From positions 25,863 through 89,862 of the forward strand of contig JBCBZT010000034.1 of assembly GCA_039815185.1 (NCBI GenBank): a stretch of 64,000 bases of DNA, written 5' to 3'. How positions within the stretch are numbered: the stretch's first letter is position 1; the number at the start of each line of letters is the position of its first letter. A model generated the notes under the pieces. The model was given only the letters and a program-made list of their open reading frames with translations. It was not told the DNA's origin and made no database searches. The position numbers were made by a program, and so were the translations under genes. This DNA is from Cyanobacteria bacterium P01_A01_bin.123 (GTDB lineage Bacteria; Cyanobacteriota; Cyanobacteriia; Phormidesmidales; Phormidesmidaceae). This document shows, in pieces, positions 1-64,000 of the stretch.

Positions 1-130
1 TGGTAATCGTGTGACCGGCTCGCTTCAGTAAATCGCCAGCGACCAGTCCCGCCATTCCTGCGCCCACAATGATGATCTTTTTAGGACGGCTAGCGTTGGT
101 ATCTAGCCCGTTCTGAATCATTGATTGCAT
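1..130 (-). CDS. Flavin-dependent amine/L-amino-acid oxidase family protein, N-terminal part (runs off the window)
   Basis: Manual translation from ATG at 130: [43 protein letters not shown], with a GxGxxG FAD-binding motif. Not in the ORF track. Confidence 0.7.
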
Positions 131-165
131 TTTGGGTTGACTCCTAATCGTTTTGGATTTAAGGG

Positions 166-1197
166 TTACCAGTCATCAATCCCATCTCCTCCAGCAATCC
201 ATTCGTCTAAGTTGCGATCGCCCGTGGCCACATTAAACAGATGTAAGCCAAAATCCTTAGACAGGTCCTCACAGACCTTGATGCCCCGCACACTATTGCC
301 TTTAATGTCCAGCGGTGGCGAAAATGTGCCGATGCCCAATTTGCCGGGAACCACGGCTAAAATGCCGCCCCCCACGCCACTCTTGGCAGGCATACCAACC
401 CGGTAGGCCCACTCCCCTGAGGCGTCATACATGCCGCAAGTCAGCATCACACTGACGACATCTTGCACATAGCGTTCGTCGATCGCCCGTTCTTGAGTCA
501 CCGGATTGATACCACCATTGGCCAAAGTTGCCGATAGCATCGCCAGATCACGGGCATTGACCATGACTGAACATTGCTGAAAGTAGAGATCTAAGGTTTC
601 ATCAATTTTGTCGCCCACCATGCCAAAGTTGAGCATCAAATAGGCCATTGCCCGGTTACGATACCCCGTTGACTTTTCAGACAAAAAGACGGGCACATTG
701 ATATCGTGCTCTCGTCCGGTGAAGCGCTTAAACATTTCCAGCACCCGTTTAAGGCGCTCGGTGCCGTTTTTGCCCTTGATTAAATCAGCCGTTGCGATCG
801 CCCCCGCATTTACCATCGGATTGTAAGGACGGTTAGTGACCTCATCCAACACAATCGCGTTGAAGGCTTCGCCCGTGGGCTCCACGCTGACCTTGCTATT
901 AACATACTCACGCCCGTGATCTTCCAGGGCTAAGCCAAACACAAATGCTTTTGAAATGGACTGAATCGTAAAGAGTTGATCACACTCCCCCACCTCAAAC
1001 ACCTGACCATCGGCAGTCACAACGCAGATCCCGAACCATTCTGGCTTAGCGAGGGCGAGTTCAGGAATGTAGTCGGCAACGGTGCCGTCATCTAACGATC
1101 GATATTTTTCGTGTAGATCGTTCAAATAATTTCGAAAGGGCGAAGTAACCGCAGTAATCGAGTTGGCAAGGGACTGTAAATCTCCAAAATTGGACAT
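166..1197 (-). CDS. glsA: Glutaminase A (bacterial type)
   Basis: [18 protein letters not shown] (catalytic SxxK), [27 protein letters not shown] motifs. Confidence 0.95.
214..221. repeat. HIP1 octamer GCGATCGC (one representative copy of many)
   Basis: Further copies at 794, 4649, 4672 and throughout the window; a cyanobacterial hallmark. Confidence 0.9.
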
Positions 1198-1202
1198 CCT
1201 TT

Positions 1203-1961
1203 CTAACCCTCCGTAATCTGCTGGGCCACTTTACGAAACTCTTGACTCACTTCGTGTTCAGGATATTTCACACAAAATACGCCTTCACTGGCCAGCTGCA
1301 CCACATCTTCCGACAGCGGAAACACCCCTGCGACCTTCTCATGGTAGGTTTCCTCGACTTTCTGCTGGAGGGCATCCAGATTCAGTTTGCTGTGGGCTTT
1401 GTTGATCGTCAGCAGCATTTTGCGAACTTTCAGTTGCCGGGCCACATCCACCGTGACCGCTGTGCCCTGGTAATCCTGTTTGTCAGGACGCAAAATTAGG
1501 ATCAACACATGTGAAATGGCAATTGACAAAAAGGTTTCTTTCGAAAGGCCTGGATGGGTATCAATGAACAAATAGTCCAACTTGAGTGCCTTAACGAGGC
1601 TACGAAACCCATCGTTCATCAGCTTGACATCGTAGCCATCCTTGAGAATACGGGCGATGTCATCTGCCTTAACACTGGAAGGCACGAGATAAAGTTTGCC
1701 CTCGCCTTCGACGCCAACATTAGCACCGATGTCGTAGGCCGTATCTTCAATTGAACTTTCACCCCACAAGTAATTATTAAGGGTTTTGTGAGTGTGCTCT
1801 GGTTCCAGACCAAACAGATTGTGAATACCGGGTGAGGGCACATCTGTATCGACAACCCCGACACGATACCCCTGCAGTGCAACTGTGGTGGCTAAGTTTG
1901 CAGTAAAGTTAGATTTACCCGTACCGCCTCGGTAAGAGTGGATCGAAACAACTTTTGGCAT
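1203..1961 (-). CDS. MinD/ParA-family P-loop ATPase
   Basis: Deviant Walker A RGGTGKS, VVDTD, FIDTHPG; no obvious C-terminal MinD membrane-targeting helix. Confidence 0.88.
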
Positions 1962-2160
1962 TTCTGGGTTAATGGATGGGTAATGTGGAGAACTCTTTCA
2001 AGAAAATACCAGATAAAACCTGCTCTTAAAGAAAATGCCAAGGCGGATCTTTAAATGTAAGCACTCATTATCCATTTTTCTAGGGCAGGGATGTGACTCA
2101 CAGCCTCCCAAAAACTTGCTGACAAGCCCTCTATGACTAGATCTGCAATAACTCTAAATC

Positions 2161-4296
2161 TCATATCTGAGTAGAGCGTAGTGCCGCTCCCGAATAAGCT
2201 TCTGCTTGCTTGAGAGCCTTAACAATAGCATCGTGGCGATGACGCATAGCATCATCGAGTGGGGTAAAGCCCCAACGGTCTTGGACGTTGGGGTTGACCT
2301 GATTGGCCAGTAAAAACTCAATCACGTTGAGCTGTCCTTCTGCGGCGGCAAGGTGGATGGCGGTGCGACCATCATAGTCTGCTGCATCCATGGAAATTCC
2401 GCGGGCAATGTAGGGCAACATCGCATTCAGATTGCCCTGACTAGCAGCCCAGATTAGGGCTGTAACATCAGTGGTGACCGAACTGGGCAGTTTGATGTCG
2501 GCTTGGGGATAAGAATCTTGCCCTCTTTTTGCCCCGGCCTCTTGCAGAATGGCGGCAACAGCCTTGTGTCCCTGTTGTTCGGCATCATTCAGCGGTGTGC
2601 AACCCCAGCGGTCGGTGACATTTGCATTTGCACCGTGCTCTAACAGAAATTGCACCACATTTTTATGACCACCGGCAGCGGCCAAGTGTAGAGGCGTTCG
2701 ATTGTCATAGTCGCCGGCATTCATATCGGCTCCACGAATTTGGTACTGCGTTATGGCCGTCAGGTCGCCTCGGCTGGCCACTTCAATTAAGCTGGTAATT
2801 TCTTCTGATTCTCGCTGAATTGGGCTGACACGGGGGTTCTTTTTTTCTGACTGAAAATCGAGATTATCGTAGTTGTGGACGCTAAATTTTTGAACCAGCT
2901 GCTTACAGAATTCAACCCCGCGCACGCTGTTGCCTTGAACATCAAGATTAGGGGACCAAATACACAAGCCCAACACGTTAGGAATGACAACCATGACCGC
3001 TCCGGACACGCCGGATTTGGCCGGTAACCCCACCATAAAGGCCCATTCACCACTGTAGTCATACATGCCGCAGGAGTACATCAAAGACAGACAGTGTTGC
3101 ACCGTATTGGTTTTGAAAATCTTTTCGCCTGTAATCGGACAGGTGCCCCCATTGGCCATGGTGGCAGCCACCACAGACATTTGGTCAGCATTCAATTCAA
3201 TCGAACAGGACTGAAAATAGAACTCTAGGGTTTCTTCAAGCTCGGCCCAGGCAGGGAATGCTTTCGTTTCCATCATGTAGTGGCTGAGGGCACGGTTGCG
3301 ATGGGCCGTTTCTCGCTCAGATAAATACACGGCGTTGTTAAAAGTAATCCGATCATTGCCGGTGAGACGGCTCCAGTGATTGAGCACATAATCAAACCGA
3401 TCGGCATGGGGTAGATCATGGCGAATCAGAGAACAGCACATAATAGCCCCTGCGTTAATCATGGGATTATGGGGTAATCCTTTACTGTTCAATGTGAGTT
3501 CATTGAACCCTAAACCAGAAGGTTCTCGCCCGACGTGCTGATGAACCACTTCGGCGCCCAGTTCTTCCAAGGCGAGACAGTAGGCAATGGTTTTGCTGGT
3601 GCTTTGCACCGTAAAGTTTTCAAGGGTGTTGCCACGGGAGTAGCGCTGCCCGTCAATGGTACAGATGGCCACGGCAAAGTTTCGCTCATCGACCCTGGCG
3701 AGTTGAGGAATGTAGTTGGCGAGGGCACCCCCATCATGAACACTGACCGCTTCGTAAATCGTGTCGATGTCCTGGCAAAAATCTTGAAAATCGGGAATGA
3801 TTAGCTGGGCTTTGAGTACCCGACGGATCAGATGGATATTGGGACGAATGATTTTTTGAAAGTCATCAAAGTCAATTTCAGAGTCATGGCGGGGTGAAAG
3901 CAGACCTAATTCCTGCAGACTCTCAGAAAAGCGTAAATCGGAGAGCTTGAGTCCAGCGCGCACAAAAGTACTCAAAAACTCTTCGCGCGTGATTTTACCG
4001 TTACCATCTAGATCGGCAGCTTGGAATAGGCGAAGATCCTGTTCATCGACGGCTTTAGCTGCTGTCATAGCCCGGCCTAAAGTTGGGGGTTGAGTCGGCT
4101 TGGGTAGGGTCGATTTAGCATCCTTTTGAGGCCGAGCCTCAGGCATAGGCTTGTCGATGGCCTTGGTTTTGGTTTTGGTTTTAGTTTTTTGATCCATGGT
4201 ATTTAGCATCAGGTGACGACAGGGTGGCATTGACAGAAAGCTGCCTGATGGGGAATCGCTGGCAGCGCTAGCGTTAAAGCGATGAATAGTGGGCAT
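2161..4296 (-). CDS. glsA: Glutaminase with N-terminal EF-hand and C-terminal ankyrin repeats (animal GLS-like architecture); start may be ATG 4197
   Basis: DLDGNGKITREE EF-hand; QSTSK, NPMINAGAI, GMYDYSGEW, PAKSGVSG, HNYDNL; ankyrin motifs RTPLHLAA, DRWGCTPL, RTAIHLAA, DRWGFTPL. Confidence 0.92.
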   Translation of the reverse strand: MPTIHRFNASAASDSPSGSFLSMPPCRHLMLNTMDQKTKTKTKTKAIDKPMPEARPQKDAKSTLPKPTQPPTLGRAMTAAKAVDEQDLRLFQAADLDGNGKITREEFLSTFVRAGLKLSDLRFSESLQELGLLSPRHDSEIDFDDFQKIIRPNIHLIRRVLKAQLIIPDFQDFCQDIDTIYEAVSVHDGGALANYIPQLARVDERNFAVAICTIDGQRYSRGNTLENFTVQSTSKTIAYCLALEELGAEVVHQHVGREPSGLGFNELTLNSKGLPHNPMINAGAIMCCSLIRHDLPHADRFDYVLNHWSRLTGNDRITFNNAVYLSERETAHRNRALSHYMMETKAFPAWAELEETLEFYFQSCSIELNADQMSVVAATMANGGTCPITGEKIFKTNTVQHCLSLMYSCGMYDYSGEWAFMVGLPAKSGVSGAVMVVIPNVLGLCIWSPNLDVQGNSVRGVEFCKQLVQKFSVHNYDNLDFQSEKKNPRVSPIQRESEEITSLIEVASRGDLTAITQYQIRGADMNAGDYDNRTPLHLAAAGGHKNVVQFLLEHGANANVTDRWGCTPLNDAEQQGHKAVAAILQEAGAKRGQDSYPQADIKLPSSVTTDVTALIWAASQGNLNAMLPYIARGISMDAADYDGRTAIHLAAAEGQLNVIEFLLANQVNPNVQDRWGFTPLDDAMRHRHDAIVKALKQAEAYSGAALRSTQI

Positions 4297-4565
4297 CGCT
4301 GACGACTTCAGGCCGATCAGAGAGACTATTTGCTGTGGGGATAAGGCTACACATAAATTGGAAATAGGACTCGATCCCAGCAGACTTAGAAGCTCTCACG
4401 CTGGTGAGTTGGTCAAAGATAGGCTGGGTCAGAATGTTTCGAGCCCGCTGCCAGACCAGGACGCCCATCACTGCAGCAGAGCCCAACTGACCCCTAACAG
4501 CACCAACATCACTTTTGATTTGATCCTGAGCTGCCCCAGTCCTAACATTGCACATCACTCCAATA

Positions 4566-4598
4566 GAAGAAGAAGAAAAGGGGGCGCAGAATGCCCCC
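4566..4598 (-). terminator. Probable intrinsic terminator downstream of the accessory amt
   Basis: Minus strand reads GGGGGC-ATTCTGC-GCCCCC followed by TTTTCTTCTTCT. Confidence 0.55.
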
Positions 4599-4680
4599 AC
4601 AAGGAGTCTTGGCAAAAGCCAAGAAACGTTCAGAACCAAACCTTTGTGGCGATCGCCTTGGGCTAACTTTGGCGATCGCG

Positions 4681-6165
4681 CTACAATTTCGTCTCGATTT
4701 CAACGCTGGGTGCTTCGTCTGTCATTGAGAAGCCTGCGTAGGCAATCTGCCCATGCTCGTGGATATCGAGCCCCTCAATTTCCTCATAGCCATGGACACG
4801 GATGCCAATTGTTGCCTTCAATGCCATCCAGCAGATTAAGCCTGTGATGATCGTAAAGACACCATAAGCAAGCACCCCCAACAACTGCACGTTAAACTGC
4901 TGAACACCGGCATTCTCGCCAAAGATACCGACGGCCAAGGTAGCCCAGATACCGTTGCAGAGATGGACTGAAACAGCCCCTACCGGATCATCAATTTGTA
5001 GGGAATCAAAGAAATCAATCGCGAACACCACCAGTACACCTGAAACGCAGCCAATGATGATGGCTGATACAAACGACACCTGGTTGCAACTAGCAGTGAT
5101 ACCCACCAACCCTGCCAGAATGCCATTAATCACCATGCCTAAGTCTGGTTTTTTATTCTTGAACCAAGAGACAAAAGTAGCAATAGTCCCTCCAGCAGCA
5201 CCCGATAGGTTGGTTGTGATGGCAATATAAGCAATATTTTCATTAGCCGCCAACTCAGATCCAGGATTAAACCCAAACCAACCAATCCAGAGAATCAAAC
5301 AGCCTAGCGTGGCTAAACTGAGGTTATGGCCCGGAATTGGCTTCACGAGTTTGTCCTCATACTTGCCGTAGCGGGCACCCAGGACAATTGCCCCGACTAG
5401 GGCCGACCATCCTCCAACACTGTGCACCACCGTCGAGCCCGCAAAGTCGGCAAAACCTAAATTAGCTAACCAGCCGCCGCCCCAAGTCCATTTGCCCGAG
5501 ATGCAGTAAAAGGCGATATTAACCACACTAAAGATCAAAAAGGCGTCAAATCGAATCCGCTCAGCCACTGCTCCCGATACGATGGTGGCGGATGTCGCCG
5601 CAAAAGCCGCCTGAAACAGGAAGAAAATAGTAATTGGCAAACCTGCGGGGAAGGGATCCAAACCATAGGTGGCCGAGTCGCCCGACATAAAGAAACCCGT
5701 CAGGCCAATAAAGCTATTGCCCTGACCAAACATCAACCCAAAACCAATCGCCCAGTATGTGAGCAGGGCCAACCCAAATACAATTAGATTTTTAGAGAGG
5801 ATATTAACCGCGTTTTTCTGGCGGCACATCCCCACCTCTAACATGCCGAAGCCGGCATTCATAAAGACCACTAGGGTAGACGCCACCAAAATCCAAACCA
5901 CGTTGAGATATCCCTGCTGCAGCGCCACCTGCTCTGCCAGGGACTCTAGGGTGACATCATCCTGGGCAAACGTCACCGTAGATAAGCCGATGACAATCCA
6001 GGCTGAGACACAGAAAAACACCATGGTGCGGTGTCGAGTTACCCATCTCAATAACTGAGCTAAGGCATCGCGATAACGGGTATTAACTACCAAGGGAGGA
6101 CAACCATCTGTCTTCCCTTTGATTTGCTCGACATGACTAGACATTGTCACTCCTAATTCAAACAT
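4681..6165 (-). CDS. amt: Ammonium transporter (Amt family), accessory paralog
   Basis: [44 protein letters not shown]. Confidence 0.95.
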
Positions 6166-6706
6166 TGAGTTAGCCCCTGAAGAGGTGAAACCAGTAAACT
6201 CTGAACCTCACAATCAGCTAAACAGCTGAAAATCCAAAGTCATAAAGGCCACAAAAGATCAAGGCTATAGCCTCAGAAAAATGCAACTAAATCTTTCAAA
6301 TGAGTCGTCCAAACCCCATCAGATACTTTGTAGATACCCCATCACCTTTACTTAAAGAAGGTCATACCTGAAATCCTCTCACTTATTGCTCCAGAGACAG
6401 AGATTTCAGTAGAGTTAGCAAGTATTAAAACTCAGAAGTTCAACAAAAGTAAAGTCTGATTATTCGGTCAATTACCTTTAAACAAACTGAGTCAAGTATA
6501 AAGAGAAATAAATAATTCGGAATTGACTAAACTACTACAGTAAAAATGCGAACCAAAAAATGACCCATATTAGGACAAGAAACGTCTGACCTAGTTCACT
6601 CACAGGGCTCAGCTAAAGAAATTCAATCTAAGCACCTTGATTGAACATCTGCATGAGCTGCCTTTTACATCTGCCTCTATATTCAATCAAGACAATTGGG
6701 AAAAGC

Positions 6707-6727
6707 AAAGTCGGGAAAGTCGGAAAG
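6707..6727. promoter_or_regulatory. 9-bp-period direct repeat (GTCGGGAAA GTCGGAAAG) upstream of amt; candidate operator
   Basis: AAAGTCGG at 6707 and 6716; the same motif occurs inverted at 8517-8543. Confidence 0.45.
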
Positions 6728-6922
6728 CTGGTTTCATGACAATCTAATAAGGGTATAAAATCTTCATTTACTTTAAATATTCAATCCTTAATTTTTTCGC
6801 TCCCAAACAATCTCAAAAAGCCAGCATCTAAGATTTCACTGAAAACTCCGCACTAATTTCTGACTCTCAGTAGCTATATCTATCTTCAGCGAAATCCTGA
6901 GTCATTTGTTTTTTGATTCATA

Positions 6923-8281
6923 TCAGAAACTTTGAAAGCTCAGCTGTTGTTTAAAGTATGAACGATATACTTCACAACTCGATACAGCTTTGCAGCCTTG
7001 TATCTTGATTAGTCCAAGACTTTCTAATCGATACATTGTAACCGCATCCAGTTCTACACCTCCCTCGGTAGAAACGATTTGTTTAAGTGCAGTGGCTAGG
7101 TCGGGATCGCGTTTCAGCAGTGCCAAATAATTTCGTAGATGATCACCATAAATGCCAGATGGTGTGGAAGCCATTTTGATTAGATCTGCTGACTCTAAAT
7201 TTTGAGTCACGAGATGATAGAAAAACACATTCACTAAATAAGGGTGCCCACCCACTAAATCTACCAATTGTTGAGCACACGAACTATCAACCTGGTCTAA
7301 TCCATATCGAGCCGCTAATTCATAGACTTGAAGCGTTGTAAATCCAGGCAATTTGATCACTTGACCAATATTAAATGGAGATTGATGAATCTTTAAGGGA
7401 ACATAAATTTCAGTCGCATGGGCAATGACCAGGCGGAGATTGCGCCAACTCAGACTCCACTTCGCTTTTTCATGCCAGGAACGGAGCAATGGGAAAAAAT
7501 CTTGAGCGATCTTGGGATGTTCAATCAGGTCTTCAGCACCGGAAATAATCAGCACAATGGGGGTTCGAGTTCGCTCAAGAATGTGTGCTTGGTAGTAGAG
7601 TTCGCTACTGATTTTGTACCCCATTGATGAATCCCAATATTCTTCGAGCTTAGGGGGGATATTCAGTTCTTGACTCACCCGCAAACAAAACCATTGCAGA
7701 AACGTATCTATACTTGTGAATACAGCTTTATCAACGGTTTGCAAATCTAGATGGGCAGTTTGATAGCCCTGTTGTTCGGCAAATTGAATGAGCCGAAATA
7801 CCAGGGAAGTTTTTCCCATTTTTTGAGGGGCTTTGATGCGCAGAAAGCCGCCAGGACGTTGAATTTCTGAATAAGCTAAGTGTTCGTTGGGCGGGCGATC
7901 GATATACAGCGGCGAATAGGGCGACAACGGGCCAGACGGATACTGCAAATGGCTAGGGGGGGACACTGCGGTAACCGTTACAGGCACCTGTGGTTCGAGC
8001 GTTAGACTTGGGCTAGTCATCAGAGGGGATGACTGTAAACGCTCTCGGAGGACAAAGAGCAAACTCTTTTTGGTAACACGTTGTCCCAGGGCTTGGGAAA
8101 TCTCTCGCCATAGCTTATAGCCCGTGTCCTTGAGGTGGGCATCCCCATAACCTGAGTGTTGCGCCATTTGGTCATAGGTCTGCTTGTTCCAACTTTGCCC
8201 GAGCACAATCCGCTCCGCAGGGCTAAGCTGCCGCTTGAGAAACCGTTCTTCAATTGTCAGCAGAACTTGATCGGGATCCAT
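6923..8281 (-). CDS. N-terminal HTH plus AAA_35-like P-loop protein (putative transcription regulator)
   Basis: HTH-like N-terminus LSPAERIVL..TYDQMA..GYKLWREISQALG; Walker A APQKMGKTSL; SPFNIG; GGHPYL; Walker B degenerate (LIISGAED). Confidence 0.8.
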   Translation of the reverse strand: MDPDQVLLTIEERFLKRQLSPAERIVLGQSWNKQTYDQMAQHSGYGDAHLKDTGYKLWREISQALGQRVTKKSLLFVLRERLQSSPLMTSPSLTLEPQVPVTVTAVSPPSHLQYPSGPLSPYSPLYIDRPPNEHLAYSEIQRPGGFLRIKAPQKMGKTSLVFRLIQFAEQQGYQTAHLDLQTVDKAVFTSIDTFLQWFCLRVSQELNIPPKLEEYWDSSMGYKISSELYYQAHILERTRTPIVLIISGAEDLIEHPKIAQDFFPLLRSWHEKAKWSLSWRNLRLVIAHATEIYVPLKIHQSPFNIGQVIKLPGFTTLQVYELAARYGLDQVDSSCAQQLVDLVGGHPYLVNVFFYHLVTQNLESADLIKMASTPSGIYGDHLRNYLALLKRDPDLATALKQIVSTEGGVELDAVTMYRLESLGLIKIQGCKAVSSCEVYRSYFKQQLSFQSF

Positions 8282-8516
8282 ACGTTCATATGCTGGTTTT
8301 AATAACTCAAGTTTTCAGAAGAAATTCTTCTATATCTGCGGCTAAAAATAGTATCAAAAATCACACAATGTTATCTAGTAGGTGGCTGTAATGCCTTGAA
8401 GTACAACCCATCAGCTTTCCTGATTAGCCCAAGACCAGGAGAACTCCGGGAAATCACTTATTACTTTCTCACACAATTTTAGAAGGAGGCATCACACAAG
8501 TTTTCACTTTCTGCCT

Positions 8517-8543
8517 TTCTCCGTCTTTTCCGTCTTTTCCGAC
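8517..8543. promoter_or_regulatory. Three 9-bp direct repeats upstream of the HTH-AAA gene; candidate operator
   Basis: TTCTCCGTC TTTTCCGTC TTTTCCGAC in tandem. Confidence 0.5.
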
Positions 8544-8681
8544 CTATCTTTCAGTAGATGAGTTCATGTTTTGAAACGAATTTCCCTGAAAATCAATGCA
8601 AACGATTAAAACACATCTAATATTTAGGCACAGGGGGCTTCACCCTTCTTTACTTATCCACAAAAGATCTTTTGGCTACCG

Positions 8682-11600
8682 TCAATCTTCTGATAAGCCA
8701 TCACAGAGGGTGCGATCGCCCTCTGCTACCTCGACATTCGTGCGTAAATAATCTGCCACCCAATCGCAAGCATAGTTCAGCTCATTTAAAGACAGGATCT
8801 CCTCTAAATTCCAAAGGGTGAGGGTGCCATCTTCAGTGACCGTTATCAGCTCGCCTCTGTTGCTAAATTTCACACTCCTGAAGCCAGCCCCATGTCCATA
8901 GAGGGTTTTGAGTTTATCTCCATCCAGAGACCACAAAATAACGGTGTTATCACCACTGGCAGTGGCCAGCATTTGTCCATCAGCACTAAAATCCACCCCA
9001 AAAATACCCGTGGTGTGTCCTTCAAAGGTGCTGACCAAGGTGCCATCCCATCGCCATAATTTGGCTGTTCGATCGGCACTGGCCGAGGCAAAAAACTGAC
9101 CGTCCGGACTTACCGATAGCCCAAAAATATCTGAATCGTGGGCTTCAATCCTATGCCGACGGGTACCATCAGCATCCCAAATCTGAACAGTCCCATCCGA
9201 TCCTGATGAGACAAAGCTTTGATCGTCGGGGCTAAACGCCACACGATAGATCCGCCCATTATGCCCATCAAGGGTATGTATGAGTTCTCCCTCGACCGTC
9301 CAAATTCGGATGGTTCCATCTTCTGCCCCCGCCACCACGCGTTGATTGTCAGCGCTAAAGGCAGCATCCCAAATTTGGAGTTGATGCCCCTCTAAATCCC
9401 GCAGAAAACGCCCCTCCTGGGTCCAAAGTTTAAGGGTGCCGTTGTGTCCAGTCGTCGCCATCATTTGACCATCTGGGCTGAAGTCAAATCCAAACAGGAT
9501 CTCGTCCGTTTGTAGTGTGGCAACGATGTTCCGCTCCTTGTCCCAGATATGAACCATCGTGCTATCGCCAGAAATAATCCGGTCACCTTGAGGACTGATG
9601 GCCAGATCCCAAATCTCATCATTTAGAAAGATGGTTTTGAGCAGTGATGTTTCCCACTGCCTGAGCTGCGCTGTATTGCGAGTGCCGGTCATCACGATGG
9701 ATTGAACATCGGTGGGAGAAAAGCTGAGTTCGCGGATATCTCCTGGGGTTTGAAGGATGCGCCAAGGGTTTCCATCTTTTCCCCAAATCCAAAGGGTTTT
9801 ATCTAGACCTGCGGAGGCGATCGCAGTTCCATCAGCCGCAAATGCCACGTCTTCAACCCGCTTTGTGTGCCCCGTCAGGGTTGTGATGGGGGCCCCATCA
9901 AGCTGCCAGAGCTGTACCACTTGACCGTCGCCGCCAGTGGCCACTAAGTTTCCTGTAGTGCTAAAGGCCACACTCCAAAGACTGCCACCTTCGAGGGCTC
10001 CCGGTAATGTCCCTAGGAGTTGACCATCGGGAGTCCAGACTTTGGCAGTATTATCCAGACTCGCCGAAGCGATGGTTTGATCCACTGGACTCACGGCGAC
10101 TTGCCAAACCATGCTTTGATGCCCCGACAACGTTGTGAGCAAAGTCCCGTCTAGATTCCATACCTTAGCCTGCTGATCGGCGCCACCTGAGACTAAAAAT
10201 TCTCCCATGGGGCTAAAGGCTAAAGTCCAGGCAGCTCCTTCATGGGCCTGGATCGTTTGCACCAATGTTTTTGATTCAAGATTCCAAATTTGTAAGCTAC
10301 CGTCCAAATTGGTTGCCGCTAGCAAGGGACGTTGGGGATGAAACGCGACACCAAAGGTGGTGGCATTACCGGCAAAGGTGTGGAGGAGTTGGCCGTTCTT
10401 AGCCCAGAGCTTGACGGTTTGATCGCCACTAGCGGTCGCAATTAATTCTCCATCCGGGCTGTAGGCGACCCCCAAAACGTGTCCTTCATGGCCTGACAAC
10501 CGATTCCGTTCACTCATCCAATAGACAATCTGGTTGAGGGCACGATCTGCCGCCGCTTCTAACTGCGGATCAGGCTGCTCAAGATCCTGGAGCCGGCGCT
10601 TCGCTTTGATGGCATCAACTAGGGCCTCTAATTCTTGGTGGGAGGCAAACCGCCCTTCTGCCGATGAGATCAGGGCTCGAATTTCATTCAAGCGAGAGGT
10701 CTGTTCACTGGCGATCGCTCGACGATATTGGCGAAAAGCCACTAGACCCAATAAGGACACGATCACTAACGCACCTGAGATCATTCCCAGAAGAATTCGC
10801 TGTAGACGAGTGGTGCGTCTAGCCGCTTGGGCCTTCTCTAAATCCAGCGACTTCTGAATTTCAGCCTGTTCTTGCTCTTGACCCAGAGACAAAAATCGAT
10901 AGTCTAAGTCGCTCAGGCTTTTGCCCCGAGCCCAGGCTTGGGCGTCCCGTAATGCCTGTCCCCGCAGCAATCGCGATTCATCCACTTGCTGTGAGCCTAC
11001 CCAGGCATTAAACATTTCCGAGTAAGGACGTAGGGCGCCCAACTGGCGCTGCACCCAATCTAGATCAAATACGTTTTCATAAATGCGGTTTTTAACCCGG
11101 AGATAGCCCCCTTGCTGCACCATCAGACCGCTAAGCAGTAGCTCTATTTGGTCCCGACTATCGTCGGTAGCGATGGTTTGCCCCTCTAGCCAGCGTTGAT
11201 AGAGGCCCAATAAACGTCCCGTACGGCGGTCATCGTAGAGCAACCGATCGCGAATCGTGCGCAAATGCTCGGGCTCATCTTGGGATTCCCAGTGATCAAT
11301 GATCTGCGATCGCACCACACTTTCCACCCAGAATCGCTCCATCCCAGGGGGTACACTCAGCGGCTCATTGATCGCGGTTTGGCTAGAGACAACCAATAAC
11401 TGGCAGACCTTTTGAATGAGAAACGGTTGGCCCCCCGTCCAATTCAACACTTCTTGCAAAATGGCGGCAGTGTTTGGGGTTTGAATCTGCAAGCCATGGG
11501 CTAAAGGAGCTGCTGCTTCGAGGCTAACCCCACTCAGCACAATGGCCCGACCAATATTAAACGGGGTGCGTTGTTTATCGGCAATTAAATCTGTCGGGGT

Positions 11601-12149
11601 CGCGACCCCAAAGATGGCAAAGGTCAGGCGTTTGTAGTCTGGTTCGACGGCTCGCCGGTTGTAGCAAAAGCGGATTAGCGCAAAGAAGTCATCTACTGAA
11701 AAGGGCAGGTTGAGCAGACTATCTACTTCATCGATAAAGATAAACAGCCGTTGGTCAGAGCACTGAGTTAGAACTGTTTCAATAAACTGACTCAAAATCT
11801 GAGTCAAAGAAAGATGACTTCGCGCCTCCCACCAATCGCGAATATCAAGGGTTGTTAACAAATCAAGCTGTAGTGCCAGGGTGGCCATTAAGCCCCGATA
11901 CCATTGTTCCGGCGTGATCTGGTCACTGCCAATGTTGGTGACATCGACGACTGCACAGCGATGCCCCTCGGCCTGGAGTCGATGCCAACTGCGCACCATC
12001 AGCGATGATTTGCCCATTTGGCGGGAATTGAAAACGTAGCAAAACTCCCCTGCTAATAGCGCTGTGTAGAGGTCTCTATCGGCTTGACGTTCAATATAGG
12101 TTGGGGCGTTGTAGTCGAGACTGCCACCAATTTGGTAATAGTTGGCCAT
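8682..12149 (-). CDS. AAA_35-like ATPase, hydrophobic helix and WD40-repeat protein
   Basis: YQIGGSL, SRQMGKSS, IFIDEVD, TPFNIG, WTGGQPFL; hydrophobic ILLGMISGALVIVSLLGLVAF; about 14 GH..W repeats. Confidence 0.9.
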   Translation of the reverse strand: MANYYQIGGSLDYNAPTYIERQADRDLYTALLAGEFCYVFNSRQMGKSSLMVRSWHRLQAEGHRCAVVDVTNIGSDQITPEQWYRGLMATLALQLDLLTTLDIRDWWEARSHLSLTQILSQFIETVLTQCSDQRLFIFIDEVDSLLNLPFSVDDFFALIRFCYNRRAVEPDYKRLTFAIFGVATPTDLIADKQRTPFNIGRAIVLSGVSLEAAAPLAHGLQIQTPNTAAILQEVLNWTGGQPFLIQKVCQLLVVSSQTAINEPLSVPPGMERFWVESVVRSQIIDHWESQDEPEHLRTIRDRLLYDDRRTGRLLGLYQRWLEGQTIATDDSRDQIELLLSGLMVQQGGYLRVKNRIYENVFDLDWVQRQLGALRPYSEMFNAWVGSQQVDESRLLRGQALRDAQAWARGKSLSDLDYRFLSLGQEQEQAEIQKSLDLEKAQAARRTTRLQRILLGMISGALVIVSLLGLVAFRQYRRAIASEQTSRLNEIRALISSAEGRFASHQELEALVDAIKAKRRLQDLEQPDPQLEAAADRALNQIVYWMSERNRLSGHEGHVLGVAYSPDGELIATASGDQTVKLWAKNGQLLHTFAGNATTFGVAFHPQRPLLAATNLDGSLQIWNLESKTLVQTIQAHEGAAWTLAFSPMGEFLVSGGADQQAKVWNLDGTLLTTLSGHQSMVWQVAVSPVDQTIASASLDNTAKVWTPDGQLLGTLPGALEGGSLWSVAFSTTGNLVATGGDGQVVQLWQLDGAPITTLTGHTKRVEDVAFAADGTAIASAGLDKTLWIWGKDGNPWRILQTPGDIRELSFSPTDVQSIVMTGTRNTAQLRQWETSLLKTIFLNDEIWDLAISPQGDRIISGDSTMVHIWDKERNIVATLQTDEILFGFDFSPDGQMMATTGHNGTLKLWTQEGRFLRDLEGHQLQIWDAAFSADNQRVVAGAEDGTIRIWTVEGELIHTLDGHNGRIYRVAFSPDDQSFVSSGSDGTVQIWDADGTRRHRIEAHDSDIFGLSVSPDGQFFASASADRTAKLWRWDGTLVSTFEGHTTGIFGVDFSADGQMLATASGDNTVILWSLDGDKLKTLYGHGAGFRSVKFSNRGELITVTEDGTLTLWNLEEILSLNELNYACDWVADYLRTNVEVAEGDRTLCDGLSED

Positions 12150-12393
12150 CGTTGCAATCGCGGCTGGATCGGGACAATATTGCCACGTATAACCTCTACA
12201 ATAGGTCTGTTTTGGACAAGATTTGAAGCTTGGTCACCATCGGATTTTGCAAGCCAGTGTTATGGAGGTAGCGCCTGGATTAGCTGATCTATCCTTTCCA
12301 TACTGATGGGCTCTAAAAGTTTGCGTGTTTATTGATTTTCTTCTGGCATGATCAATACCGTAGCCATCAATCTATAAGCGGGGCGTAGCGAAC

Positions 12394-13800
12394 ATGCTTT
12401 GTCCAGAAGCGTTATTGCAAATGAAACCCTTCCAGGCTTTGCCCCTTGAACGGTTGGATTGGATCTGCGATCGCGTTGAACACATCCAGCTCGTCCCTGG
12501 TGAAGTCCTTGTCCGTGAAGGCGAACCGACCAAAGGCTTTTTTATTCAGCTCAGCGGCCACATCACCGTCAGTCGAAGCGGTAACGGTGCTGATATACCT
12601 GTGGGTCGCCACCAAAGCCCCTCATTCTTTGGCGAAGTCCAAGCCCTGACCGAAGATTTGGTCCCCGTTACCCTGACCGCTGATATCGAGACTGACCTCT
12701 ACCGCCTCAACTGTTGCGATTTCCTCGATTTGCTCCACGGCTGCCGCGAGTTCGAAAAAGATATCTTCCGTACCGTGAGCAAACGGCTGCGGGGGCTGGA
12801 GTCTTTCATTCACACTCGAGAAAAAATGGCCGCCTTAGGGACGCTTTCTGCTGGATTGGCCCACGAACTCAATAATCCTGCCGCTGCCCTCGTGCGGGCG
12901 CTCAAAGATCTCAAACCTGCCATGCTTGAACTGCAGCGCATGAATCTGGTATATGGCCAGCAGCAGGTGGATGAGGCCCATACAGACCAGTGGGAAATGC
13001 TGCGCGACCAAGGTTTTGCAGCCATAGACCACCCCAAAAACGACCCGTTAGCCCAAGGCGATCGCGAAGATGCCCTCACAGATTGGTTAGAAGACTATGG
13101 TGTGGCAGAAGCCTGGAAGCTGGCCGAACCCCTAGCCGCTGGCGAGATTGAACCAGCCGCCCTAGACGCAATCATGTCTCGTTGGCGCAATGACCCCACT
13201 GAACTGCGAGACATGGGTCTACGCTGGCTGGCCCTTTCTTTTGATGTGATGGGCATGATCCGCAACGGATTGGATGGTGCCGAGCGCATCTCTACACTAG
13301 TGCAGTCGATGAAGTCTTATTCCTACATGGATCGGGCTGCCCAGCAACAGATCAACATCCACGACGGCATCGAAGATACGCTACGCCTGTTTGCTTTTAA
13401 GCTGAAGCATGGCGTCAAAGTCGAGCGCCACTACGACCCAGATCTTCCAGAGATCATGGCCTTTGGTAGCGAATTAAACCAGGTCTGGACGAATCTGATC
13501 GGCAACGCCATTGACGCTCTCAACGAAGGCACCCCGGATGGTGCACCCCCACAGATTGTGATTCGCACATGTCAAAAGGGGGGGCGCCTACGCGTTGAGA
13601 TCGAAGACAACGGCCCTGGCATTCCCCCCGAGGTACAAAATCGTATTTTGGAACCCTTTTTTACCACCAAACCCATGGGTAAAGGCTCTGGTCTTGGGCT
13701 CGACATAGCGCGGCGAATCGTGGACAACCGCCATAGCGGCAGCTTAATGGTCGAATCGGTACCTGGGAAAACTTGCTTCGCAGTGTTGTTGCCCCTGTAG
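12394..13800 (+). CDS. Cyclic-nucleotide-binding-domain sensor histidine kinase
   Basis: N-terminal cNMP-like domain (LVREGE..FFGE); H-box AHELNNP; NLIGNAIDA, DNGPGI, GSGLGL. Confidence 0.9.
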   Translation: MLCPEALLQMKPFQALPLERLDWICDRVEHIQLVPGEVLVREGEPTKGFFIQLSGHITVSRSGNGADIPVGRHQSPSFFGEVQALTEDLVPVTLTADIETDLYRLNCCDFLDLLHGCREFEKDIFRTVSKRLRGLESFIHTREKMAALGTLSAGLAHELNNPAAALVRALKDLKPAMLELQRMNLVYGQQQVDEAHTDQWEMLRDQGFAAIDHPKNDPLAQGDREDALTDWLEDYGVAEAWKLAEPLAAGEIEPAALDAIMSRWRNDPTELRDMGLRWLALSFDVMGMIRNGLDGAERISTLVQSMKSYSYMDRAAQQQINIHDGIEDTLRLFAFKLKHGVKVERHYDPDLPEIMAFGSELNQVWTNLIGNAIDALNEGTPDGAPPQIVIRTCQKGGRLRVEIEDNGPGIPPEVQNRILEPFFTTKPMGKGSGLGLDIARRIVDNRHSGSLMVESVPGKTCFAVLLPL

Positions 13801-13825
13801 AGGATGGGGGATGGGGGCAATCACC

Positions 13826-14503
13826 CTACTGATTAATCTTGAGACGGTATCCCATCCCTCTGACTGTCTCGATATAGTCGCTGCCCAGCTTTCTGCGCAA
13901 GTGTCTAATGTAAACTTCGATGATGTTGGAACCGGGGTCATAGTCATAGCCCCAAACCCGGTTCAGCAGTTGTTCTTTACTCATCACCTGCATGGGGTGT
14001 CTCAGCAGAACCTCCGCCAGCACAAACTCACGCGCTGATAGCTCAACGCCGCGATTGGCCACCCAGGCCTGCCGAGTGATTAAATCCAGGGTCAACTCAC
14101 CGACTCTCAGCAAGGTCTCTGATTGGCGGGGTTGGTTGCCGGGGCGATCGCGCAGTTGCACTTTAATCCGAGCCAGTAGCTCCTCAAAGCGAAAGGGTTT
14201 GGTCATGTAGTCATTAGCTCCCCCCTCCAACGCCGTGACAGTATCGTCTATGCCGTCACGGGCCGTCAGCACAATGACTGGCAGTAGATCTCCCTGCCCG
14301 CGCAACTCGTTCAACACGGCTAAGCCATCTTTGCCGGGAAGCCCCAAATCCAAAATCATCAGGTCAAAGTCTGCGCTGCGGGCTAGCTGGGCAGCTTGAT
14401 GGCCATCCTCAACCACCAGCGTGGTAAAACCGTGTGCTTTGAGCCCCGTTTTCAAAAAGTCAGTGATGTGAGGATTGTCTTCGGCGATGAGGATGCGATT
14501 CAT
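13826..14503 (-). CDS. OmpR-family response regulator
   Basis: AED, LDLGLPG, LTA, KPF and winged-helix ETVRGMGY. Confidence 0.93.
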   Translation of the reverse strand: MNRILIAEDNPHITDFLKTGLKAHGFTTLVVEDGHQAAQLARSADFDLMILDLGLPGKDGLAVLNELRGQGDLLPVIVLTARDGIDDTVTALEGGANDYMTKPFRFEELLARIKVQLRDRPGNQPRQSETLLRVGELTLDLITRQAWVANRGVELSAREFVLAEVLLRHPMQVMSKEQLLNRVWGYDYDPGSNIIEVYIRHLRRKLGSDYIETVRGMGYRLKINQ

Positions 14504-15938
14504 GCCTGTCTGTCTCCAGCCGTTCTAAAGAGGGTTCCAGCGGGACAATCAGGGTAAACGTAGACCCTTGTCCCAGTTCACTCGAAAGTTCTACTCGTCC
14601 ACCATGGGCCTGGACGATGGCGCTCACAATTGAAAGCCCCAAACCCGCCCCTTCAAACTGACGGTTGTTGTTTGTGGCCCGCGCAAATCGGTCAAAGATT
14701 TTAGCTTGATCCGCCCGAGCAATACCCTCCCCCGTATCCCGCACCCAAAATCTGAGCAGGCCATTGGTTGCAATCGAACCCAGCGCAATCGTGTCGCCCG
14801 CTTGGGTGTGGCGCACCGCATTTTGAACCAGATTCATCACCGCCTGGGAAAAGCGCTGTCGATCCATGACCACGGGATACAACCCCTTCGACTCTAGCTG
14901 CCAGTCACGCTCACAGGTCAGCGACCTGGCTTTGAAATAAAGCTCCTCAGTCAACCAGTCAAGATCTTCAGGTTTGAGAATCAAAAAATCAGGTCGTTCA
15001 GCTTTGGTCAACAGCAATAAATCATTCACCATCCGATTCATCTGAGCCAGTTCATTCATGATCAGCGCGATCGTTTCTGGCTGCTTTTCCGGTCGATAGG
15101 GCAGTAATTCCAGTTGCCCTTGAATCACGGTAATCGGTGTCCGCAGTTCATGGCTCACATCTTTGAGAAACTCCTGTTGACTATCAAAGACAAACTGGAG
15201 TCGATCCAACATGTCATTGAACGTCGCTGCTGTCTCTGTGATTTCATCCGAACCCTGGATCGGAATCCGCTGGGCCATGTCAGACGCGGTAATTTTGCGT
15301 GCCGTTTGGTTCATCAGCCGCAGCGGCCTCAAGATACGGCCTGCCATAATCCAGGCAATGAGAAAGAATCCCCCCAGCACCAACGCTGAAACCTTTAGCA
15401 CTAACCCCATCACCTCAGTCCCAGACTGATAGGCCGTGGTTGAATCGTGAATGGCAACAAACACCCCTTGAACCCCATCGGCGGTTACCAGCGGTTCTGC
15501 AACATAGAAAAAACGGTGCTCTGCGCTGATCATTCGCCGCCGCTGGGGGGCTTCGAGACTAGCCCATTGATCGATCAGATCAGGGTGCGGCTGCAATAGG
15601 TTGGGCAAAGACTGGTTAGCTGGGTAGCGTTGGCCGTTGATAAACGTCACGACAAATTCGTTCTCAGCTTGCACATAATTGGCCAAGATTTGATCGAAAA
15701 ATGCGGTGACTTCGGCGTCGGTCGGTTGGCTTCTACTCAGCTGCTCTGCCGAACGTTGGAACCGCTCAACTTCCTCGACGAGGGAAGCCTCCGCGTGGCC
15801 ATCAATGCGGTTGCAGTAAATTTGGCGCGTCATCCAAACTGCAACACCAGTGGTGCAAACCGCCAGCAGAAAGTACCAAACTAAAAGACGAGCGCGGATA
15901 TTGCGAAAATGCATAGACCACTCCGGCAATCGTTGCAT
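14460..15938 (-). CDS. Membrane sensor histidine kinase (HAMP-HisKA-HATPase)
   Basis: Two TM segments, SHELRTP, NLVQNA, DTGEG, GAGLGL; overlaps its response regulator. Confidence 0.92.
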   Translation of the reverse strand: MQRLPEWSMHFRNIRARLLVWYFLLAVCTTGVAVWMTRQIYCNRIDGHAEASLVEEVERFQRSAEQLSRSQPTDAEVTAFFDQILANYVQAENEFVVTFINGQRYPANQSLPNLLQPHPDLIDQWASLEAPQRRRMISAEHRFFYVAEPLVTADGVQGVFVAIHDSTTAYQSGTEVMGLVLKVSALVLGGFFLIAWIMAGRILRPLRLMNQTARKITASDMAQRIPIQGSDEITETAATFNDMLDRLQFVFDSQQEFLKDVSHELRTPITVIQGQLELLPYRPEKQPETIALIMNELAQMNRMVNDLLLLTKAERPDFLILKPEDLDWLTEELYFKARSLTCERDWQLESKGLYPVVMDRQRFSQAVMNLVQNAVRHTQAGDTIALGSIATNGLLRFWVRDTGEGIARADQAKIFDRFARATNNNRQFEGAGLGLSIVSAIVQAHGGRVELSSELGQGSTFTLIVPLEPSLERLETDRHESHPHRRRQSSHH

Positions 15939-15942
15939 GGGC

Positions 15943-16359
15943 CTATTCCTCAGAATACTGGGCTGTTCCAGTTGCGGCCACTCGACGTTCCAGACTCACT
16001 GGCCCAGAACCGTAAGCAACAACCATCAGCAGTCCACCGATGATGGCCAGATTTTTCATAAATTGAATCATCTGTGAGGCATCAGCGATGGGGTTATGAA
16101 ACACCAGCGTGGCTGGAACTAAAAACAGCATTAGCAATACCGCACCGATACGGGCTTTGTATCCCAAAATGAGGGATGCTCCACCGGCAATCTCAAATGC
16201 GATCGTAAATACAGTCACTAGCGCAGCTAACGGAATCCCGACACTGGCAATCTGCTGCTGAGTACCTGCAAAGCCCCCTATCTTGGCAATGCCAGTGTGA
16301 ATAAAGATCACGGCCAAAAAGGTTCTGCCGATTAGGGGGGTGAATTTTTGAGCATTCAT
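15943..16359 (-). CDS. DoxX family membrane protein
   Basis: GRTFLAVIF..G..K, EIAGG..LILG, FMKNLAIIGGLL; ATG 16359 preferred as start. Confidence 0.88.
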   Translation of the reverse strand: MNAQKFTPLIGRTFLAVIFIHTGIAKIGGFAGTQQQIASVGIPLAALVTVFTIAFEIAGGASLILGYKARIGAVLLMLFLVPATLVFHNPIADASQMIQFMKNLAIIGGLLMVVAYGSGPVSLERRVAATGTAQYSEE

Positions 16360-16417
16360 GGAAATTTCTCCAATTGCAATGACAAATGAACACAAACGAA
16401 TAAGCCGCAAAGCGCTA

Positions 16418-17740
16418 TCAAGAAGTCACTTCAGATTGGGCTAAATGGGTTGGCTGTTGAGGGTTAACGGACGGAGCAGACAGAATGAGTCGAACCGTGC
16501 GATCGCGCAGCCCATAGCCATGCAGCCAGCTCAGCAGCACCATCAAACGGTTGCGAAATCCGGGCAAATAGACCAGATGCACACTCAACCACAGCAGCCA
16601 CGGTAAGAAACCCGTGAGTAGCAAGGGACCAATTTTGCCGACACCTGAGTAGCAGCCAATAATTGCTAGGCGTCCCTTATTCAGGTAGCTAAACGATTTG
16701 GGGGATTTGCCGCGCATTTGTCTGCTGATATTGCGCGCGACGGCCACCCCCTGCTGCAAAGCTTCTGGGGCAACGCCTGTGAGCGGCTTGCCATTCTGTT
16801 CAGCATGGGCCAAATCACCAATGGCATAGACATTGGCGTATTCATTGAGCTGCAATGTTGGCCGCACCCTGACCTTCTGTTTACGAGCGGTTTGGGGTGT
16901 AACAGAGGTTCCAGGCAGAGCTGCCTCCAATCCAGCAGCCCAAACGACCGTTCCTGTCGGTAGGGAAGTGCCATCCTGAAACTCAACCTGAGTTGGGGTG
17001 ACACGACTGACCCGCGTTTGAAAATGAACTTTCACCCCAAGCTGGCGCAGTTTTCGGGTGGTATAGCGGCCCAGGCGCTCGGGCAGATTAACCAGGAGAT
17101 TACTCCCCGACTGCACTAAGACAATCTGCATTTCCCTCAGATCAAGACCTGGGTAATCCTTTTTGAGCGCTTGCTTAAGCTCGACTAGCGTTCCTGCCAC
17201 TTCAACGCCAGTGGGGCCGCCACCAACGATGACGACTGTTAGGAGCAATTGACGTCGGATCGGATCTGCCGCTTGGATGGCCTGCTCAAAGCGATGGAGA
17301 ATGTGGTTGCGCAGCCCTACAGCCTGCTCTAACGTTCTCAGTGGAAAGGCATTTTCAGTGGCACCCGGTACACCCAGAAATTGGGTTTGACTACCCGTTG
17401 CTAGCACCAAATAGTCGTAAGGAATGACAGCCTTGTCCGTTTCGACCACTTGATGGGTGAAATCAACATGTTTGACCTCAGCCTTCAAAAAGTGGGTGTT
17501 AGCCGCACGACGTAAAATAGTGCGAATCGGATAAGCAATGATTCCAGGTTCAATTTGAGCCGCTGCCACCTGATAGAGCAAGGGAATAAACGCATTGTAG
17601 TTATTGCGATCAATCACCCAGACTTCAGCACCACTCCTCGATAATGATTGAGCTGCCTGCATGCCGCCGAAGCCCGCACCGATGACAACAACGCTTGGGG
17701 GTTTTTGTGTAGTGCCCATGGTTTGTATGACCTGAATCAT
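16418..17740 (-). CDS. Type II NADH dehydrogenase-like FAD oxidoreductase
   Basis: GAGFGG, PLLYQVA, YDYLVLATG, GGGPTGVE, YAIGD, A-QQG. Confidence 0.9.
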   Translation of the reverse strand: MIQVIQTMGTTQKPPSVVVIGAGFGGMQAAQSLSRSGAEVWVIDRNNYNAFIPLLYQVAAAQIEPGIIAYPIRTILRRAANTHFLKAEVKHVDFTHQVVETDKAVIPYDYLVLATGSQTQFLGVPGATENAFPLRTLEQAVGLRNHILHRFEQAIQAADPIRRQLLLTVVIVGGGPTGVEVAGTLVELKQALKKDYPGLDLREMQIVLVQSGSNLLVNLPERLGRYTTRKLRQLGVKVHFQTRVSRVTPTQVEFQDGTSLPTGTVVWAAGLEAALPGTSVTPQTARKQKVRVRPTLQLNEYANVYAIGDLAHAEQNGKPLTGVAPEALQQGVAVARNISRQMRGKSPKSFSYLNKGRLAIIGCYSGVGKIGPLLLTGFLPWLLWLSVHLVYLPGFRNRLMVLLSWLHGYGLRDRTVRLILSAPSVNPQQPTHLAQSEVTS

Positions 17741-17854
17741 GGCCTAAATCGGTTTACGCTTTTGAGCATCGCAAATCATCGGGTATGCCAGGCTGAATCT
17801 AAGCTGAAAAAAAATTCAGCTAGAGATGGGCCGACTGATGAACGGGGTGCTGTT

Positions 17855-17870
17855 ACATTTCTGTGATATT
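17855..17870 (+). promoter_or_regulatory. 16-bp box ACATTTCTGTGATATT, copy 1, between the divergent NDH-2 and RND operons
   Basis: Exact second copy at 24740-24755. Confidence 0.6.
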
Positions 17871-17947
17871 CCTCTGCAACACTCATGGCAAGGGTTTAAG
17901 AGCATCAACGCTCATAACGACTGCCTAAGGATTTAGAGGGATATCCG

Positions 17948-19297
17948 ATGAGTTCTTCAGATTTAGATTCGGCCACGATCAACCGACCGATAGAACACAA
18001 ACATCCGCCGATCGAGCACAAACAGCAGCATTACCAGGTTTCTCGATGGCTACCGTGGTTAGTGATGGCTACCTTAATTGGGGGGGGATTTGCTTGGTAT
18101 TTTGTTCGCTTGGATGGTGTTGAGCGATCAGAGGCCGTCTCTCAAGAGCCCGCCCCGCGCCCTGTGGAGGTGACGAGATTAACGCCTGGAGATGGTGCTA
18201 GATCGGTTGAACTGATGGGTCAAGTCGAGGCTCGAACCAGTGCAACATTACGGTCTCAAACATCGGGTGTGGTACAGCAAATTCTCGTTGAGCCAGGCGA
18301 TACCGTCAGCATTGGCGCGTCGGTGATTATTCTGGATGATGCAGATCAGCGACTCGTTCTTTCAGAAGCACAAGCCAGTCTTGCCTCTGAGCGCAGCAAT
18401 TTGGCTGAATTAGAAGCCGGTACTCGTCCTGAGATTATTGCGCAGCGAAGCGCTGCATTGCAATCTGCTCAAGCCAGAGAGCAAGAAGCCACAGATAACC
18501 TCCAGCGGACTCAGGAATTAGTCAATCAGGGGGCGCTATCTGAGCGATCGCTGATTGAAGCCAGAACCACCGTAGATGCTGCCCGAGCCGCGAGATTAGA
18601 AGCCTCCGCAACCCTAGCCGAGGCGACCGCAGGCCCAACGGCTGAAGAAATTGAAGCCCAAAGAGCCACTGTTGCTGCGAATCAAGCAGCTGTCGATCAA
18701 GCTCAGCTGGGACTCAACCGCACCCGTCTTCTAGCGACGACCAATGGCGTAGTGGAGTCTCGCGACGCCAATGTTGGCGACTATTTAGAGGTTGGTTCAC
18801 CCGTGCTGTCTTTGATCAACCGTGATCAACTGGATGTGTTTTTAGACATCCCTGAAGAACTCACGGGTCAAATTACGCCGGGACTCACAGTTACTCTGAC
18901 CGCACGGGCACTGCCAGAGTGGCAAGGTCAAGCCACGATTGCTGGCACCATTCCCACTGCGGATGAAGCTTCCCGCCGGAAACAGGTGCGACTGCAGCTT
19001 GACGACCCCCCTGAGGGTTTGCTGTCAGGCATGTCTATTCAAGGCACGCTGGCGCTTGCCAGCGATACCCCCAGTTTCACCATTACTCGCGATGCTTTAG
19101 TACAACGCGCTGAGGAATGGTTGGTTTTTGCGATTACCAATGGGCAAGCCCAAGCAATTGCAGTCGAGTTGATTGCTGACAATGGCGAAGACGTGGCAAT
19201 TTTCTCAGATCAACTGCAAAACGGACAATCCATCGTGGTGCGCGGTTCAGAAGGTCTACAAGACGGTGCAGCCGTACAAATCACCACTGACGAGTAA
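17948..19297 (+). CDS. RND efflux periplasmic adaptor (membrane fusion protein)
   Basis: N-terminal TM, lipoyl half-motifs (SGVVQQILVEPGD, NGVVESRDANVGD), long coiled coil. Confidence 0.92.
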   Translation: MSSSDLDSATINRPIEHKHPPIEHKQQHYQVSRWLPWLVMATLIGGGFAWYFVRLDGVERSEAVSQEPAPRPVEVTRLTPGDGARSVELMGQVEARTSATLRSQTSGVVQQILVEPGDTVSIGASVIILDDADQRLVLSEAQASLASERSNLAELEAGTRPEIIAQRSAALQSAQAREQEATDNLQRTQELVNQGALSERSLIEARTTVDAARAARLEASATLAEATAGPTAEEIEAQRATVAANQAAVDQAQLGLNRTRLLATTNGVVESRDANVGDYLEVGSPVLSLINRDQLDVFLDIPEELTGQITPGLTVTLTARALPEWQGQATIAGTIPTADEASRRKQVRLQLDDPPEGLLSGMSIQGTLALASDTPSFTITRDALVQRAEEWLVFAITNGQAQAIAVELIADNGEDVAIFSDQLQNGQSIVVRGSEGLQDGAAVQITTDE

Positions 19298-19362
19298 TCT
19301 ACAGACCTCATCCCTTATCGCTCTCAGCTCCAATCGCAAACAATCCTCAAAATCCCATCCTC

Positions 19363-22300
19363 ATGAATCTGATTAAAACTGCCGTCCGCTGGCGACATGG
19401 GACCGCTGTTCTGTTCTGTTTGATCGCCTTATTCGGGGCGATCGCGCTGTTTAGCCTGCCTTCAGAGCTGCAACCCGGCGGCGATCGCCCTGAAATCACG
19501 ATTACCACTCCCTATTCGGGAGCCAGCCCGACAGAGGTAGAAAATCTGGTCACTCGCCCGATTGAAGAACGCATGGAGGAAGTTGAAGGGGTCCAAGACA
19601 TTAGCAGCACCAGCCGGTTGGGCGTCAGCACCATCAGTCTTGAATTTGATTGGGAGACTGACGTTGACGAACGCTTCGTAGACGTACTGAGTAAGCTACA
19701 ACAGGTCGGTTCGTTGCCCCTAGAAGCCGATGAATCAGATGTAGAAGTGGTCAGCGGCAGCAGTAGCCCTATGATGTGGGTAATCTTGACGCCCCAAGAC
19801 GGATTTACGGCCAATGATTACCATTACCGCGATTTAGTCGATGACGTGGTGGTTCCCCGGTTTCGACAGGTGGAAGGGGTAGGGCAGTTTTTGGTATCAG
19901 GTGGGCGGGAACGAGAAGTAGAGGTAGTCGTCGATCCGCGCGCCCTTGCCGATCGCAACCTCACCATTGGCGATGTGGTCAATGCCTTGCGAGAGAACAA
20001 TCGTGACATCCGCAGTGGCCCCCTCGTCTTGGGGCGGCGGGAATATCGCGTCCGCACCGTGAGTCGTTCAAATGACGTTGAGCAACTTGAAACCTTCATC
20101 CTGCGACGGGATGGGTCTGGAACGGTCTATTTGGGCGATGTTGCCCAAGCCCAACTCGGGCGCAGGATTCAAGACCGGGCACTGATTCGCGATGGTGAAC
20201 CGGCTGTTGCCGTGGGCATTATTCGTCAGGTCGGGGGGAATGTGCCAGAAATTTCCCAGGGCATTCGCACTGCGCTAACTGAGCTCGAAGCCCGCTTTGA
20301 TCGAGAGGGTGAAGGGATCGCATTTGATATTCCCTATGACGAGAATGACTATATCAATCAGTCCATCTCATTTGTTCAAGGCAACTTAATAGTGGGGGCT
20401 ATTCTGGCGTCGTTGATGCTGCTCCTGTTCCTAGGGTCACTGCGCACTGTTGCGGTGATCGCCATTACGATTCCCACCACCTTAATCGCGGTGTTTATTG
20501 TGTTTGCTGCCCTGGGGCGATCGCTCAACGTGATCAGCCTGGCAGGACTGGCCTTCGCCGTTGGCATGGTCGTAGACAATGCCATTGTGGTGCTTGAGAG
20601 TGTATTCACCCACATACAGCAGCAAAAGTCGCCTGTACAGGCGGCTATCGAAGGTACTCAAGAAGTAGGGGGAGCCATGCTGGCCTCAACCCTCACGACG
20701 ATTGCAGTCTTTGCCCCCATTGTGTTGGTTAAAGGCGAAGCAGGTCAGCTGTTCTTTGACATCGGCATTGCCCTATCGGCCTCCGTCCTATTTTCACTAT
20801 TTGCGGCCCTGACGCTGGTTCCCATGCTGTCGGGGCTGTTCCTCAATCAAGCCGAAGCCCAGCGCATGCTGCTGGATCAGGTTTACCAACAAGGCAACTG
20901 GTTTGAACGATGGGTGACTCAGACGTCCGGTGTGTTTCGTCTGATGCAAGGTCGTCTAGAACAGGGACTGCTGGGAACCGTTGGTTGGTCATTGGGCGCG
21001 GGTCGCCAAGGGAGGCGTCTCATGGTTCTGGCGATTCCCCTGTGCTTATTGGTCGTGAGTACGCGTCTGTTGCCTGCACCGGACTATCTGCCTGAAGGCA
21101 ATCGCAACTTGGTTTTGTGGTTGGCAGGGCCATTCCCTGGCACAAGTATCCCAGAAGCGATCGCCCTATCTGAGGAACCGCGTCAATTTGTGGCAGAACA
21201 GCCCGGCGTGATCCGAACCATCTATGTGCATCGTCCAGGATTACAGGCAGTCGCCGCGTTTCTCGATCCAGATGAAGCGACTGGGCGCAATCTAGATAGT
21301 ATGGTCAATCGGATGCGGGGGACCAGTGCCAACTATCCGGGCTACCGCTTCCTCGTACCGCGACGGGTACCCATCTTTCGCGACCCAGGCAAGGAATTTG
21401 AAGTCCAGATCATCGGTGAAGATTTAAACCAGCTTAACCAGCTCCAGCAGGGCGTCAGCGACCAGTTGCGATCGCTGGGTGGGGTGCAAAACGTGCGGTC
21501 AAACTTTGTGATGGGGGCACCAGAACTGCAAGTCATCCCCAATCGAGAACGGTTAGCCGAAGCCGGCCTATCTGAACTTGAGGTGGGCACCCTGGTGGAA
21601 GCCGCACTCGGCGGGGTGCGCGCCTCGGAATTTGTCGATGGGCGTCGAGAACTTGACGTCACGGTGGAGCTACAGGACACTGCCGTACAATCACCCGAGC
21701 AGCTTCGGCAGTTGGCATTATTCAGCAACGATGGATTTCCCCTCCAGCTGACTGATGTTGCCGAGGTGGTAGAAACGACAGGCCCGGATGCGATTAACCG
21801 CGTTAATCTAGAACGATCGGTCACGCTGACGGTGAGCGTGGCGAGGGAAGTTCCCTTGGGGGCATTGCTGCAGCAAACCGAACAGCAAATTCTCGAACCG
21901 CTGCGGGAGTCGCTGCCGGCGGGCTCTCGGATCGAGCTAGCAGGGTCTGCAGATGTCCTTACCGAGACCTTGTTGCAGTTGGGGCAAGCGTTTCTCCTAT
22001 CGCTGGTGATCACTTACCTGTTGCTGGTGGCACTGTATCGATCGTTCATCTATCCCATGGTGATTATGGTGACCGTGCCAATGGGCATGACCGGAGCCGT
22101 CTTAAGCCTGGTGGGGGTCAATCTCATTCCCGGCGTTGTGGTTCCCCTCGACCTGATCACGGGATTGGGTTTTGTGATTCTGACGGGGGTTGTGGTTAAC
22201 AATGCGATTCTCTTGGTTGATCGCACCCTGCAACTCCAAAGTCAAGAACACTATGGGTTAGATGAGGCCCTTTATCATGCAGTGCGCGATCGCCTCCGCC

Positions 22301-22599
22301 CCATCTTCATGTCAGCCGGAACAAGTGTTTTAGGCATGTTGCCCCTGGCGGTTTTTCCGGGCAAAGGGGCCGAACTCTATCAAGGGTTGGGGATTGCCTT
22401 AAGCGGTGGCTTAGCACTCTCAACACTGCTGACGCCAACAGTGGTGCCTGCTGTGATGCGGTTATTAAGCGATTTCTCTCAAGGTCAACCCCGCCGCCCT
22501 AACGCGGCACTTAAAGACCCTCCGATTTCAACAACACCCGAGCCAGCTCTGACAAGCGTTGCTGGCGATCATCACCACTCCAATGGCAAAACGCCCTAA
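19363..22599 (+). CDS. RND efflux permease (AcrB/AcrD/AcrF family)
   Basis: GMVVDNAIVVLE, GVVVNNAILLVD, RLRPIFM; 1078 aa. Confidence 0.95.
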   Translation: MNLIKTAVRWRHGTAVLFCLIALFGAIALFSLPSELQPGGDRPEITITTPYSGASPTEVENLVTRPIEERMEEVEGVQDISSTSRLGVSTISLEFDWETDVDERFVDVLSKLQQVGSLPLEADESDVEVVSGSSSPMMWVILTPQDGFTANDYHYRDLVDDVVVPRFRQVEGVGQFLVSGGREREVEVVVDPRALADRNLTIGDVVNALRENNRDIRSGPLVLGRREYRVRTVSRSNDVEQLETFILRRDGSGTVYLGDVAQAQLGRRIQDRALIRDGEPAVAVGIIRQVGGNVPEISQGIRTALTELEARFDREGEGIAFDIPYDENDYINQSISFVQGNLIVGAILASLMLLLFLGSLRTVAVIAITIPTTLIAVFIVFAALGRSLNVISLAGLAFAVGMVVDNAIVVLESVFTHIQQQKSPVQAAIEGTQEVGGAMLASTLTTIAVFAPIVLVKGEAGQLFFDIGIALSASVLFSLFAALTLVPMLSGLFLNQAEAQRMLLDQVYQQGNWFERWVTQTSGVFRLMQGRLEQGLLGTVGWSLGAGRQGRRLMVLAIPLCLLVVSTRLLPAPDYLPEGNRNLVLWLAGPFPGTSIPEAIALSEEPRQFVAEQPGVIRTIYVHRPGLQAVAAFLDPDEATGRNLDSMVNRMRGTSANYPGYRFLVPRRVPIFRDPGKEFEVQIIGEDLNQLNQLQQGVSDQLRSLGGVQNVRSNFVMGAPELQVIPNRERLAEAGLSELEVGTLVEAALGGVRASEFVDGRRELDVTVELQDTAVQSPEQLRQLALFSNDGFPLQLTDVAEVVETTGPDAINRVNLERSVTLTVSVAREVPLGALLQQTEQQILEPLRESLPAGSRIELAGSADVLTETLLQLGQAFLLSLVITYLLLVALYRSFIYPMVIMVTVPMGMTGAVLSLVGVNLIPGVVVPLDLITGLGFVILTGVVVNNAILLVDRTLQLQSQEHYGLDEALYHAVRDRLRPIFMSAGTSVLGMLPLAVFPGKGAELYQGLGIALSGGLALSTLLTPTVVPAVMRLLSDFSQGQPRRPNAALKDPPISTTPEPALTSVAGDHHHSNGKTP

Positions 22600-22715
22600 G
22601 CATTCACCCCATCCGATTTGAAAACTGGAGTTTTTAGCTTAGAAGATTTTAGTTTAGAGAAAACGATAGCTCTGGATATGGCTAAGGTTTAAACCAATTA
22701 CAAGGAAGGTTTTTT

Positions 22716-23279
22716 ATGCACAAGTTTCATCAATCACCGGGACTCAAAGCTGCTGATATATCCTTAGCCTACGCCTTGCTGCGGATCATCATCGGCATCA
22801 ACTTTTTCAACCACGGCTTTACTCGCCTAGACAACATTCCCGGTTTCACAAATGCGATGGTAAGCGCTATGGAGGGGGCATGGATGCCGGAGCCTCTCGT
22901 GAGAATAACCGCCTTTCTGGTGTCTCCAGTCGAGCTGATTGCCGGTCTTTTCCTAATTTTAGGTTTATTTACAAGAGCTGCTTTAATGGCCACCTTTGTC
23001 TTGATGGCGATTCTCATGTACGGCGTCACCATTGTGCAAAACTGGGATGCCGCTTCTAGCCAGCTGATCTATAACCTAGTGCTGTTCATTCTATTAGCTG
23101 GTTTAGGTTACAACCGCTTTGCCCTAGACAACGTTTTCTTTAGCGACGATCGCACTCAAGCATCCAACGCTTCCGAAGAGCGCCCCGTCCAAGAGGTCAA
23201 GGGCTTCAGGCGTTTCAGGTTGGGTCAACAAAACCGTCAGCGCAAGTATGGGATTTTACCTTCTAGATTGAAGCAATAA
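22716..23279 (+). CDS. DoxX family membrane protein
   Basis: LLRIIIGINFFNHG, ELIAGLFLILGLFTR. Confidence 0.8.
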   Translation: MHKFHQSPGLKAADISLAYALLRIIIGINFFNHGFTRLDNIPGFTNAMVSAMEGAWMPEPLVRITAFLVSPVELIAGLFLILGLFTRAALMATFVLMAILMYGVTIVQNWDAASSQLIYNLVLFILLAGLGYNRFALDNVFFSDDRTQASNASEERPVQEVKGFRRFRLGQQNRQRKYGILPSRLKQ

Positions 23280-23343
23280 TCCACCGCTGATCTTACCTTT
23301 TGTTTTTGGCCTCTCTATCGATTCATTAAACAACAATAGATCC

Positions 23344-24048
23344 ATGCCAATTAATATTTTATTAGCCTCAAATGATTCCGCTTTAGTACCGCTAATTGAA
23401 ACCGAATTTCGCTATGAAGGCTATCAAGTCACTGTCAAAAATGACGGTGCCTCAGGCCTGATTGAACTTCGTGAGTCGCAACCTGATTTAGCCATTTTGG
23501 ATATGGCCTTGCCTATGCTATCAGGGCTAGAGATTTGTCGTAGATTGCGAACGACTCGCCAAGAAATTCCCATTATTTTGCTGGATCAAAATCAGGAAAA
23601 CAACTGCGCGATCGCGCTAGATTCAGGCGCCGATGATTATTTAGCTCGTCCCATCAGTATAGAAGAGCTAACGGCTCGCGTACGATTGCATCTACGTCGG
23701 TGCCGTCGCGATCAGCCAGACCCTTTAATTTTCCAAGACTTGCGAATTGATCTGCAAACGCGGGAGGTTTGGCGAGGTCATCGCCCCATCCAACTGACGC
23801 CTAAAGAATTTGATTTACTGGTCTATCTGATCTCGCATCCCCGTCAGGTATTGTCCCGCGATCGCCTCATGGATGAAGTGTGGGGTTATGACTTCATCGG
23901 AGATTCTAATGTTCTGCATGTCTACATTCGTTGTCTACGCCTAAAATTAGAGGCCAATCGTGAACGGCGATTAATTCATACGATTCGAGGCGTCGGTTAC
24001 GTGCTGCGAGAAGCCTTCGCAAAGCAGCATGCATTGAAAATTGTTTAA
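23344..24048 (+). CDS. OmpR-family response regulator with atypical receiver (NblR-like)
   Basis: Winged-helix domain intact (LTPKEFDLL, HTIRGVGY); receiver has ASND, LLD and ARP in place of EDD, LTA and KP. Confidence 0.85.
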   Translation: MPINILLASNDSALVPLIETEFRYEGYQVTVKNDGASGLIELRESQPDLAILDMALPMLSGLEICRRLRTTRQEIPIILLDQNQENNCAIALDSGADDYLARPISIEELTARVRLHLRRCRRDQPDPLIFQDLRIDLQTREVWRGHRPIQLTPKEFDLLVYLISHPRQVLSRDRLMDEVWGYDFIGDSNVLHVYIRCLRLKLEANRERRLIHTIRGVGYVLREAFAKQHALKIV

Positions 24049-24187
24049 GAGATTGCTTTAAAGGTGTCGATGGTTACCTGAGCCGCCCCCCTGCCCCCCA
24101 ATTCTGGGGGGTTCTGAGTTTAGTCCCCCAGAATTGGGGGATTCAGGGGGCGAATGCAGCACATTTGGGACTTCTCAAACAACCTCT
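24048..24187. mobile_element. MITE/REP-like element with imperfect 18-bp terminal inverted repeats and an internal GC-rich hairpin
   Basis: Left AGAGATTGCTTTAAAGGT versus right reverse complement AGAGGTTGTTTGAGAAGT (13/18); internal CCCCCAATTCTGGGG...CCCCAGAATTGGGGG. Confidence 0.55.
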
Positions 24188-24210
24188 AACCAAAATCACA
24201 CCTATACAGA

Positions 24211-24624
24211 TCAGGGGTTGCGAACCTTGTAATAAATCAGACGTTGAACCTCTGGCAAAGGTATCTTCAATTCTTGAGCGATCGCCTGTTCAATCTCGGG
24301 GGGGGCAATCAGGGCAAACTGAAACTCACGCTCCAGGAGATTGGGATCATCTGAAATAACTTCAGCTACTGAGAGCCCCGATGCCTGATAGATTTTGACC
24401 TGGATAGCAGATATCTGGCTAATGGCTATGTTTTCAGGTTGGATATTGGCGACAAAATAGCGTGGCGTCTGGTAAGCACGATTCAAAATTCGCAGGGTTA
24501 CCAGTTGGCCAACCGTCCAAAAGCTAAACCCTAATGCTAACAATGACAGCCACAGCCGAAGACGGCTCAAAGTTGAAAACCCAGAACGCAATGCTTTTAA
24601 CGGTCGTGCAACAGACTGCCACAT
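24211..24624 (-). CDS. Hypothetical single-TM protein
   Basis: 137-aa ORF with an N-terminal hydrophobic segment. Confidence 0.65.
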   Translation of the reverse strand: MWQSVARPLKALRSGFSTLSRLRLWLSLLALGFSFWTVGQLVTLRILNRAYQTPRYFVANIQPENIAISQISAIQVKIYQASGLSVAEVISDDPNLLEREFQFALIAPPEIEQAIAQELKIPLPEVQRLIYYKVRNP

Positions 24625-24739
24625 ACCAAACCTTAGGAGACCTATCAGTTCGTTTCTGGCTAGCTATTCACGTCTAGGCTAGCCTTCCTTAATAATCTTG
24701 CAAACCCTATATTGAGAATACTCGGTATTTTGGCGCATC

Positions 24740-24755
24740 ACATTTCTGTGATATT
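24740..24755 (+). promoter_or_regulatory. 16-bp box ACATTTCTGTGATATT, copy 2, upstream of the response regulator/kinase pair
   Basis: Identical to 17855-17870. Confidence 0.6.
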
Positions 24756-24804
24756 TACCCGTCAGACTAATCTGTAATAGCTTCTACGTATGTGACCTGG
24801 GGTA

Positions 24805-25494
24805 TTGCCGATGATTATCCTGCTGGTTGAAGATGATCCTGCACAGCTAAAGCCCCTGTGCATTGCCCTTTCGGAATCGGGTCATTTGGTCGATGGCATA
24901 GAAGACGCTGAAGAAGCCCAATGGTTGATGGGTAGTAAGGAGTATGATTTGTTAATTCTGGATTGGATGCTGCCCAAGACGAGCGGCATATCCTTGTGCC
25001 AGCAATACCGCACACTGGGGAAAGGAGCACCCATACTCATGTTGACGGCCAAAGATACCACGGTCGATAAAGTGTTGGGCTTAGATTCTGGGGCAGATGA
25101 CTATCTGGTCAAGCCGGTTGATCTTCCAGAACTGCTGGCCCGGATTCGGGCTTTGGGCAGGCGAACGCCTCAGTGGAGTAGCGATCGCCTCAGCCTGGGA
25201 GACCTACATCTCTATGTTTCAACCCTCATCCTGGAGCGGCAACAAGTGCAAGTTCGCCTGTCTAGCCGCGAATTCCATCTGATGGAATATTTTATTCGGC
25301 GCTCAGGACAGGTGATTCGGCGCGATCGCATTGAGCAAACCCTTTGGGAGTGGGGCACCGAACCCGAAAGTAACGCCGTCACCACGCTCATTTGGCGACT
25401 ACGACAACGATTAGACGAACTTGGCGCAAAGAGCTGGTTAGAAACAGTTTATGGGATGGGATATCGTCTCAAAATTCCTGAAAGAATATCATAG
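24805..25494 (+). CDS. OmpR-family response regulator (RppA/NrsR-like)
   Basis: VEDD, LDWMLP, MLTAKD, LVKP, ETVYGMGY. Confidence 0.92.
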   Translation: MPMIILLVEDDPAQLKPLCIALSESGHLVDGIEDAEEAQWLMGSKEYDLLILDWMLPKTSGISLCQQYRTLGKGAPILMLTAKDTTVDKVLGLDSGADDYLVKPVDLPELLARIRALGRRTPQWSSDRLSLGDLHLYVSTLILERQQVQVRLSSREFHLMEYFIRRSGQVIRRDRIEQTLWEWGTEPESNAVTTLIWRLRQRLDELGAKSWLETVYGMGYRLKIPERIS

Positions 25495-25502
25495 CTGCCG
25501 AT

Positions 25503-26825
25503 ATGTTTAGCCGCAGTCGTCTCAATTTAGCCTACTGGTTTGCACTGTCAATGGGCAGCATTTTGATTGCGTTTACCGGGGCAGTTTATTACCTTGAAGC
25601 AGAAGATCAGCTCCGAGCATTCGACGATAGCCTATATTTGAAAACTAAGAACATCGACAATCAAGTTTATTATCGGCTGGAGCAAGGACGCTGGCAGTTA
25701 AACTTTGAAAATGTCAGTTTACTAGCCGGGGAAAATACACCCACGCTACAGAATGAATTAGTTTATATCCGTTGGTATGACGTTGATGGGGAGTTGATTC
25801 AGTTTGCTGGGTTGACGCCTACCCTGCAAAAAATGTCAACCCAAAAGAGGGGATTTAAAACCGTTCATATCGCCGATGTTGCTGAGTCTGAAAATTCAGT
25901 CAACCGCCCACTTCGTGAGTTAACCATTCCGGTTAAATATAATGAGCAGTTAGTTGGGTATATCCAGTCTGCGACGCTTCTAGAGCCATTACAAGCTGAT
26001 TTGGCTCAGGCACTGGTAGTGTTGACGCTGAGTGTCCCTGTAACGCTGGGCGTCATTGGACTGACCGGATGGGTTTTAGGGGGCATGGCGATGCAGCCGA
26101 TCCGTCAGTCTTATAATCGATTACAACGCTTTACGGCAGACGCTTCTCACGAATTGAGAACGCCCCTAGCCGTGATTTTAAGCAACGCTCAGGTTGCCTT
26201 GATTCCAAGCATTCGAGAGAGCGCACAACAGCAAGACTGTGTAGAAGAGATTGAGAAAGCTGCCAAGGCCATGACTGGCCTCATAGACGATCTCCTATTT
26301 CTAGCCCGACATGAGGGGCCACTGACCGGAGCAGCTCTGAATAAACAGGTTGATATGCAGACTCTTTTGAAACCTTTAGTTGAACACTACACAACTCAGG
26401 CAGCCCTACGAAATCGCAAATTTATCAGTGATGTGCCCCTACAACCCGTCATGCTCAAAGCTGACCCCCAGCTTTTGCGACGAGCCATTACCAACCTCTT
26501 GGAAAATGCCTTCAAATACACCCCGCCTGGTGGCACGGTTTGTCTGCGTTTTTTGACTCAGGCCCACTGTGCCATGATTCAAGTTGAAGACAACGGTATT
26601 GGCATCCCAGAGACTGACTTACCCCATATTTTTGAGCGCTTTTATCGGGTGGATTTGGCGCGATCGCGTCGTAAAGGTGGGTTTGGGTTGGGTCTATCGA
26701 TTGCCCAGCAAATTGTCCAAGCCCACGATGGTCAGATTACCGCCAAGAGCACAATCGGAGAAGGCACGACGTTTCAAATTCAACTGCCGTTGCGTAAATC
26801 GATTAAGCCAAGGAAAACGACTTGA
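25503..26825 (+). CDS. Sensor histidine kinase (RppB/NrsS-like)
   Basis: Two TMs, FTADASHELRTP, NLLENAFKYT, FERFYRVD, GFGLGL. Confidence 0.92.
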   Translation: MFSRSRLNLAYWFALSMGSILIAFTGAVYYLEAEDQLRAFDDSLYLKTKNIDNQVYYRLEQGRWQLNFENVSLLAGENTPTLQNELVYIRWYDVDGELIQFAGLTPTLQKMSTQKRGFKTVHIADVAESENSVNRPLRELTIPVKYNEQLVGYIQSATLLEPLQADLAQALVVLTLSVPVTLGVIGLTGWVLGGMAMQPIRQSYNRLQRFTADASHELRTPLAVILSNAQVALIPSIRESAQQQDCVEEIEKAAKAMTGLIDDLLFLARHEGPLTGAALNKQVDMQTLLKPLVEHYTTQAALRNRKFISDVPLQPVMLKADPQLLRRAITNLLENAFKYTPPGGTVCLRFLTQAHCAMIQVEDNGIGIPETDLPHIFERFYRVDLARSRRKGGFGLGLSIAQQIVQAHDGQITAKSTIGEGTTFQIQLPLRKSIKPRKTT

Positions 26826-27028
26826 AGTAGGCGTGCAGATGACACCACCAACTTACAGATCTTTTACCGAGTTTTACGAGAAATCAGACGACACAAACTT
26901 CCCCTATGAACATCGCTTAGTTAGCTGAGAGCTTATCCCACTGCTAAAAAACTCAGACAGTGGTCGGATTGTGAAAACCTCATCGACAATAGGATCCCTC
27001 ACCGACCAACTGAATCTGGAGTCAGTAT

Positions 27029-27045
27029 ATGAAGTCTTGATGAAG
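27029..27045 (+). promoter_or_regulatory. ATGAAG-N5-ATGAAG tandem repeat (OmpR-type spacing) upstream of the PEP-CTERM gene
   Basis: Two exact hexamers with an 11-bp period. Confidence 0.35.
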
Positions 27046-27161
27046 GTGTCATATGGAACACATCGGAGCTTTATGGCTTTGCCGCATTTTATTAGGGGAA
27101 ATTGCGCAGACACAACCTGACCCAAGTAGCGCAGTGCCGTGCGTCAACTCAAGGGAATTCC

Positions 27162-28904
27162 ATGCCAAATCATGTTTTCAACGCCTGGGGCTTAAAACTA
27201 ATGGGGGGCTTGATGCCGTTAGCTGCGATCGCGATCGCAGAACCCCCTACCGCCAGCGCCGCCAGCTTCAACCCAATTGACCTGGATGAAAGTTGGTCAT
27301 TTGCTTTCGAAGACTACGCCATTGAACACCAGGGCCAGAGCCTAGTCGACATCACCGTCAGCTATGACTATGTAGACGGTATCGGCCTTGATGATCCGTT
27401 TGAATATCCCGAATTTCTGCAAATCTTCAACTACATCGACAATTTTCTGGTCACTTATCCCAACGAAACTGACTTTTGGGAAATTCTGAATAAAAACCTA
27501 GTGACCGATCTGCTGACTGAACCCATTCCCACCGTATTTGGGTTTGACTATCAACTGAGCGATGTGCTGGATTCTCTCACGGTCGATATTGCCGTCGCTT
27601 CCGGGTCTTCAGATATTGTTGTGCCTCGGACGAGCACAGTCACGGGTATTCCGGGCGCAACGATTGACCTATTTGAAAGCTGGTCCTTTGCCCTCGAAGA
27701 CTACGCCATTGAACACCAGGGCCAGAGCACCGTTGATTTAACCGTCAGCTATGACTACGTCAACGGCATTGGCGAAGATGATCCCTTTGAGTATCCCGAG
27801 TTTTTGCAGATTTCCAACTTCATCGAGACATTTTTAACGGATTATCCCAATGAAACGGATTTCTGGGAGATTCTCAACAAAAATCTGGTGACTGATTTGC
27901 TGAGTGAGCCAATTCCGACGGTGTTTGGTTTTGATTATCAGCTGGCTGAGGTGCTTGATGCGCTGACCGTCGATATTGCAGTCCAGCCCGGCTCATCTGA
28001 CATTGATGTGCCCCGGACAAGCACAGTGACGGGCTTGCCTGGTGACTCGATTGACCTGGATGAAAGCTGGTCGTTTGCATTCACAGACTACGCCATTGAG
28101 CACCAGGGTCAGAGCACCCTCGATTTAACCGTCAGCTATGACTACATCGACGGCATCGGCACCGACGATCCGTTTGAATATCCGGAATTCTTGCAGATTT
28201 TCAACTTCATTGAGGCATTTTTAACGGAATACCCCAACGAGACTGACTTTTGGGAAATCCTCAACAAAAATCTGGTCACCGACTTACTTAGCGAACCGAT
28301 TCCCACCGTGTTTGGCTTTGATTATCAGCTGGCTGAGGTGCTCGATCAGCTCACAGTGGATATTGACGTGCAAGCTGGGTCTTCTAATATCGACGTACCC
28401 CGATCAAGTACGGTGACGGGCTTCCCCGGCAACACGGTTGATCTCGATGAAAGCTGGTTCTTTGCCTTTGAAGACTACGCCATAGAACACCAGGGCCAGA
28501 GCCTGGTTGATCTATTCGTCAGCTATGACTACGTTGATGGTATCGGTGTGGACGACCCCTTCGAGTATCCAGAATTTTTGCAGATTTTCAACTTTATTGA
28601 TACGTTTTTGGTTGACTACCCCAACGAAACCGACTTTTGGGAAATTCTCAACAAAAACCTGGTGACTGATTTACTCAGCGAGCCAATTCCCACCGTGTTT
28701 GGCTTTGACTATGAACTGGCCGAGGTGCTGGACAACCTGACAGTAGATATCGATGTGCAGTCGGGGTCATCAGATATTGTTGTGCCGCGCTCTAGCATGG
28801 TAACGGGTACGGTCGTGGCTTCGGCAGATGTGCCAGAACCAAAACTATGGCTGGGGTTAGGCATCGTCACAGTTTTAGCTGGGTGGTGCAAACACAAGCG
28901 TTAA
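27162..28904 (+). CDS. Secreted PEP-CTERM protein with four tandem 129-aa acidic repeats
   Basis: Signal-like N-terminus ending ASA; repeats start at 27276, 27663, 28050 and 28437; C-terminal VPEP, TM, KHKR. Confidence 0.88.
   Translation: MPNHVFNAWGLKLMGGLMPLAAIAIAEPPTASAASFNPIDLDESWSFAFEDYAIEHQGQSLVDITVSYDYVDGIGLDDPFEYPEFLQIFNYIDNFLVTYPNETDFWEILNKNLVTDLLTEPIPTVFGFDYQLSDVLDSLTVDIAVASGSSDIVVPRTSTVTGIPGATIDLFESWSFALEDYAIEHQGQSTVDLTVSYDYVNGIGEDDPFEYPEFLQISNFIETFLTDYPNETDFWEILNKNLVTDLLSEPIPTVFGFDYQLAEVLDALTVDIAVQPGSSDIDVPRTSTVTGLPGDSIDLDESWSFAFTDYAIEHQGQSTLDLTVSYDYIDGIGTDDPFEYPEFLQIFNFIEAFLTEYPNETDFWEILNKNLVTDLLSEPIPTVFGFDYQLAEVLDQLTVDIDVQAGSSNIDVPRSSTVTGFPGNTVDLDESWFFAFEDYAIEHQGQSLVDLFVSYDYVDGIGVDDPFEYPEFLQIFNFIDTFLVDYPNETDFWEILNKNLVTDLLSEPIPTVFGFDYELAEVLDNLTVDIDVQSGSSDIVVPRSSMVTGTVVASADVPEPKLWLGLGIVTVLAGWCKHKR
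27276..28812 (+). repeat. Four 387-bp intragenic repeats
   Basis: Exact 387-nt period; near-identical protein with many synonymous differences. Confidence 0.95.
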
Positions 28905-28909
28905 CATCA

Positions 28910-29097
28910 TTGAGTAAGTACACGGCGAGATGCTCCGGTAAGGTGACTCGAATATCGCCCCTTAGATGCAGATCCTGTCCTAAAATATGCCGTTCAATGC
29001 CGTTGATCTCGTCTTCAATGCGAATGACGACTTGCAGTAATTCCTCACCCGCAAGGGTCAGGGCATAACCACTGGGCAATCGATCAAATAATCCAAT
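28910..29097 (-). pseudogene. LysR-family regulator fragment (end of HTH plus linker)
   Basis: LFDRLPSGYALTLAGEELL...LRGDIRVTLPE; lacks the start of the HTH and the effector domain. Confidence 0.7.
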
Positions 29098-29260
29098 ATT
29101 ATCGAATTAAGCCTCATTGAACGCTCCAATGCAAGGAAATCCTTCCAAGGAAAACATTGAGGATGCCGTTGCCTCCAAATCCATTAACCGATTGCGTGAA
29201 ACTAGTTGTAGCAGTAGCACTCCCTTCGACTCTACTGGAAGAAAGCGCCTCTTTTATAAG

Positions 29261-29809
29261 CTACAAACCAAAGCTATGCTGATAGAAGGGAACTCGCTTG
29301 AGTTGCGCATAGTTTTGTGCGACAAACTGCTCCTCATCCTTAAGCATCTGCTCTACTTGAGCTAGCAAAAAACTGCTCGTTCCAAACGGATAGATTCTCA
29401 CAAATCTAGGCAGGATATGACGAAAAACTGAGTAGTATGGAAAATCAGTCTTGGGTAATTCGCAGACAAACGCGGCCTGGGCGCAGACCTGAATCGGTAG
29501 CGGTTGAGTGCTATTGATTTCAAAGGATATAGGTATAGCTGGTGCAAGACGTTGAACTGATCTGAAGGGTGATTTTTTCGCAAAAATTGACCCTATTTTG
29601 AGTTCATCAAAGTGAGCAACTATTTGGTGGTCAAAAACAAGCCATCCTTGGGTTTGATAAAGCCTTTTAGCTGAAAATTTTTGACTAAAAAATACACATC
29701 TTTTGACTATTACAGACGTCGTCAAAACGGCAATTTGAAAATGGCCTAGATCTGCGATCGCAACTTCGCCAAATAAGGGCTCAGGGCCCTGAGACATAAA
29801 GTTAGTCAT
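29261..29809 (-). CDS. Hypothetical protein
   Basis: 182-aa ORF whose ATG overlaps the stop of the upstream ORF (ATGA). Confidence 0.55.
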   Translation of the reverse strand: MTNFMSQGPEPLFGEVAIADLGHFQIAVLTTSVIVKRCVFFSQKFSAKRLYQTQGWLVFDHQIVAHFDELKIGSIFAKKSPFRSVQRLAPAIPISFEINSTQPLPIQVCAQAAFVCELPKTDFPYYSVFRHILPRFVRIYPFGTSSFLLAQVEQMLKDEEQFVAQNYAQLKRVPFYQHSFGL

Positions 29810-30078
29810 AACGACACCTCACTGCACTCAAGATTCTTGAGTTGGATGTAGTCAGAATCTTGGGTAATACTCATTAATGAATGGTTATTTTGTAACTCTC
29901 GTAACTGCAACAATTCAAAGCCTGATGAGTTATGAGATTGTAAGGTGAAACAAGGTGCAGTATGAGTACCTTCAAATGTTGAAACTGTAGGCGCACAGTC
30001 TGATATTGGAGTTATATGGGAAGAAAGTTTTTGCATAGAGAATGTCATCTCATTACTTCTTTGGAAAAATGAGTCCAA
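29806..30078 (-). CDS. Hypothetical small protein
   Basis: 90-aa ORF coupled to 29261-29809; start uncertain. Confidence 0.35.
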   Translation of the reverse strand: MDSFFQRSNEMTFSMQKLSSHITPISDCAPTVSTFEGTHTAPCFTLQSHNSSGFELLQLRELQNNHSLMSITQDSDYIQLKNLECSEVSL

Positions 30079-30637
30079 CTCAAAAAATGAGTTCTGCGAT
30101 CGCTACTAATTTTTTATTGAGTTCCGCAAAATCAGGCAGCGAGTTTGAAAGAGAAGATTTTAACTTTCGCAGAATCCGTAGAGAATTGGTACAGGTTCAT
30201 TTGACTTAGTGCTCAATCCGAAGTCAGAACTGAAATAACGGATTGCCTATGGATAACCTCATGCGATCGCAGCAGCATTCCAGAACGTATCCTAATTCAA
30301 GTCGCAATTGAATATTTAGCAGAGTCGATTACTTGTTTCAGCTATACTGGTTCAGTTTTCACTGGTTCTTAAGCTGTTGTAATCGAAGCTCACCAGTTAA
30401 GTTCTGGTTCAAACCAATCATCTGAATTGAAATACCTCACTGCTGCAAAAGACAAGGGCTAGTTCAGCGTGAATGGCATTTCAATATAACTTGTCAATTA
30501 GAGCTTCTTGATCTGTAGAAGAATCAACAAAAGTCTACACTGCTGTTCATTCAAACTTATCGGCATAAGTTTTTTCTAGCATATGAACCCTGGTTTATAC
30601 GATTGTGCTGCAAAAAGGTGACGGGTTTGGGAAAAAT

Positions 30638-30669
30638 GTGGATCACTTTTCGATCACATTTGGATCACA
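30638..30669. promoter_or_regulatory. Three GATCAC direct repeats with 11-bp period; candidate operator
   Basis: GATCAC at 30641, 30652 and 30663 in the divergent intergenic region. Confidence 0.45.
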
Positions 30670-31172
30670 ACTCAAGTTTTCGACCTGAGAAAGTGTTTGA
30701 AGAGGCATAAACCTTGGTCTAATCTAAATCTATAGGCTCGCTTAAGCTAAAACTCAAGTTTTCAACTCGGATAGGACTTCAGTCAGTAACATTAAGCACT
30801 CAGAAATTCTCGACTTTTTATAATTCCAGATAACTGCGTTTCAAGAATCAGTACTGTGTGAAATTTATCACATTGATAAAAATCTATTTGGTTTTGCTGG
30901 AAATTATAATTTGACGAACTAGAAAAGTGAATGATTTTTTCTTTGTGCATAAGCTCCTCCACACTCAGCACAAATTTCTAAACACCAGGCTTCACATTGG
31001 TCTATACGGTAAAAGCCTTTGCAAAGGCTATCACGGGGGTAGATTATCCACTGGGCTTTGGATGAGTCTGTTTAGTGATTATCAACTCCAAAACCTGAAT
31101 AAGTCCATTCGGGTTAGTAATATACAGTGACAATTACCTCATCCAACATTAAACAGGAGAGCTGGAGGAAAG

Positions 31173-32279
31173 ATGACGAGTCTTAGAGCTTCTGAAAAAG
31201 GATTAGAAATAGTAAATTCAGCGAGAATAAGAAGAGGCTGGTCAAAAAGCTCAGATGCATGGGCTGATCTAGCCAAGGTCTCATCAGGTACTCTCAAGCG
31301 ATTTTGGCAGGGGAAGGCTATCCGAAGCGATAGTTTTCAAGAAATATGTCATGCGATAGGTGTCTATAGCTGGATAGATATTGCAGACTTTAACTCATCT
31401 GAAAACGAATCATTTAAGTCAGATATAGCTGCTCATTTCATAACTGGAAATCCAATCTTAGATCCGAAACTTTTCTTCGGTAGGGATGCAGGTATAAGGC
31501 GCATTTTCAGTATCTTAAACAGGCACCCATTGCAAAACATTGCAGTCATGGGCAAGAAGCGGAGTGGCAAAACTTCCCTATTGCACTATATATCAAAGAT
31601 TACGAAAATCCATCCTGAAAATCTTAGAGCCGATCAAAAAAGTCATTGGTTAAAAAATTCAGAAGCATACAACTGGATATTTATCGATTTTCAAGATAGG
31701 AGAATGATGAATCAAAATAAACTATTAGGCTATATTCTAAGTCAGATGGGATTACAAGATGAACATCAACTTGATTTAGAGCTATTCATGGAGATTTTTA
31801 GCTCAAATATCAAGAAGCCAACGGTTATTCTTTTTGATGAAATTGATGGCGCAATACAACCTAATTCGCCTTTAGACGATCCTTTTTGGGAAAGCCTCAG
31901 GTCTCTAGGGACGAATCACTCTCAAGGAAACTTATCTTTTGTGCTGGCATCCTCTAGCTTGCCAAGTGAGCTTGCCCATAGCACAGGATATATATCACCC
32001 TTCTTTAATATTTTTGGTCACATTATCAAGCTAGGGCCATTAACAGAGACAGAAGCTTATGAACTGATGCGGAGCTCACCGATTCCTTTCTCAAGTGAGG
32101 ATGAGAAATGGATCATTAGCGAAAGCCAGTGCTGGCCTTTGCTACTACAAATTTTATGTAGCGAGCGTTTGTTTTCATTAGAAGAAAGCGAGAAAGAAGG
32201 GACTTATGAAGGCTTTGATTGGCAAGCGCAAGGTCTCATGGAGATAGAGCGCTTTCGATATTTACTCGATTCTAACTAA
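31173..32279 (+). CDS. N-terminal HTH plus AAA/P-loop ATPase
   Basis: SLRASEKGL..WADLAKVSSGTLKRFWQG HTH-like; FFGR, GKKRSGKTSLL, ILFDEID, SPFFNIF. Confidence 0.82.
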   Translation: MTSLRASEKGLEIVNSARIRRGWSKSSDAWADLAKVSSGTLKRFWQGKAIRSDSFQEICHAIGVYSWIDIADFNSSENESFKSDIAAHFITGNPILDPKLFFGRDAGIRRIFSILNRHPLQNIAVMGKKRSGKTSLLHYISKITKIHPENLRADQKSHWLKNSEAYNWIFIDFQDRRMMNQNKLLGYILSQMGLQDEHQLDLELFMEIFSSNIKKPTVILFDEIDGAIQPNSPLDDPFWESLRSLGTNHSQGNLSFVLASSSLPSELAHSTGYISPFFNIFGHIIKLGPLTETEAYELMRSSPIPFSSEDEKWIISESQCWPLLLQILCSERLFSLEESEKEGTYEGFDWQAQGLMEIERFRYLLDSN

Positions 32280-32281
32280 CA

Positions 32282-32725
32282 ATGGCTAATGCTTCTGATT
32301 CAGAAAAAACTAAAGTTGATCGCCTAGGAGCCTTATTGCGTGAGCTAAATCGTACCCATGATCAATATGCAGTCCGCTTCATGCCGATTATCACGTTTAA
32401 CGATTGGCTAGATTATCTCGAAGAGGTTCTAACAGAAAGCATCATTCTGATCGCCCTAGACGAGTTTGAGGTGCTCGAAGGATCCTTTAGCAGAGGTCAA
32501 CTTTGCGAGGCAGACATTCTGGAAATGTTGAGAAACCTAATTCAACATCGTTCTCGATTCAGATTGCTGTTGTCTGGCTCAAACACATTAGATAAATTTC
32601 AAAAATGGTCTAATTATTTAATTAACACTAAGGTCTTCAAAGTTGGCTACTTAAACGATAAAGAGTCTCATCAGTTGTTTCAGGTAGAACTCATCCGTCG
32701 TTGGTTTAGTCAAAAAACAAGATGA
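32282..32725 (+). pseudogene. Internally deleted AAA ATPase remnant
   Basis: Has Walker B IALDEFE and C-terminal FQVELIRRWF but no Walker A; only 147 aa. Confidence 0.6.
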
Positions 32726-32784
32726 CTGTTATATGATGTCCCAACGCCAGATGGTAAAGCGACGCGTGTTACCTGCATCAGTCT

Positions 32785-33627
32785 CTACACCACTTCATAG
32801 GACAGAATCACATAACGTACTATCCCCAGACGACTCAACACAGCTAATCCTCCCGTTGCTGATTGAGACGTGGGATCCACATTCTTCATCAATTGATTGA
32901 CGACGGGGTAAGTCGGTAAGGTATTACGGGTGATATCTTCAATCTGCCGTTGCCGAAATCCAGCTTTAGCGGCAAGCTGCGCATATTGGGAAAAAGTCCA
33001 AAAGTTAATGGGGGGATTGCCTTCTGCCGTAAATTGCCCATATGCCTTTGTGACTAAACGGTTGGTCACCCCTTCAAATTGCTTCCATAGGAGGCCAAAC
33101 CAGTTGGGGATTAAAAAGTCACAGAGCACCAGCATCCCCCCCGGTGCAAGCACTCGTTTAACTTCTGAGAAAAATCTTGCCCGACTGGGAAAGGCAAAAA
33201 TGCACTCGACTGCCAAAACGACGTCAAAGGCCCCATCGGGAAAGGGCAGTGCACAGGCATCTCCACAAATAAATTCAATTTGATTGCCCGATTGAGGCAC
33301 CACTTCAACCTTGGCCCGCTCAACTTGCTCGGCATTGATATTGATGCCTTTTAACTGCAAATTCTGATGTGAGGCATTCAACAATGCAATGGTGCCGCCA
33401 AACCCGCATCCGGCATCAAGGATGCTCAGACCATCTCGCAGCTTAGCGTGGCCAAGTAATTGGCGTGACAAGCGCTCAGCCGCTGCAGAGAAATCCTTCA
33501 GTGAACCATCAGCCAGGGCTGAATCGGGCCAAAACCCCCAGTGAATATGCTGTCCGAATGCCTCCAGGGCTTGGGTATCTTGAGTAGCAAACAGTCTGGG
33601 CAAATCGTCAAAGTAGGGGCGACTCAT
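32785..33627 (-). CDS. Class I SAM-dependent methyltransferase
   Basis: HIHWGFW, ILDAGCGFGG, GDACALPF, FDVVLAVE, LAPGG. Confidence 0.9.
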   Translation of the reverse strand: MSRPYFDDLPRLFATQDTQALEAFGQHIHWGFWPDSALADGSLKDFSAAAERLSRQLLGHAKLRDGLSILDAGCGFGGTIALLNASHQNLQLKGININAEQVERAKVEVVPQSGNQIEFICGDACALPFPDGAFDVVLAVECIFAFPSRARFFSEVKRVLAPGGMLVLCDFLIPNWFGLLWKQFEGVTNRLVTKAYGQFTAEGNPPINFWTFSQYAQLAAKAGFRQRQIEDITRNTLPTYPVVNQLMKNVDPTSQSATGGLAVLSRLGIVRYVILSYEVV

Positions 33628-33706
33628 AGGTAATTTAGGTAATTAACGACAAACAACAAAAAACGAAAAAATTTGTGGCAAGAGAATTATTCGAGTATGC
33701 TAAACG

Positions 33707-34312
33707 ATGTCGAAAGCAATCCACGCCCGTTTCGTCGAAATTTCTAAGGATTTAAGTCCGGTCTTGGCCGAGGCGATCGCACGAACTAAGCCGATCGAAC
33801 TGGTTCCAAACCAGAATGATCCCTTTTCGGAGCGATTATGTCGCGCGATCGCAGGTCAGCAACTATCGGTCAAAGCAGCCCGTTCGATTTGGGGCCGGGT
33901 TGTTGATAGCGCAGCTGATCGGTCGCTGGTTGAATATTTTGCGGAAGTTGACCCAACTACCTTGCGCACCTGTGGTCTATCGGCTGCAAAGGCGAAATCC
34001 ATGCGCGCGATCGCATTGGCAACCCGTTCAGGACAGCTTGATGCAGAAGAATTGGGTGCGCTAGATCAGAGTGATCGCAGCCAACGCTTAACGGCTATCT
34101 GGGGTGTGGGCCAATGGACCGCTGACATGATGGGCATCTTTTATTTCGGCGATCCCAATATCTGGCCCGATGGCGACACGACTGCCCGCAAAATGCTCGA
34201 ACGGTTGACCAGTCCAAGGCGAAAGACCACGCGTACCGCCACTCGCTTTGCACCCCATCGCTCGTATCTGGCCCTTTACATGTGGCATCAAGCCGACGCA
34301 GCGCCGACTTGA
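33707..34312 (+). CDS. alkA: DNA-3-methyladenine glycosylase II (AlkA, HhH-GPD family)
   Basis: IAGQQLSVKAA, GLSAAK, WGVGQWTADM, WPDGD, PHRSY. Confidence 0.88.
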   Translation: MSKAIHARFVEISKDLSPVLAEAIARTKPIELVPNQNDPFSERLCRAIAGQQLSVKAARSIWGRVVDSAADRSLVEYFAEVDPTTLRTCGLSAAKAKSMRAIALATRSGQLDAEELGALDQSDRSQRLTAIWGVGQWTADMMGIFYFGDPNIWPDGDTTARKMLERLTSPRRKTTRTATRFAPHRSYLALYMWHQADAAPT

Positions 34313-34478
34313 TGGCATATTTTTGCACCAGTCAGGTTATGTTTGAGCAATTTTTGGAGTTTGCGGTACCCTTCGCAACTCGTCAGCCTGAAGCAACAGC
34401 CCGCTATGACCAGGAAACCAAACGGTGGATTTATAGCCGTAGCCAGAAAGCTTTGTGCGCTATGGCGAGCGCTATAAG

Positions 34479-35300
34479 TCAGGGGGTCGAGTAGTCCCGA
34501 TCAACCTGCTCGCGCGCCAGAGGCAAACTGCGTGCAGCCAAGCCGGGGTATTGATGGTGTAAGTCATGGTTCAGGGTGGCATGCACTACCGTTTTGCCAA
34601 ATATCCATTCGCCAATGCGGATCGAGATAGGGGGTAATGACAAGGCAAAGTTGCCATACTCACCCTTTTGGTGATGTACACAACGGAAAAAGATAAAGTC
34701 GGAGACCCCATAAACCAAGCGGAGCGTTAACCAAAACCACAAAAACGTTGTGCCACCAAACCAGGCGATCGCGCCCAGGAGTAACATCTTGATCACCAGT
34801 CCAATAGTCAAAGAGAGACTGAGTCCATAGCTGGCAATCCAGCGAATGGTATCTTGCTCGGGCGTCGTCATCGCATTCAAAAAGACCCACCCACTTGCCC
34901 CACGAATATGGTAGCCATCAGGGTCTGCGTCGGTGGCAGGAGCCCGATGATGGGCAAAGTGGATCGCGCGAATTTCGTCATAGCCGAGGCTGAGTACCGA
35001 AAGTGGAACCGGGCTTGAACCCAGCCAGCGAATCAAGCGATTAAGCTGACTAGGATCATAGATATGTACCAGTTCATGGACGCTAATGATCCAGCGGGGA
35101 AAGGTTAGGATAACCACCCCTATCAAACCAGCGATGGGCATTACGCCTTGAACAGTCCAGACGTAGCTGGCGATTAAAACGATCGAGACGAACCAACACT
35201 GCTGCACATAGCCTAAGGCATCCGACTCTGTCACCATATATTCAGTGGGATAGTCATATTTAGAGGGATAGTCGGGCGGCGGGGACAGTAAGTGCGTCAT
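34479..35300 (-). CDS. Membrane fatty-acid desaturase/hydroxylase-superfamily protein
   Basis: Three histidine boxes HELVH, HFAHH and HDLHH with TM segments. Confidence 0.8.
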   Translation of the reverse strand: MTHLLSPPPDYPSKYDYPTEYMVTESDALGYVQQCWFVSIVLIASYVWTVQGVMPIAGLIGVVILTFPRWIISVHELVHIYDPSQLNRLIRWLGSSPVPLSVLSLGYDEIRAIHFAHHRAPATDADPDGYHIRGASGWVFLNAMTTPEQDTIRWIASYGLSLSLTIGLVIKMLLLGAIAWFGGTTFLWFWLTLRLVYGVSDFIFFRCVHHQKGEYGNFALSLPPISIRIGEWIFGKTVVHATLNHDLHHQYPGLAARSLPLAREQVDRDYSTP

Positions 35301-35463
35301 CGGAGATTGTCAGAACGGGATGGCAAATTACAGTCTATCGCCATCAAGCCCCATCGCTGCCAAGGGAAAGAGCAGGCGGCGATCGCAATTGCCAAACCCA
35401 TTCAACATAATTTTCGAGCACAGGCGATTCTCCTGCGTATCCCAACAAGACAATACCTACGCT

Positions 35464-37521
35464 CTAGGCAGCATTTAAGTTCACTACCAATCCATTTCTA
35501 GACAGATAGTTTTCGAACTTGTGAATATCGATAGAGCCAGTTTGATCCGCATCCAAAATGCTAAATAGTTGTTCGACAATATAGGGGCGAATATCCTCTG
35601 CATTTCGTTGCCCAGTGGTCTGTGCCTCAATAAATCGCAGCAGCTCGAATAACTCAGCTTTATCCAACGATCGGTTGTTGTCCCTGTCAAAATAGTGAAA
35701 TAGCTGGTGAGCATCTTCGGAAGTGATCCGCGAAGATCGTAAGGATTCTTTCAACATCTGTCGAGTAAACACATTCATAAAGAAGAGCTGCTCTAGAAGC
35801 GGGAAGAAGAAGAACCCAAACGCAGCCCAGAAAACGGCATACTGCAAAATGGGATGCTCCCTCATGACGCTGGCCCCGTTGAGCAATGATGCCCATAGGA
35901 AAAAGTTGGGGGTGACCAGCAACAAATAAGCATCTTGAGCTTCAGCTTTATTTGCCCATTTTTTAGGCAACAGAATTGCTAACGCTGCCAGACCTCGCAT
36001 CAGCAATAAACTCATCAACGCAATTCCCAGCTGCTGTAGACAAGCCAGGGAACTCTCTGGATTTACGCCCAGGAATATGTCTGAGATTAAGTGGGCAGGT
36101 GTGAACTGTAATCCCGCCGAAAATGCCATAATCGCCCCAGCAAAAATCCCGATAAATTTCCAGTTTTTACTGTGGTGATTAGAGTCTACAGGGGACTTGG
36201 TACGCCACAACTGCGCGATGACACCTGGCACCACTAGACCCAATACCAGGATGATGTAGAAAACTTCCAGGCTGGCGGGATTAATAGGTAGCATGACGAC
36301 GGATAGCAAACTGACGAGGGCTACCGAAACAAAAATGGATAGGGCTTTAGATAAGACTGCTGAGGGGTATAGGTTGCCTCCCCAGAGGATTGACATGACG
36401 GGCGTAGACAGCGCTGGTGGCACCATCCAAAACAATACCCATAACACCTTGTAAAGATCGTCTGCTCCCTGGTAGACCCAGCCCGATAACAATAGGGCAA
36501 TGCCGCCACCCCAGCGCAGCAGCATCCAACCATTTACCACTGTTGTGACAGTTCTGGAGACTTTACGACGGCTGGCTCTCAGGTCAATATCGAGATAGGC
36601 GTAGAATGTAGAAATGGCCAGACAGGTGAGAATAATGCCGGTGAATAAGATGGCGGGGATAGAAATTGTATTTACCACGGCTTTAATCACCACCCCAGTG
36701 ATAAACGCAAATGCACTCAGGCCAATACCCCACATGGTTGCCAAGTCGTTGACTTTTTTACGTAAGGAGGCCGCGCCGCTCGACTCTTTACGCTGGAAGT
36801 TAACCAATGCCTCTCGGCTTAGAGCCTTACCATTGGGCAATTTAAGGTGATGATATTCTGTGGCCGGTAAGCCGCTTAAGTACAAAGCTAAGGGTTCTAA
36901 AACATACTGATGGCAGACAACAAGCACGTTTTCGCCACGGTCTAGTCGAGGAACAATTTCATCCGCATAAAACTGAGCTACCCGGTCGTAAACCTGCTGA
37001 ATACTCTCACCCGACGGCGGTGTTTCATTATGGGAATGTAGCAGTGCTTCAAAGCCGTCGTAGCCCAAAGCTAGACGCAGCAAGTTTTTGTTGCACTGGG
37101 CAAAGATGCCAAAGGATTTTTCACTAATGCGATGGTCAATGTGGGGTTCAATATCTGGAGACTTGAGCGCACCGCTCACAGCCAGCGCGATATCACAGGT
37201 TTGTCGGGCTCGTTTCAGGTGAGAAACATAAACCGCATCAAACGTGACGCCTTTTTTCTGGATATCATCACCGGCCTGTCGGGCCTGCATCTTACCAAAT
37301 GCAGTTAGCTCAACATCTAAGACACCGGCAAAAATGTTGCGTTCGTTACTGGTACTTTCGCCATGGCGGACAAAGTAAACCGTGCCTTGACGACCGGAAG
37401 ATACAGGCTTGGGATAGGGAGAATTGTGTGTAGAAGTTGCTGCTGGCCTAGACGCGGTTGGAGGAGTAATAACTGAAACCATTTGTCTTCTTTCCTTTAG
37501 GGTGGGCATGTAACAACTCAT
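35464..37521 (-). CDS. Fusion of a histidine phosphatase (phosphoglycerate mutase-like), a multi-TM transporter-like domain and an EF-hand pair
   Basis: RHGESTSN, SHLKRARQT, EKSFG, VVCH; about 10 TM segments; DRDNNRSLDKAE and DADQTGSIDIHK. Confidence 0.82.
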   Translation of the reverse strand: MSCYMPTLKERRQMVSVITPPTASRPAATSTHNSPYPKPVSSGRQGTVYFVRHGESTSNERNIFAGVLDVELTAFGKMQARQAGDDIQKKGVTFDAVYVSHLKRARQTCDIALAVSGALKSPDIEPHIDHRISEKSFGIFAQCNKNLLRLALGYDGFEALLHSHNETPPSGESIQQVYDRVAQFYADEIVPRLDRGENVLVVCHQYVLEPLALYLSGLPATEYHHLKLPNGKALSREALVNFQRKESSGAASLRKKVNDLATMWGIGLSAFAFITGVVIKAVVNTISIPAILFTGIILTCLAISTFYAYLDIDLRASRRKVSRTVTTVVNGWMLLRWGGGIALLLSGWVYQGADDLYKVLWVLFWMVPPALSTPVMSILWGGNLYPSAVLSKALSIFVSVALVSLLSVVMLPINPASLEVFYIILVLGLVVPGVIAQLWRTKSPVDSNHHSKNWKFIGIFAGAIMAFSAGLQFTPAHLISDIFLGVNPESSLACLQQLGIALMSLLLMRGLAALAILLPKKWANKAEAQDAYLLLVTPNFFLWASLLNGASVMREHPILQYAVFWAAFGFFFFPLLEQLFFMNVFTRQMLKESLRSSRITSEDAHQLFHYFDRDNNRSLDKAELFELLRFIEAQTTGQRNAEDIRPYIVEQLFSILDADQTGSIDIHKFENYLSRNGLVVNLNAA

Positions 37522-37788
37522 TCGATCCAGAAGAACACCAGGTAACGACTGAGCGATAGGAACCGCTCGTGGATTTAGAGCTTAGGTACGGATATCCGCG
37601 CGATCGCTTTACGTTTTTTAATTTGTTGCGCCTAGCTGAGAACGACGGGTTAGTTAGCTGAGCGCATACTGATACTTTTCTGAGAAAATCCAGAAAACAT
37701 AAAGAAAAGCACCCCTGTGGGTGCTTGCTGGGCATATCCAATAGGGCATCCATGTGGTGTTGAAGCCACACCATTGCAACTTGCTTCT

Positions 37789-38100
37789 TCCCTTATTACA
37801 ACCTGGTCTTGGTTAACAGAAGCCATGTATTTGGCACTTCATCGAGGCGGATAGAGAATGCAAAAACAGTTAGGGCAACTACTTTTGAATAGACTGTTAT
37901 CGGTTTACGAAATTCAAGAAGAGAATTATGGTCGTTTGTTTGAGTTAATGGAGCAATATCAAGATCGACCAATGGACTTAGCAGATGCGTCATTGGTTCT
38001 AGTTGCAGAGAGAACAGGAGCCAGGCAGATTCTCACCCTTGATTCGGATTTCCTATTTTATCGAATCTCAAATAAGGATACTTTTGAGGTCATCGATTAA
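37789..38100 (+). pseudogene. PIN-domain (VapC-like) toxin remnant
   Basis: LITTWSWLTEAMYLALHRGG*RMQ..PMDLADASLV..ILTLDSDF; in-frame TAG at 37852-37854; N-terminus and antitoxin absent. Confidence 0.8.
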
Positions 38101-38725
38101 ACTTCATGAGTGACCCTGTTAGTGCAACTCCGGAACGGTTCTAAACCCTGATAAAAGTGGTTGAGAAATGCTTGAACTCGGGCGTTGCGTTTCAAATCAC
38201 GATGGGTCAGCAGCCAAATATCCGTGCCAAAACCCTCAAATACATCGCTCAATCGCACCAGCTTGCCACTCATCTCGGCGTAAATCACGGGCAATATACA
38301 GGCACCGCCACCAGCCTCAGCCATGATGAACTGTGCAGCAGGCGCATCTACACGGAAACGAACTTGTTCAGGGGGCACATGTTTCTCCATCCAAGCATCG
38401 ATCATGCGAGCATTGGCAGACGGATCCCAACCAATCCAGGGGAGCTGATCCCAACTGGCAGGCTGCATATCAGCGATCGCTGGATGAGCATATACAGCAT
38501 ATTCCACATGTAGGGCGCGCATCCCCACCAAGGTATCGTCAGGTTGCCTGGCAACCCGGATGGCGATATCAGCTTCCCGGCGTGTCAAGCTGTGTACCCG
38601 AGAAGTACTGGCAACGAGTTCCAGCGTGATATGGGGGTATCGAGCCTTAAACCCGTTCAACAGATCGGCATGAAACATCACAAACATATCTAAAAGCGCC
38701 ACCCGCAAGACACCGGAAAAGGGAC
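38097..38725 (-). pseudogene. LysR effector-binding domain without HTH
   Basis: SGVLRVA..FKARYPHITLEL..LTRREADIAIR..IWLLTHRDL; no room for an HTH before the divergent gene. Confidence 0.75.
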
Positions 38726-38727
38726 TG

Positions 38728-39093
38728 GTGTTTGCGGTGGGGATATATCGAACTCGGAAGAAACAGGGAATGGGGGTTCAAGACGATCTCACCCTTGAAC
38801 GAATGGTCCATCGGCACGGTAATCTGGCAGAAAACGCTGGCATCTTTATTGCCTCCATCGCTTTGCTGGAATTCCAGACCGGTTCAACCAGACTTGTATT
38901 TGCCCTTTGCCTTGTATTTGCGATCGCCCGAACGCTGCACGCCGTTAGATTCTCGTCTCCTTATGGCGCATACCGAATGGATGCCCAAGGACCGAATCTT
39001 ATTTTTTTAGGCGCACGAGCACTTGGCGCAACGGTTTCAGGATTATCCGGAATTACTTGTGGTCTGGCGATCGCGATCGCGCTTGCATCCTAA
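38728..39093 (+). pseudogene. MAPEG family membrane protein, 5'-truncated
   Basis: RHGNLAEN, ARTLHA motifs; first TM helix appears missing. Confidence 0.65.
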
Positions 39094-39283
39094 TCTTCTA
39101 CGGGCAAAGTCGTTCTTATCCAGAATCTTCGATCAGAGAATCATTTATCCCTTGACCTTCATGGCGAATTACGCTTAAGTTTTGACGAAGATGGCTCGGC
39201 CCAGGGCGTCAATCAAGACTAGGGACATGCCATCGAAATCTTGAAAATCTAATTGCCCTATGAAGAATTTCTAAATTTGAACA

Positions 39284-39958
39284 TTAATCATATTTCAGTC
39301 GATACCCCATGCTGCGTATAGTTTCAATTAGATTGCTACCGAGCTTTTTGCGCAGATATCCAACATAAACATCAACGATATTAGAACCGGGATCGTAGTC
39401 ATAGCCCCAGACATGATCTAAAAGCTGTTCACGACTCATAATTTGTCCCGGATGGCGGATAAAGGTTTCGATTAGGGTAAATTCTCGGGTAGAAAGGGTG
39501 ATCGGACGGCCACTGAGTTTGACTATTCGAGTGTGCAGATTCAGTTCAATATCACCAAAAACCAGGATGTTGTCTGTAGAAGTCGCATTTTGGGTAAAAA
39601 GTTCACGCAGGCGAACTCGGACACGCGCTAATAATTCTTCAAACCGAAAGGGCTTGGTCAAGTAATCATCTGCTCCCTGTTCGAAGCCCATCACCTTATC
39701 CTTAATATCACCACGCCCTGTCAAGATAATAACGGCCATGGCTATCCCTTGCCCTCGCAGTTCCTCCAACACGCTCAATCCATCCTTGCCAGGCAAGCCT
39801 AAGTCAAGAATCATCAGTTCAAACTGCTCACAAAGCGCCAATTCAAGGGCATCCCTACCATTTGCGGCAATTGTGGGGGTAAATCCATTCGAACGCAATC
39901 CTTTATCAATAAAGGCTGCAATTCGGGGCTCATCTTCGACAATGAGAATGCGACTCAT
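39284..39958 (-). CDS. OmpR-family response regulator
   Basis: VEDE, LDLGLPG, KPF, ETIRSMGY; close paralog of 13826-14503. Confidence 0.93.
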   Translation of the reverse strand: MSRILIVEDEPRIAAFIDKGLRSNGFTPTIAANGRDALELALCEQFELMILDLGLPGKDGLSVLEELRGQGIAMAVIILTGRGDIKDKVMGFEQGADDYLTKPFRFEELLARVRVRLRELFTQNATSTDNILVFGDIELNLHTRIVKLSGRPITLSTREFTLIETFIRHPGQIMSREQLLDHVWGYDYDPGSNIVDVYVGYLRKKLGSNLIETIRSMGYRLKYD

Positions 39959-40377
39959 GGGTTTTGGGAATTCCGCTTCCTGAAGTCTAATTCCTACGAA
40001 ATAATGGTTTTAAGAAGCTCCGTTTATAACAAAAAGATTTCATAGTCTTCGCTATTTACAAGCAGCACCAACAGCAAAAACCACATCGCTCTAAACATTT
40101 AATTCCCGATGAATTTCTCTGGATTAGCATTATTATCCAGTGCTATATTCTGCAGCGCTACATCAAAGCGTTCCTTGCCAGAAAGGTTGAGAGCCAAGCC
40201 TCTAATACAAAGAATTTAAGTCTTTAAAGGATTCTGTCTATGGCTTACTTGATGCTTTTAATTATTTATCAAGCATACCTAAAGAGGCTGAAGCTTCACT
40301 ACTATCATCTAGCTAGTTCTGCCAATGAGGAGACAGTATCCTGCAACTATCCAGGTGGATATCCAGGTGGACTGGTT

Positions 40378-41055
40378 TCAAATTAAACCTTCACGTACGG
40401 CCTTGGCTGCCGCCTGTACCCGATCATCCACGCTTAACTTATTCAGAATCATCCGCACATAAGACTTTACCGTTCCCAACGAAAGGTATAGCTGTGTTGC
40501 AATTTCCTGGTTTGAAAATCCTTCACTAATTAACTGAATCACTTCTCGTTCTCGATCGGTAAGCACAGAAACCATCGTCTCTTTGGGTAACGGAGGTGCA
40601 GTGGGTGAGGTCGTCGATTTCAGCATCAAGGCAAGTCTATGGGCAATTTGAGGATCCAAGTATGTGCCGCCGCCTTGAATTAATCGAATCACGGCTAGCA
40701 GTTGCGGCCATTCGATACTTTTGAGGCAATAACCATCGGCGCCAGCCGCCAACATTCCCACAACTTGGTTATCTTTGCCAAAAGCACTCAAGGCTAAGAC
40801 CCGAATTTCTGGGTGGCTTTCTTTGAGCTGTTGGGTAGCAGAAATCCCGTCCATGATGGGTAAGTCAATGTCCATCAGAACAATGTCGGGTTTGAGCTGA
40901 ATTGCCAAATCTACTGCCTGTTGGCCATTGTCAGCATCCCCGATCACTTCAAAATCAGGCTCCAGACTAAACTGCCCCTGTAGGCCCCGGCGCATGAGCG
41001 CATGATCTTCTACTAAAAGAACGCGAATGGGGGAAGATGCGGCTTGCTCAGACAT
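40378..41055 (-). CDS. NarL/LuxR-family response regulator
   Basis: VEDH, MDIDLP, LTDREREVIQLISEGFSNQEIA. Confidence 0.93.
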   Translation of the reverse strand: MSEQAASSPIRVLLVEDHALMRRGLQGQFSLEPDFEVIGDADNGQQAVDLAIQLKPDIVLMDIDLPIMDGISATQQLKESHPEIRVLALSAFGKDNQVVGMLAAGADGYCLKSIEWPQLLAVIRLIQGGGTYLDPQIAHRLALMLKSTTSPTAPPLPKETMVSVLTDREREVIQLISEGFSNQEIATQLYLSLGTVKSYVRMILNKLSVDDRVQAAAKAVREGLI

Positions 41056-41190
41056 GCTGACCTCAATAATTTGAGCGGCTTACTCCATAGAGCAAGTCTT
41101 GCATGTCTAGGATAGAGGATTGTCAATGTTATTTTGCAAAAATCGAGAATAGATCTTGGAGGAAGCAGGACATTCTAGACCTCGAGATCA

Positions 41191-42783
41191 TCAACTAGAC
41201 GCGGTTATAGGGGCTTTATCGCTTATTGTGCAAAGCTCGGTTGGCAGCATAAACCAGAATGTGGCACCTAGCCCCAGGCTGCTCTCCACCCAAATTCTGC
41301 CTCCATGGGCTTCAATGATTTGGCGGCAGAGATAAAGACCTAGACCCACCCTACCGTGACGCCCAGTCCCCTGTGAAAATCGATAAAACAATCGGTTGGC
41401 TTCCTGCTCTGCCAACCCCGGCCCCTGATCGTGAACACCGACTTGAATATGCCCTGAATCAGCTGGGATGACTTCAATCAGAACGCGCTTACCTGGTTCG
41501 CTTAAACGCACAGCATTGTCAACTAAGTTTTGCAACACCCGCTGAATCTCAATTGGATCACCGTAAACCTTGGCTAATCCAGGCTTAATGCAGAGGTGTA
41601 ATGAGCACTTATGTTGAGAACTGCTATGAATCCAGGCGATAACACGATTGCAAAGTTTATCCCAATCTAGTGGCTCTCGATTTAAGATCTGACTCCCCCC
41701 AGCTTCATAGCGGCTGATATCAAGGAGAGTTTCTACGAGCTTAATGAGATTATCATTGGCCTCGCGATATTCTGTCAAAAGCGTTTTGAGTGCATCGTTT
41801 ACGGGGCCAAACGCGCCACCAAGGATAGCACTTAAGGTGCTTCGATTAGCAAGTAACGGCGTTCGTAAATCGTGTGAGAGCGTGCTGATCAAGTCTTCTA
41901 GTTGTTGGTTCCGCTGTTGAATCTTCTCCTGCCGCAGCCTAATATCGCTAGCCATGCCGTTGAGGGTTTCTGCCAAACGTCCAACTTCATCTTCTGAAAC
42001 ATGATCAATTTGGACGGTTAGTTGCCCAGTTTTCCAGGCATGTCCCACTTTGATGAGTTGCTGAGTAGGCGAGATGACGCGACGACGCAACAATGCAAAA
42101 TTTAATCCGCTCCCGACGATAATGATGCCGATACTCAGACCACTCAAACTAAAACTCAGTTGATTTAACCCCTCTAAACGGGCAAGCCTGCTATTTTGTG
42201 CATCTAGGAGTGATTGTTCATATTCAAGAATGCGATTTACTGTTTCTCTCAAAGTATCTAAGGAGCCTTGTTCAGATAAGGTTTCGATTTCAAAAGTTTT
42301 TTGAATCACTGGTTGAGCAAATTGCGATTCCCATTCACTATGAAAAGCTTTAATGACCGCCAAGTTTTCTTGCTGACGGGGATTATTTCCTAAGAGTTGA
42401 GAGAGTCTTTCAAGACTATTCGAAAAGGTGTCTTGTCCAGCTTGGTACTGCTCCAAAAATTCATCATTCGAATCCAGTAAATAACCCCTCAGAGCAACTT
42501 TTTCTTCTAGCGCTGCCCTCAGGAGCCTTTCACTTTCGCGCTTGATCTGAAAGGTTTGATTAATGCTGTCAACAGTTTGCTGCTTAAGAATACTGACTAC
42601 AAGGCTGAGCCCCTCCTGAGCGAGTAAAAGGAATATCAGCACCGCCAAACTGGCATATAACGGTGCGAATAAACGCTTGCTCAGGAAAGACAACTTCAAC
42701 GGTTTGAGTACTGGATTACAATTAGGTCTACCTACCTTAACCCAAGTCCAGCCTGGAATATGGAATTTCCCCACAAACAACAC
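41191..42783 (-). CDS. CHASE3-HAMP sensor histidine kinase (start uncertain)
   Basis: LRGYLL..EFLEQY CHASE3 motif, DEVGRLA, SHDLRTP, DQGPG, GLGL. Confidence 0.9.
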   Translation of the reverse strand: MLFVGKFHIPGWTWVKVGRPNCNPVLKPLKLSFLSKRLFAPLYASLAVLIFLLLAQEGLSLVVSILKQQTVDSINQTFQIKRESERLLRAALEEKVALRGYLLDSNDEFLEQYQAGQDTFSNSLERLSQLLGNNPRQQENLAVIKAFHSEWESQFAQPVIQKTFEIETLSEQGSLDTLRETVNRILEYEQSLLDAQNSRLARLEGLNQLSFSLSGLSIGIIIVGSGLNFALLRRRVISPTQQLIKVGHAWKTGQLTVQIDHVSEDEVGRLAETLNGMASDIRLRQEKIQQRNQQLEDLISTLSHDLRTPLLANRSTLSAILGGAFGPVNDALKTLLTEYREANDNLIKLVETLLDISRYEAGGSQILNREPLDWDKLCNRVIAWIHSSSQHKCSLHLCIKPGLAKVYGDPIEIQRVLQNLVDNAVRLSEPGKRVLIEVIPADSGHIQVGVHDQGPGLAEQEANRLFYRFSQGTGRHGRVGLGLYLCRQIIEAHGGRIWVESSLGLGATFWFMLPTELCTISDKAPITASS

Positions 42784-42924
42784 GCCAAGTTTGGACTTGG
42801 ACAGAGCTTATATCTCAATGGTATAGCGTTCCAAAAGATCCCTAAGCGGCAATAGGCTCCTCATAGGGGAGCAAGGTCGCTTTTTAGCCAAGATGTCTAG
42901 GTATGAGTGCTGTTCAAATCTCAT

Positions 42925-43311
42925 TCAAGCTTTGAGGGTCAACGCTGCGATCGCCAGACAGCTCCATCCCACTAAAAACCCTAGCCCTCCCAATGGAGCC
43001 AATGCTCCCATCCATTTCACCCCTGCCAGACTCAGGATATACAAACTGCCAGAAAACAGCACAACTCCAGCAATATAGGCCCAGCCTGCACTGATTAAGA
43101 ATACTGGCGAAACCTCTGTGGTGAGCAGCAACAGGGCAATCAACAGCAGTGCTAGCGCATGATACATCTGATAGCGGATGCCAGTCTCAAAAGTCGCCAA
43201 AGCTTTTTCAGTCAGCATGTTTTTCAGACTATGGGTCGCAAACGCACCACCCGCAACAGACAAGCCGCCGAGAATAGCCGCGATCGCCAAGAAGAATTTT
43301 GCAAACGTCAT
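42925..43311 (-). CDS. DUF423 (YgdD/TMEM256) membrane protein
   Basis: GAFATH, YQMYHAL, LFSGSLY, PLGG. Confidence 0.9.
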   Translation of the reverse strand: MTFAKFFLAIAAILGGLSVAGGAFATHSLKNMLTEKALATFETGIRYQMYHALALLLIALLLLTTEVSPVFLISAGWAYIAGVVLFSGSLYILSLAGVKWMGALAPLGGLGFLVGWSCLAIAALTLKA

Positions 43312-43329
43312 AAAACTCCTTAGATTCGT

Positions 43330-43992
43330 CTAAGACCTGAGTACTAGTGCAACCTGAGCGCCCACACTTTCCAACTGCCGCTTATAGTCTTCCGCAACCT
43401 TTTGCGAAGCATTACGCTGAACGGGTTGAGGCACAGTCTTCACCAAAGTTTTTACCTCTTTCCAACCCAAGCCCGTAATGTGCTGTACAACTTTCACCAC
43501 CTGACGCCGTTTATACACCGGCACTGCTTCTAAAACCACATCGAAATATTGTTCTGGGGAAGAATTCAGTAGTTGAGTGTTGACCTTACCCAGGTTGAAG
43601 TAATAAGTGATGCCCCCTGTATCGTCTACCTGAAAATCTGCGTTGTAAACGCGAGCGCGCTGATTCAGGTAGTCAATGGCAGCTTCTCCGGTTAGTCCTG
43701 TTTCCATCGAGAAGCGAATCGGGGCAATATAACCCTTGCCTGCTTTAACCAGCTGAAAAAAAATGCCCTGCAAGCGTTCACGTTCTTCTCGCTTACGCTG
43801 CAAATGGGTGTCCAACCCCAACCAACCCCCGAATCCAGCAGCCGGAATGCCTAACAAAATACCAGCAGTGACGGTTTCTCGCTTGTCTAGTCGGCTTGGA
43901 TTATTGTCTAGTCCCGTTTCCACCGCCCGGGCCAAACACCAAAACCCAATCACCAGCAAAACTGCCGCTGATATTTGCTTAACGATTCTCAT
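43330..43992 (-). CDS. Two-TM protein with C-terminal ribosomal L7/L12-like domain
   Basis: FDVVLE..VVKVV..ITGLGWKEVKTLV..P..A..QLESVGA. Confidence 0.75.
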   Translation of the reverse strand: MRIVKQISAAVLLVIGFWCLARAVETGLDNNPSRLDKRETVTAGILLGIPAAGFGGWLGLDTHLQRKREERERLQGIFFQLVKAGKGYIAPIRFSMETGLTGEAAIDYLNQRARVYNADFQVDDTGGITYYFNLGKVNTQLLNSSPEQYFDVVLEAVPVYKRRQVVKVVQHITGLGWKEVKTLVKTVPQPVQRNASQKVAEDYKRQLESVGAQVALVLRS

Positions 43993-44417
43993 AACGGAAA
44001 TACATAGGTAATGTCGCCGCGATCGCTCACGTTAAAGTCAGCCCCAAATTCCGTAGCCCGAGCATCAAGGTATTCTCGGGCAGCCTCGCCTTCGAGATCC
44101 GAGGCCATCGCAAACTTCAAGACAGAAACTTCGCCCTGATTCTCTTGAAGTAACGTGAAAAACAGCTCACGCAGTTCTGCTTGGGATTTCGCCTGTTGAA
44201 TTTTCTTAGCCCTGGCGCCTTGCCGAAAGCCGCTCCACAGTAAAAAACCACCCCCGAGCAGGGGTGGCCCTGCAAAGATAACGCTAGCGGCAATGTAAGC
44301 CCCTGGCCCTTCATCCTCGTTGTATTCAGGATCATTCATCACAGCGATCAAGGCTGTCAAAAAGATTAACCCGATCGAAAAGAGAATACCGCCAAAGGTA
44401 AATTTTAACGCCCGCAT
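43989..44417 (-). CDS. Two-TM hypothetical protein, paralog of the N-terminal part of 43330-43992
   Basis: Shared F.M...L.GEAA..YL..RA....ADF.V...G.ITY.F pattern. Confidence 0.75.
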   Translation of the reverse strand: MRALKFTFGGILFSIGLIFLTALIAVMNDPEYNEDEGPGAYIAASVIFAGPPLLGGGFLLWSGFRQGARAKKIQQAKSQAELRELFFTLLQENQGEVSVLKFAMASDLEGEAAREYLDARATEFGADFNVSDRGDITYVFPL

Positions 44418-44447
44418 GGATGCTTAAACAGGTCAACTGCTGCGATT

Positions 44448-45155
44448 TTAGCCTTCCTCACGAACCGCTTCGAGCAACCGAGAAAAATAAAATTGGGTTT
44501 TGGTCATTGCAGTCCGCTCGATCTTCCAGCCGTTAGCCTCTAGCACCCGCACCACATCAGCCTCTTTGTGTAAATAAGCACGGGTGGCTTTGCTGGGGCC
44601 AGGGAAGAAATCACCTATTTTCTTCAACACGGTATAAACACAAGTTTTCGGAGCAAAGCTCAAAATCAAGCGCGATTCCGCCAAAGCGCTTAAGTGGGTG
44701 ATCATCTCTGCGGCTTTGTCTTGGGGATAGTGAATCAACACATCCAGACAAATAACGCTGTGATGCTTACCCTCAATCTTTTCTAGGTCTTTGGCTTCAA
44801 AGACAGGCACTTGCTCAGCCGACAGCACTGCGTTTGCCCGCTCCTTGGCTTCCCCTACCATTTTCTCGGAAATGTCGGCAGCGTAAATTTTTGCCCCCGC
44901 CGCAGCCAACGGAATGCTTAGACTACCGACCCCGCACCCTGCATCGCAAATGGTTAGCCCAGCCAAATTACCGTCGCCTTTGAGCCACCCCATCACAGTA
45001 TCGACGGTTTGTTGATGCCCCTTACGAATATCAAGCTGTACCTTGTTGACCTCGCCATCGCCATAAATGCGTCGCCAGCGATCGAAGCCAGTCGCGTTGA
45101 AATACTCGCGGACAACCGTTTTATCGTCAACCTTCTGGTCAAGGGTGTTAGTCAT
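44448..45155 (-). CDS. chlM: Magnesium protoporphyrin IX methyltransferase
   Basis: YFNATGFDRWRRIYG, CDAGCGVGSL, CLDVLIHYP, FPGPSKATRAY. Confidence 0.96.
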   Translation of the reverse strand: MTNTLDQKVDDKTVVREYFNATGFDRWRRIYGDGEVNKVQLDIRKGHQQTVDTVMGWLKGDGNLAGLTICDAGCGVGSLSIPLAAAGAKIYAADISEKMVGEAKERANAVLSAEQVPVFEAKDLEKIEGKHHSVICLDVLIHYPQDKAAEMITHLSALAESRLILSFAPKTCVYTVLKKIGDFFPGPSKATRAYLHKEADVVRVLEANGWKIERTAMTKTQFYFSRLLEAVREEG

Positions 45156-45203
45156 GGAGAGCCTGGGAAACTGGGGTACAACAACTGACAGTGTTAAATC
45201 CTA

Positions 45204-46421
45204 TTACGTTTTACAGTCCCAAAGAAATTTTTCGTTATGAAACGAAATACGTTGCCAGACCAGCTTGTCCCCTTCCCCCCGCCAGCATAGCAGCGTTGCC
45301 GGGTGCCCAACGCCAATGCCCGGTAGTCCCAGTGCTTTGCGGGGGGCTTCAGTCGCTAGGGCGATCGCCTCTGGTGCAGTACACAAGCCCCACCTCACTA
45401 AATTTTTCACCCCATCTAGCAGCGGTAGGGTGGTGCCCGATAAAGTGCCATCAGATAGTCTTGCAGTGCCTTGCATAACTTTAATCTGGCGGCTATCCCA
45501 AGGATAAATGCCATCGGGGAGTCCCAGCGGAGCCAAGGCATCACTGACGAGAAATATTCCGCCCCATGGGTTTGTCGCTAAGTGGTTAGCATGACTCCGT
45601 TGCCCTCGACTTGCCCTGAGCAAAATATCGAGCATGGTCGGGCAAACATGTTGGCCATCCGCAATTAAACCGCAGGCGACTTGGGGATGGGCGATCGCGG
45701 CCCCGAGTAGCCCTGGTTCACGGTGGTGCAGACCGGGCATGGCGTTGAAGGCATGGGTCACCATTGATGCACCCTGATCAAAAGCCCGCTGAGCCTGAGT
45801 TGCCGTTGCTAGGGAGTGGCCCAAACTGACGGTGATGTTTTGCGATCGCAGATAAGGAATCGTTGCTTCGGCCCCATCTAGCTCTGGTGCAAGGGTGATT
45901 AAGCGGACAATATCAGCATGATTTCCCAAAACCTGCTTGATCGTTTCAACCGATAGCGGTTGTAAATATTCCTGCGGGTGCGCTCCCCGCTTAGCAGGAT
46001 TCAAACACGGGCCTTCTAGATGAGCCCCCAACGCGATCGCGGCCTCACAGCCATTTTGAGTCAGTCGCTCGAAAGCTTTCAACACCGCTAAAGCCTGATG
46101 GAATTTTTCGATTGATGTGGTCACCAGCGTCGGCAAAAAAGCATCAATGCCTTGATGCCAAAGAAACTTAGCGATCTGAGTCAGGCGCTCTTCATGCCCT
46201 GGTAGCAGATCTGGAAAAGCAAGGCCCAAAGCACCATTGATTTGCAAATCCACACCACCCAAAGAAATCCAATCGCCTTGCATATCAACAACAGGCGACG
46301 AATCTGGAGCTGCAAAAGCGCTCATCGGCGCGATCGCAGTGATTGTATCAGCTTCGACTCGTAGATATTGCAGCTCGCTCAAACCAACCACATGGGCATG
46401 GGTCAACGTGTAAGACGCCAT
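45204..46421 (-). CDS. nagA: N-acetylglucosamine-6-phosphate deacetylase
   Basis: DLQING, HLEGP, GAH, TLAPE, THAFNAM, IADGQH, SDA. Confidence 0.94.
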   Translation of the reverse strand: MASYTLTHAHVVGLSELQYLRVEADTITAIAPMSAFAAPDSSPVVDMQGDWISLGGVDLQINGALGLAFPDLLPGHEERLTQIAKFLWHQGIDAFLPTLVTTSIEKFHQALAVLKAFERLTQNGCEAAIALGAHLEGPCLNPAKRGAHPQEYLQPLSVETIKQVLGNHADIVRLITLAPELDGAEATIPYLRSQNITVSLGHSLATATQAQRAFDQGASMVTHAFNAMPGLHHREPGLLGAAIAHPQVACGLIADGQHVCPTMLDILLRASRGQRSHANHLATNPWGGIFLVSDALAPLGLPDGIYPWDSRQIKVMQGTARLSDGTLSGTTLPLLDGVKNLVRWGLCTAPEAIALATEAPRKALGLPGIGVGHPATLLCWRGEGDKLVWQRISFHNEKFLWDCKT

Positions 46422-46526
46422 TGTTTCAGCTCAATGATGAGTACTATCAACGCACAACAAGGAACACGGTTTAAGATCACCGTTATCTAAAAATCATCAC
46501 TCAAAATTGAACCGGCTGAAAGCTTT

Positions 46527-47048
46527 ATGACTACTCCAGAAATCGGCATCATTATGGGCAGCGACTCTGATTTGCCAACCATGCAAGCCGCGATCGCGAT
46601 TTGCGAGCACTTCGAAGTCCCCCATGAAGTTGCCATTATCTCTGCCCATCGTACCCCTGATAGGATGGTGGATTACGCCAAAACCGCCCATATTCGCGGG
46701 CTCAAAGTCATTATTGCTGGGGCTGGGGGGGCTGCCCACCTCCCTGGCATGGTTGCTGCACTTACACCACTGCCTGTAGTCGGTGTACCCGTTCAGACTC
46801 GCGCCCTGAGCGGGCTAGATTCGCTCTACTCAATTGTGCAAATGCCAGGGGGAATTCCTGTGGCGACAGTCGCTATTGGCAACGCGACAAATGCAGGTCT
46901 ACTTGCCATCCAAATTCTCGCGAGCCATCGACCCACACTGCTTGAAAAAGTGCAAACTTACCGCCATGAATTAGCCAGCACCGTCATTGATAAGCAAACT
47001 CGCTTGTCACATCAAGGCTATCAAACCTACTTATCTGAAAACCTATAA
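46527..47048 (+). CDS. purE: N5-carboxyaminoimidazole ribonucleotide mutase
   Basis: [30 protein letters not shown]. Confidence 0.97.
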
Positions 47049-47109
47049 GGCCTGATTTCAAGAATTTTTGTGTTGCAAAATTGCAAAATTGACGACTTCA
47101 TCAAAGAAT

Positions 47110-47125
47110 TGTATCACTCAATACA
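47110..47125. promoter_or_regulatory. NtcA binding site upstream of amt1
   Basis: TGTA-TCACTCAA-TACA is a perfect GTA-N8-TAC. Confidence 0.8.
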
Positions 47126-47489
47126 GATTGTCTTGTATCAAAATTGGTGGAATCATTCTGACTTTGTCTGTAAATTTGGGGACTACCAAACGACTCAGGA
47201 GTATTCCGTATCAAAAGCGCCCTGCTTTTACTTGGATAATATTGGCTCTCCCTGTAGAGTCCTGATTGTATAACCGTGTGATTTTGTTGTTATCAGCCCC
47301 AATTTTGTCGCTCCTCCTGGCAGGCACTTTGCCTTTGGCAGAGTCTCTGCCTTTGTTAAGGCCGTGATGATTCGACTACATCCGATTTGAAGACCTGAGT
47401 TTTTAACTTAAGGAAAAATTGTGGATCTAGTGGATCTGAATGTGGCCAAAGTTTAATTGACCTTGTGTGTTGAAGGAACGTCTGTAGAG

Positions 47490-48953
47490 ATGTCTAACTT
47501 AGCGTTATTGAGAAAACGGAGATCTAGAAGGCGGCAATCCTCCTTTTGGAACTCAAACGTACCGCCAATCAGTGAGGCAGTCCAAAGCTTCTTTGGAAAA
47601 AACTCTTGGAGTTGGTTGGTTTGTATTCCTCTGGCTTTAGTGGTGGTCGGCGTATGGGGGCTTGCAGCCCATGCCCAAGATGACGCGTTGACCCCTGAAA
47701 ATGTTCAGCAAGTCTTGGACAACATTTGGATTACCATTGCAGCTGTGCTCGTTATTTTCATGAATGCGGGCTTTGGCATGCTGGAGACTGGGTTTTGCCG
47801 CCAAAAAAACGCAGTCAATATTTTGTCCAAAAACTTGATTGTGTTTGCCCTGGCGACCTTATCGTATTGGGCTATCGGCTTCTCCCTAATGTATGGGGCT
47901 GCCGGTAACGGTTTCATCGGTGGGGGCGGCTGGTTTTTGAGCAGCGCTGATCCCACAACTTACGGTTTAGAAGACGGTGCGGGCTTAACCATCCCGGTTT
48001 CTTTCTTGTTCCAGGTTGCTTTTGCCGCAACAGCGGCCACGATCGTTTCCGGTGCCGTGGCTGAGCGAATTAAGTTCATTGACTTTATTATTTTCAGTGT
48101 GCTGCTCACCGGAATTTCTTACCCAATCACAGGTCACTGGGTCTGGGCTGGCGGCTGGTTGAGTGAAATGGGCTTTTCCGACTTTGCGGGTTCTACAGTG
48201 GTTCACTCTGTAGGGGGTTGGGCTGCGCTGATGGGTGCCGCAATTTTGGGGCCCCGTATTGGTAAGTACCAGGATGGTCGAGTCAACGCGATTCCGGGTC
48301 ACAGCATGACAGCAGCAATGCTGGGTTGCTTGATTCTCTGGATCGGCTGGTTTGGCTTCAACCCTGGTTCTGAGTTGGCTGCTAGCTTGGCGGTGCCTTA
48401 TATCGCAGTGACCACCAACTTGGCGGCGGCGGCGGGTGGCGTTGCCGCGACCTTCACGGCTTGGATCATTAGTGGTAAGCCTGACCTATCCATGATCATT
48501 AATGGTATTTTGGCCGGTCTGGTTGGAATTACGGCAGGTTGTGCTGGCGTTGGCTATTGGGGCGCAGTGATCATCGGCTTAATTGCTGGGGTGATTGTTG
48601 TGTTCTCAGTTTCTCTCTTCGACAGCATTAAGATTGACGACCCGGTTGGTGCCATTTCTGTACACCTAGTGTGCGGCATCTGGGGTACCTTAGCTGTTGG
48701 GCTTTTCGACCTCGAGTTGGGTCTGTTCTTCACGGGTAGCGTCGCTCAGTTCGGTATCCAAATTGTCGGCATTCTGGCGATTGGTGCGTTTACCGTTGTC
48801 TTTAGCGGTGTGGTCTGGATGATACTCAAGACTGTGCTCGGCTTGCGCGTTGATCCAGAAGAGGAGATGAAAGGTCTGGATATCAGCGAACACGGCATGG
48901 AAGCTTACAGTGGTTTCCTCAAGGACACCAGCGACATGGGCACGATGTCCTAA
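47490..48953 (+). CDS. amt1: Ammonium transporter Amt1
   Basis: [55 protein letters not shown] 47490 preferred. Confidence 0.95.
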
Positions 48954-48955
48954 TT

Positions 48956-48995
48956 CCCAAACGGGTTTGATTTGACCCAAACGGGTTTGATTTGA
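48956..48995. repeat. Perfect 20-bp tandem duplication
   Basis: CCCAAACGGGTTTGATTTGA twice. Confidence 0.9.
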
Positions 48996-49004
48996 ATAGT
49001 CAGG

Positions 49005-49033
49005 ATAGGGGTTTGGCAATGCCAAACCCCTAT
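49005..49033. terminator. Strong hairpin between convergent genes
   Basis: ATAGGGGTTTGGCA-A-TGCCAAACCCCTAT. Confidence 0.65.
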
Positions 49034-49461
49034 TGCTTTTGACAGTTAGACCCCATCGGTTCTGAAAGCATTGATCGAACAGCGGTGTAGGGAATCAGCC
49101 CCAGCTTGGCCTGTACAAGGGGCCAACTCCCAGTAATGGACGGATCAACCCGACGGGTCGAAAATGCGCGCGCGATCGCCGGTACCGCTTCAATCGCGCC
49201 CAGATGAATCAAGGCTTCAATTAGATGACTGTTGAGCTCAGGGGGATTGACCAAAGATTTGCGCAAAGCACTGTGCAATATCGCCACACAATCATGAAAT
49301 AGGGAGGTTTGAGTGCGTCCCAAATATGTCAAATCACGACACACCTGAATCCGCGTTGCTAAATCGGTGCGTCCTTCCTGCAATCGTTGTCCCCGTTGAG
49401 TCAAACCAAAATCGGCTGAACTCCCTACCCTCTTACTCCCTTCGCTCTCCTGCTCGCTCAC
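49030..49461 (-). CDS. Hypothetical helical protein (resembles the DUF1186/HEAT-like C-terminal segment)
   Basis: LNSHLIEALIHLGAIEAVPAIARAF..VDPSITGSW. Confidence 0.55.
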   Translation of the reverse strand: MSEQESEGSKRVGSSADFGLTQRGQRLQEGRTDLATRIQVCRDLTYLGRTQTSLFHDCVAILHSALRKSLVNPPELNSHLIEALIHLGAIEAVPAIARAFSTRRVDPSITGSWPLVQAKLGLIPYTAVRSMLSEPMGSNCQKQ

Positions 49462-49698
49462 GCCTCACCCCCTACAGAAGATCAACTCCTGACTCCTCAC
49501 GACTCAACCCAACCATCACTATCTACTTTACAAACCCCACAACTGCACCGTTTTGCCAGAAGATGAGAGAAGCATCAATATTCCTATGTATTGGCTTGGT
49601 TCAGGCGCCTGCTTTGTTCATTGTCGGAGAGGCGGTAACCTCGTGCAATTCTAGGCGTACAGGTTGGCTTATCGCGCTGAAAAGAGTTTTGAGTCTCT

Positions 49699-51753
49699 AT
49701 GAGTAACCTTGTTTCTGTTGTAGAGCAGCTGTTCAAGGCGCTGCCGACTGTCAGACCACAACTCTATTTCAAGACATCTCTCACAGCCCTCTCCCATGCA
49801 ATGGAAGATCAGGTACTGGCGGGTTCAGAGCGTCCCCTGGTGATTGCTAGCTTCCAACAGGAGCGATTTTACCGACAAGAAGCGCATCGCTATCAACGCA
49901 TTGCCGATATTACTGACCAGGTCTATGTCCTTTCTGCCGCCGAGACAAGCTTTGAACATGGCTCTCATTTGTATGAAACTATCGCCTTTGATAGCCAAGA
50001 TGCCTTAACCCAGGAATGGCATCTGATAGTGATGGGTGAAGACTACAGTGCCTGTTTGATTTGTCGAGAGCGGCAACCCGTTTCTGGTATCTCGCGATCG
50101 CCAGGATTGCCCGCATTAGAGCAAACTCGGCGATTTGAAGGGCTTTGGACTCAAGATCGTCACGTCACCCAGCAAGCGGCCCAAATGCTGCTGCTGCGCA
50201 TCCAAGACTATCGTCCTGATTTAGCCGACAAGCTTGATCAGGCGCGCGATCGCTTTCTAGCTGATATCGCGACCCACAATGGCGCCGATTTTGAAACCGA
50301 CCCCTTTACCCAACGGCTGGTGACCTATCTACAAGCGGGCCAGTACAAACTGCTCAAAGCTTACAAAGCCATCTCTGCCCAAGAGCGGCGAGAGCGACTG
50401 GTGAATTCCATCACCGCTGCGATGCGGCGTTCCCTCAATCCCGCTGAAATTTTCAAAATCGCTGTTCAAGAACTGGGGCAAGCGATCCATCCCAGTCGCT
50501 GCTTGATCTACCGCTACAGCGATCGCCAAGCTACCACTGCAATTCACCACGAATCTCTCGAACCTGGCATTGATACCTTAATCGAACAAACCTGGCCGTT
50601 AGAAAACAATCCGCTGTTTCAGCAGGTCAGAGAACAGCAAACCACGCTGATCATACCCGACACTCAAGACAGTGAATCTCCCAATTATGCAGCACTCAAA
50701 CCCTTAAAGCCGCTACTATCCCAATGGCACATTCGCTCGTGGTTGATGGTACCGCTGATTTACCAAGGGCGGTTGTTGGGCATGATCGAATTGCACCACT
50801 GCCAGCCTATCCCCTACGCCTGGACGGATAATGATGTTGCCTTAGTCGAGGCGATCGCGACTCAATTGAGCGTGGCCATTATTCAAGCCGATGCTTATGC
50901 CAACCTCGAAGTGCTCAACCAACAGCTCGCAGCCCTAGAGCGCACTCGTAGTAATTTAATTGCCATTACCGGTCACGAACTCCGAACGCCCCTATCAACC
51001 ATTCAGGTGTGTCTAGAGAGCTTATCCACCGAGCCTGATATGCCCCCAGCGTTACAACAAGTAATGCTTAACGCTGCTCTGACTGATGCCGAACGAATGC
51101 GAAAACTCGTCCAAGACTTTTTAACCCTATCTCGCTTAGAAAGTGGCCGCATCGAGTGGAACTTAGAATCTTTATCGCTGCATGAATGTGTTGACCTCGC
51201 CCTCAGCAGCATTCGTGCCAAATATGCTAAAACACCGATTCCCACCATCCAGACCGAAATTTCGCCCCAGGTCCCTTTAGTCAAAGCAGATGGGGAATGG
51301 CTTGTTGAAGTCCTCACTAAGCTACTGGATAACGCCTGTAAGTTTACAGAGACCAGCGGTCAAATTACGATTTCGGCCTATGATCAGCGCCAAACTCCCA
51401 AAACACCCCAGGTAGAGGTGATCGTAACAGACACCGGACGCGGGATAGAACAGAACCAATTAGAAACGGTCTTCGATCGGTTTTATCAAGAAGAAGGTGC
51501 ACTCCGACGCACCACAGGGGGCACAGGCCTAGGACTCGCTATTTCCCGACAAATTGTGGCAGGGCTAGGTGGAACCATCTGGGCCACATCCCAAGGGAAG
51601 GATCAGGGTAGTCAGTTCCACTTAACTTTGCCCGCAGTCGAAGCCATCAGCAAATCCCCAGAGGTTCAGCCCAAGGAAGCCCCATCGCGACGAAAATCGG
51701 TCAGTAGCAAACGCAATCGAACCCCACGGGACAAACTTGTCCCTGATTCATAG
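49699..51753 (+). CDS. DICT-GAF sensor histidine kinase
   Basis: YFKTSLTALSHAMED (DICT), GAF domain, GHELRTP, DTGRG, GTGLGL. Confidence 0.92.
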   Translation: MSNLVSVVEQLFKALPTVRPQLYFKTSLTALSHAMEDQVLAGSERPLVIASFQQERFYRQEAHRYQRIADITDQVYVLSAAETSFEHGSHLYETIAFDSQDALTQEWHLIVMGEDYSACLICRERQPVSGISRSPGLPALEQTRRFEGLWTQDRHVTQQAAQMLLLRIQDYRPDLADKLDQARDRFLADIATHNGADFETDPFTQRLVTYLQAGQYKLLKAYKAISAQERRERLVNSITAAMRRSLNPAEIFKIAVQELGQAIHPSRCLIYRYSDRQATTAIHHESLEPGIDTLIEQTWPLENNPLFQQVREQQTTLIIPDTQDSESPNYAALKPLKPLLSQWHIRSWLMVPLIYQGRLLGMIELHHCQPIPYAWTDNDVALVEAIATQLSVAIIQADAYANLEVLNQQLAALERTRSNLIAITGHELRTPLSTIQVCLESLSTEPDMPPALQQVMLNAALTDAERMRKLVQDFLTLSRLESGRIEWNLESLSLHECVDLALSSIRAKYAKTPIPTIQTEISPQVPLVKADGEWLVEVLTKLLDNACKFTETSGQITISAYDQRQTPKTPQVEVIVTDTGRGIEQNQLETVFDRFYQEEGALRRTTGGTGLGLAISRQIVAGLGGTIWATSQGKDQGSQFHLTLPAVEAISKSPEVQPKEAPSRRKSVSSKRNRTPRDKLVPDS

Positions 51754-51921
51754 TTCCAGCCGATCCGCCGCTGTCGCCCCGGTGATGCCTTTGAGTAGAC
51801 TGTACCAAACGGGCAGTGTGTAGCGGCTTACCTGAAGAACTGTTACGCTTCCTGACAAAGTCGCCAAATGGTATCCCTGAGGGTGATACGATGCCGAACA
51901 AAAGGTTGAGAGATATTATCC

Positions 51922-52350
51922 ATGACGGAAACTCTGACTGGTAAAACTCCTATATTCGGTGGCAGCACGGGCGGTCTTCTCACTAAGGCCGAAGTTGAAG
52001 AAAAGTATGCAATCACTTGGACTAGCCCTAAGGAACAGGTGTTTGAAATGCCGACTGGCGGTGCTGCGGTTATGAACGAAGGCGAAAATCTACTTTATCT
52101 AGCCCGCAAAGAACAGTGCTTAGCTTTGGGCACCCAGCTACGCACCAAGTTCAAGCCTAAGATGGAAGATTACAAGATTTACCGCATTTTTCCCAGCGGT
52201 GAGACCGAGTATCTCCATCCAGCAGATGGCGTTTTCCCTGAGAAAGTGAATGAAGGTCGTGACTTCTACGGCAAGATAGATCGCAATATCGGTAGCAATC
52301 CTAACCCAGCAACTGTGAAGTTCAGCGGTAAAGAACCTTACGAGGTCTAA
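51922..52350 (+). CDS. psaD: Photosystem I subunit II
   Basis: [40 protein letters not shown]. Confidence 0.98.
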
Positions 52351-52436
52351 ATTAAAGTCTTAGCTATCTCTGTCAAGCGCTGATTGTTTAGCACCCTGCT
52401 ATTACGCTTTACTTAGGTAGCCAAGATTTATCCAAG

Positions 52437-52466
52437 AAAAGAGCAGCCTTTAGAGCTGCTCTTTTT
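52437..52466 (+). terminator. Intrinsic terminator after psaD
   Basis: AAAA-GAGCAGC-CTTTAGA-GCTGCTC-TTTTT. Confidence 0.85.
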
Positions 52467-52639
52467 GTTGTTCTGCGCGATTTTAAGGAAGATAGGTGCT
52501 CTAGCAGTTCTGGACAGTTAGGCCATGGCTGTAATCCAGATTGTGTGTAGACTAAGCATTCCAATAACATTCAGTGCATTAAGCGAGCTGGCCAGGGCAA
52601 TAAAGACTTTCTGTAGCAAACTGTCTGAGGCGCTTAAAT

Positions 52640-52873
52640 ATGAATCCAATTACAAAAGTTGAAGAAGCATTGCTAAAAATAGACCAATTCTTTGGGACAG
52701 CCTCTGAACTTCGACTTCCCATCTCGGATTCCTTAAATGACTCAGTTGGAATAAATATGGCTATCATCACTGACAAGATTTTGGCAAAAGGATGGATACC
52801 AAATGGTTTTGAAGCCAAAGATGGCTATCGTGTTTATCTATATCAAGCATCAGATCCATCGAAATCTTCTTGA
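52640..52873 (+). CDS. Hypothetical small protein
   Basis: 77-aa AT-rich ORF upstream of the GST gene. Confidence 0.55.
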   Translation: MNPITKVEEALLKIDQFFGTASELRLPISDSLNDSVGINMAIITDKILAKGWIPNGFEAKDGYRVYLYQASDPSKSS

Positions 52874-52937
52874 TTTGTTAAGTAGACGGATTCAAGCAAA
52901 CACAAGTGTCTTTTAAAATCAGTTTATACAGCATGTC

Positions 52938-53552
52938 ATGAACATGAAATTATATGGACATCCTGATTCGGGTCATGCTTATAAAGTGAAACTCTGTTTA
53001 GAAGTGGCAGAAATTCCCCATGACTATGAAGAGCTGGATATTTTTTCTGATCGTGAAAGCAGACCTTTTGACTTTAGAAATAATTCCAGATTCCATGAAG
53101 TCCCCCTACTCATTGATAACAATCAGGCTTACGTGCAATCAAATGCTATTTTGATTCATTTGGCGACTAAATATAAAATATTGGGCGCAGAAGATGAAAA
53201 GACATTTAACCGTTGCATAGAGTGGCTTTTTTGGGAAGCCAACAAAATCGGTATGTGTTTGCCTCAACTCAGAGCATCGAGAAAATTTGAACAATTTAGA
53301 TTGAGTGGAGGTGCACAACAATGGTTGACTGAAAGATACACCCATGATGTTCAAAGATTAGAAACGGAACTGTCAGATCGACGGCAGTTTATTATCGGTG
53401 ATCATCCTACGATTGCTGATTTTTCACTGTGTGGCTATTTATACTTCTTAGAAGAAGCAGCGCTTGAAGCACCTCAATATGTTCAAGCATGGTTGGGGCG
53501 ACTTTCAGAACTTAAAGGGTGGATGCATCCCTATCAGTTATTGCGTGTTTAA
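52938..53552 (+). CDS. Glutathione S-transferase family protein
   Basis: SGHAYKV, EVPLL, QSNAIL, PTIADF. Confidence 0.9.
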   Translation: MNMKLYGHPDSGHAYKVKLCLEVAEIPHDYEELDIFSDRESRPFDFRNNSRFHEVPLLIDNNQAYVQSNAILIHLATKYKILGAEDEKTFNRCIEWLFWEANKIGMCLPQLRASRKFEQFRLSGGAQQWLTERYTHDVQRLETELSDRRQFIIGDHPTIADFSLCGYLYFLEEAALEAPQYVQAWLGRLSELKGWMHPYQLLRV

Positions 53553-53612
53553 AGCGGCTCCATGCGATCGCACGATAGAGTAATACTAATCGGCTCAAAC
53601 GGTAATATTGCT

Positions 53613-55151
53613 ATGATTTTCCCGGAGTTTGGACAGTTTCAAAGCCTCGCCCAACAGGGTAACTTTGTGCCAGTTTACCAAGAGTGGGTAGCCGATCTAG
53701 ATACCCCGGTCTCTGCTTGGTACAAAGTTTGTGCCGGGAAGCCCTACAGCTTTTTGCTGGAGTCTGTAGAAGGGGGTGAAAACCTTGCTCGCTACAGCCT
53801 ACTCGGGTGCGATCCACTTTGGATTTTAGAAACCCGAGGCGATCGCACAACCCAAACTCACCGCGATGGCAGTGTCAAAACCTTTGCAGGCGATCCTTTC
53901 AAAATCTTGGCCCAGTGTTTAGAGCCCTATAAACCGGTCAAATTACCTGCCTTACCAGCAGGCATCGGGGGGCTTTTTGGCTTTTGGGGCTACGAGCTGA
54001 TTCGCTGGATTGAACCCTCTGTCACGACTTATCCCGCAAATCCAAGCGATCTCCCTGACGGCTTGTGGATGCAGGTTGATAACTTGATGATCTTCGATCA
54101 GGTGAAACGCAAAATTTGGGCGATCGCCTATGCGGATCTGCGCCAGCATAACAGCAATTTGCAGGTAGCCTATGACCAAGCCTGCGATCGCGTCTCCCAA
54201 TTGGTCAGCAAGCTCCAACTCCCCATCTCTAGGGATGATACCCTAATGTCCTGGGCCCCCCCTAGCGACCGGATGGAACAAACTGCCCTAACCTACACTA
54301 GCAACCGCAGCAAAGACGAGTTTTGTGACAGCGTGGAAACCGCTAAAGCCCACATTCGCGCTGGCGATATCTTTCAGGTGGTGATTTCTCAACGGCTGAC
54401 CACTGATTATCAGGGTGACCCATTCAACCTATACCGCTCATTGCGGTTGATCAACCCATCGCCCTACATGGCCTATTTTCACTTCAATGATTGGCAAATC
54501 ATCGGCTCGAGTCCTGAAGTGATGGTCAAAGCTAATCGAGGCGATACAGTTGATGCCCCACTCAAAGCCGTGGTGCGTCCTATTGCCGGGACGCGACCCC
54601 GCGGCAAAACCCCTGAAGCAGACGATGCCTTGGCAACTGAGCTGTTAGCCGATCCAAAAGAAATTGCTGAACATGTCATGCTGATTGATCTGGGACGCAA
54701 CGATCTGGGCCGGGTATGCCTCAAAGGCAGCGTCAAAGTCGATGAACTGATGGTGGTTGAACGCTACTCCCATGTCATGCACATTGTGAGTAATGTAGTG
54801 GGCGATCTTGAACCGCAAAAAACAACGTGGGATTTGCTCAAAGCTTGCTTTCCCGCTGGCACCGTTAGCGGCGCTCCAAAAATCCGCGCCATGCAAATTA
54901 TCAACGATCTAGAGCCAGGGCGGCGGGGGCCTTACTCTGGGGTCTACGGTTACTACGATTTTGAGGGCCAACTCAATTCAGCCATCACCATTCGTACTAT
55001 GATCGTCCAGACCCAAACCGATGGCACTTGCCAAGTCAATGTCCAGGCTGGTGCCGGTCTGGTGGCTGATTCTGTACCCGAACGTGAGTATCAAGAAACC
55101 TTGAATAAAGCCCGAGGCATGCTGGAAGCAATTCGCTGCTTGCAAGTTTAA
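53613..55151 (+). CDS. trpE: Anthranilate synthase component I
   Basis: DLDTPVSA, LLESVEGG, NPSPYM, SSPE, PIAGTR, FPAGTVSGAPK; ATG 53613 preferred. Confidence 0.96.
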   Translation: MIFPEFGQFQSLAQQGNFVPVYQEWVADLDTPVSAWYKVCAGKPYSFLLESVEGGENLARYSLLGCDPLWILETRGDRTTQTHRDGSVKTFAGDPFKILAQCLEPYKPVKLPALPAGIGGLFGFWGYELIRWIEPSVTTYPANPSDLPDGLWMQVDNLMIFDQVKRKIWAIAYADLRQHNSNLQVAYDQACDRVSQLVSKLQLPISRDDTLMSWAPPSDRMEQTALTYTSNRSKDEFCDSVETAKAHIRAGDIFQVVISQRLTTDYQGDPFNLYRSLRLINPSPYMAYFHFNDWQIIGSSPEVMVKANRGDTVDAPLKAVVRPIAGTRPRGKTPEADDALATELLADPKEIAEHVMLIDLGRNDLGRVCLKGSVKVDELMVVERYSHVMHIVSNVVGDLEPQKTTWDLLKACFPAGTVSGAPKIRAMQIINDLEPGRRGPYSGVYGYYDFEGQLNSAITIRTMIVQTQTDGTCQVNVQAGAGLVADSVPEREYQETLNKARGMLEAIRCLQV

Positions 55152-56530
55152 CTCGGGGATTGAAATAACGCATTCAGACTGGTTTCAGGTTGGGTAAGGT
55201 TCAGCAGTTCAGCTTCATAAGGAATCACACCCACTTGCTCACTGCCTAAACACTGTGCCGCCGCACGGGACAAATCAAGGGAGCGTTCACCAATGTACGG
55301 GCCTCGATCATTGACTCTCACCACAACACTATGGTCATTCAGCTCATTTCTAACCTTGAGATAAGTGCCTAATGGCAAGTCAGGGTGAGCTGCCGTCAAT
55401 GCATATTGATCAAACACTTCGCCATTGGCAGTCTGTCGCCCGTGAAAATAAGGGCCGTACCATGAAGCAACGCCTGAAAAGCGATCGCCCGTTTCGTCAA
55501 ACCCAAAGAGCAGGATTTGCATACTCCCCATATCTAGCGGCACGCCCCCTAGGGCACGACGCAGATTATTAATCCAGCCAATCACCATCCATGTCTCTTC
55601 AATGGACAGATCTACCGTCACCTCTGGATTAGCCACAAACAAAATTTGATCACCCACCTTCACCCCTGGCCAACCTTCGATCCGTGTCGGTCGAATCTGC
55701 TCAGGCTGGAGAGCACCAGCCTGTAAGTAGGCATTTAGGTTTTGGGCAATTTCGTGGGCAACTTCTAAGTTTGCGACTTCGCCAACCCAGGTATCTTTTA
55801 CCCAAATTTGATAGGCAGTTTTCCCTTGACTTTTTAAACTCCCAACATCCTCAGGCGGCAACCAACCCAAACACTGTTCCAGGTCTGTTCGATTCGCTAA
55901 ACCATCGAACAAAAATCCAGAGTGACTCACAGCTTCATCCGTAGGCCGCACTACCTTGACCACAACTGCATCGCGTTCATCAGGAGATTCCTGATGAGCG
56001 CGATCGCCAAGGTTTGCTGAGATAGACGCGCTTGAAATCGACCTAGGGGCCTGCCGTTCTGAAGACACATTTGAGCGGTTAGCAGACGATGGCCAGGTCA
56101 ATTGAGGTGAGGCAACAGGGGGAGCATCAGCGATCGCTTTGCCGAAGTCAGACCACCAAATTAAGCTGCCGATATGAGTTAACCAGGCCTGAAGCGGTTG
56201 AACCTGGCGCCTTGACTGAGGAATAGATTGAATATTATCGCCGAATTGAGATCTTCGAGTTTGTGCCTGCAGTGGTTGAGGTTGGCTGGGTGAAACGGCG
56301 TTGATCACCTCAGCCGCCCTCAGGGCTGAAAATTGGTATGTCGAAGAAACTGAGCGAAACAGCATTGCCCTCCCCCAGCGCGAGTAACGCGCACCCGGGG
56401 GCTTTGCGGCTAGGGCTGTCGGGGAAATTTGATCGGTAGACGCATCTGTAAGCCTGAGAGTGCGGCTAATTGGCTCTACATTGCCTAACATTGAGGCTAT
56501 CCAAATGAAACCAAGAATGTTGATTAGCAT
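55148..56530 (-). CDS. rlpA: RlpA-family lytic transglycosylase domain protein
   Basis: GVASWYG..FHGRQTANGE..TAAHPDLP..VRVNDRGP..LDLSRAAA. Confidence 0.88.
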   Translation of the reverse strand: MLINILGFIWIASMLGNVEPISRTLRLTDASTDQISPTALAAKPPGARYSRWGRAMLFRSVSSTYQFSALRAAEVINAVSPSQPQPLQAQTRRSQFGDNIQSIPQSRRQVQPLQAWLTHIGSLIWWSDFGKAIADAPPVASPQLTWPSSANRSNVSSERQAPRSISSASISANLGDRAHQESPDERDAVVVKVVRPTDEAVSHSGFLFDGLANRTDLEQCLGWLPPEDVGSLKSQGKTAYQIWVKDTWVGEVANLEVAHEIAQNLNAYLQAGALQPEQIRPTRIEGWPGVKVGDQILFVANPEVTVDLSIEETWMVIGWINNLRRALGGVPLDMGSMQILLFGFDETGDRFSGVASWYGPYFHGRQTANGEVFDQYALTAAHPDLPLGTYLKVRNELNDHSVVVRVNDRGPYIGERSLDLSRAAAQCLGSEQVGVIPYEAELLNLTQPETSLNALFQSPS

Positions 56531-56790
56531 TAGCTAGAGTTAGAAAACTGTTGAAACCGCTTAATCGTCACGTTTGTATCTAAGAGAACATTTTCGAATC
56601 GATTTAACAGTATACACATAACCTTCACAAACTGGATCAGTGATGCCCCGTAGCAGGGGTTATACAGCTTACTTGGGATTAAGATGAAACAATCTGGCCA
56701 GATTGTTTCATAACGTAACCTAACAGGCGACTCTTTATGATCTGTCAATGGCGGGAATTCTTGTTTTGCTCAGTCTTCAACTAACGACCC

Positions 56791-57711
56791 ATGGTTCTCG
56801 CTCAAGGCTTAACCCCCGAACGCTTCACGGCGCTCAAACAACGCTTAATTCAGCATTTGAGCAATTTAGCACACGATCGCAACCCTGATTTTTCTCCCTT
56901 GGGGCATCGATTAGCTCAACACTACATTCAACAGTCGTTAGCGCCCTTTGGGGCCGTTGTCCCTCATCGATTCAGTCATCAAGGTCGGGAACACGTTAAT
57001 TGGAGCCTGTCTTTGTCGGCACAGCAGTCTGCGATCGCGACCCATGCCGCGGCTAAGGGCCTCAATCCTGATCACCCCCCGCATCAACCGATTGTGATCG
57101 CAGCTCACTATGACACAGTACCGGGGTCGCCAGGTGCCGATGACAACGGTTCTGGTGTAGCTGTTTTACTAGAGCTGGCGCGGTTGTTTACAGAACATCC
57201 TGGGCGATCGCCTTTAAAGTTGATTGCCTTTGATCTAGAAGAATATGGCTTGGTGGGTAGTCGTGCCTATGTGCAACACCACCTAAAGCATCGTCCCCCC
57301 TTGAGGTTAATGTTATCGCTAGAGATGCTGGGCTATTTTGACACCACACCTTATTCCCAGCAATATCCTCCTGGTTTGAAATATTTCTATCCTCATCAGG
57401 GCAATTTCCTGGGTCTGATCGGTAACTGGCAAACCGTACCTGATTTAATCAGGCTGAGGCGTCAGGTTCGTCAGGCAGGTACGCCCTGTGAATGGTTACC
57501 GATTTTTAATCACGGGCGCCAATTTCCCGATACCCGGCGGAGCGATCATGCCCCCTTTTGGGATGCAGGGTATCGAGCCATTCTCGTCACCGATACGGCC
57601 AACCTCAGGAACCCGCATTATCATAAGTCGAGCGATCGCATCGAAACCCTCAACCTCGTTCGACTCACACAAATCTGTTGGGGGCTCTTTTGTGGTCTAA
57701 GTCAACTGTAG
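56791..57711 (+). CDS. M28 family peptidase
   Basis: AHYD, GADDNGSG, DLEE, LEMLG, SDH, HYH. Confidence 0.9.
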   Translation: MVLAQGLTPERFTALKQRLIQHLSNLAHDRNPDFSPLGHRLAQHYIQQSLAPFGAVVPHRFSHQGREHVNWSLSLSAQQSAIATHAAAKGLNPDHPPHQPIVIAAHYDTVPGSPGADDNGSGVAVLLELARLFTEHPGRSPLKLIAFDLEEYGLVGSRAYVQHHLKHRPPLRLMLSLEMLGYFDTTPYSQQYPPGLKYFYPHQGNFLGLIGNWQTVPDLIRLRRQVRQAGTPCEWLPIFNHGRQFPDTRRSDHAPFWDAGYRAILVTDTANLRNPHYHKSSDRIETLNLVRLTQICWGLFCGLSQL

Positions 57712-57760
57712 AAATGACCCATAACAACCCTATTGGCCTAAAATCTGATCTAATCAAAAC

Positions 57761-58318
57761 CTATATCTGAGGGGCTCCCGCTTCCACCTTAAGATTAAGC
57801 GGGCCAGGGGGAAATGACAAAACCCCTGACCGATGGTGTCGAGGCTTGATCTTAAGGAGTGCAGAAACCAGGGCACGATGATCGAGATAGGGGCAATCGA
57901 GCAGTTTTAGCACGGGTTGAATTCTAACCACTGCGTTGCTAATTAGCGCGTCCTGTTGAAACCGAGGCATCAGTTCAGCTGCCCCTTGTGCCATGGCCCA
58001 CTGTTTTTCTGCAGTTATAATTTGCGTTTGACCGCCATTGCATAAAATGACTTTCAGCTCTGGAGCGCGATCGCGACACCAACGACACAAAGCATAGGGT
58101 CGCAGGGGCTGCAGCCGAGTATCCAGCAGCAGCAAGTCAGGGAGTGTCGCGTGGGTCTTCTGCAAGTGTTGAATACTCTGGAGAAATTGGATATCCGGTG
58201 ATTCCCAAATGACGCTAATGCCCTGAGACTGCAAGATTGCTTGCCATATTTTGCCTTGCAATCCCAAGGGGAAGAGCAGAACAACAAATTTTGCACACTT
58301 AATCATGGGTAGATGCAA
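57761..58318 (-). CDS. Stand-alone pseudo-receiver-like protein
   Basis: PDLLLLD, LCRWCR..PELKVIL, WAMAQGA; lacks the acidic pair and the conserved Lys. Confidence 0.6.
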   Translation of the reverse strand: MHLPMIKCAKFVVLLFPLGLQGKIWQAILQSQGISVIWESPDIQFLQSIQHLQKTHATLPDLLLLDTRLQPLRPYALCRWCRDRAPELKVILCNGGQTQIITAEKQWAMAQGAAELMPRFQQDALISNAVVRIQPVLKLLDCPYLDHRALVSALLKIKPRHHRSGVLSFPPGPLNLKVEAGAPQI

Positions 58319-58598
58319 CAGTTCGCGACATAGCTTTTCAGCACCCTAACTTAAGCTTGCCCCATTGCTTCCCTAAAATAGACTTGATGATTGTGGTCAG
58401 AGGTTGCTTGAAAAGCTGAATTAGATAACCAGCAGCATCGATGCATCAGTCAAAGACCCTGATTTGCTATCGCGTATCCAGGCAGAACGCCACTAGATAC
58501 CCTTTCCAAACAACCCCTCACCCGATCCAGATCAGACACCATCTTTCATCCTGTAGAAGCAAAAGGCCTCTGAGGAAACAAGTCTAACCTGGATAGAC

Positions 58599-59849
58599 TT
58601 AGGAAGACTGTTTATTATGACGACTAAAGTGCTGGGATCGAGCTTTTTTGCGGGTACTGGACACCTTCCCCGCAGAGAACCCTTGAGAGAGATCTCTCAA
58701 CATCGCTGACTCTTGACTCAAAGCAGATGATTGGGGTGCTGCAGCGACGCACTGATTGGCCTGAATGAGCACAGCGCTGGCCCCGGCTAAGTCGCCAGTA
58801 TCGGCCTTTGCGATCGCTTCTTTTCGGGCTCGCGCCGCCATCAACATTGCCACTTGCTGTTGGACTTCCGGATCGGCTGGATAGTCTCCTAACTGCCCAA
58901 CCGGCACAACCGGCATTTGTAATGCCGTGCGCATGATTTGGCGTTCAGGTTGGCCCGGTGCATCCCAAGCTAGTCGTACATCACACAGGGAACTAAGCTG
59001 TCGCTGGGCGGGTACCCGCAGTCGCACAACCGCCTGAATCGATGACCCCATGACCAAATTGGGTAATTGGTATCGTCCAGTGGGCGTTATGTCAAAATCG
59101 TTCAAGACATCGATGACACTAACCCCAAGGCGCGGTTCTAGCCCCAAGCTGACAGTATGCCCGACGGTCGCTACCAAACCTTGCAGTTCGGTTTGAAAGA
59201 TGTCAGGCAATTGTTGCGGGGATTCAATGTGATAGAAATTGCCATCGCCACTCCGGGCCATGGCTTCTAGCAAATCTTCGCTATAGTCGTTGCCAACCCC
59301 CAGTGTGGTCGTACTAATCCCTCGACGGGTAAGGCCATGAACGTCATTGGCGATCGCATCTGGATTGGTTTCTCCCACATTGGCTAAGCCATCGGAGAGT
59401 AAAATCACTCGGTTGAGCTGTTCGGCGGAGAGATGATAACCCACCTGCATTCCTCCCTCGACCCAACCTGCATGTAGGGCTGTTGAGCTGCCAACTCGCA
59501 CCTGGCGAATAGCCTCTATGATCTTGACTTTTTGAGTTGCAGGCGTACTGGGCACAATGGTTTTCACATGGGTGTCGAAAAGGGTGACACTGACGCGATC
59601 GCCGGGCAAAAGCTGCTCTACCGCATAACAAGCAGCCTCCTTGGCGTAGGAAATTTTAGCACCCCCCATTGACCCAGATCGATCGATGACTAACCCTAGA
59701 TTAATCGGGGGACGTTCAGGCAAAAATTCAGGTGCATCTGGGGGCACAATTTTGATCAACACATCGAGGGTGGTGGCTTGATTCGCGGCGATCGCACCAT
59801 GTAGAGGCGTGAGCTGAATCATGGGCGCTTTAAAGCTGGGTTGGATCAT
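58599..59849 (-). CDS. von Willebrand factor A domain protein
   Basis: MIDAS DRSGSM, STAL, LLSDGLAN. Confidence 0.92.
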   Translation of the reverse strand: MIQPSFKAPMIQLTPLHGAIAANQATTLDVLIKIVPPDAPEFLPERPPINLGLVIDRSGSMGGAKISYAKEAACYAVEQLLPGDRVSVTLFDTHVKTIVPSTPATQKVKIIEAIRQVRVGSSTALHAGWVEGGMQVGYHLSAEQLNRVILLSDGLANVGETNPDAIANDVHGLTRRGISTTTLGVGNDYSEDLLEAMARSGDGNFYHIESPQQLPDIFQTELQGLVATVGHTVSLGLEPRLGVSVIDVLNDFDITPTGRYQLPNLVMGSSIQAVVRLRVPAQRQLSSLCDVRLAWDAPGQPERQIMRTALQMPVVPVGQLGDYPADPEVQQQVAMLMAARARKEAIAKADTGDLAGASAVLIQANQCVAAAPQSSALSQESAMLRDLSQGFSAGKVSSTRKKARSQHFSRHNKQSS

Positions 59850-60571
59850 GGTTGAGTTCTTTTGGATAAGAGGTAAACGAGCTGTTGAGCCATCAGTTGC
59901 AGCAGATTGGCCTGCTCTTGTGGGCTGGCAGGATAGATAAAATCATCACTGATCTGAATTTCCAGACCAGGGAGCACCTCTAATCGATACCAATGGGAAA
60001 CGTCAGATTTAGCAGACTGGGATAAATCTTCTTGGCTTTTTGACCGCAATATCTCCTTTGATGCAGGGTTGATAGACTGGCTGGATTGAGGCAGCATTGA
60101 CGGTAGGGGGACACCCCGCCGCTTTGAACCAGAGGCTGGACTGGAATGGGAAGCCGATGGACTGGCAGTGCGCGATCGCACCTGCTGCAAAAACGCCAAA
60201 GCCGGATTCGCCGCCTCTACGCTCAATTGCACCCCCCCTTGCAACAACGCTTCTAACGCCGCGTTTGACTGTTCTGCAATTAGGGCGCCCAAAGCGCGCA
60301 CCGTCAGCCCTTCTGCCAACAAGCGACGCACCACTAGCAATTGCAGCAGATGACGATACCCATAGCGGGCTTCGCGTCCCTGGCGTAGGGGCTTGTCCAG
60401 CAAGCCCTGGGTTGTATAATGACGCACCAATCGGGGATTTAACGCTTCTGAGCCCCGCGCCTCTTCGGTGTCAATAGGCAGGAACTGCGGTAGGCGTTCA
60501 TTCGCGATTTGAACGAATGCTTCCAAAGACCATTGGGGATTAGATTGGGCAATCTGCTGCAAGTTGCTCAT
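59846..60571 (-). CDS. MerR-type HTH regulator
   Basis: PRLVRHYTTQGLLDKP..GREARYGYRHLLQL; stop overlaps the VWA start. Confidence 0.85.
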   Translation of the reverse strand: MSNLQQIAQSNPQWSLEAFVQIANERLPQFLPIDTEEARGSEALNPRLVRHYTTQGLLDKPLRQGREARYGYRHLLQLLVVRRLLAEGLTVRALGALIAEQSNAALEALLQGGVQLSVEAANPALAFLQQVRSRTASPSASHSSPASGSKRRGVPLPSMLPQSSQSINPASKEILRSKSQEDLSQSAKSDVSHWYRLEVLPGLEIQISDDFIYPASPQEQANLLQLMAQQLVYLLSKRTQP

Positions 60572-60577
60572 AGCCCC

Positions 60578-60606
60578 ATGCTAACCCTGACAATTTTTAT
60601 TGTCAA
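60578..60606 (-). promoter_or_regulatory. Sigma70-type promoter (TTGACA-17-TAGCAT) with overlapping palindrome TGACAAT-N4-ATTGTCA
   Basis: -35 at 60606-60601, -10 at 60583-60578, palindrome at 60588-60605. Confidence 0.7.
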
Positions 60607-60634
60607 TAACAATTATCGACAGAATTGTTTTGAT

Positions 60635-61354
60635 CTAGAATTCAATCCCCGCCTGAGCCTTAATCCCCTGAGTTTTGAACGGATGCTTAATGAGCGTCAT
60701 TTCCGTCACCAAATCCGCCCTGTCAATCAGATCTGGGGGAGCCCCTCGCCCCGTCAAAATCACATGGGTAGCCTCTGGCTTATCTGATAGACCCGTCAAA
60801 ACTTGTTCGGGCGACAAATACCCTAACTTCAAAGCAATGTTGACTTCATCAAGCAAAACCAGCCGATAGTCTGGATCGCGAACATAGGTTAGTGCTTGCT
60901 GCCAAGCGGCTTGAGCCATTTGCACATCGCGATCGCGGTCTTGCGTTTCCCAAGTAAAGCCTTCTCCCATCGCATGAAACACAAGTTGCTCAGACCATTG
61001 ACCCAGCACTGCCTTCTCTGCCGGTTCCCACGCCCCTTTGATAAACTGCACAATCGCCACCCGAAATCCGTGGCCAAGCGAACGCAACACCATCCCCAAA
61101 GCAGCAGTCGTTTTCCCCTTGCCATTACCTGTGTAGACAATCACAAGACCTTTTTCAGCCGTTCGCTCAGCCAAACGCTGCTGCTGGACTTCTTTGCGTC
61201 GCTGCATTTTACGTTTATATTGCTGATCGCTCAATCCTGTTTCAGTCGTCGCCTCATCTAACGTCTCGGCTAGCTGATCCAACGCGGTATTCTTCTCTGA
61301 AGACTGATTAACTGAAGACTGCAATGTAACTTCACCACCACCCCGTTGAATCAT
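60635..61354 (-). CDS. cobO: Cob(I)yrinic acid a,c-diamide adenosyltransferase
   Basis: TGNGKGKTTAALG, VQFIKG, GEGFTW, LLDE, LTGR, KHPF. Confidence 0.95.
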   Translation of the reverse strand: MIQRGGGEVTLQSSVNQSSEKNTALDQLAETLDEATTETGLSDQQYKRKMQRRKEVQQQRLAERTAEKGLVIVYTGNGKGKTTAALGMVLRSLGHGFRVAIVQFIKGAWEPAEKAVLGQWSEQLVFHAMGEGFTWETQDRDRDVQMAQAAWQQALTYVRDPDYRLVLLDEVNIALKLGYLSPEQVLTGLSDKPEATHVILTGRGAPPDLIDRADLVTEMTLIKHPFKTQGIKAQAGIEF

Positions 61355-61520
61355 GAATTATTCCCTCCATCCCCTATACCAATTCTCTGAGAGCAACCGC
61401 ACTGAGCGGGAATCCGCTGTCGCGTCTACGCCCACCATCCCACTATCTCACCATCCCACCCAATCATAGAAACCATTGTCAAGCTATCTATTTAATGGTG
61501 CTACAATTCCAGAGTATCGA

Positions 61521-61594
61521 GGGCATGTAGCTCAGTTGGATAGAGCATCAGATTCCGGTTCTGGGGGTCGGGGGTTCGAATCCCTCCATGCTCG
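61521..61594 (+). tRNA. tRNA-Arg (anticodon CCG)
   Basis: Acceptor stem GGGCATG/CATGCTC, D-arm AGCTCAGTTGGATAGAGC, anticodon loop TTCCGGT, T-loop GTTCGAATC; CCA not encoded. Confidence 0.96.
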
Positions 61595-61616
61595 TACAAA
61601 GTGAAAAAGTATGAAG

Positions 61617-61648
61617 GGCAGTCAATCCAAGCAATTTGACTGCCTTTT
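61617..61648 (+). terminator. Hairpin terminator after the tRNA
   Basis: GGCAGTCAA-N10-TTGACTGCC-TTTT. Confidence 0.7.
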
Positions 61649-61716
61649 GTTACTGTTTGGTCGCAGCTCGGTGGCCACTGGCAGGGATCGAGATATAGGA
61701 AATCAAACCGCACAAC

Positions 61717-64000
61717 TCAAACTGCTTCTAGCAGGAGTCCTTGGCTATCTTTCAATTCAAAAGTGGTTAAATCGATTGGATTCTCGCTTAATGCTAAGCT
61801 CGGACTGGCTAAGGCAACTCGCCATCTGGCAAGATTTAACGGCAGCCAATCTTCTAACTTCACCACAGTTGAGTCTCCCCCCATATGCGTCACCAAGACA
61901 ACTCGCTGAGGACTGCTGTGATTTATTGCAGGACCAGTTCTCATGCCGTAGAAGATAGTTCTGCTTCCATCGCTGATACGACCAAACCGATCTTGTGATG
62001 TCAAATTTTCGCTGAGCCAAGGGTGGGCCTGTCGGTATTGTCGCAGGGTGAGGTTAAACCCAGTTTGTTGGGGGTCAAGGGTAGTGGCATAACGCTCAAC
62101 TCGGCATAGGTCGTGGCAGTCTTCCATATAGGCTTTGGCAAAGGTTTGCAATAGGGGGACGGTTACCTTTGGAGGCTGGTCAACACTTTGCTTTAGAAAA
62201 GCTTGGCAAAGCTGGGCCAAAACCTCCAAGTCATAGTTATCTCCTAGATCGGTAACAATTTTGTTTAGCCAGGTTATGAACCACCGTAGCGTTTCAAAAT
62301 CAGTGATGCCCAATTGCTTGATACGGACAAACGCGGTGGCATCGTCATAGAGCGTGGCTTCAACCCGCCAGTCGAGAAAGCCAGCTTCTTCGGCCACAAT
62401 TTTGAGGCCGTAGGTGTCGTCAGTATTGCGGAAGAAACACCAAGGGGCTCGCATCGTTGCATTGAGAAAATCCATAGGTAAGCCAGGACTAAACCCATAC
62501 ACAAAAAGTGCCACAGCTGGGTTATCGTAAGCTTGTCTAATCACAGCAGGTCGCGTTTGGCCGAGGTTCCAGTTGATATCTGCTTGGGGATCAACTTGGG
62601 TACCTCGCCGCATGGTGTCATGATTGCCACAGCCAGTGATCCAGTGAGCGCCCTGCTGCATCACTTCACATACCCGCCGCCATTTTTTGTCCCAGAAGTG
62701 CTTCAGCGTTGGCGTATTGTGGGCAAAGATTAATGGCCCCCATTGATAAGCCTCTGGCTGTTGTCTAATCACGTCTAGGTAGGTAGCACTTTCTTCCCAG
62801 CCGGCTTGAGGCCAGGGACGACCATCCTCAAAAATGGCGAATAGCTGCCGTCGGTGATCGCCAATCGTCTGCAGCACCTGACTCATTTCTTTGAGGTAAG
62901 CGTCATCATATTCAGCCCGCCCTGATTGGGGATTGAAGAATTTGAAATCTTGAGCCCCATCAACACGAATGCCATCGGCCCCGGTGTTGAGTTTGCGCCG
63001 CTGCATTTCCAATAAAATTGCTCGGATGATCGGGTTTTGATGGTTAACATCTTGACCATACATATTGGCGCCGTGCAAAAAGTGTCGATTGAGCAGCGAT
63101 TTAGACTGATTATCTGTGTGACCATAAACCAGGTCATAAATCACTTGAATTGGCCCGGTTGGAAACGTATGCAGCGTGGCGATAAATGCTATCAACTCAT
63201 CCGGACGTAAACTCTCTAGGAGAGCTGGATTGGTGGCCGATGAGGCAAACAGCACAATATCGTAGCCCCAGTTTTTAATGTCAGGTATTTTGAGGGTTGC
63301 TGTTACCGTTTTTGAGGTAGCGTCGATGGGGTCATCCCAGGTGAAAAAGCCTGACTGGTAGTTGCCTGTAGCTTGATATTCGACTACAGGTTCAATGGGT
63401 AGCAGCTGTACTGCGTCATAGGCAACGTAGTTTTCTTCCGCCGGGGTCAGGGGGGCTTGGACTTTTAGTTTATTAGCAATGTTGGCATAGAGGCGCGTGA
63501 GGCCTGCTAAGGATCCTTCTGGGGAGGCTGTGTTGACGTGCAGTTGCAGAATGTTGCGTGGGGGATGTACTTTGATGACGCTGTGACCAGCGCTTGTTTG
63601 CCCCTGCCCAAAGTAATTGAGATCGGCCCGGTGTTGCTGCAGGCGATCGCGATCGTAAAGCTCAGCTGGGGCAAACACGCCGTAGGGTAAGGAATAGGCC
63701 ATCACATCCCCAATAGTGCGTAGCTGATTCTGGACATTGACATATCGGAGCCAATAAAAACAGCCCGCCTGCCCTTTTGTGCCAGGGCGCATGCCAGCAA
63801 ACACCCCACAAAAATAGTCTCGATGTCTACGCAATGGTAAGCGATCGCGCTGAAACTCGATTACCTGTTGTGGCGCTTGAAAATCAATGGGTTCAAGGGG
63901 CGTCAGTACCTCTAAATAGATGTCTTTAGCACTGTTGATTTGATAATGGTGATCGGCTTCTGACCATCCCCAATAGCGCACCCCGCCCTGTCCAACATCG
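61717..64000 (-). CDS. gghA: Glucosylglycerol hydrolase (alpha-amylase-like); frame stays open to the window edge
   Basis: SLPYGVFAPAELYD, LQLHVNTAS, NWGYD, YDLVYGH, GIRVDGAQDF, FEDGRPWP, NHDT. Confidence 0.85.
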   Translation of the reverse strand, partial: DVGQGGVRYWGWSEADHHYQINSAKDIYLEVLTPLEPIDFQAPQQVIEFQRDRLPLRRHRDYFCGVFAGMRPGTKGQAGCFYWLRYVNVQNQLRTIGDVMAYSLPYGVFAPAELYDRDRLQQHRADLNYFGQGQTSAGHSVIKVHPPRNILQLHVNTASPEGSLAGLTRLYANIANKLKVQAPLTPAEENYVAYDAVQLLPIEPVVEYQATGNYQSGFFTWDDPIDATSKTVTATLKIPDIKNWGYDIVLFASSATNPALLESLRPDELIAFIATLHTFPTGPIQVIYDLVYGHTDNQSKSLLNRHFLHGANMYGQDVNHQNPIIRAILLEMQRRKLNTGADGIRVDGAQDFKFFNPQSGRAEYDDAYLKEMSQVLQTIGDHRRQLFAIFEDGRPWPQAGWEESATYLDVIRQQPEAYQWGPLIFAHNTPTLKHFWDKKWRRVCEVMQQGAHWITGCGNHDTMRRGTQVDPQADINWNLGQTRPAVIRQAYDNPAVALFVYGFSPGLPMDFLNATMRAPWCFFRNTDDTYGLKIVAEEAGFLDWRVEATLYDDATAFVRIKQLGITDFETLRWFITWLNKIVTDLGDNYDLEVLAQLCQAFLKQSVDQPPKVTVPLLQTFAKAYMEDCHDLCRVERYATTLDPQQTGFNLTLRQYRQAHPWLSENLTSQDRFGRISDGSRTIFYGMRTGPAINHSSPQRVVLVTHMGGDSTVVKLEDWLPLNLARWRVALASPSLALSENPIDLTTFELKDSQGLLLEAV

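What the first reader, a model, noticed from the sequence alone, without database searches (positions are those of the whole stretch)
2161..4296. Animal-type glutaminase in a cyanobacterium, with a canonical EF-hand and a doubled ankyrin module
Seen: EF-hand loop DLDGNGKITREE; IPDFQDFCQDIDTIYE and HNYDNL flanking the catalytic domain; two copies of a three-ankyrin module (about 2805-2530 and 2470-2200). Known: human kidney-type GLS has an EF-hand-like bundle, the catalytic domain, NYDNL and one three-ankyrin module with DYD.RT.LH.AA and DRW..TP, while typical bacterial GlsA is catalytic-only. Inference: horizontal transfer or a relative of the ancestral eukaryotic form, possibly Ca2+-regulated.
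Basis: partly seen in the sequence, partly recalled or inferred. Interest (0 to 1): 0.75.

Follow-up and report, generated by a model that had tools for sequence, protein, structure and literature searches.

The report
Human-style glutaminase with self-pairing ankyrin tail
This cyanobacterial gene encodes a glutaminase built like the human cancer-target enzyme; it belongs to a rare but widespread bacterial group and was likely acquired from other bacteria rather than animals, and it is predicted to work without phosphate activation, to pair its two ankyrin modules within one chain, and possibly to bind calcium.

Summary
Observation confirmed. The ORF (2161-4296, minus; likely start 4197) is EF-hand bundle + intact glutaminase + two three-ankyrin modules, and its model superposes on human KGA (496 residues, rmsd 1.6 A). 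It is not ordinary cyanobacterial GlsA, and it is neither unique nor animal-derived: all 80 GTDB loci kept (12 phyla) carry glutaminase + ankyrin, 22 with the doubled module. Trees put it in a bacterial subclade; grouping it with animals scores poorly (p-AU 0.025 and 0.084); the direction between bacteria and eukaryotes is unresolved. New here: (1) the human phosphate site is changed (R317G, K320E) and the BPTES residue F322 is Thr, but the filament face is largely kept; (2) the two ankyrin modules are predicted to pair (0.84 vs 0.00), reproducing the inter-chain pair of human GLS, probably in cis; (3) a canonical EF loop occurs in 11/11 cyanobacterial orthologues and 0/69 other bacteria; (4) other bacteria keep it beside glutamine synthetase (43/69) and Amt (34/69), versus 1/17 and 0/17 for classical GlsA. 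A bacterial origin of the architecture was, as I recall, proposed in 2017; I found no characterised bacterial member.

The parts
2161..4296 (-). GLS-type glutaminase ORF, 711 aa; likely true start Met34 at 4197 (678 aa)
   Evidence: orthologue N-termini
4066..4197 (-). Low-complexity, predicted disordered N-terminal tail (residues 34-77)
   Evidence: AlphaFold pLDDT under 50 for model residues 1-44; poorly conserved among orthologues
3793..4029 (-). [quoted passage not shown]
   Evidence: structural match
3979..4014 (-). Canonical 12-residue EF-hand loop (residues 95-106), candidate single Ca2+ site; the second loop is degenerate
   Evidence: strict pattern in 11/11 cyanobacterial orthologues, 0/69 other bacteria
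2869..3729 (-). Glutaminase catalytic domain (PF04960); Y195, S232, K235, N281, E327, N334, Y360, Y412, V430 equal human Y249, S286, K289, N335, E381, N388, Y414, Y466, V484; filament-face residues F301, F319, N321, Y324, L325, E358, Q362
3490..3516 (-). Activation loop (residues 261-269): G263 and E266 replace the human phosphate ligands R317 and K320; T268 replaces the BPTES residue F322
   Evidence: roles
2860..2877 (-). HNYDNL motif ending the catalytic domain, identical to human KGA
2521..2805 (-). Ankyrin module 1 (residues 498-592) with DYD 529-531 and DRW 562-564
2191..2469 (-). Ankyrin module 2 (residues 610-702) with DYD 640-642 and DRW 673-675; predicted to pair with module 1
4334..4486 (-). 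5' remnant of a dCache adenylate/guanylate cyclase gene; the rest of it and a whole MscS-cNMP gene, present in most orthologous loci, are missing here
   Evidence: 82% identity over 51 aa to the L002 protein
4681..6165 (-). Ammonium transporter Amt, upstream on the same strand; present in 8 of 11 cyanobacterial loci
1203..1961 (-). MinD/ParA-like ATPase, downstream; in 4 of 11 cyanobacterial loci
166..1197 (-). Classical catalytic-only GlsA, 40% identical to the GLS-type catalytic domain; in 3 of 11 cyanobacterial loci

Best explanation
The gene encodes a GLS-type glutaminase with all catalytic residues intact that likely hydrolyses glutamine to glutamate and ammonium, was likely acquired from another bacterium, and is predicted to be phosphate-independent with its two ankyrin modules likely paired within one chain. 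Shown: the architecture, the intact Ser232-Lys235-Tyr412 centre, the fold match to human KGA, membership of a bacterial subclade, and the gene neighbourhood. Inferred: (a) it forms the usual glutaminase tetramer and may stack into filaments, since the filament face is largely kept (about 0.45); (b) Glu266 stands where human Lys320 binds phosphate and would satisfy the basic pocket (Arg333) itself, so phosphate activation and BPTES/CB-839 inhibition would be lost (about 0.65); (c) module 2 occupies the DYD/RW face of module 1 in cis, which would remove the inter-subunit ankyrin clamp that dampens KGA/GLS2 (pairing in cis about 0.6; effect on activity about 0.4); (d) the EF loop binds one Ca2+ (about 0.5) and tunes activity (about 0.3); (e) its role is to release nitrogen from glutamine within an ammonium-handling cluster (Amt, a second GlsA, a flavin amine oxidase); in other phyla it opposes a co-encoded glutamine synthetase, which would explain why it carries regulatory domains.
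For: Nine of nine catalytic/substrate residues kept. AlphaFold with 141 rows: pLDDT 91.9, pTM 0.89; Foldseek to KGA 8gwr_B TM(target) 0.95, rmsd 1.9; VIA Z 58.1, rmsd 1.6, 496 aligned, versus YbaS Z 45.1, rmsd 1.5, 307 aligned. Starred bacterial subclade (97; 98); its nine two-module members group at 94. Window+animals: delta lnL 22, p-AU 0.025 and 25, p-AU 0.084. Position 320 is Glu in 59/69 other bacteria and 11/11 cyanobacteria, Lys in 3 of 4 vertebrate-type rows; filament positions F355 66/69, F373 62/69, N375 68/69, Q416 65/69, while none of 7 classical GlsA rows has F355, F373 or N375. Human Pi site and filament residues from PMC10770349; K320A is constitutively filamentous (PMC13142944); F322 needed for BPTES (PMC4171615); ankyrins restrain GLS2/KGA (PMC9949068). 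Module 1 with module 2: score 0.84, best of 3 controls 0.00, 86% contact agreement, partner pLDDT at least 86, interface through both DYD and both RW motifs; the mark was reached by 116 of 157 solved and 2 of 215 mismatched pairs. DYD and DRW/DRF kept in module 2 of 93/93 two-module rows; linker never under 18 aa. GS in 43/69 and Amt in 34/69 non-cyanobacterial loci versus 1/17 and 0/17 classical GlsA loci; an independent metagenome set gave 31/80 and 27/80.
Against: No activity, ligand or expression data. Trees are quick searches with SH-aLRT only (careful runs unfinished); window+animals was not rejected on the longer alignment (0.084) nor in treekit's two-tree test against a poorer free tree (0.44). 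The ankyrin pass may come from likeness to solved human ANK dimers, was run on separate chains, and cannot tell cis from trans; module 1 with module 1 was not tested. The filament residues may be kept for folding; Q416 is also present in 6 of 7 classical GlsA rows, and F378, Q379, D412 are changed to Y, L, E. R387 and Y394 of the Pi pocket are kept, so anion binding is not excluded. No GS lies near the gene in 11/11 cyanobacterial loci, so the GS-opposing role does not apply directly here. The cyanobacterial orthologues are 81-86% identical, so EF-loop conservation is weak evidence of selection.
Confidence: 0.65

Rival explanations
1. The whole bacterial GLS-type group descends from one ancient transfer out of eukaryotes and then spread among bacteria with a GS-Amt operon; the cyanobacterial gene is a late recipient.
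For: Bacterial monophyly inside eukaryotes is not rejected (p-AU 0.13); FastTree and one IQ-TREE set rooted among eukaryotes; the group is rare in every sample: 4/300 Alphaproteobacteria, 0/200 in the phylum of Nannocystis, 5/200 Planctomycetota, centres excluded; giant viruses carry the same architecture.
Against: The best rooted tree has eukaryotes as one clade inside bacteria (p-AU 0.85); another taxon set rooted within bacteria; eukaryotic branches are longer, so a basal position may be long-branch attraction; viral copies form their own group (94) away from bacteria.
Confidence: 0.3
2. Recent, direct transfer of an animal glutaminase into this cyanobacterial lineage (for example from a reef host), with animal-like phosphate regulation.
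For: About 50% identity to human GLS in the catalytic domain; not formally rejected on the EF+catalytic+ANK alignment (p-AU 0.084).
Against: Bacterial relatives are closer (56-65% in the catalytic domain); starred bacterial subclade; p-AU 0.025 on the catalytic domain; the doubled module is shared with Nannocystis, Uabimicrobium and others; R317/K320 absent.
Confidence: 0.04
3. The second ankyrin module pairs in trans, linking neighbouring subunits or tetramers (or binding a partner protein), so that doubling tightens repression or cross-links assemblies rather than releasing the clamp.
For: Both modules keep the pairing face; the complex test used separate chains; in GLS2 the bundle is shared between subunits and is inhibitory.
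Against: The single-chain model places both modules with high confidence, linker blocks at pLDDT 86-92 and pTM 0.89; linker length has a floor of 18 aa, as expected for a cis reach.
Confidence: 0.3
4. The EF loop is structural only and the enzyme is an unregulated, redundant glutaminase.
For: The second EF loop is degenerate; 0/69 other bacteria have the strict loop; the genome has two more glutaminases; the neighbouring cyclase and MscS-cNMP genes were lost here.
Against: Loop positions 1, 3, 6, 8, 9 and 12 are invariant in 12/12 sequences while positions 2 and 7 and many third codon positions vary.
Confidence: 0.4

Closest known systems
Human kidney-type glutaminase KGA (GLS; PDB 5uqe, 8gwr) and GLS2 (8szl)
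   Same: Same order of EF-hand-like bundle, catalytic domain, HNYDNL and three-ankyrin module; 44-45% identity over about 500 residues; rmsd 1.6-1.9 A; catalytic residues and most filament-face residues kept.
   Different: Second ankyrin module; canonical EF loop (vertebrate rows lack it); R317G, K320E, K398T at the phosphate site; F322T at the BPTES site; no R317-E325 pair; bacterial gene context.
Classical bacterial GlsA/GlsB (E. coli YbaS 1u60, B. subtilis YbgJ 1mki; the window's own 166-1197 gene)
   Same: Same catalytic fold and active-site residues; passes TIGR03814 glutaminase A (315.7 vs cut-off 255.4).
   Different: Only 30-40% identical; long branch with support 100; classical forms lack the EF bundle, this ankyrin module, F355/F373/N375 and the GS-Amt neighbourhood.
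Bacterial multidomain glutaminases annotated 'glutaminase A' (Nannocystis radixulma, Ca. Uabimicrobium amorphum, Eudoraea adriatica, Kordiimonas aestuarii, Leptolyngbya sp. Heron Island J)
   Same: Same group; Nannocystis, Uabimicrobium, Eudoraea and Leptolyngbya also have two modules. As I recall, Pasquali et al. 2017 (J Biol Chem 292:11572; not readable here) proposed that the multidomain form came from bacterial ancestors.
   Different: Only the cyanobacterial lineage has the strict EF loop, and its cluster has a cyclase and an MscS-cNMP channel instead of glutamine synthetase. I found no biochemical or structural study of any of them.
Protist tandem glutaminases and giant-virus glutaminases
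   Same: Same GLS-type catalytic domain with ankyrin modules; Mimiviridae glutaminases are mentioned in PMC9270025.
   Different: Many protist forms duplicate the whole catalytic+ANK unit (1000-1240 aa); viral forms form a separate group; neither is the nearest relative.

Membership tests
Glutaminase (PF04960, serine-dependent) | Profile match over cut-off | tested here: met
   372 bits vs 27; TIGR03814 315.7 vs 255.4
Glutaminase (PF04960, serine-dependent) | Catalytic S-x-x-K, Y466 and substrate residues | tested here: met
   9 of 9 positions kept
Glutaminase (PF04960, serine-dependent) | Hydrolyses L-glutamine | not testable with these tools
   needs an enzyme assay
GLS-type multidomain glutaminase (eukaryotes, some bacteria, giant viruses) | EF-hand-like bundle + catalytic domain + DYD/DRW three-ankyrin module | tested here: met
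GLS-type multidomain glutaminase (eukaryotes, some bacteria, giant viruses) | Catalytic domain groups with eukaryotic GLS, apart from classical GlsA | tested here: met
   support 100
Vertebrate phosphate-activated GLS (KGA/GAC) | Phosphate site R317, K320, R387, Y394, K398 | tested here: not met
   G, E, R, Y, T: 2 of 5 kept (site)
Vertebrate phosphate-activated GLS (KGA/GAC) | BPTES determinants F322 and Y394 | tested here: not met
   T268 and Y340 (determinants)
Vertebrate phosphate-activated GLS (KGA/GAC) | Filament face F355, F373, N375, F378, Q379, D412, Q416 | tested here: inconclusive
   4 of 7 identical, 2 conservative (Y, E), 1 changed (L); assembly itself not tested
Animal GLS clade | Nests with animal sequences | tested here: not met
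   starred bacterial subclade; p-AU 0.025 and 0.084
Classical cyanobacterial GlsA | Nests with the other cyanobacterial glutaminases | tested here: not met
   40% identity to own GlsA; separate clades
Ca2+-binding EF-hand | Canonical 12-residue loop in helix-loop-helix | tested here: met
   PF00036 over cut-off; helices flank the loop in the model; 11/11 orthologues
Ca2+-binding EF-hand | A paired second functional loop | tested here: not met
   second loop degenerate in the window and orthologues; PF13499 pair model under cut-off, 28 vs 30
Ca2+-binding EF-hand | Measured Ca2+ binding | not testable with these tools
   needs ITC or a structure

The most novel reading that the evidence does not exclude
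Bacteria hold a regulated glutamine synthetase-glutaminase-Amt module whose glutaminase is the living sister, or source, of eukaryotic GLS and already forms GLS-like filaments without phosphate; phosphate gating is a late vertebrate change at one position (Glu to Lys320). One bacterial branch switched off the inter-subunit ankyrin brake by duplicating the module so that it pairs with itself, and this cyanobacterial lineage added a Ca2+ switch in the EF-hand, giving a Ca2+-gated filament-forming glutaminase in a prokaryote. Since the commonest partner is the eukaryote-type GS II, eukaryotes may have taken both enzymes from one such operon.
Probability: 0.15. Interest if true: 0.8.

Novelty: new variant of a known kind. 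Interest (0 to 1): 0.5.

Why it matters
A 2026 review states that bacterial glutaminases need no phosphate and lack a conserved filament interface (PMC13142944), judging from classical GlsA. This group keeps most of that interface while lacking the phosphate ligands, so it is a natural test of whether filament formation predates phosphate gating. It also offers soluble bacterial models for how the ankyrin and EF-hand domains of a cancer drug target regulate catalysis: a natural self-paired ankyrin tandem and a natural canonical EF loop. The conserved GS-Amt-GLS gene cluster in many phyla points to an unstudied, regulated glutamine cycle in bacteria and bears on where eukaryotes obtained their glutaminase.

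Tried and rejected
Pasquali et al. 2017, the key paper, is not held; its conclusion is recalled, and only a one-line summary was seen in PMC13142944, so it may already list some of these bacterial proteins. Ten paper searches listed no study of a bacterial EF-hand/ankyrin glutaminase or of a GS-Amt-glutaminase operon; most subscription papers are outside the library. Earlier scan findings were not available. Folding without an alignment failed (pLDDT 34). Careful bootstrap trees did not finish. Rooting with classical GlsA is unstable: among animals, among bacteria. A clade of eukaryotes plus all five sampled Alphaproteobacteria scored worst (p-AU 0.024), which argues against that strict form of a mitochondrial origin but not against origin from one lineage. 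A giant-virus donor was considered: viral copies group apart. A viral scan with one divergent protein found nothing; the alignment-based scan did. No RNA holder was listed. The promoter scan found 1 site against 3.0 expected. Contamination was considered (G000 contamination 5.99%) and rejected by synteny and GC3. Type I GS was not searched for in the neighbourhood counts. A catalytic-domain homodimer prediction was not run to completion and would have been uninformative by likeness to solved structures.
Full report
1. Observation. The minus-strand ORF 2161-4296 encodes 711 aa. Pfam finds the GLS-type EF-hand bundle (PF17959, 90-168), a single EF-hand over cut-off (PF00036, 89-109), the glutaminase domain (190-476) and ankyrin repeats. 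The nearest solved sequence is human KGA (E 1.8e-144 over residues 93-587), far above E. coli YbaS (E 2.7e-54). With a 141-row alignment AlphaFold gives pLDDT 91.9 and pTM 0.89, with only the first 44 residues disordered; the model matches KGA 8gwr_B at TM 0.95, rmsd 1.9 A and at Z 58.1, rmsd 1.6 A, 496 aligned. Orthologues start at the equivalent of Met34, so the likely start is 4197.

2. Surroundings. On the same strand lie Amt (4681-6165), the GLS-type gene, a MinD-like ATPase (1203-1961) and a classical GlsA (166-1197); beyond the window edge follows an ORF whose sequence visibly matches the flavin amine oxidase of L002. A third glutaminase lies on contig C70. In 9 of 11 cyanobacterial loci a dCache cyclase gene and an MscS-cNMP gene precede the glutaminase, and 8 of 11 have Amt. 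The window keeps only a 51-codon remnant of the cyclase at 4334-4486. GC3 is typical of the genome.

3. Distribution. A GTDB scan gave 191 stretches encoding a relative; the best 80 were kept. All 80 have the catalytic domain plus at least one ankyrin module; 22 have two (11 cyanobacterial, 11 others), L033 is cut by its contig end, L034 is partial, and L066 has a second module as a separate small ORF. They span 12 named phyla. The type is rare: 12 of 151 genomes in the window's family, in 4 of 19 genera; none of 400 other Cyanobacteriota had a close copy, the listed full-span matches being G052 (56%) and G110/G382 (41-42%); 4 of 300 Alphaproteobacteria, 0 of 200 in the phylum of Nannocystis and 5 of 200 Planctomycetota, centre genomes excluded. 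The protein search also returned protist forms with the whole unit duplicated, and IMG/VR gave 59 loci, most of them labelled giant-virus bins; of the 56 with a catalytic domain, 51 have an ankyrin module.

4. Gene clusters. Of the 69 non-cyanobacterial loci, 43 have a glutamine synthetase within the fetched flank (32 type II-like, 11 type III), 34 have Amt and 34 have both, mostly adjacent and co-oriented. The type II-like proteins score 449-457 bits on GlnII, under the cut-off of 500, and match eukaryotic GS structures at about E 1e-104. As a control, 17 classical GlsA loci from Pseudomonadota and Bacteroidota with 6 kb flanks had GS II in 1 (opposite strand) and Amt in 0; the one GLS-type gene met among the 60 Bacteroidota drawn had GS III and Amt, while two Planctomycetota GLS-type loci had neither. 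An independent metagenome set gave GS in 31 of 80 and Amt in 27 of 80, many contigs being short. Kin are not independent, so these are descriptions, not tests.

5. Phylogeny. Eukaryotic names come; unnamed rows were left out of the IQ-TREE sets. All trees separate GLS-type from classical GlsA by a long branch (SH-aLRT 100). On 48 rows by 510 columns the window lies in a starred clade of 15 bacterial rows (97), inside a group of nine two-module proteins (94) with Nannocystis and Uabimicrobium; Eudoraea, also two-module, falls outside, so the doubling may have arisen more than once. The best tree found splits eukaryotes from bacteria. Joint AU tests: eukaryote|bacteria 0.82, free 0.32, window+animals 0.084, eukaryotes+five Alphaproteobacteria 0.024; with six classical GlsA as outgroup (41 rows, 313 columns): eukaryotes one clade 0.85, bacterial GLS-type one clade 0.13, window+animals 0.025. 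Treekit's two-tree test of window+animals against a poorer free tree gave 0.44. The root moved between taxon sets and no bootstrap run finished. So the gene most likely came from another bacterium, and the direction between bacteria and eukaryotes is open. Twenty-six of 56 viral rows were added in one tree and formed their own group (94).

6. Residues. Human numbering was carried over a goose GLS (P0237) in which 26 of 26 checked positions matched. All nine catalytic and substrate residues are kept. Of the five phosphate ligands named in PMC10770349 (first of two parts read), R387 and Y394 are kept; R317 is Gly, K320 is Glu and K398 is Thr (Lys in 11 of 11 orthologues). Glu at 320 is the rule in other bacteria (59 of 69 rows: L012-L080 without L034, plus L082) and occurs in 6 of 9 invertebrate, fungal and protist rows. 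K320A makes GAC constitutively filamentous (PMC13142944, passages and section 4). I infer that Glu266 replaces the anion and that the enzyme does not need phosphate. F322, needed for BPTES (PMC4171615, passages; PMC4264947, one passage), is Thr. The filament face is F, F, N, Y, L, E, Q against human F, F, N, F, Q, D, Q; F355, F373 and N375 are kept in 66, 62 and 68 of 69 bacterial rows and in none of 7 classical rows. This runs against the review's statement that bacterial glutaminases lack the interface, though folding constraints could also explain it.

7. Ankyrin doubling. In GLS2 and KGA the ankyrin bundle is shared by two subunits and lowers activity (PMC9949068, passages and section 8). 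Among 93 two-module rows of the alignment, module 1 keeps DYD in 91 and DRW/DRF in 92, module 2 both in 93; linkers are 18-35 aa. Folded as two chains, module 1 and module 2 score 0.84 against a best control of 0.00, with at least 86% contact agreement and partner pLDDT at least 86; the mark was reached by 116 of 157 solved and 2 of 215 mismatched pairs. The interface is pseudo-symmetric through both DYD and both RW motifs. That this is the face of the human ANK dimer is recalled from Pasquali 2017, and the pass may reflect likeness to those structures. The confident single-chain model favours pairing in cis; pairing in trans is not excluded.

8. EF-hand. A strict canonical loop is in the window, in 11 of 11 cyanobacterial orthologues and in 0 of 69 other bacteria; positions 1, 3, 6, 8, 9 and 12 are invariant while positions 2 and 7 and many third codon positions vary. 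The partner loop is degenerate. One Ca2+ site is plausible and lineage-specific; regulation is unproven.

9. What is known. Human GLS architecture is described in PMC11224379 (passages); PMC8130709 notes that the tetramer is conserved from bacteria to humans (passages); PMC7809476 adds nothing on bacteria (passages); PMC9270025 mentions Mimiviridae glutaminases (passages). Pasquali et al. 2017 could not be read; as I recall, it proposed that the multidomain architecture was inherited from bacterial ancestors with the proto-mitochondrion. Its supplements may list members of this group. Ten searches found no characterised bacterial member and no report of the operon.

10. Verdict. Real, and a member of the GLS-type glutaminases, not of the animal clade nor of the vertebrate phosphate-activated enzymes. 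The architecture in bacteria is probably known in outline; the doubled, self-pairing ankyrin module, the lineage-specific EF loop, the split between lost phosphate site and kept filament face, and the GS-Amt cluster appear undescribed and are directly testable. New variant of a known kind; interest 0.5.

Noticed in passing
L093:1790-3568(-), L094:2028-3737(-), L095:1932-3656(-) (G110, G382): Small-genome cyanobacteria (family f18) carry a separate, divergent GLS-type glutaminase (570-590 aa, 41-42%) whose ankyrin module is replaced by a DjlA/TerB-like tail (weak NF006948 hit); in one quick tree it fell among protists on a long branch, a possible independent transfer from a eukaryote.
   Followed up: partly
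L083-L092, L109, L110: Non-photosynthetic relatives of cyanobacteria (families f35, f36) have catalytic-only glutaminases of the GLS type (51-61% to the window's domain, about 320-335 aa), nested among multidomain forms, so probably secondary domain loss.
   Followed up: partly
L229-L284 (IMG/VR, mostly GVMAG bins): Giant viruses encode GLS-type glutaminases with an ankyrin module (51 of 56) that form one group in the tree; no GS or Amt within the 2 kb flanks.
   Followed up: partly
P0014-P0068 (about 40 of these rows): Protists (Andalucia, oomycetes, Rhodosorus and unnamed) have tandem glutaminases of 950-1240 aa; in many, one catalytic copy is degenerate, suggesting a pseudo-enzyme regulatory half.
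   Followed up: no
L001-L011, upstream of the glutaminase; window 4334-4486: A dCache adenylate/guanylate cyclase gene and an MscS-cNMP channel gene sit between Amt and the glutaminase in most orthologous loci; both are deleted in the window except a 5' remnant.
   Followed up: partly
L018:5965-11781: A Myxococcales locus with a second, 1264-aa GLS-type protein (long N-terminal extension, two ankyrin modules) and a further ankyrin protein directly behind the first glutaminase.
   Followed up: no
window 47457-48953 (+): A second ammonium transporter in the same window.
   Followed up: no
window 29001-33000: Low-GC stretch (0.37-0.42); ORFs 27102-28904 and 31173-32279 had no Pfam hit at E 1e-10.
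   Followed up: no
window 6923-12149 (-): AAA_35 protein followed by an AAA_35-WD40 protein; homologues also flank the glutaminase in L005, L010 and L113.
   Followed up: no

Follow-up and report, generated by a model that had tools for sequence, protein, structure and literature searches.

Genes A and B, two neighbours in the 64,000-nt stretch of DNA analysed here (the window), probably form one copy of a conserved cyanobacterial two-gene module in which B is the sensor and A the output, the two belonging to sister subfamilies of the AAA_35 (STAND-class) NTPases. The pair is best explained as a membrane-to-transcription switch comparable to a split MalT, which would at the least regulate itself, and a probability of roughly 0.55 is assigned to this explanation. 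As such, A and B look like an unstudied route by which a signal could pass from the cell envelope to a gene promoter. The features of the locus are collected in Table 1.

Table 1. Features of the A/B locus, in window positions.
Feature	Position	Strand	Basis or remark
Glutaminase gene	166-1197	-	Pfam; context only
ParA-like gene	1203-1961	-	Pfam; context only
EF-hand-glutaminase-ankyrin gene	2161-4296	-	Pfam; context only
Ammonium transporter gene (amt), next gene 3' of A	4681..6165	-	Pfam Ammonium_transp, 388.6 bits; context
Inverted repeat copy (AAAGTCGGGAAAGTC)	6707..6721	+	202 nt past the A stop codon and ~540 nt short of the amt start codon
Gene A (P0001, 452 aa), proposed output subunit: HTH and AAA_35 NTPase-helical-winged-helix module	6923..8281	-	ORF, Pfam
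Degenerate Walker B strand of A, IVLIISGAED (242-251)	7529..7558	-	Alignments
Walker A of A, MGKTS (155-159), kept	7805..7819	-	Alignments
HTH of A, residues 1-85	8027..8281	-	PF26355 annotation, structural matches
Tandem 9-bp direct repeats (GGAAAAGAC x2 and a degenerate third), candidate operator	8523..8546	-	242 nt 5' of the A start codon
Gene B (P0002, 1155 aa), proposed sensor subunit	8682..12149	-	ORF and Pfam
WD40 region of B, residues ~545-1125, roughly two propellers of seven blades each	8775..10517	-	WD40 stretches and propeller models
Predicted TM helix of B, residues 452-472	10734..10796	-	Mean Kyte-Doolittle 2.62 over 19 aa
NTPase module of B, residues 1-400	10950..12149	-	Alignment of B-types
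Walker B of B, IFIDEVD (137-143), intact	11721-11741	-	Alignment, invariant D140 E141
Walker A of B, MGKSS (45-49)	12003-12017	-	Alignment, invariant G46 K47

The original prediction described an adjacent, co-oriented pair of homologous P-loop proteins, and this was borne out. Both open reading frames lie on the minus strand where they had been placed, their P-loop modules are homologous (23% identity over 246 amino acids, E 3e-11), and the quoted motifs YIER/YIDR, MGKSS/MGKTS, PFNIG, GGQP/GGHP, IFIDEVD and IISGAED are all found. Both proteins are assigned to Pfam AAA_35 (PF14516, gathering cut-off 27 bits): residues 114-445 of A match profile positions 1-331 with 422.9 bits, and residues 9-255 of B match positions 4-246 with 104.5 bits. 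An HMM made for the B-types distinguishes B from the A-type. When compared with NCBIfam, A has no match and B gives sub-threshold matches only. The spacer between the two genes is 400 bp, i.e., they are not coupled at this locus. Rfam returned a single sub-threshold match in window positions 1-14000 (PtaRNA1, with 24.3 bits where the gathering score is 47), and no riboswitch was found 5' of amt in the same search.

The AF2 model of A (pLDDT 89.5) displays a STAND fold, with a P-loop NTPase followed by helical and winged-helix domains as in Apaf-1, CED-4, the NLRs and MalT. Its best PDB matches are SSO1545, CED-4, Avs3, Cdc6/ORC, NRC4, MalT and Apaf-1, the E values against 2fna and 2qen being 8e-9 and 3e-8. 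The degenerate Walker B of the original prediction is real, since the alignment places S247-G248 of A where five A-type paralogues of the same genome have D-E. The orthologue group of A consists of 21 members, namely the studied gene and 20 fetched orthologues; the Walker B glutamate is missing in all 21 and the aspartate in 20 of them, and GKT is kept. Most A-types retain D or N plus E at this site; the full loss is particular to the studied group. Judged from the alignments, then, the A-module keeps the P-loop lysine and has lost both acidic residues of Walker B. As this strand reads IISG and the glutamate is absent throughout the group, A appears to be an inactive-type STAND member, like the published iSTAND forms.

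An N-terminal HTH had also been predicted for A, and both annotation and structural comparison point to one. A precomputed Pfam annotation lists PF26355 (HTH_VMAP-M9) for a 100%-identical protein, P0003, and for 33 relatives, and in the nearest Atlas clusters (scores 0.91-0.93) the family is found in 98-100% of the members. Residues 1-95 of A hit no family at E<=1 in the local Pfam copy, which lacks the PF26355 model. The HTH part of the model (pLDDT 81.5) has helices at residues 3-15, 21-30, 36-43, 47-65, and 74-84. Aligned with VIA-align, it pairs with RcsB, NarL, TraR, GerE, SigF and others, chiefly domains of the LuxR/NarL type or of sigma region 4 (Z 5.0-6.8, rmsd 2-3 Å over 56-68 residues), while the best E value obtained with Foldseek is only 0.7. 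Sigma70_r4_2 matches five of the 43 N-domains scanned, with a best E of 0.0017, the studied A not being one of the five. The modelled N-domain has a middling resemblance to HTHs of the LuxR/sigma-70 region 4 kind. Within the orthologue group of 21 the domain hardly varies, and its recognition helix is invariant. In a paralogue the same type of N-domain is followed by what was judged by eye to be a TIR-like domain, and the N-domain therefore need not be the sole output.

B has what is expected of a STAND NTPase, an intact Walker A (GKS) and a Walker B of the form hhhhD[DE] (IFIDE), and the DE of Walker B is present in 95 of 97 B-types. The hydrophobic helix noticed earlier coincides with the predicted membrane-spanning segment of Table 1. 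Its N-terminal flank is the more basic one, and a comparable hydrophobic segment occurs in 77 of 90 long B-types; in nine of 41 sampled B-types CHASE2 occupies this position. The NTPase module would lie in the cytoplasm, whereas the WD40 region probably faces away from it, toward the periplasm. About 14 WD40 repeats had been claimed for it. The WD40 model is matched in 12 stretches (364.8 bits), together with many β-propeller models, while the 14 blades, of about 41 amino acids each over residues 545-1125, are an estimate only.

The claim that A and B belong to a two-protein system is supported by comparison across genomes. The studied 8.09-Mb genome contains six strong A-type and six weaker B-type AAA_35 matches above the family cut-off, and five of the A genes adjoin a B gene, giving five A/B pairs. 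In a collection of 79 cyanobacterial loci gathered with a profile of the B NTPase, A is present in 53. Of the 55 loci that are flanked by at least 2.5 kb on each side, 40 contain A, 30 of these in a simple A>B arrangement, and 15 have no A within 10 kb. The junctions between the genes are often short (<=150 bp in 35 of 56), and 11 of them overlap. Among the 20 fetched orthologous loci the B>A order is kept in 17. Of 611 candidate stretches in the genome collection, 584 were confirmed to hold relatives. The sensors are found on the B-types (WD40, TPR, GAF, CHASE2, GUN4), and the outputs on the A-types (HTH, C-terminal GGDEF, TIR, CHAT, trypsin+TIR, cyclase+TIR, caspase+TIR). Furthermore, the divergence of cognate A and B proteins is correlated, with a Mantel r of 0.878 over 52 pairs that was reached by none of 1000 permutations. 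Complex prediction with residues 1-400 of B and 108-452 of A gave scores of 0.53, 0.55, and 0.50, compared to 0.35 for a single unrelated control, a result that weighs on neither side of the question of contact. On the evidence of gene order, the adjacency is a conserved pairing and not a chance neighbourhood, and a sensor and an output built on paralogous STAND-like NTPases remain a sound description of it.

It could be argued that A and B are paralogues which happen to be neighbours and whose products work independently, both of them as homo-oligomers of the STAND kind. The 400-bp spacer of the studied locus would fit this, as would the lone A and lone B genes and the genomes where the orthologues are unlinked: in two related genomes (L115 and L116) the A orthologue has no B within at least 8 kb, and in one of these B,B genes are found around 0.9 Mb from A. 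However, the pairing is consistently of A with B rather than A/A or B/B, start and stop codons overlap in 11 junctions, and sensors and outputs are divided between the partners, whose divergence is correlated. The studied A moreover has neither a sensor domain nor a working Walker B, and separate action is regarded as improbable.

The link from A to DNA is suggested by a short repeat. The gene is bracketed by copies of a 9-bp element with the consensus GGAAAAGWC, arranged in tandem. The pattern AAAG[AT]CGG[AG]AAAG[AT]C has only two matches in the 8,086,883 bp of the genome, and both of them flank A. The repeat lies upstream of A in all 20 fetched orthologous loci, and an inverted copy with at most one mismatch is found downstream in 13 of them. 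When five related genomes were searched, 13 of the 18 matches were located at A or B orthologues, and a reversed control pattern gave three matches. The five remaining, singleton matches lie in or beside unrelated genes (a topoisomerase, a DUF3352 gene, a tetrapyrrole methylase, a lipase-like gene and an ORF without family match) and were taken as chance, given the three matches of the control. Within the window there is also a match with one mismatch at position 48171, inside an ORF. When the regions 5' of 15 other class-1 HTH A genes were put through a simple tandem-repeat screen, no similar or shared repeat emerged. As a conserved and locus-restricted motif beside A, the element is a candidate operator that A itself may bind.

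Two other roles for the repeats were considered. The idea that the two copies pair with each other as RNA over a long range was rejected, as the variable positions are uncompensated: on our reading, the upstream and downstream copies agree at both W positions in only two of 14 loci, which argues for a protein site over an RNA duplex. The inverted copies could also be the ends of a relic mobile cassette carrying A, i.e., recombination sites instead of operators. They do stand inverted at both ends of the gene, the motif-A-motif unit has moved in L115 and L116, and repeat copies have been left beside B,B in L119. Against this, each genome has just one or two copies, which are syntenic and have stayed intact over five genera, and no transposase or recombinase domain is found in A or beside it. 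A relic of this kind is very improbable, and the repeats are better regarded as candidate operators. In nine of 21 loci a terminator-like hairpin separates the downstream repeat from the next gene, and there the repeat belongs to the transcription unit of A itself and not to the next promoter; the homologous place in the window folds unconvincingly (z 0.58).

Which genes are controlled beyond A is a matter of synteny. The original prediction had A driving the neighbouring nitrogen genes, for which the support is circumstantial. An ammonia-related gene comes next after A in 12 of 16 readable orthologous loci (amt in eight, amine oxidase in three, and glutaminase in one), and it persists through at least four different arrangements; with 20 fetched loci as the basis, amt directly follows A in eight. 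Homologues of the EF-hand-glutaminase-ankyrin, ParA-like and glutaminase genes are found near A orthologues in several arrangements. The proposed survey of genes beside homologous pairs also showed the limits of the claim, since only two of the 79 B-retrieved loci have amt as a neighbour and both are orthologous to the studied one. Since all orthologues are from one family, their synteny may be inherited, and the hairpin in nine of 21 loci speaks against a drive from the intervening repeat. Control of the adjacent amt and glutaminase genes is therefore suggested, not more, by the conserved order.

In a stronger form of the preferred explanation, A would be devoted to regulating the ammonium/glutamine gene island next to it (amt, amine oxidase, glutaminases, cyclase, and cNMP-gated channel), and the propeller would sense a nitrogen-related cue. 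Apart from the neighbours just described, this is favoured by the inverted repeat being located 110-245 nt upstream of the next gene in five loci (L114, L099, L107, L115, and L116) and by a third copy around 240 nt upstream of ParA-glutaminase in L116. The canonical NtcA box (GTAN8TAC) is moreover absent from the intergenic regions of the studied locus. In the amt-type loci, on the other hand, the repeat is 500-1000 nt away from the amt start codon, and in several the hairpin lies in between. Two orthologous loci have an MscS-type gene and then NRPS downstream of A, one has CbiJ, and pairs outside the orthologue group do not adjoin amt. A dedicated nitrogen regulator is thus a tentative possibility. 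If the link to amt and the glutaminases is true, nitrogen control in cyanobacteria would gain an input that does not depend on NtcA.

For the preferred explanation, a self-regulating switch, the following sequence of events may be proposed. A signal would arrive at the propeller of B and lead to nucleotide-dependent assembly of this protein. A, which would be unable to cycle alone, would then be recruited through its homologous NTPase-helical-winged-helix module, and the recruitment would alter its occupancy of the tandem 9-bp repeats that bracket its gene. The output would be transcriptional, with autoregulation of A as the best-supported target, and control might extend to the next downstream gene, which is amt at the studied locus and encodes an amine oxidase, a glutaminase or an MscS-type channel in relatives.

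The same autoregulation would be expected if A and B were a conflict system, acting against phages or in programmed death. The HTH would then do no more than keep the cassette under its own control, or would have an adaptor or sensing function. The true output would lie elsewhere or be an unknown one, with the nitrogen genes as bystanders. Caspase+TIR, TIR, CHAT and trypsin+TIR are found on paralogous A-types, both within this genome and outside it. A self-contained autoregulated cassette would account for repeats on both sides of A and for the hairpin behind the downstream copy, and the motif-A-motif unit occurs in another context in L115 and L116. The N-domain family is named for the VMAP proteins of predicted conflict systems, PF26355 being derived from the 'VMAP-M' module, which has been treated as a variable, possibly invader-sensing region (Kaur et al., 2020, PMC7159879). 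The MNS clade of STAND NTPases is likewise placed among the NTPases of predicted counter-invader systems (Kaur et al., 2021, PMC8195603). In PADLOC-DB 2.0.0, however, A matches no family, and B matches only the repeat model HEAT-ARM_XIII, over its WD40 region, so that neither NTPase module is recognized. The studied A lacks an enzymatic effector, many A-types have GGDEF, a signalling output, and the locus has metabolic and signalling neighbours in a synteny that is stable over five genera, quite different from a variable defence island. A sensor facing the periplasm would also be better suited to the environment than to intracellular phage proteins. A conflict system therefore seems rather unlikely, and the transcriptional switch is kept as the explanation of choice.

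A wider, and tentative, proposal is that the AAA_35 A/B pairs constitute a general kinase-free chassis for transmembrane signalling in cyanobacteria. A membrane-bound STAND receptor with an extracytoplasmic sensor (WD40, TPR, or CHASE2) would act as a template for the assembly of a paralogous output subunit, whose ATPase may be dispensable, and the output would depend on the fused domain, with HTH leading to transcription, GGDEF to c-di-GMP, and TIR or caspase to cell death. The studied copy would be the transcriptional variant, tied to the ammonium/glutamine island via a private 9-bp operator. The HTH variant has a readable output and a short, conserved candidate operator that is unique in the genome, and the signalling hypothesis can thus be tested by gel shift and reporter before the ligand is known.

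STAND and NLR proteins are mostly understood as single-chain cytosolic sensors. The A/B pair would represent a widespread two-gene form, with a membrane receptor and a separate output subunit having a common switch module. The best structural match of the A model, SSO1545 (2fna), is a founding member of the MNS clade. A 'Npun2340/2341 family' is listed for this clade (Leipe et al., 2004, as cited in PMC8195603). Its name is made up of two successive Nostoc gene numbers, and the pair was thus apparently noticed; AAA_35 may correspond to this family. A similar published arrangement is the nSTAND2 operon, where two paralogous STAND NTPases are predicted to form a hetero-multimer and the partner with eroded NTP-binding motifs bears a variable output domain (Kaur, Iyer, Burroughs, Aravind, eLife 2021, PMC8195603). 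As in the AAA_35 pairs, two paralogous NTPase genes are conserved as neighbours. nSTAND2 is nevertheless another STAND family, said to stand closer to CR-ATPases and S29/Dap3. It has GT4 or HEPN as outputs, and the consulted part describes neither a membrane sensor nor a HTH (PMC8195603). In addition, most A-types of the AAA_35 pairs keep D/N and E at Walker B. The earlier claim of an undescribed system must accordingly be narrowed: the NTPase class, PF26355 and an analogous two-gene STAND operon are already in print, while the literature search, which covered some sources in part, found no description of an AAA_35 pair as sensor and output; Leipe et al. (2004) or the Kaur supplements may name the family or the pair. 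With the VMAP proteins of the vWA-MoxR ternary conflict systems, A has the N-domain family PF26355 in common (Kaur et al., eLife 2020, PMC7159879), but the studied locus is without vWA, MoxR or VMAP-C, and its NTPase partner is AAA_35.

The antiviral Avs and bNACHT proteins are similar in their STAND NTPase fold, with Avs3 and Avs4 among the matches of the A model, and in the TIR or protease effectors that paralogous A-types bear. They are single-chain cytosolic sensors, though, and PADLOC recognizes neither NTPase module here. In the paired and helper NLRs of plants, as in animal NAIP/NLRC4, one STAND protein senses and a paralogue executes, through co-assembly, and the A model has NRC resistosome structures among its matches. 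These eukaryotic systems are cytosolic and cause cell death, and to our knowledge include no membrane-spanning sensor and no transcription-factor partner. The studied A group, a naturally occurring example of a STAND partner that is obligately inactive, is relevant to the question of how nucleotide hydrolysis is shared out within NLR pairs. The resemblance to MalT, the activator of the maltose regulon in E. coli, lies in the combination of a STAND NTPase with a HTH that is, or in A may be, of the LuxR type, 8bob being among the matches of the A model. The activity of MalT depends on nucleotide- and ligand-driven oligomerisation, and the protein binds short, asymmetric, repeated boxes. The likeness is one of structure: MalT is a single polypeptide with sensor repeats and a C-terminal HTH, while the HTH of the studied A is N-terminal, its Walker B is lost, and the sensor is found on a separate membrane protein.

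The pair consists of gene A, which encodes the proposed output subunit (an N-terminal HTH followed by an AAA_35 NTPase), and gene B, which encodes the proposed sensor subunit (an AAA_35 NTPase, a predicted membrane helix and WD40 repeats). A spacer of 400 bp separates them, and every sequence motif quoted in the original prediction was found in the two proteins. In Pfam, A matches the full AAA_35 domain (residues 114-445, 422.9 bits), while B gives a weaker, partial match (residues 9-255, 104.5 bits) with 12 WD40 stretches C-terminal to it. Compared with each other, the NTPase modules share 23% identity over 246 amino acids (E 3e-11), and neither has a match in NCBIfam or PADLOC. Downstream of A, on the same strand, are found genes for an ammonium transporter (amt), an EF-hand-glutaminase-ankyrin protein, a ParA-like protein and a second glutaminase, and upstream of B, in divergent orientation, lies a gene for a cNMP-binding, histidine-kinase-like protein.

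Features of the A/B locus and its surroundings, in window positions
Feature	Position	Strand	Description
Gene B (P0002)	8682-12149	minus	ORF, 1155 aa
Gene A (P0001)	6923-8281	minus	ORF, 452 aa
Upstream repeat	8523	gene strand	242 nt before the start codon of A
Downstream repeat	6707	opposite strand	202 nt after the stop codon of A
cNMP-binding protein gene	12394-13800	plus	divergent from B; cNMP-binding and HATPase_c domains, no HisKA match
Glutaminase-ankyrin gene	2161-4296	minus	711 aa, unusual EF-hand + glutaminase + ankyrin repeats; 77-87% identity in relatives
Short ORF	4274-4639	minus	121 aa, between amt and the glutaminase-ankyrin gene

A-type and B-type genes form a recurrent unit. In the 133 contigs (8.09 Mb) of the genome of the window, AAA_35 scores above the cut-off 12 times: six of the matches are strong (406-508 bits) and six weak (75-108 bits). 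Five of the strong, A-type genes adjoin a weak, B-type gene, and one A stands alone. The A-type protein carries caspase and TIR domains where its partner has TPR (contig C99), a TIR-like domain where it has GAF (C32), and a C-terminal GGDEF where it has WD40 (C131); the pair of the window (C119) joins an N-terminal HTH to WD40. An N-domain like that of the window's A is found on C35, next to a WD40 B-type (1257 aa) and an extra short B (382 aa), and also in the lone A on C107. About 3 kb from this lone A lies a gene for a 1134-aa SpvB/TcdB-middle-region (Tc-toxin-like) protein (L019:999-4400). The C131 pair holds the nearest paralogue of both A and B of the window, which indicates that the pairs duplicate and diverge as units.

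Searched with a profile of the B NTPase module, the genome collection gave 611 candidate stretches, 584 of which were confirmed as relatives. The two types were cleanly told apart by HMMs made from the paralogues, six of each type. Among the best 79 loci of this search, all but one cyanobacterial by record title, an A is present in 53. Both flanks reach 2.5 kb or more in 55 of the loci; of these, 40 have an A, 30 of them in the simple order A>B, and 15 have none within 10 kb. The A-B junctions are mostly short (35 of 56 are at most 150 bp, and 11 overlap). Divergence of the A partners follows that of the B partners (Mantel r 0.878 for 52 pairs, reached by none of 1000 permutations), a value inflated by related species.

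The AF2 model of the whole A protein has a pLDDT of 89.5. In structure it most closely matches two archaeal ATPases, SSO1545 and PABY2304, followed by CED-4, Avs3, Cdc6/ORC, NRC4, MalT and Apaf-1, and as modelled the protein is STAND-like. B contains a single strongly hydrophobic segment (residues 452-472), the N-terminal flank of which is more basic than the C-terminal one. In other B-types the corresponding position is taken by CHASE2, an extracytoplasmic sensor domain, and the GAF-type B proteins are without a membrane helix. These features, and the need of the NTPase for cytoplasmic nucleotide, suggest that the WD40 region of B lies outside the cytoplasm. SSO1545 we take to be part of the MNS clade, a family with which AAA_35 may coincide. 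The MNS clade of Leipe et al. (2004), with Npun2340/2341 given as the family name, is, in the accessible part of a later survey, listed among the predicted conflict-system NTPases (Kaur et al., 2021; PMC8195603).

The domains joined to the two modules vary. Most of the 53 A proteins are 430-490 aa and consist of an N-domain of 100-140 aa and AAA_35; others carry GGDEF (four), TIR (five), CHAT (one), trypsin and TIR (one) or a cyclase and TIR (one). The C-terminal part of the B proteins (41 sampled of 91) is WD40, CHASE2 (nine), GAF, GUN4, CHAT, trypsin or nothing recognisable, and three B modules are found at the end of giant Ser/Thr-kinase-AAA_16-GAF proteins of 1880-2050 aa (L069:5465-11110, L076:4952-11101 and L092:5249-11098). 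At the second of these loci an A-type gene lies upstream of the giant gene.

Residues 1-95 of A gave no match in the Pfam copy searched, which lacks PF26355; this family is listed in the precomputed annotation of an identical protein and of 33 relatives, with Leptolyngbya sp. PCC 7375 among the names given there. Its Atlas name is HTH_VMAP-M9, "vWA-MoxR associated protein N-terminal HTH". In the part of the source available, the name traces to the variable VMAP-M modules, seen there as non-enzymatic and possibly invader-sensing (Kaur et al., 2020; PMC7159879). The AF2 model of the N-domain (pLDDT 81.5) has five helices. Its best Foldseek match has an E of 0.7, and the 50 best VIA-align matches (Z 5.0-6.8) are dominated by LuxR/NarL-type domains (RcsB, NarL, TraR, VqmA, EvgA, GerE, DosR) and sigma-70 region 4. 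Since these Z values are middling, the model is consistent with such a fold but does not prove it. The short A-types include a second, unrelated class of N-domain, recognised by Cro/C1-type HTH models at or above cut-off, and HTH output thus seems to be recurrent in the A-type family. By eye, A-types of 620-680 aa (L016:8795-10843 on contig C32 of the same genome, L085, L089 and L097) also carry an N-domain like that of the window's A, in front of a TIR or TIR-like domain; A-types lacking an effector are therefore not the only ones with the HTH_VMAP-M9-type domain.

When 173 genomes from the order of the window's organism were searched with A, the orthologues stood out as a sharply bounded group (66-80% identity); the closest match outside it has 45%. 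Twenty orthologous loci from 19 genomes and five genera were fetched, two of which appear identical to L022 and L026 of the 79-locus survey. In 17 of the 20, A is immediately preceded by B or B,B in the same orientation; of the other three, one is cut by a contig end and two (L115 and L116) have no B nearby. Across the orthologues, conservation in A is highest in the N-domain, its presumed recognition helix GDAHLKDTGYKLWR included.

The window's A has S247-G248 where its paralogues have the Walker B Asp-Glu. B-types keep GK[ST] in 97 of 97 cases and DE in 95 of 97. Among 58 A-types scored, Walker B reads DE in 24, NE in 22, DD in seven, DR in one, SE in one, and SG, SA or GA in three, namely the window's A and its two orthologues in that set. 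By our reading of the domain and motif lists, DE is kept in protease- and TIR-bearing A-types. The NE proteins (L020, L025, L027-L033, L035, L037, L039, L040, L042, L045, L048, L049, L053, L062, L067, L068 and L098) are, where domains were seen, short N-domain or GGDEF-bearing forms. Throughout the orthologue group (the window's A and the 20 orthologues) GKT is kept and the Walker B Glu is absent, and in 20 of the 21 the Asp is absent as well. Loss in all members points to a degenerate site that is a stable, selected state rather than decay.

For nine loci, the window and eight orthologous ones, the spacers between B and A and between A and amt were aligned. Upstream of A this revealed an invariant tandem repeat, (G)GAAAAGWC, in two to three copies, and downstream of A the reverse complement of that repeat. 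The pattern AAAG[AT]CGG[AG]AAAG[AT]C has exactly two matches in the 8,086,883-bp genome, both flanking A; with up to two mismatches the window holds five, against 1.0 expected. The upstream repeat is present in all 20 fetched orthologous loci and the inverted downstream copy, with at most one mismatch, in 13, while four of the rest have a split variant in the alignment. The repeat accompanies A whatever the neighbours, also at the two loci without B. Five related genomes together give 18 matches: 11 fall in A-orthologue loci, two lie just after detached B,B orthologues and five are singletons at unrelated places; a reversed control pattern gave three. At one locus (L119, G349:C11:2284000-2295000) two copies of the 9-bp repeat in sense orientation come after the B,B orthologues, and A is absent; that genome has its A, with flanking repeats of its own, at a distance of about 0.9 Mb, where the neighbours are a cyanobactin (PatG/YcaO) cluster on one side and an amine oxidase gene on the other. 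The repeats might also pair as an RNA duplex, upstream copy with downstream copy, but the two W positions do not co-vary, which argues against a duplex and for a protein site. As the candidate binder we infer the invariant HTH of A, which is encoded between both sites.

The targets are then to be considered. The original prediction had the pair driving the neighbouring nitrogen genes. In the orthologous loci A is followed by amt (eight loci), amine oxidase and then amt or ParA-glutaminase (three), EF-hand-glutaminase-ankyrin (one), an MscS-type channel (two), CbiJ (one) or an unidentified 297-aa ORF (one), the gene being unreadable in four of the 20. An ammonia-related gene thus adjoins A in 12 of 16 readable loci, in several different arrangements, and a further repeat copy lies about 240 nt upstream of ParA-glutaminase in L116. 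No canonical NtcA box was found in the window's spacers. Several observations speak against a direct link. These genomes all belong to one family, and only two of the 79 loci of the wider survey adjoin amt, both orthologous. In the amt-type loci the repeat is distant from the amt start codon. Moreover, nine of 21 loci (L104, L105, L106, L108, L109, L112, L115, L116 and L117) have a terminator-like hairpin with a T-run after the downstream repeat, 194-420 nt after the stop codon of A, which places the repeat inside the transcription unit of A itself. By our reading the hairpin arms vary between loci yet remain able to pair; in the window, the corresponding stretch (about 6540-6590) gave no convincing hairpin fold. 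Control of the adjacent amt and glutaminase genes by A is for these reasons possible but less likely than not, while autoregulation of A is the supported target.

After amt, orthologous loci have genes for a dCache cyclase and an MscS-cNMP-binding channel. The 121-aa ORF of the window matches only the first 46-75 residues of this 740-757-aa dCache-adenylate/guanylate cyclase; both genes appear to be deleted in the window, with the ORF as a remnant. Together with the cNMP-binding protein divergent from B, the cyclase and channel of the related loci hint at a cyclic-nucleotide signalling island around amt.

In the literature searched, to which Leipe et al. (2004) and the supplements of the Kaur et al. 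papers did not belong, nothing was found that treats the AAA_35 A/B pair as a system of sensor and output, or that describes its membrane-sensor form or the HTH variant with operator-like repeats. The HTH variant offers a readable and testable output for a widespread and otherwise uncharacterised signalling pair. Three elements have been published before: STAND as a class of NTPases, PF26355 as a family of HTH domains, and the notion of a STAND operon made of two genes, which in the accessible part of its source is described with one eroded, effector-bearing partner (nSTAND2; Kaur et al., 2021; PMC8195603). For a STAND protein acting as a transcription factor, as proposed for A, MalT is the precedent.
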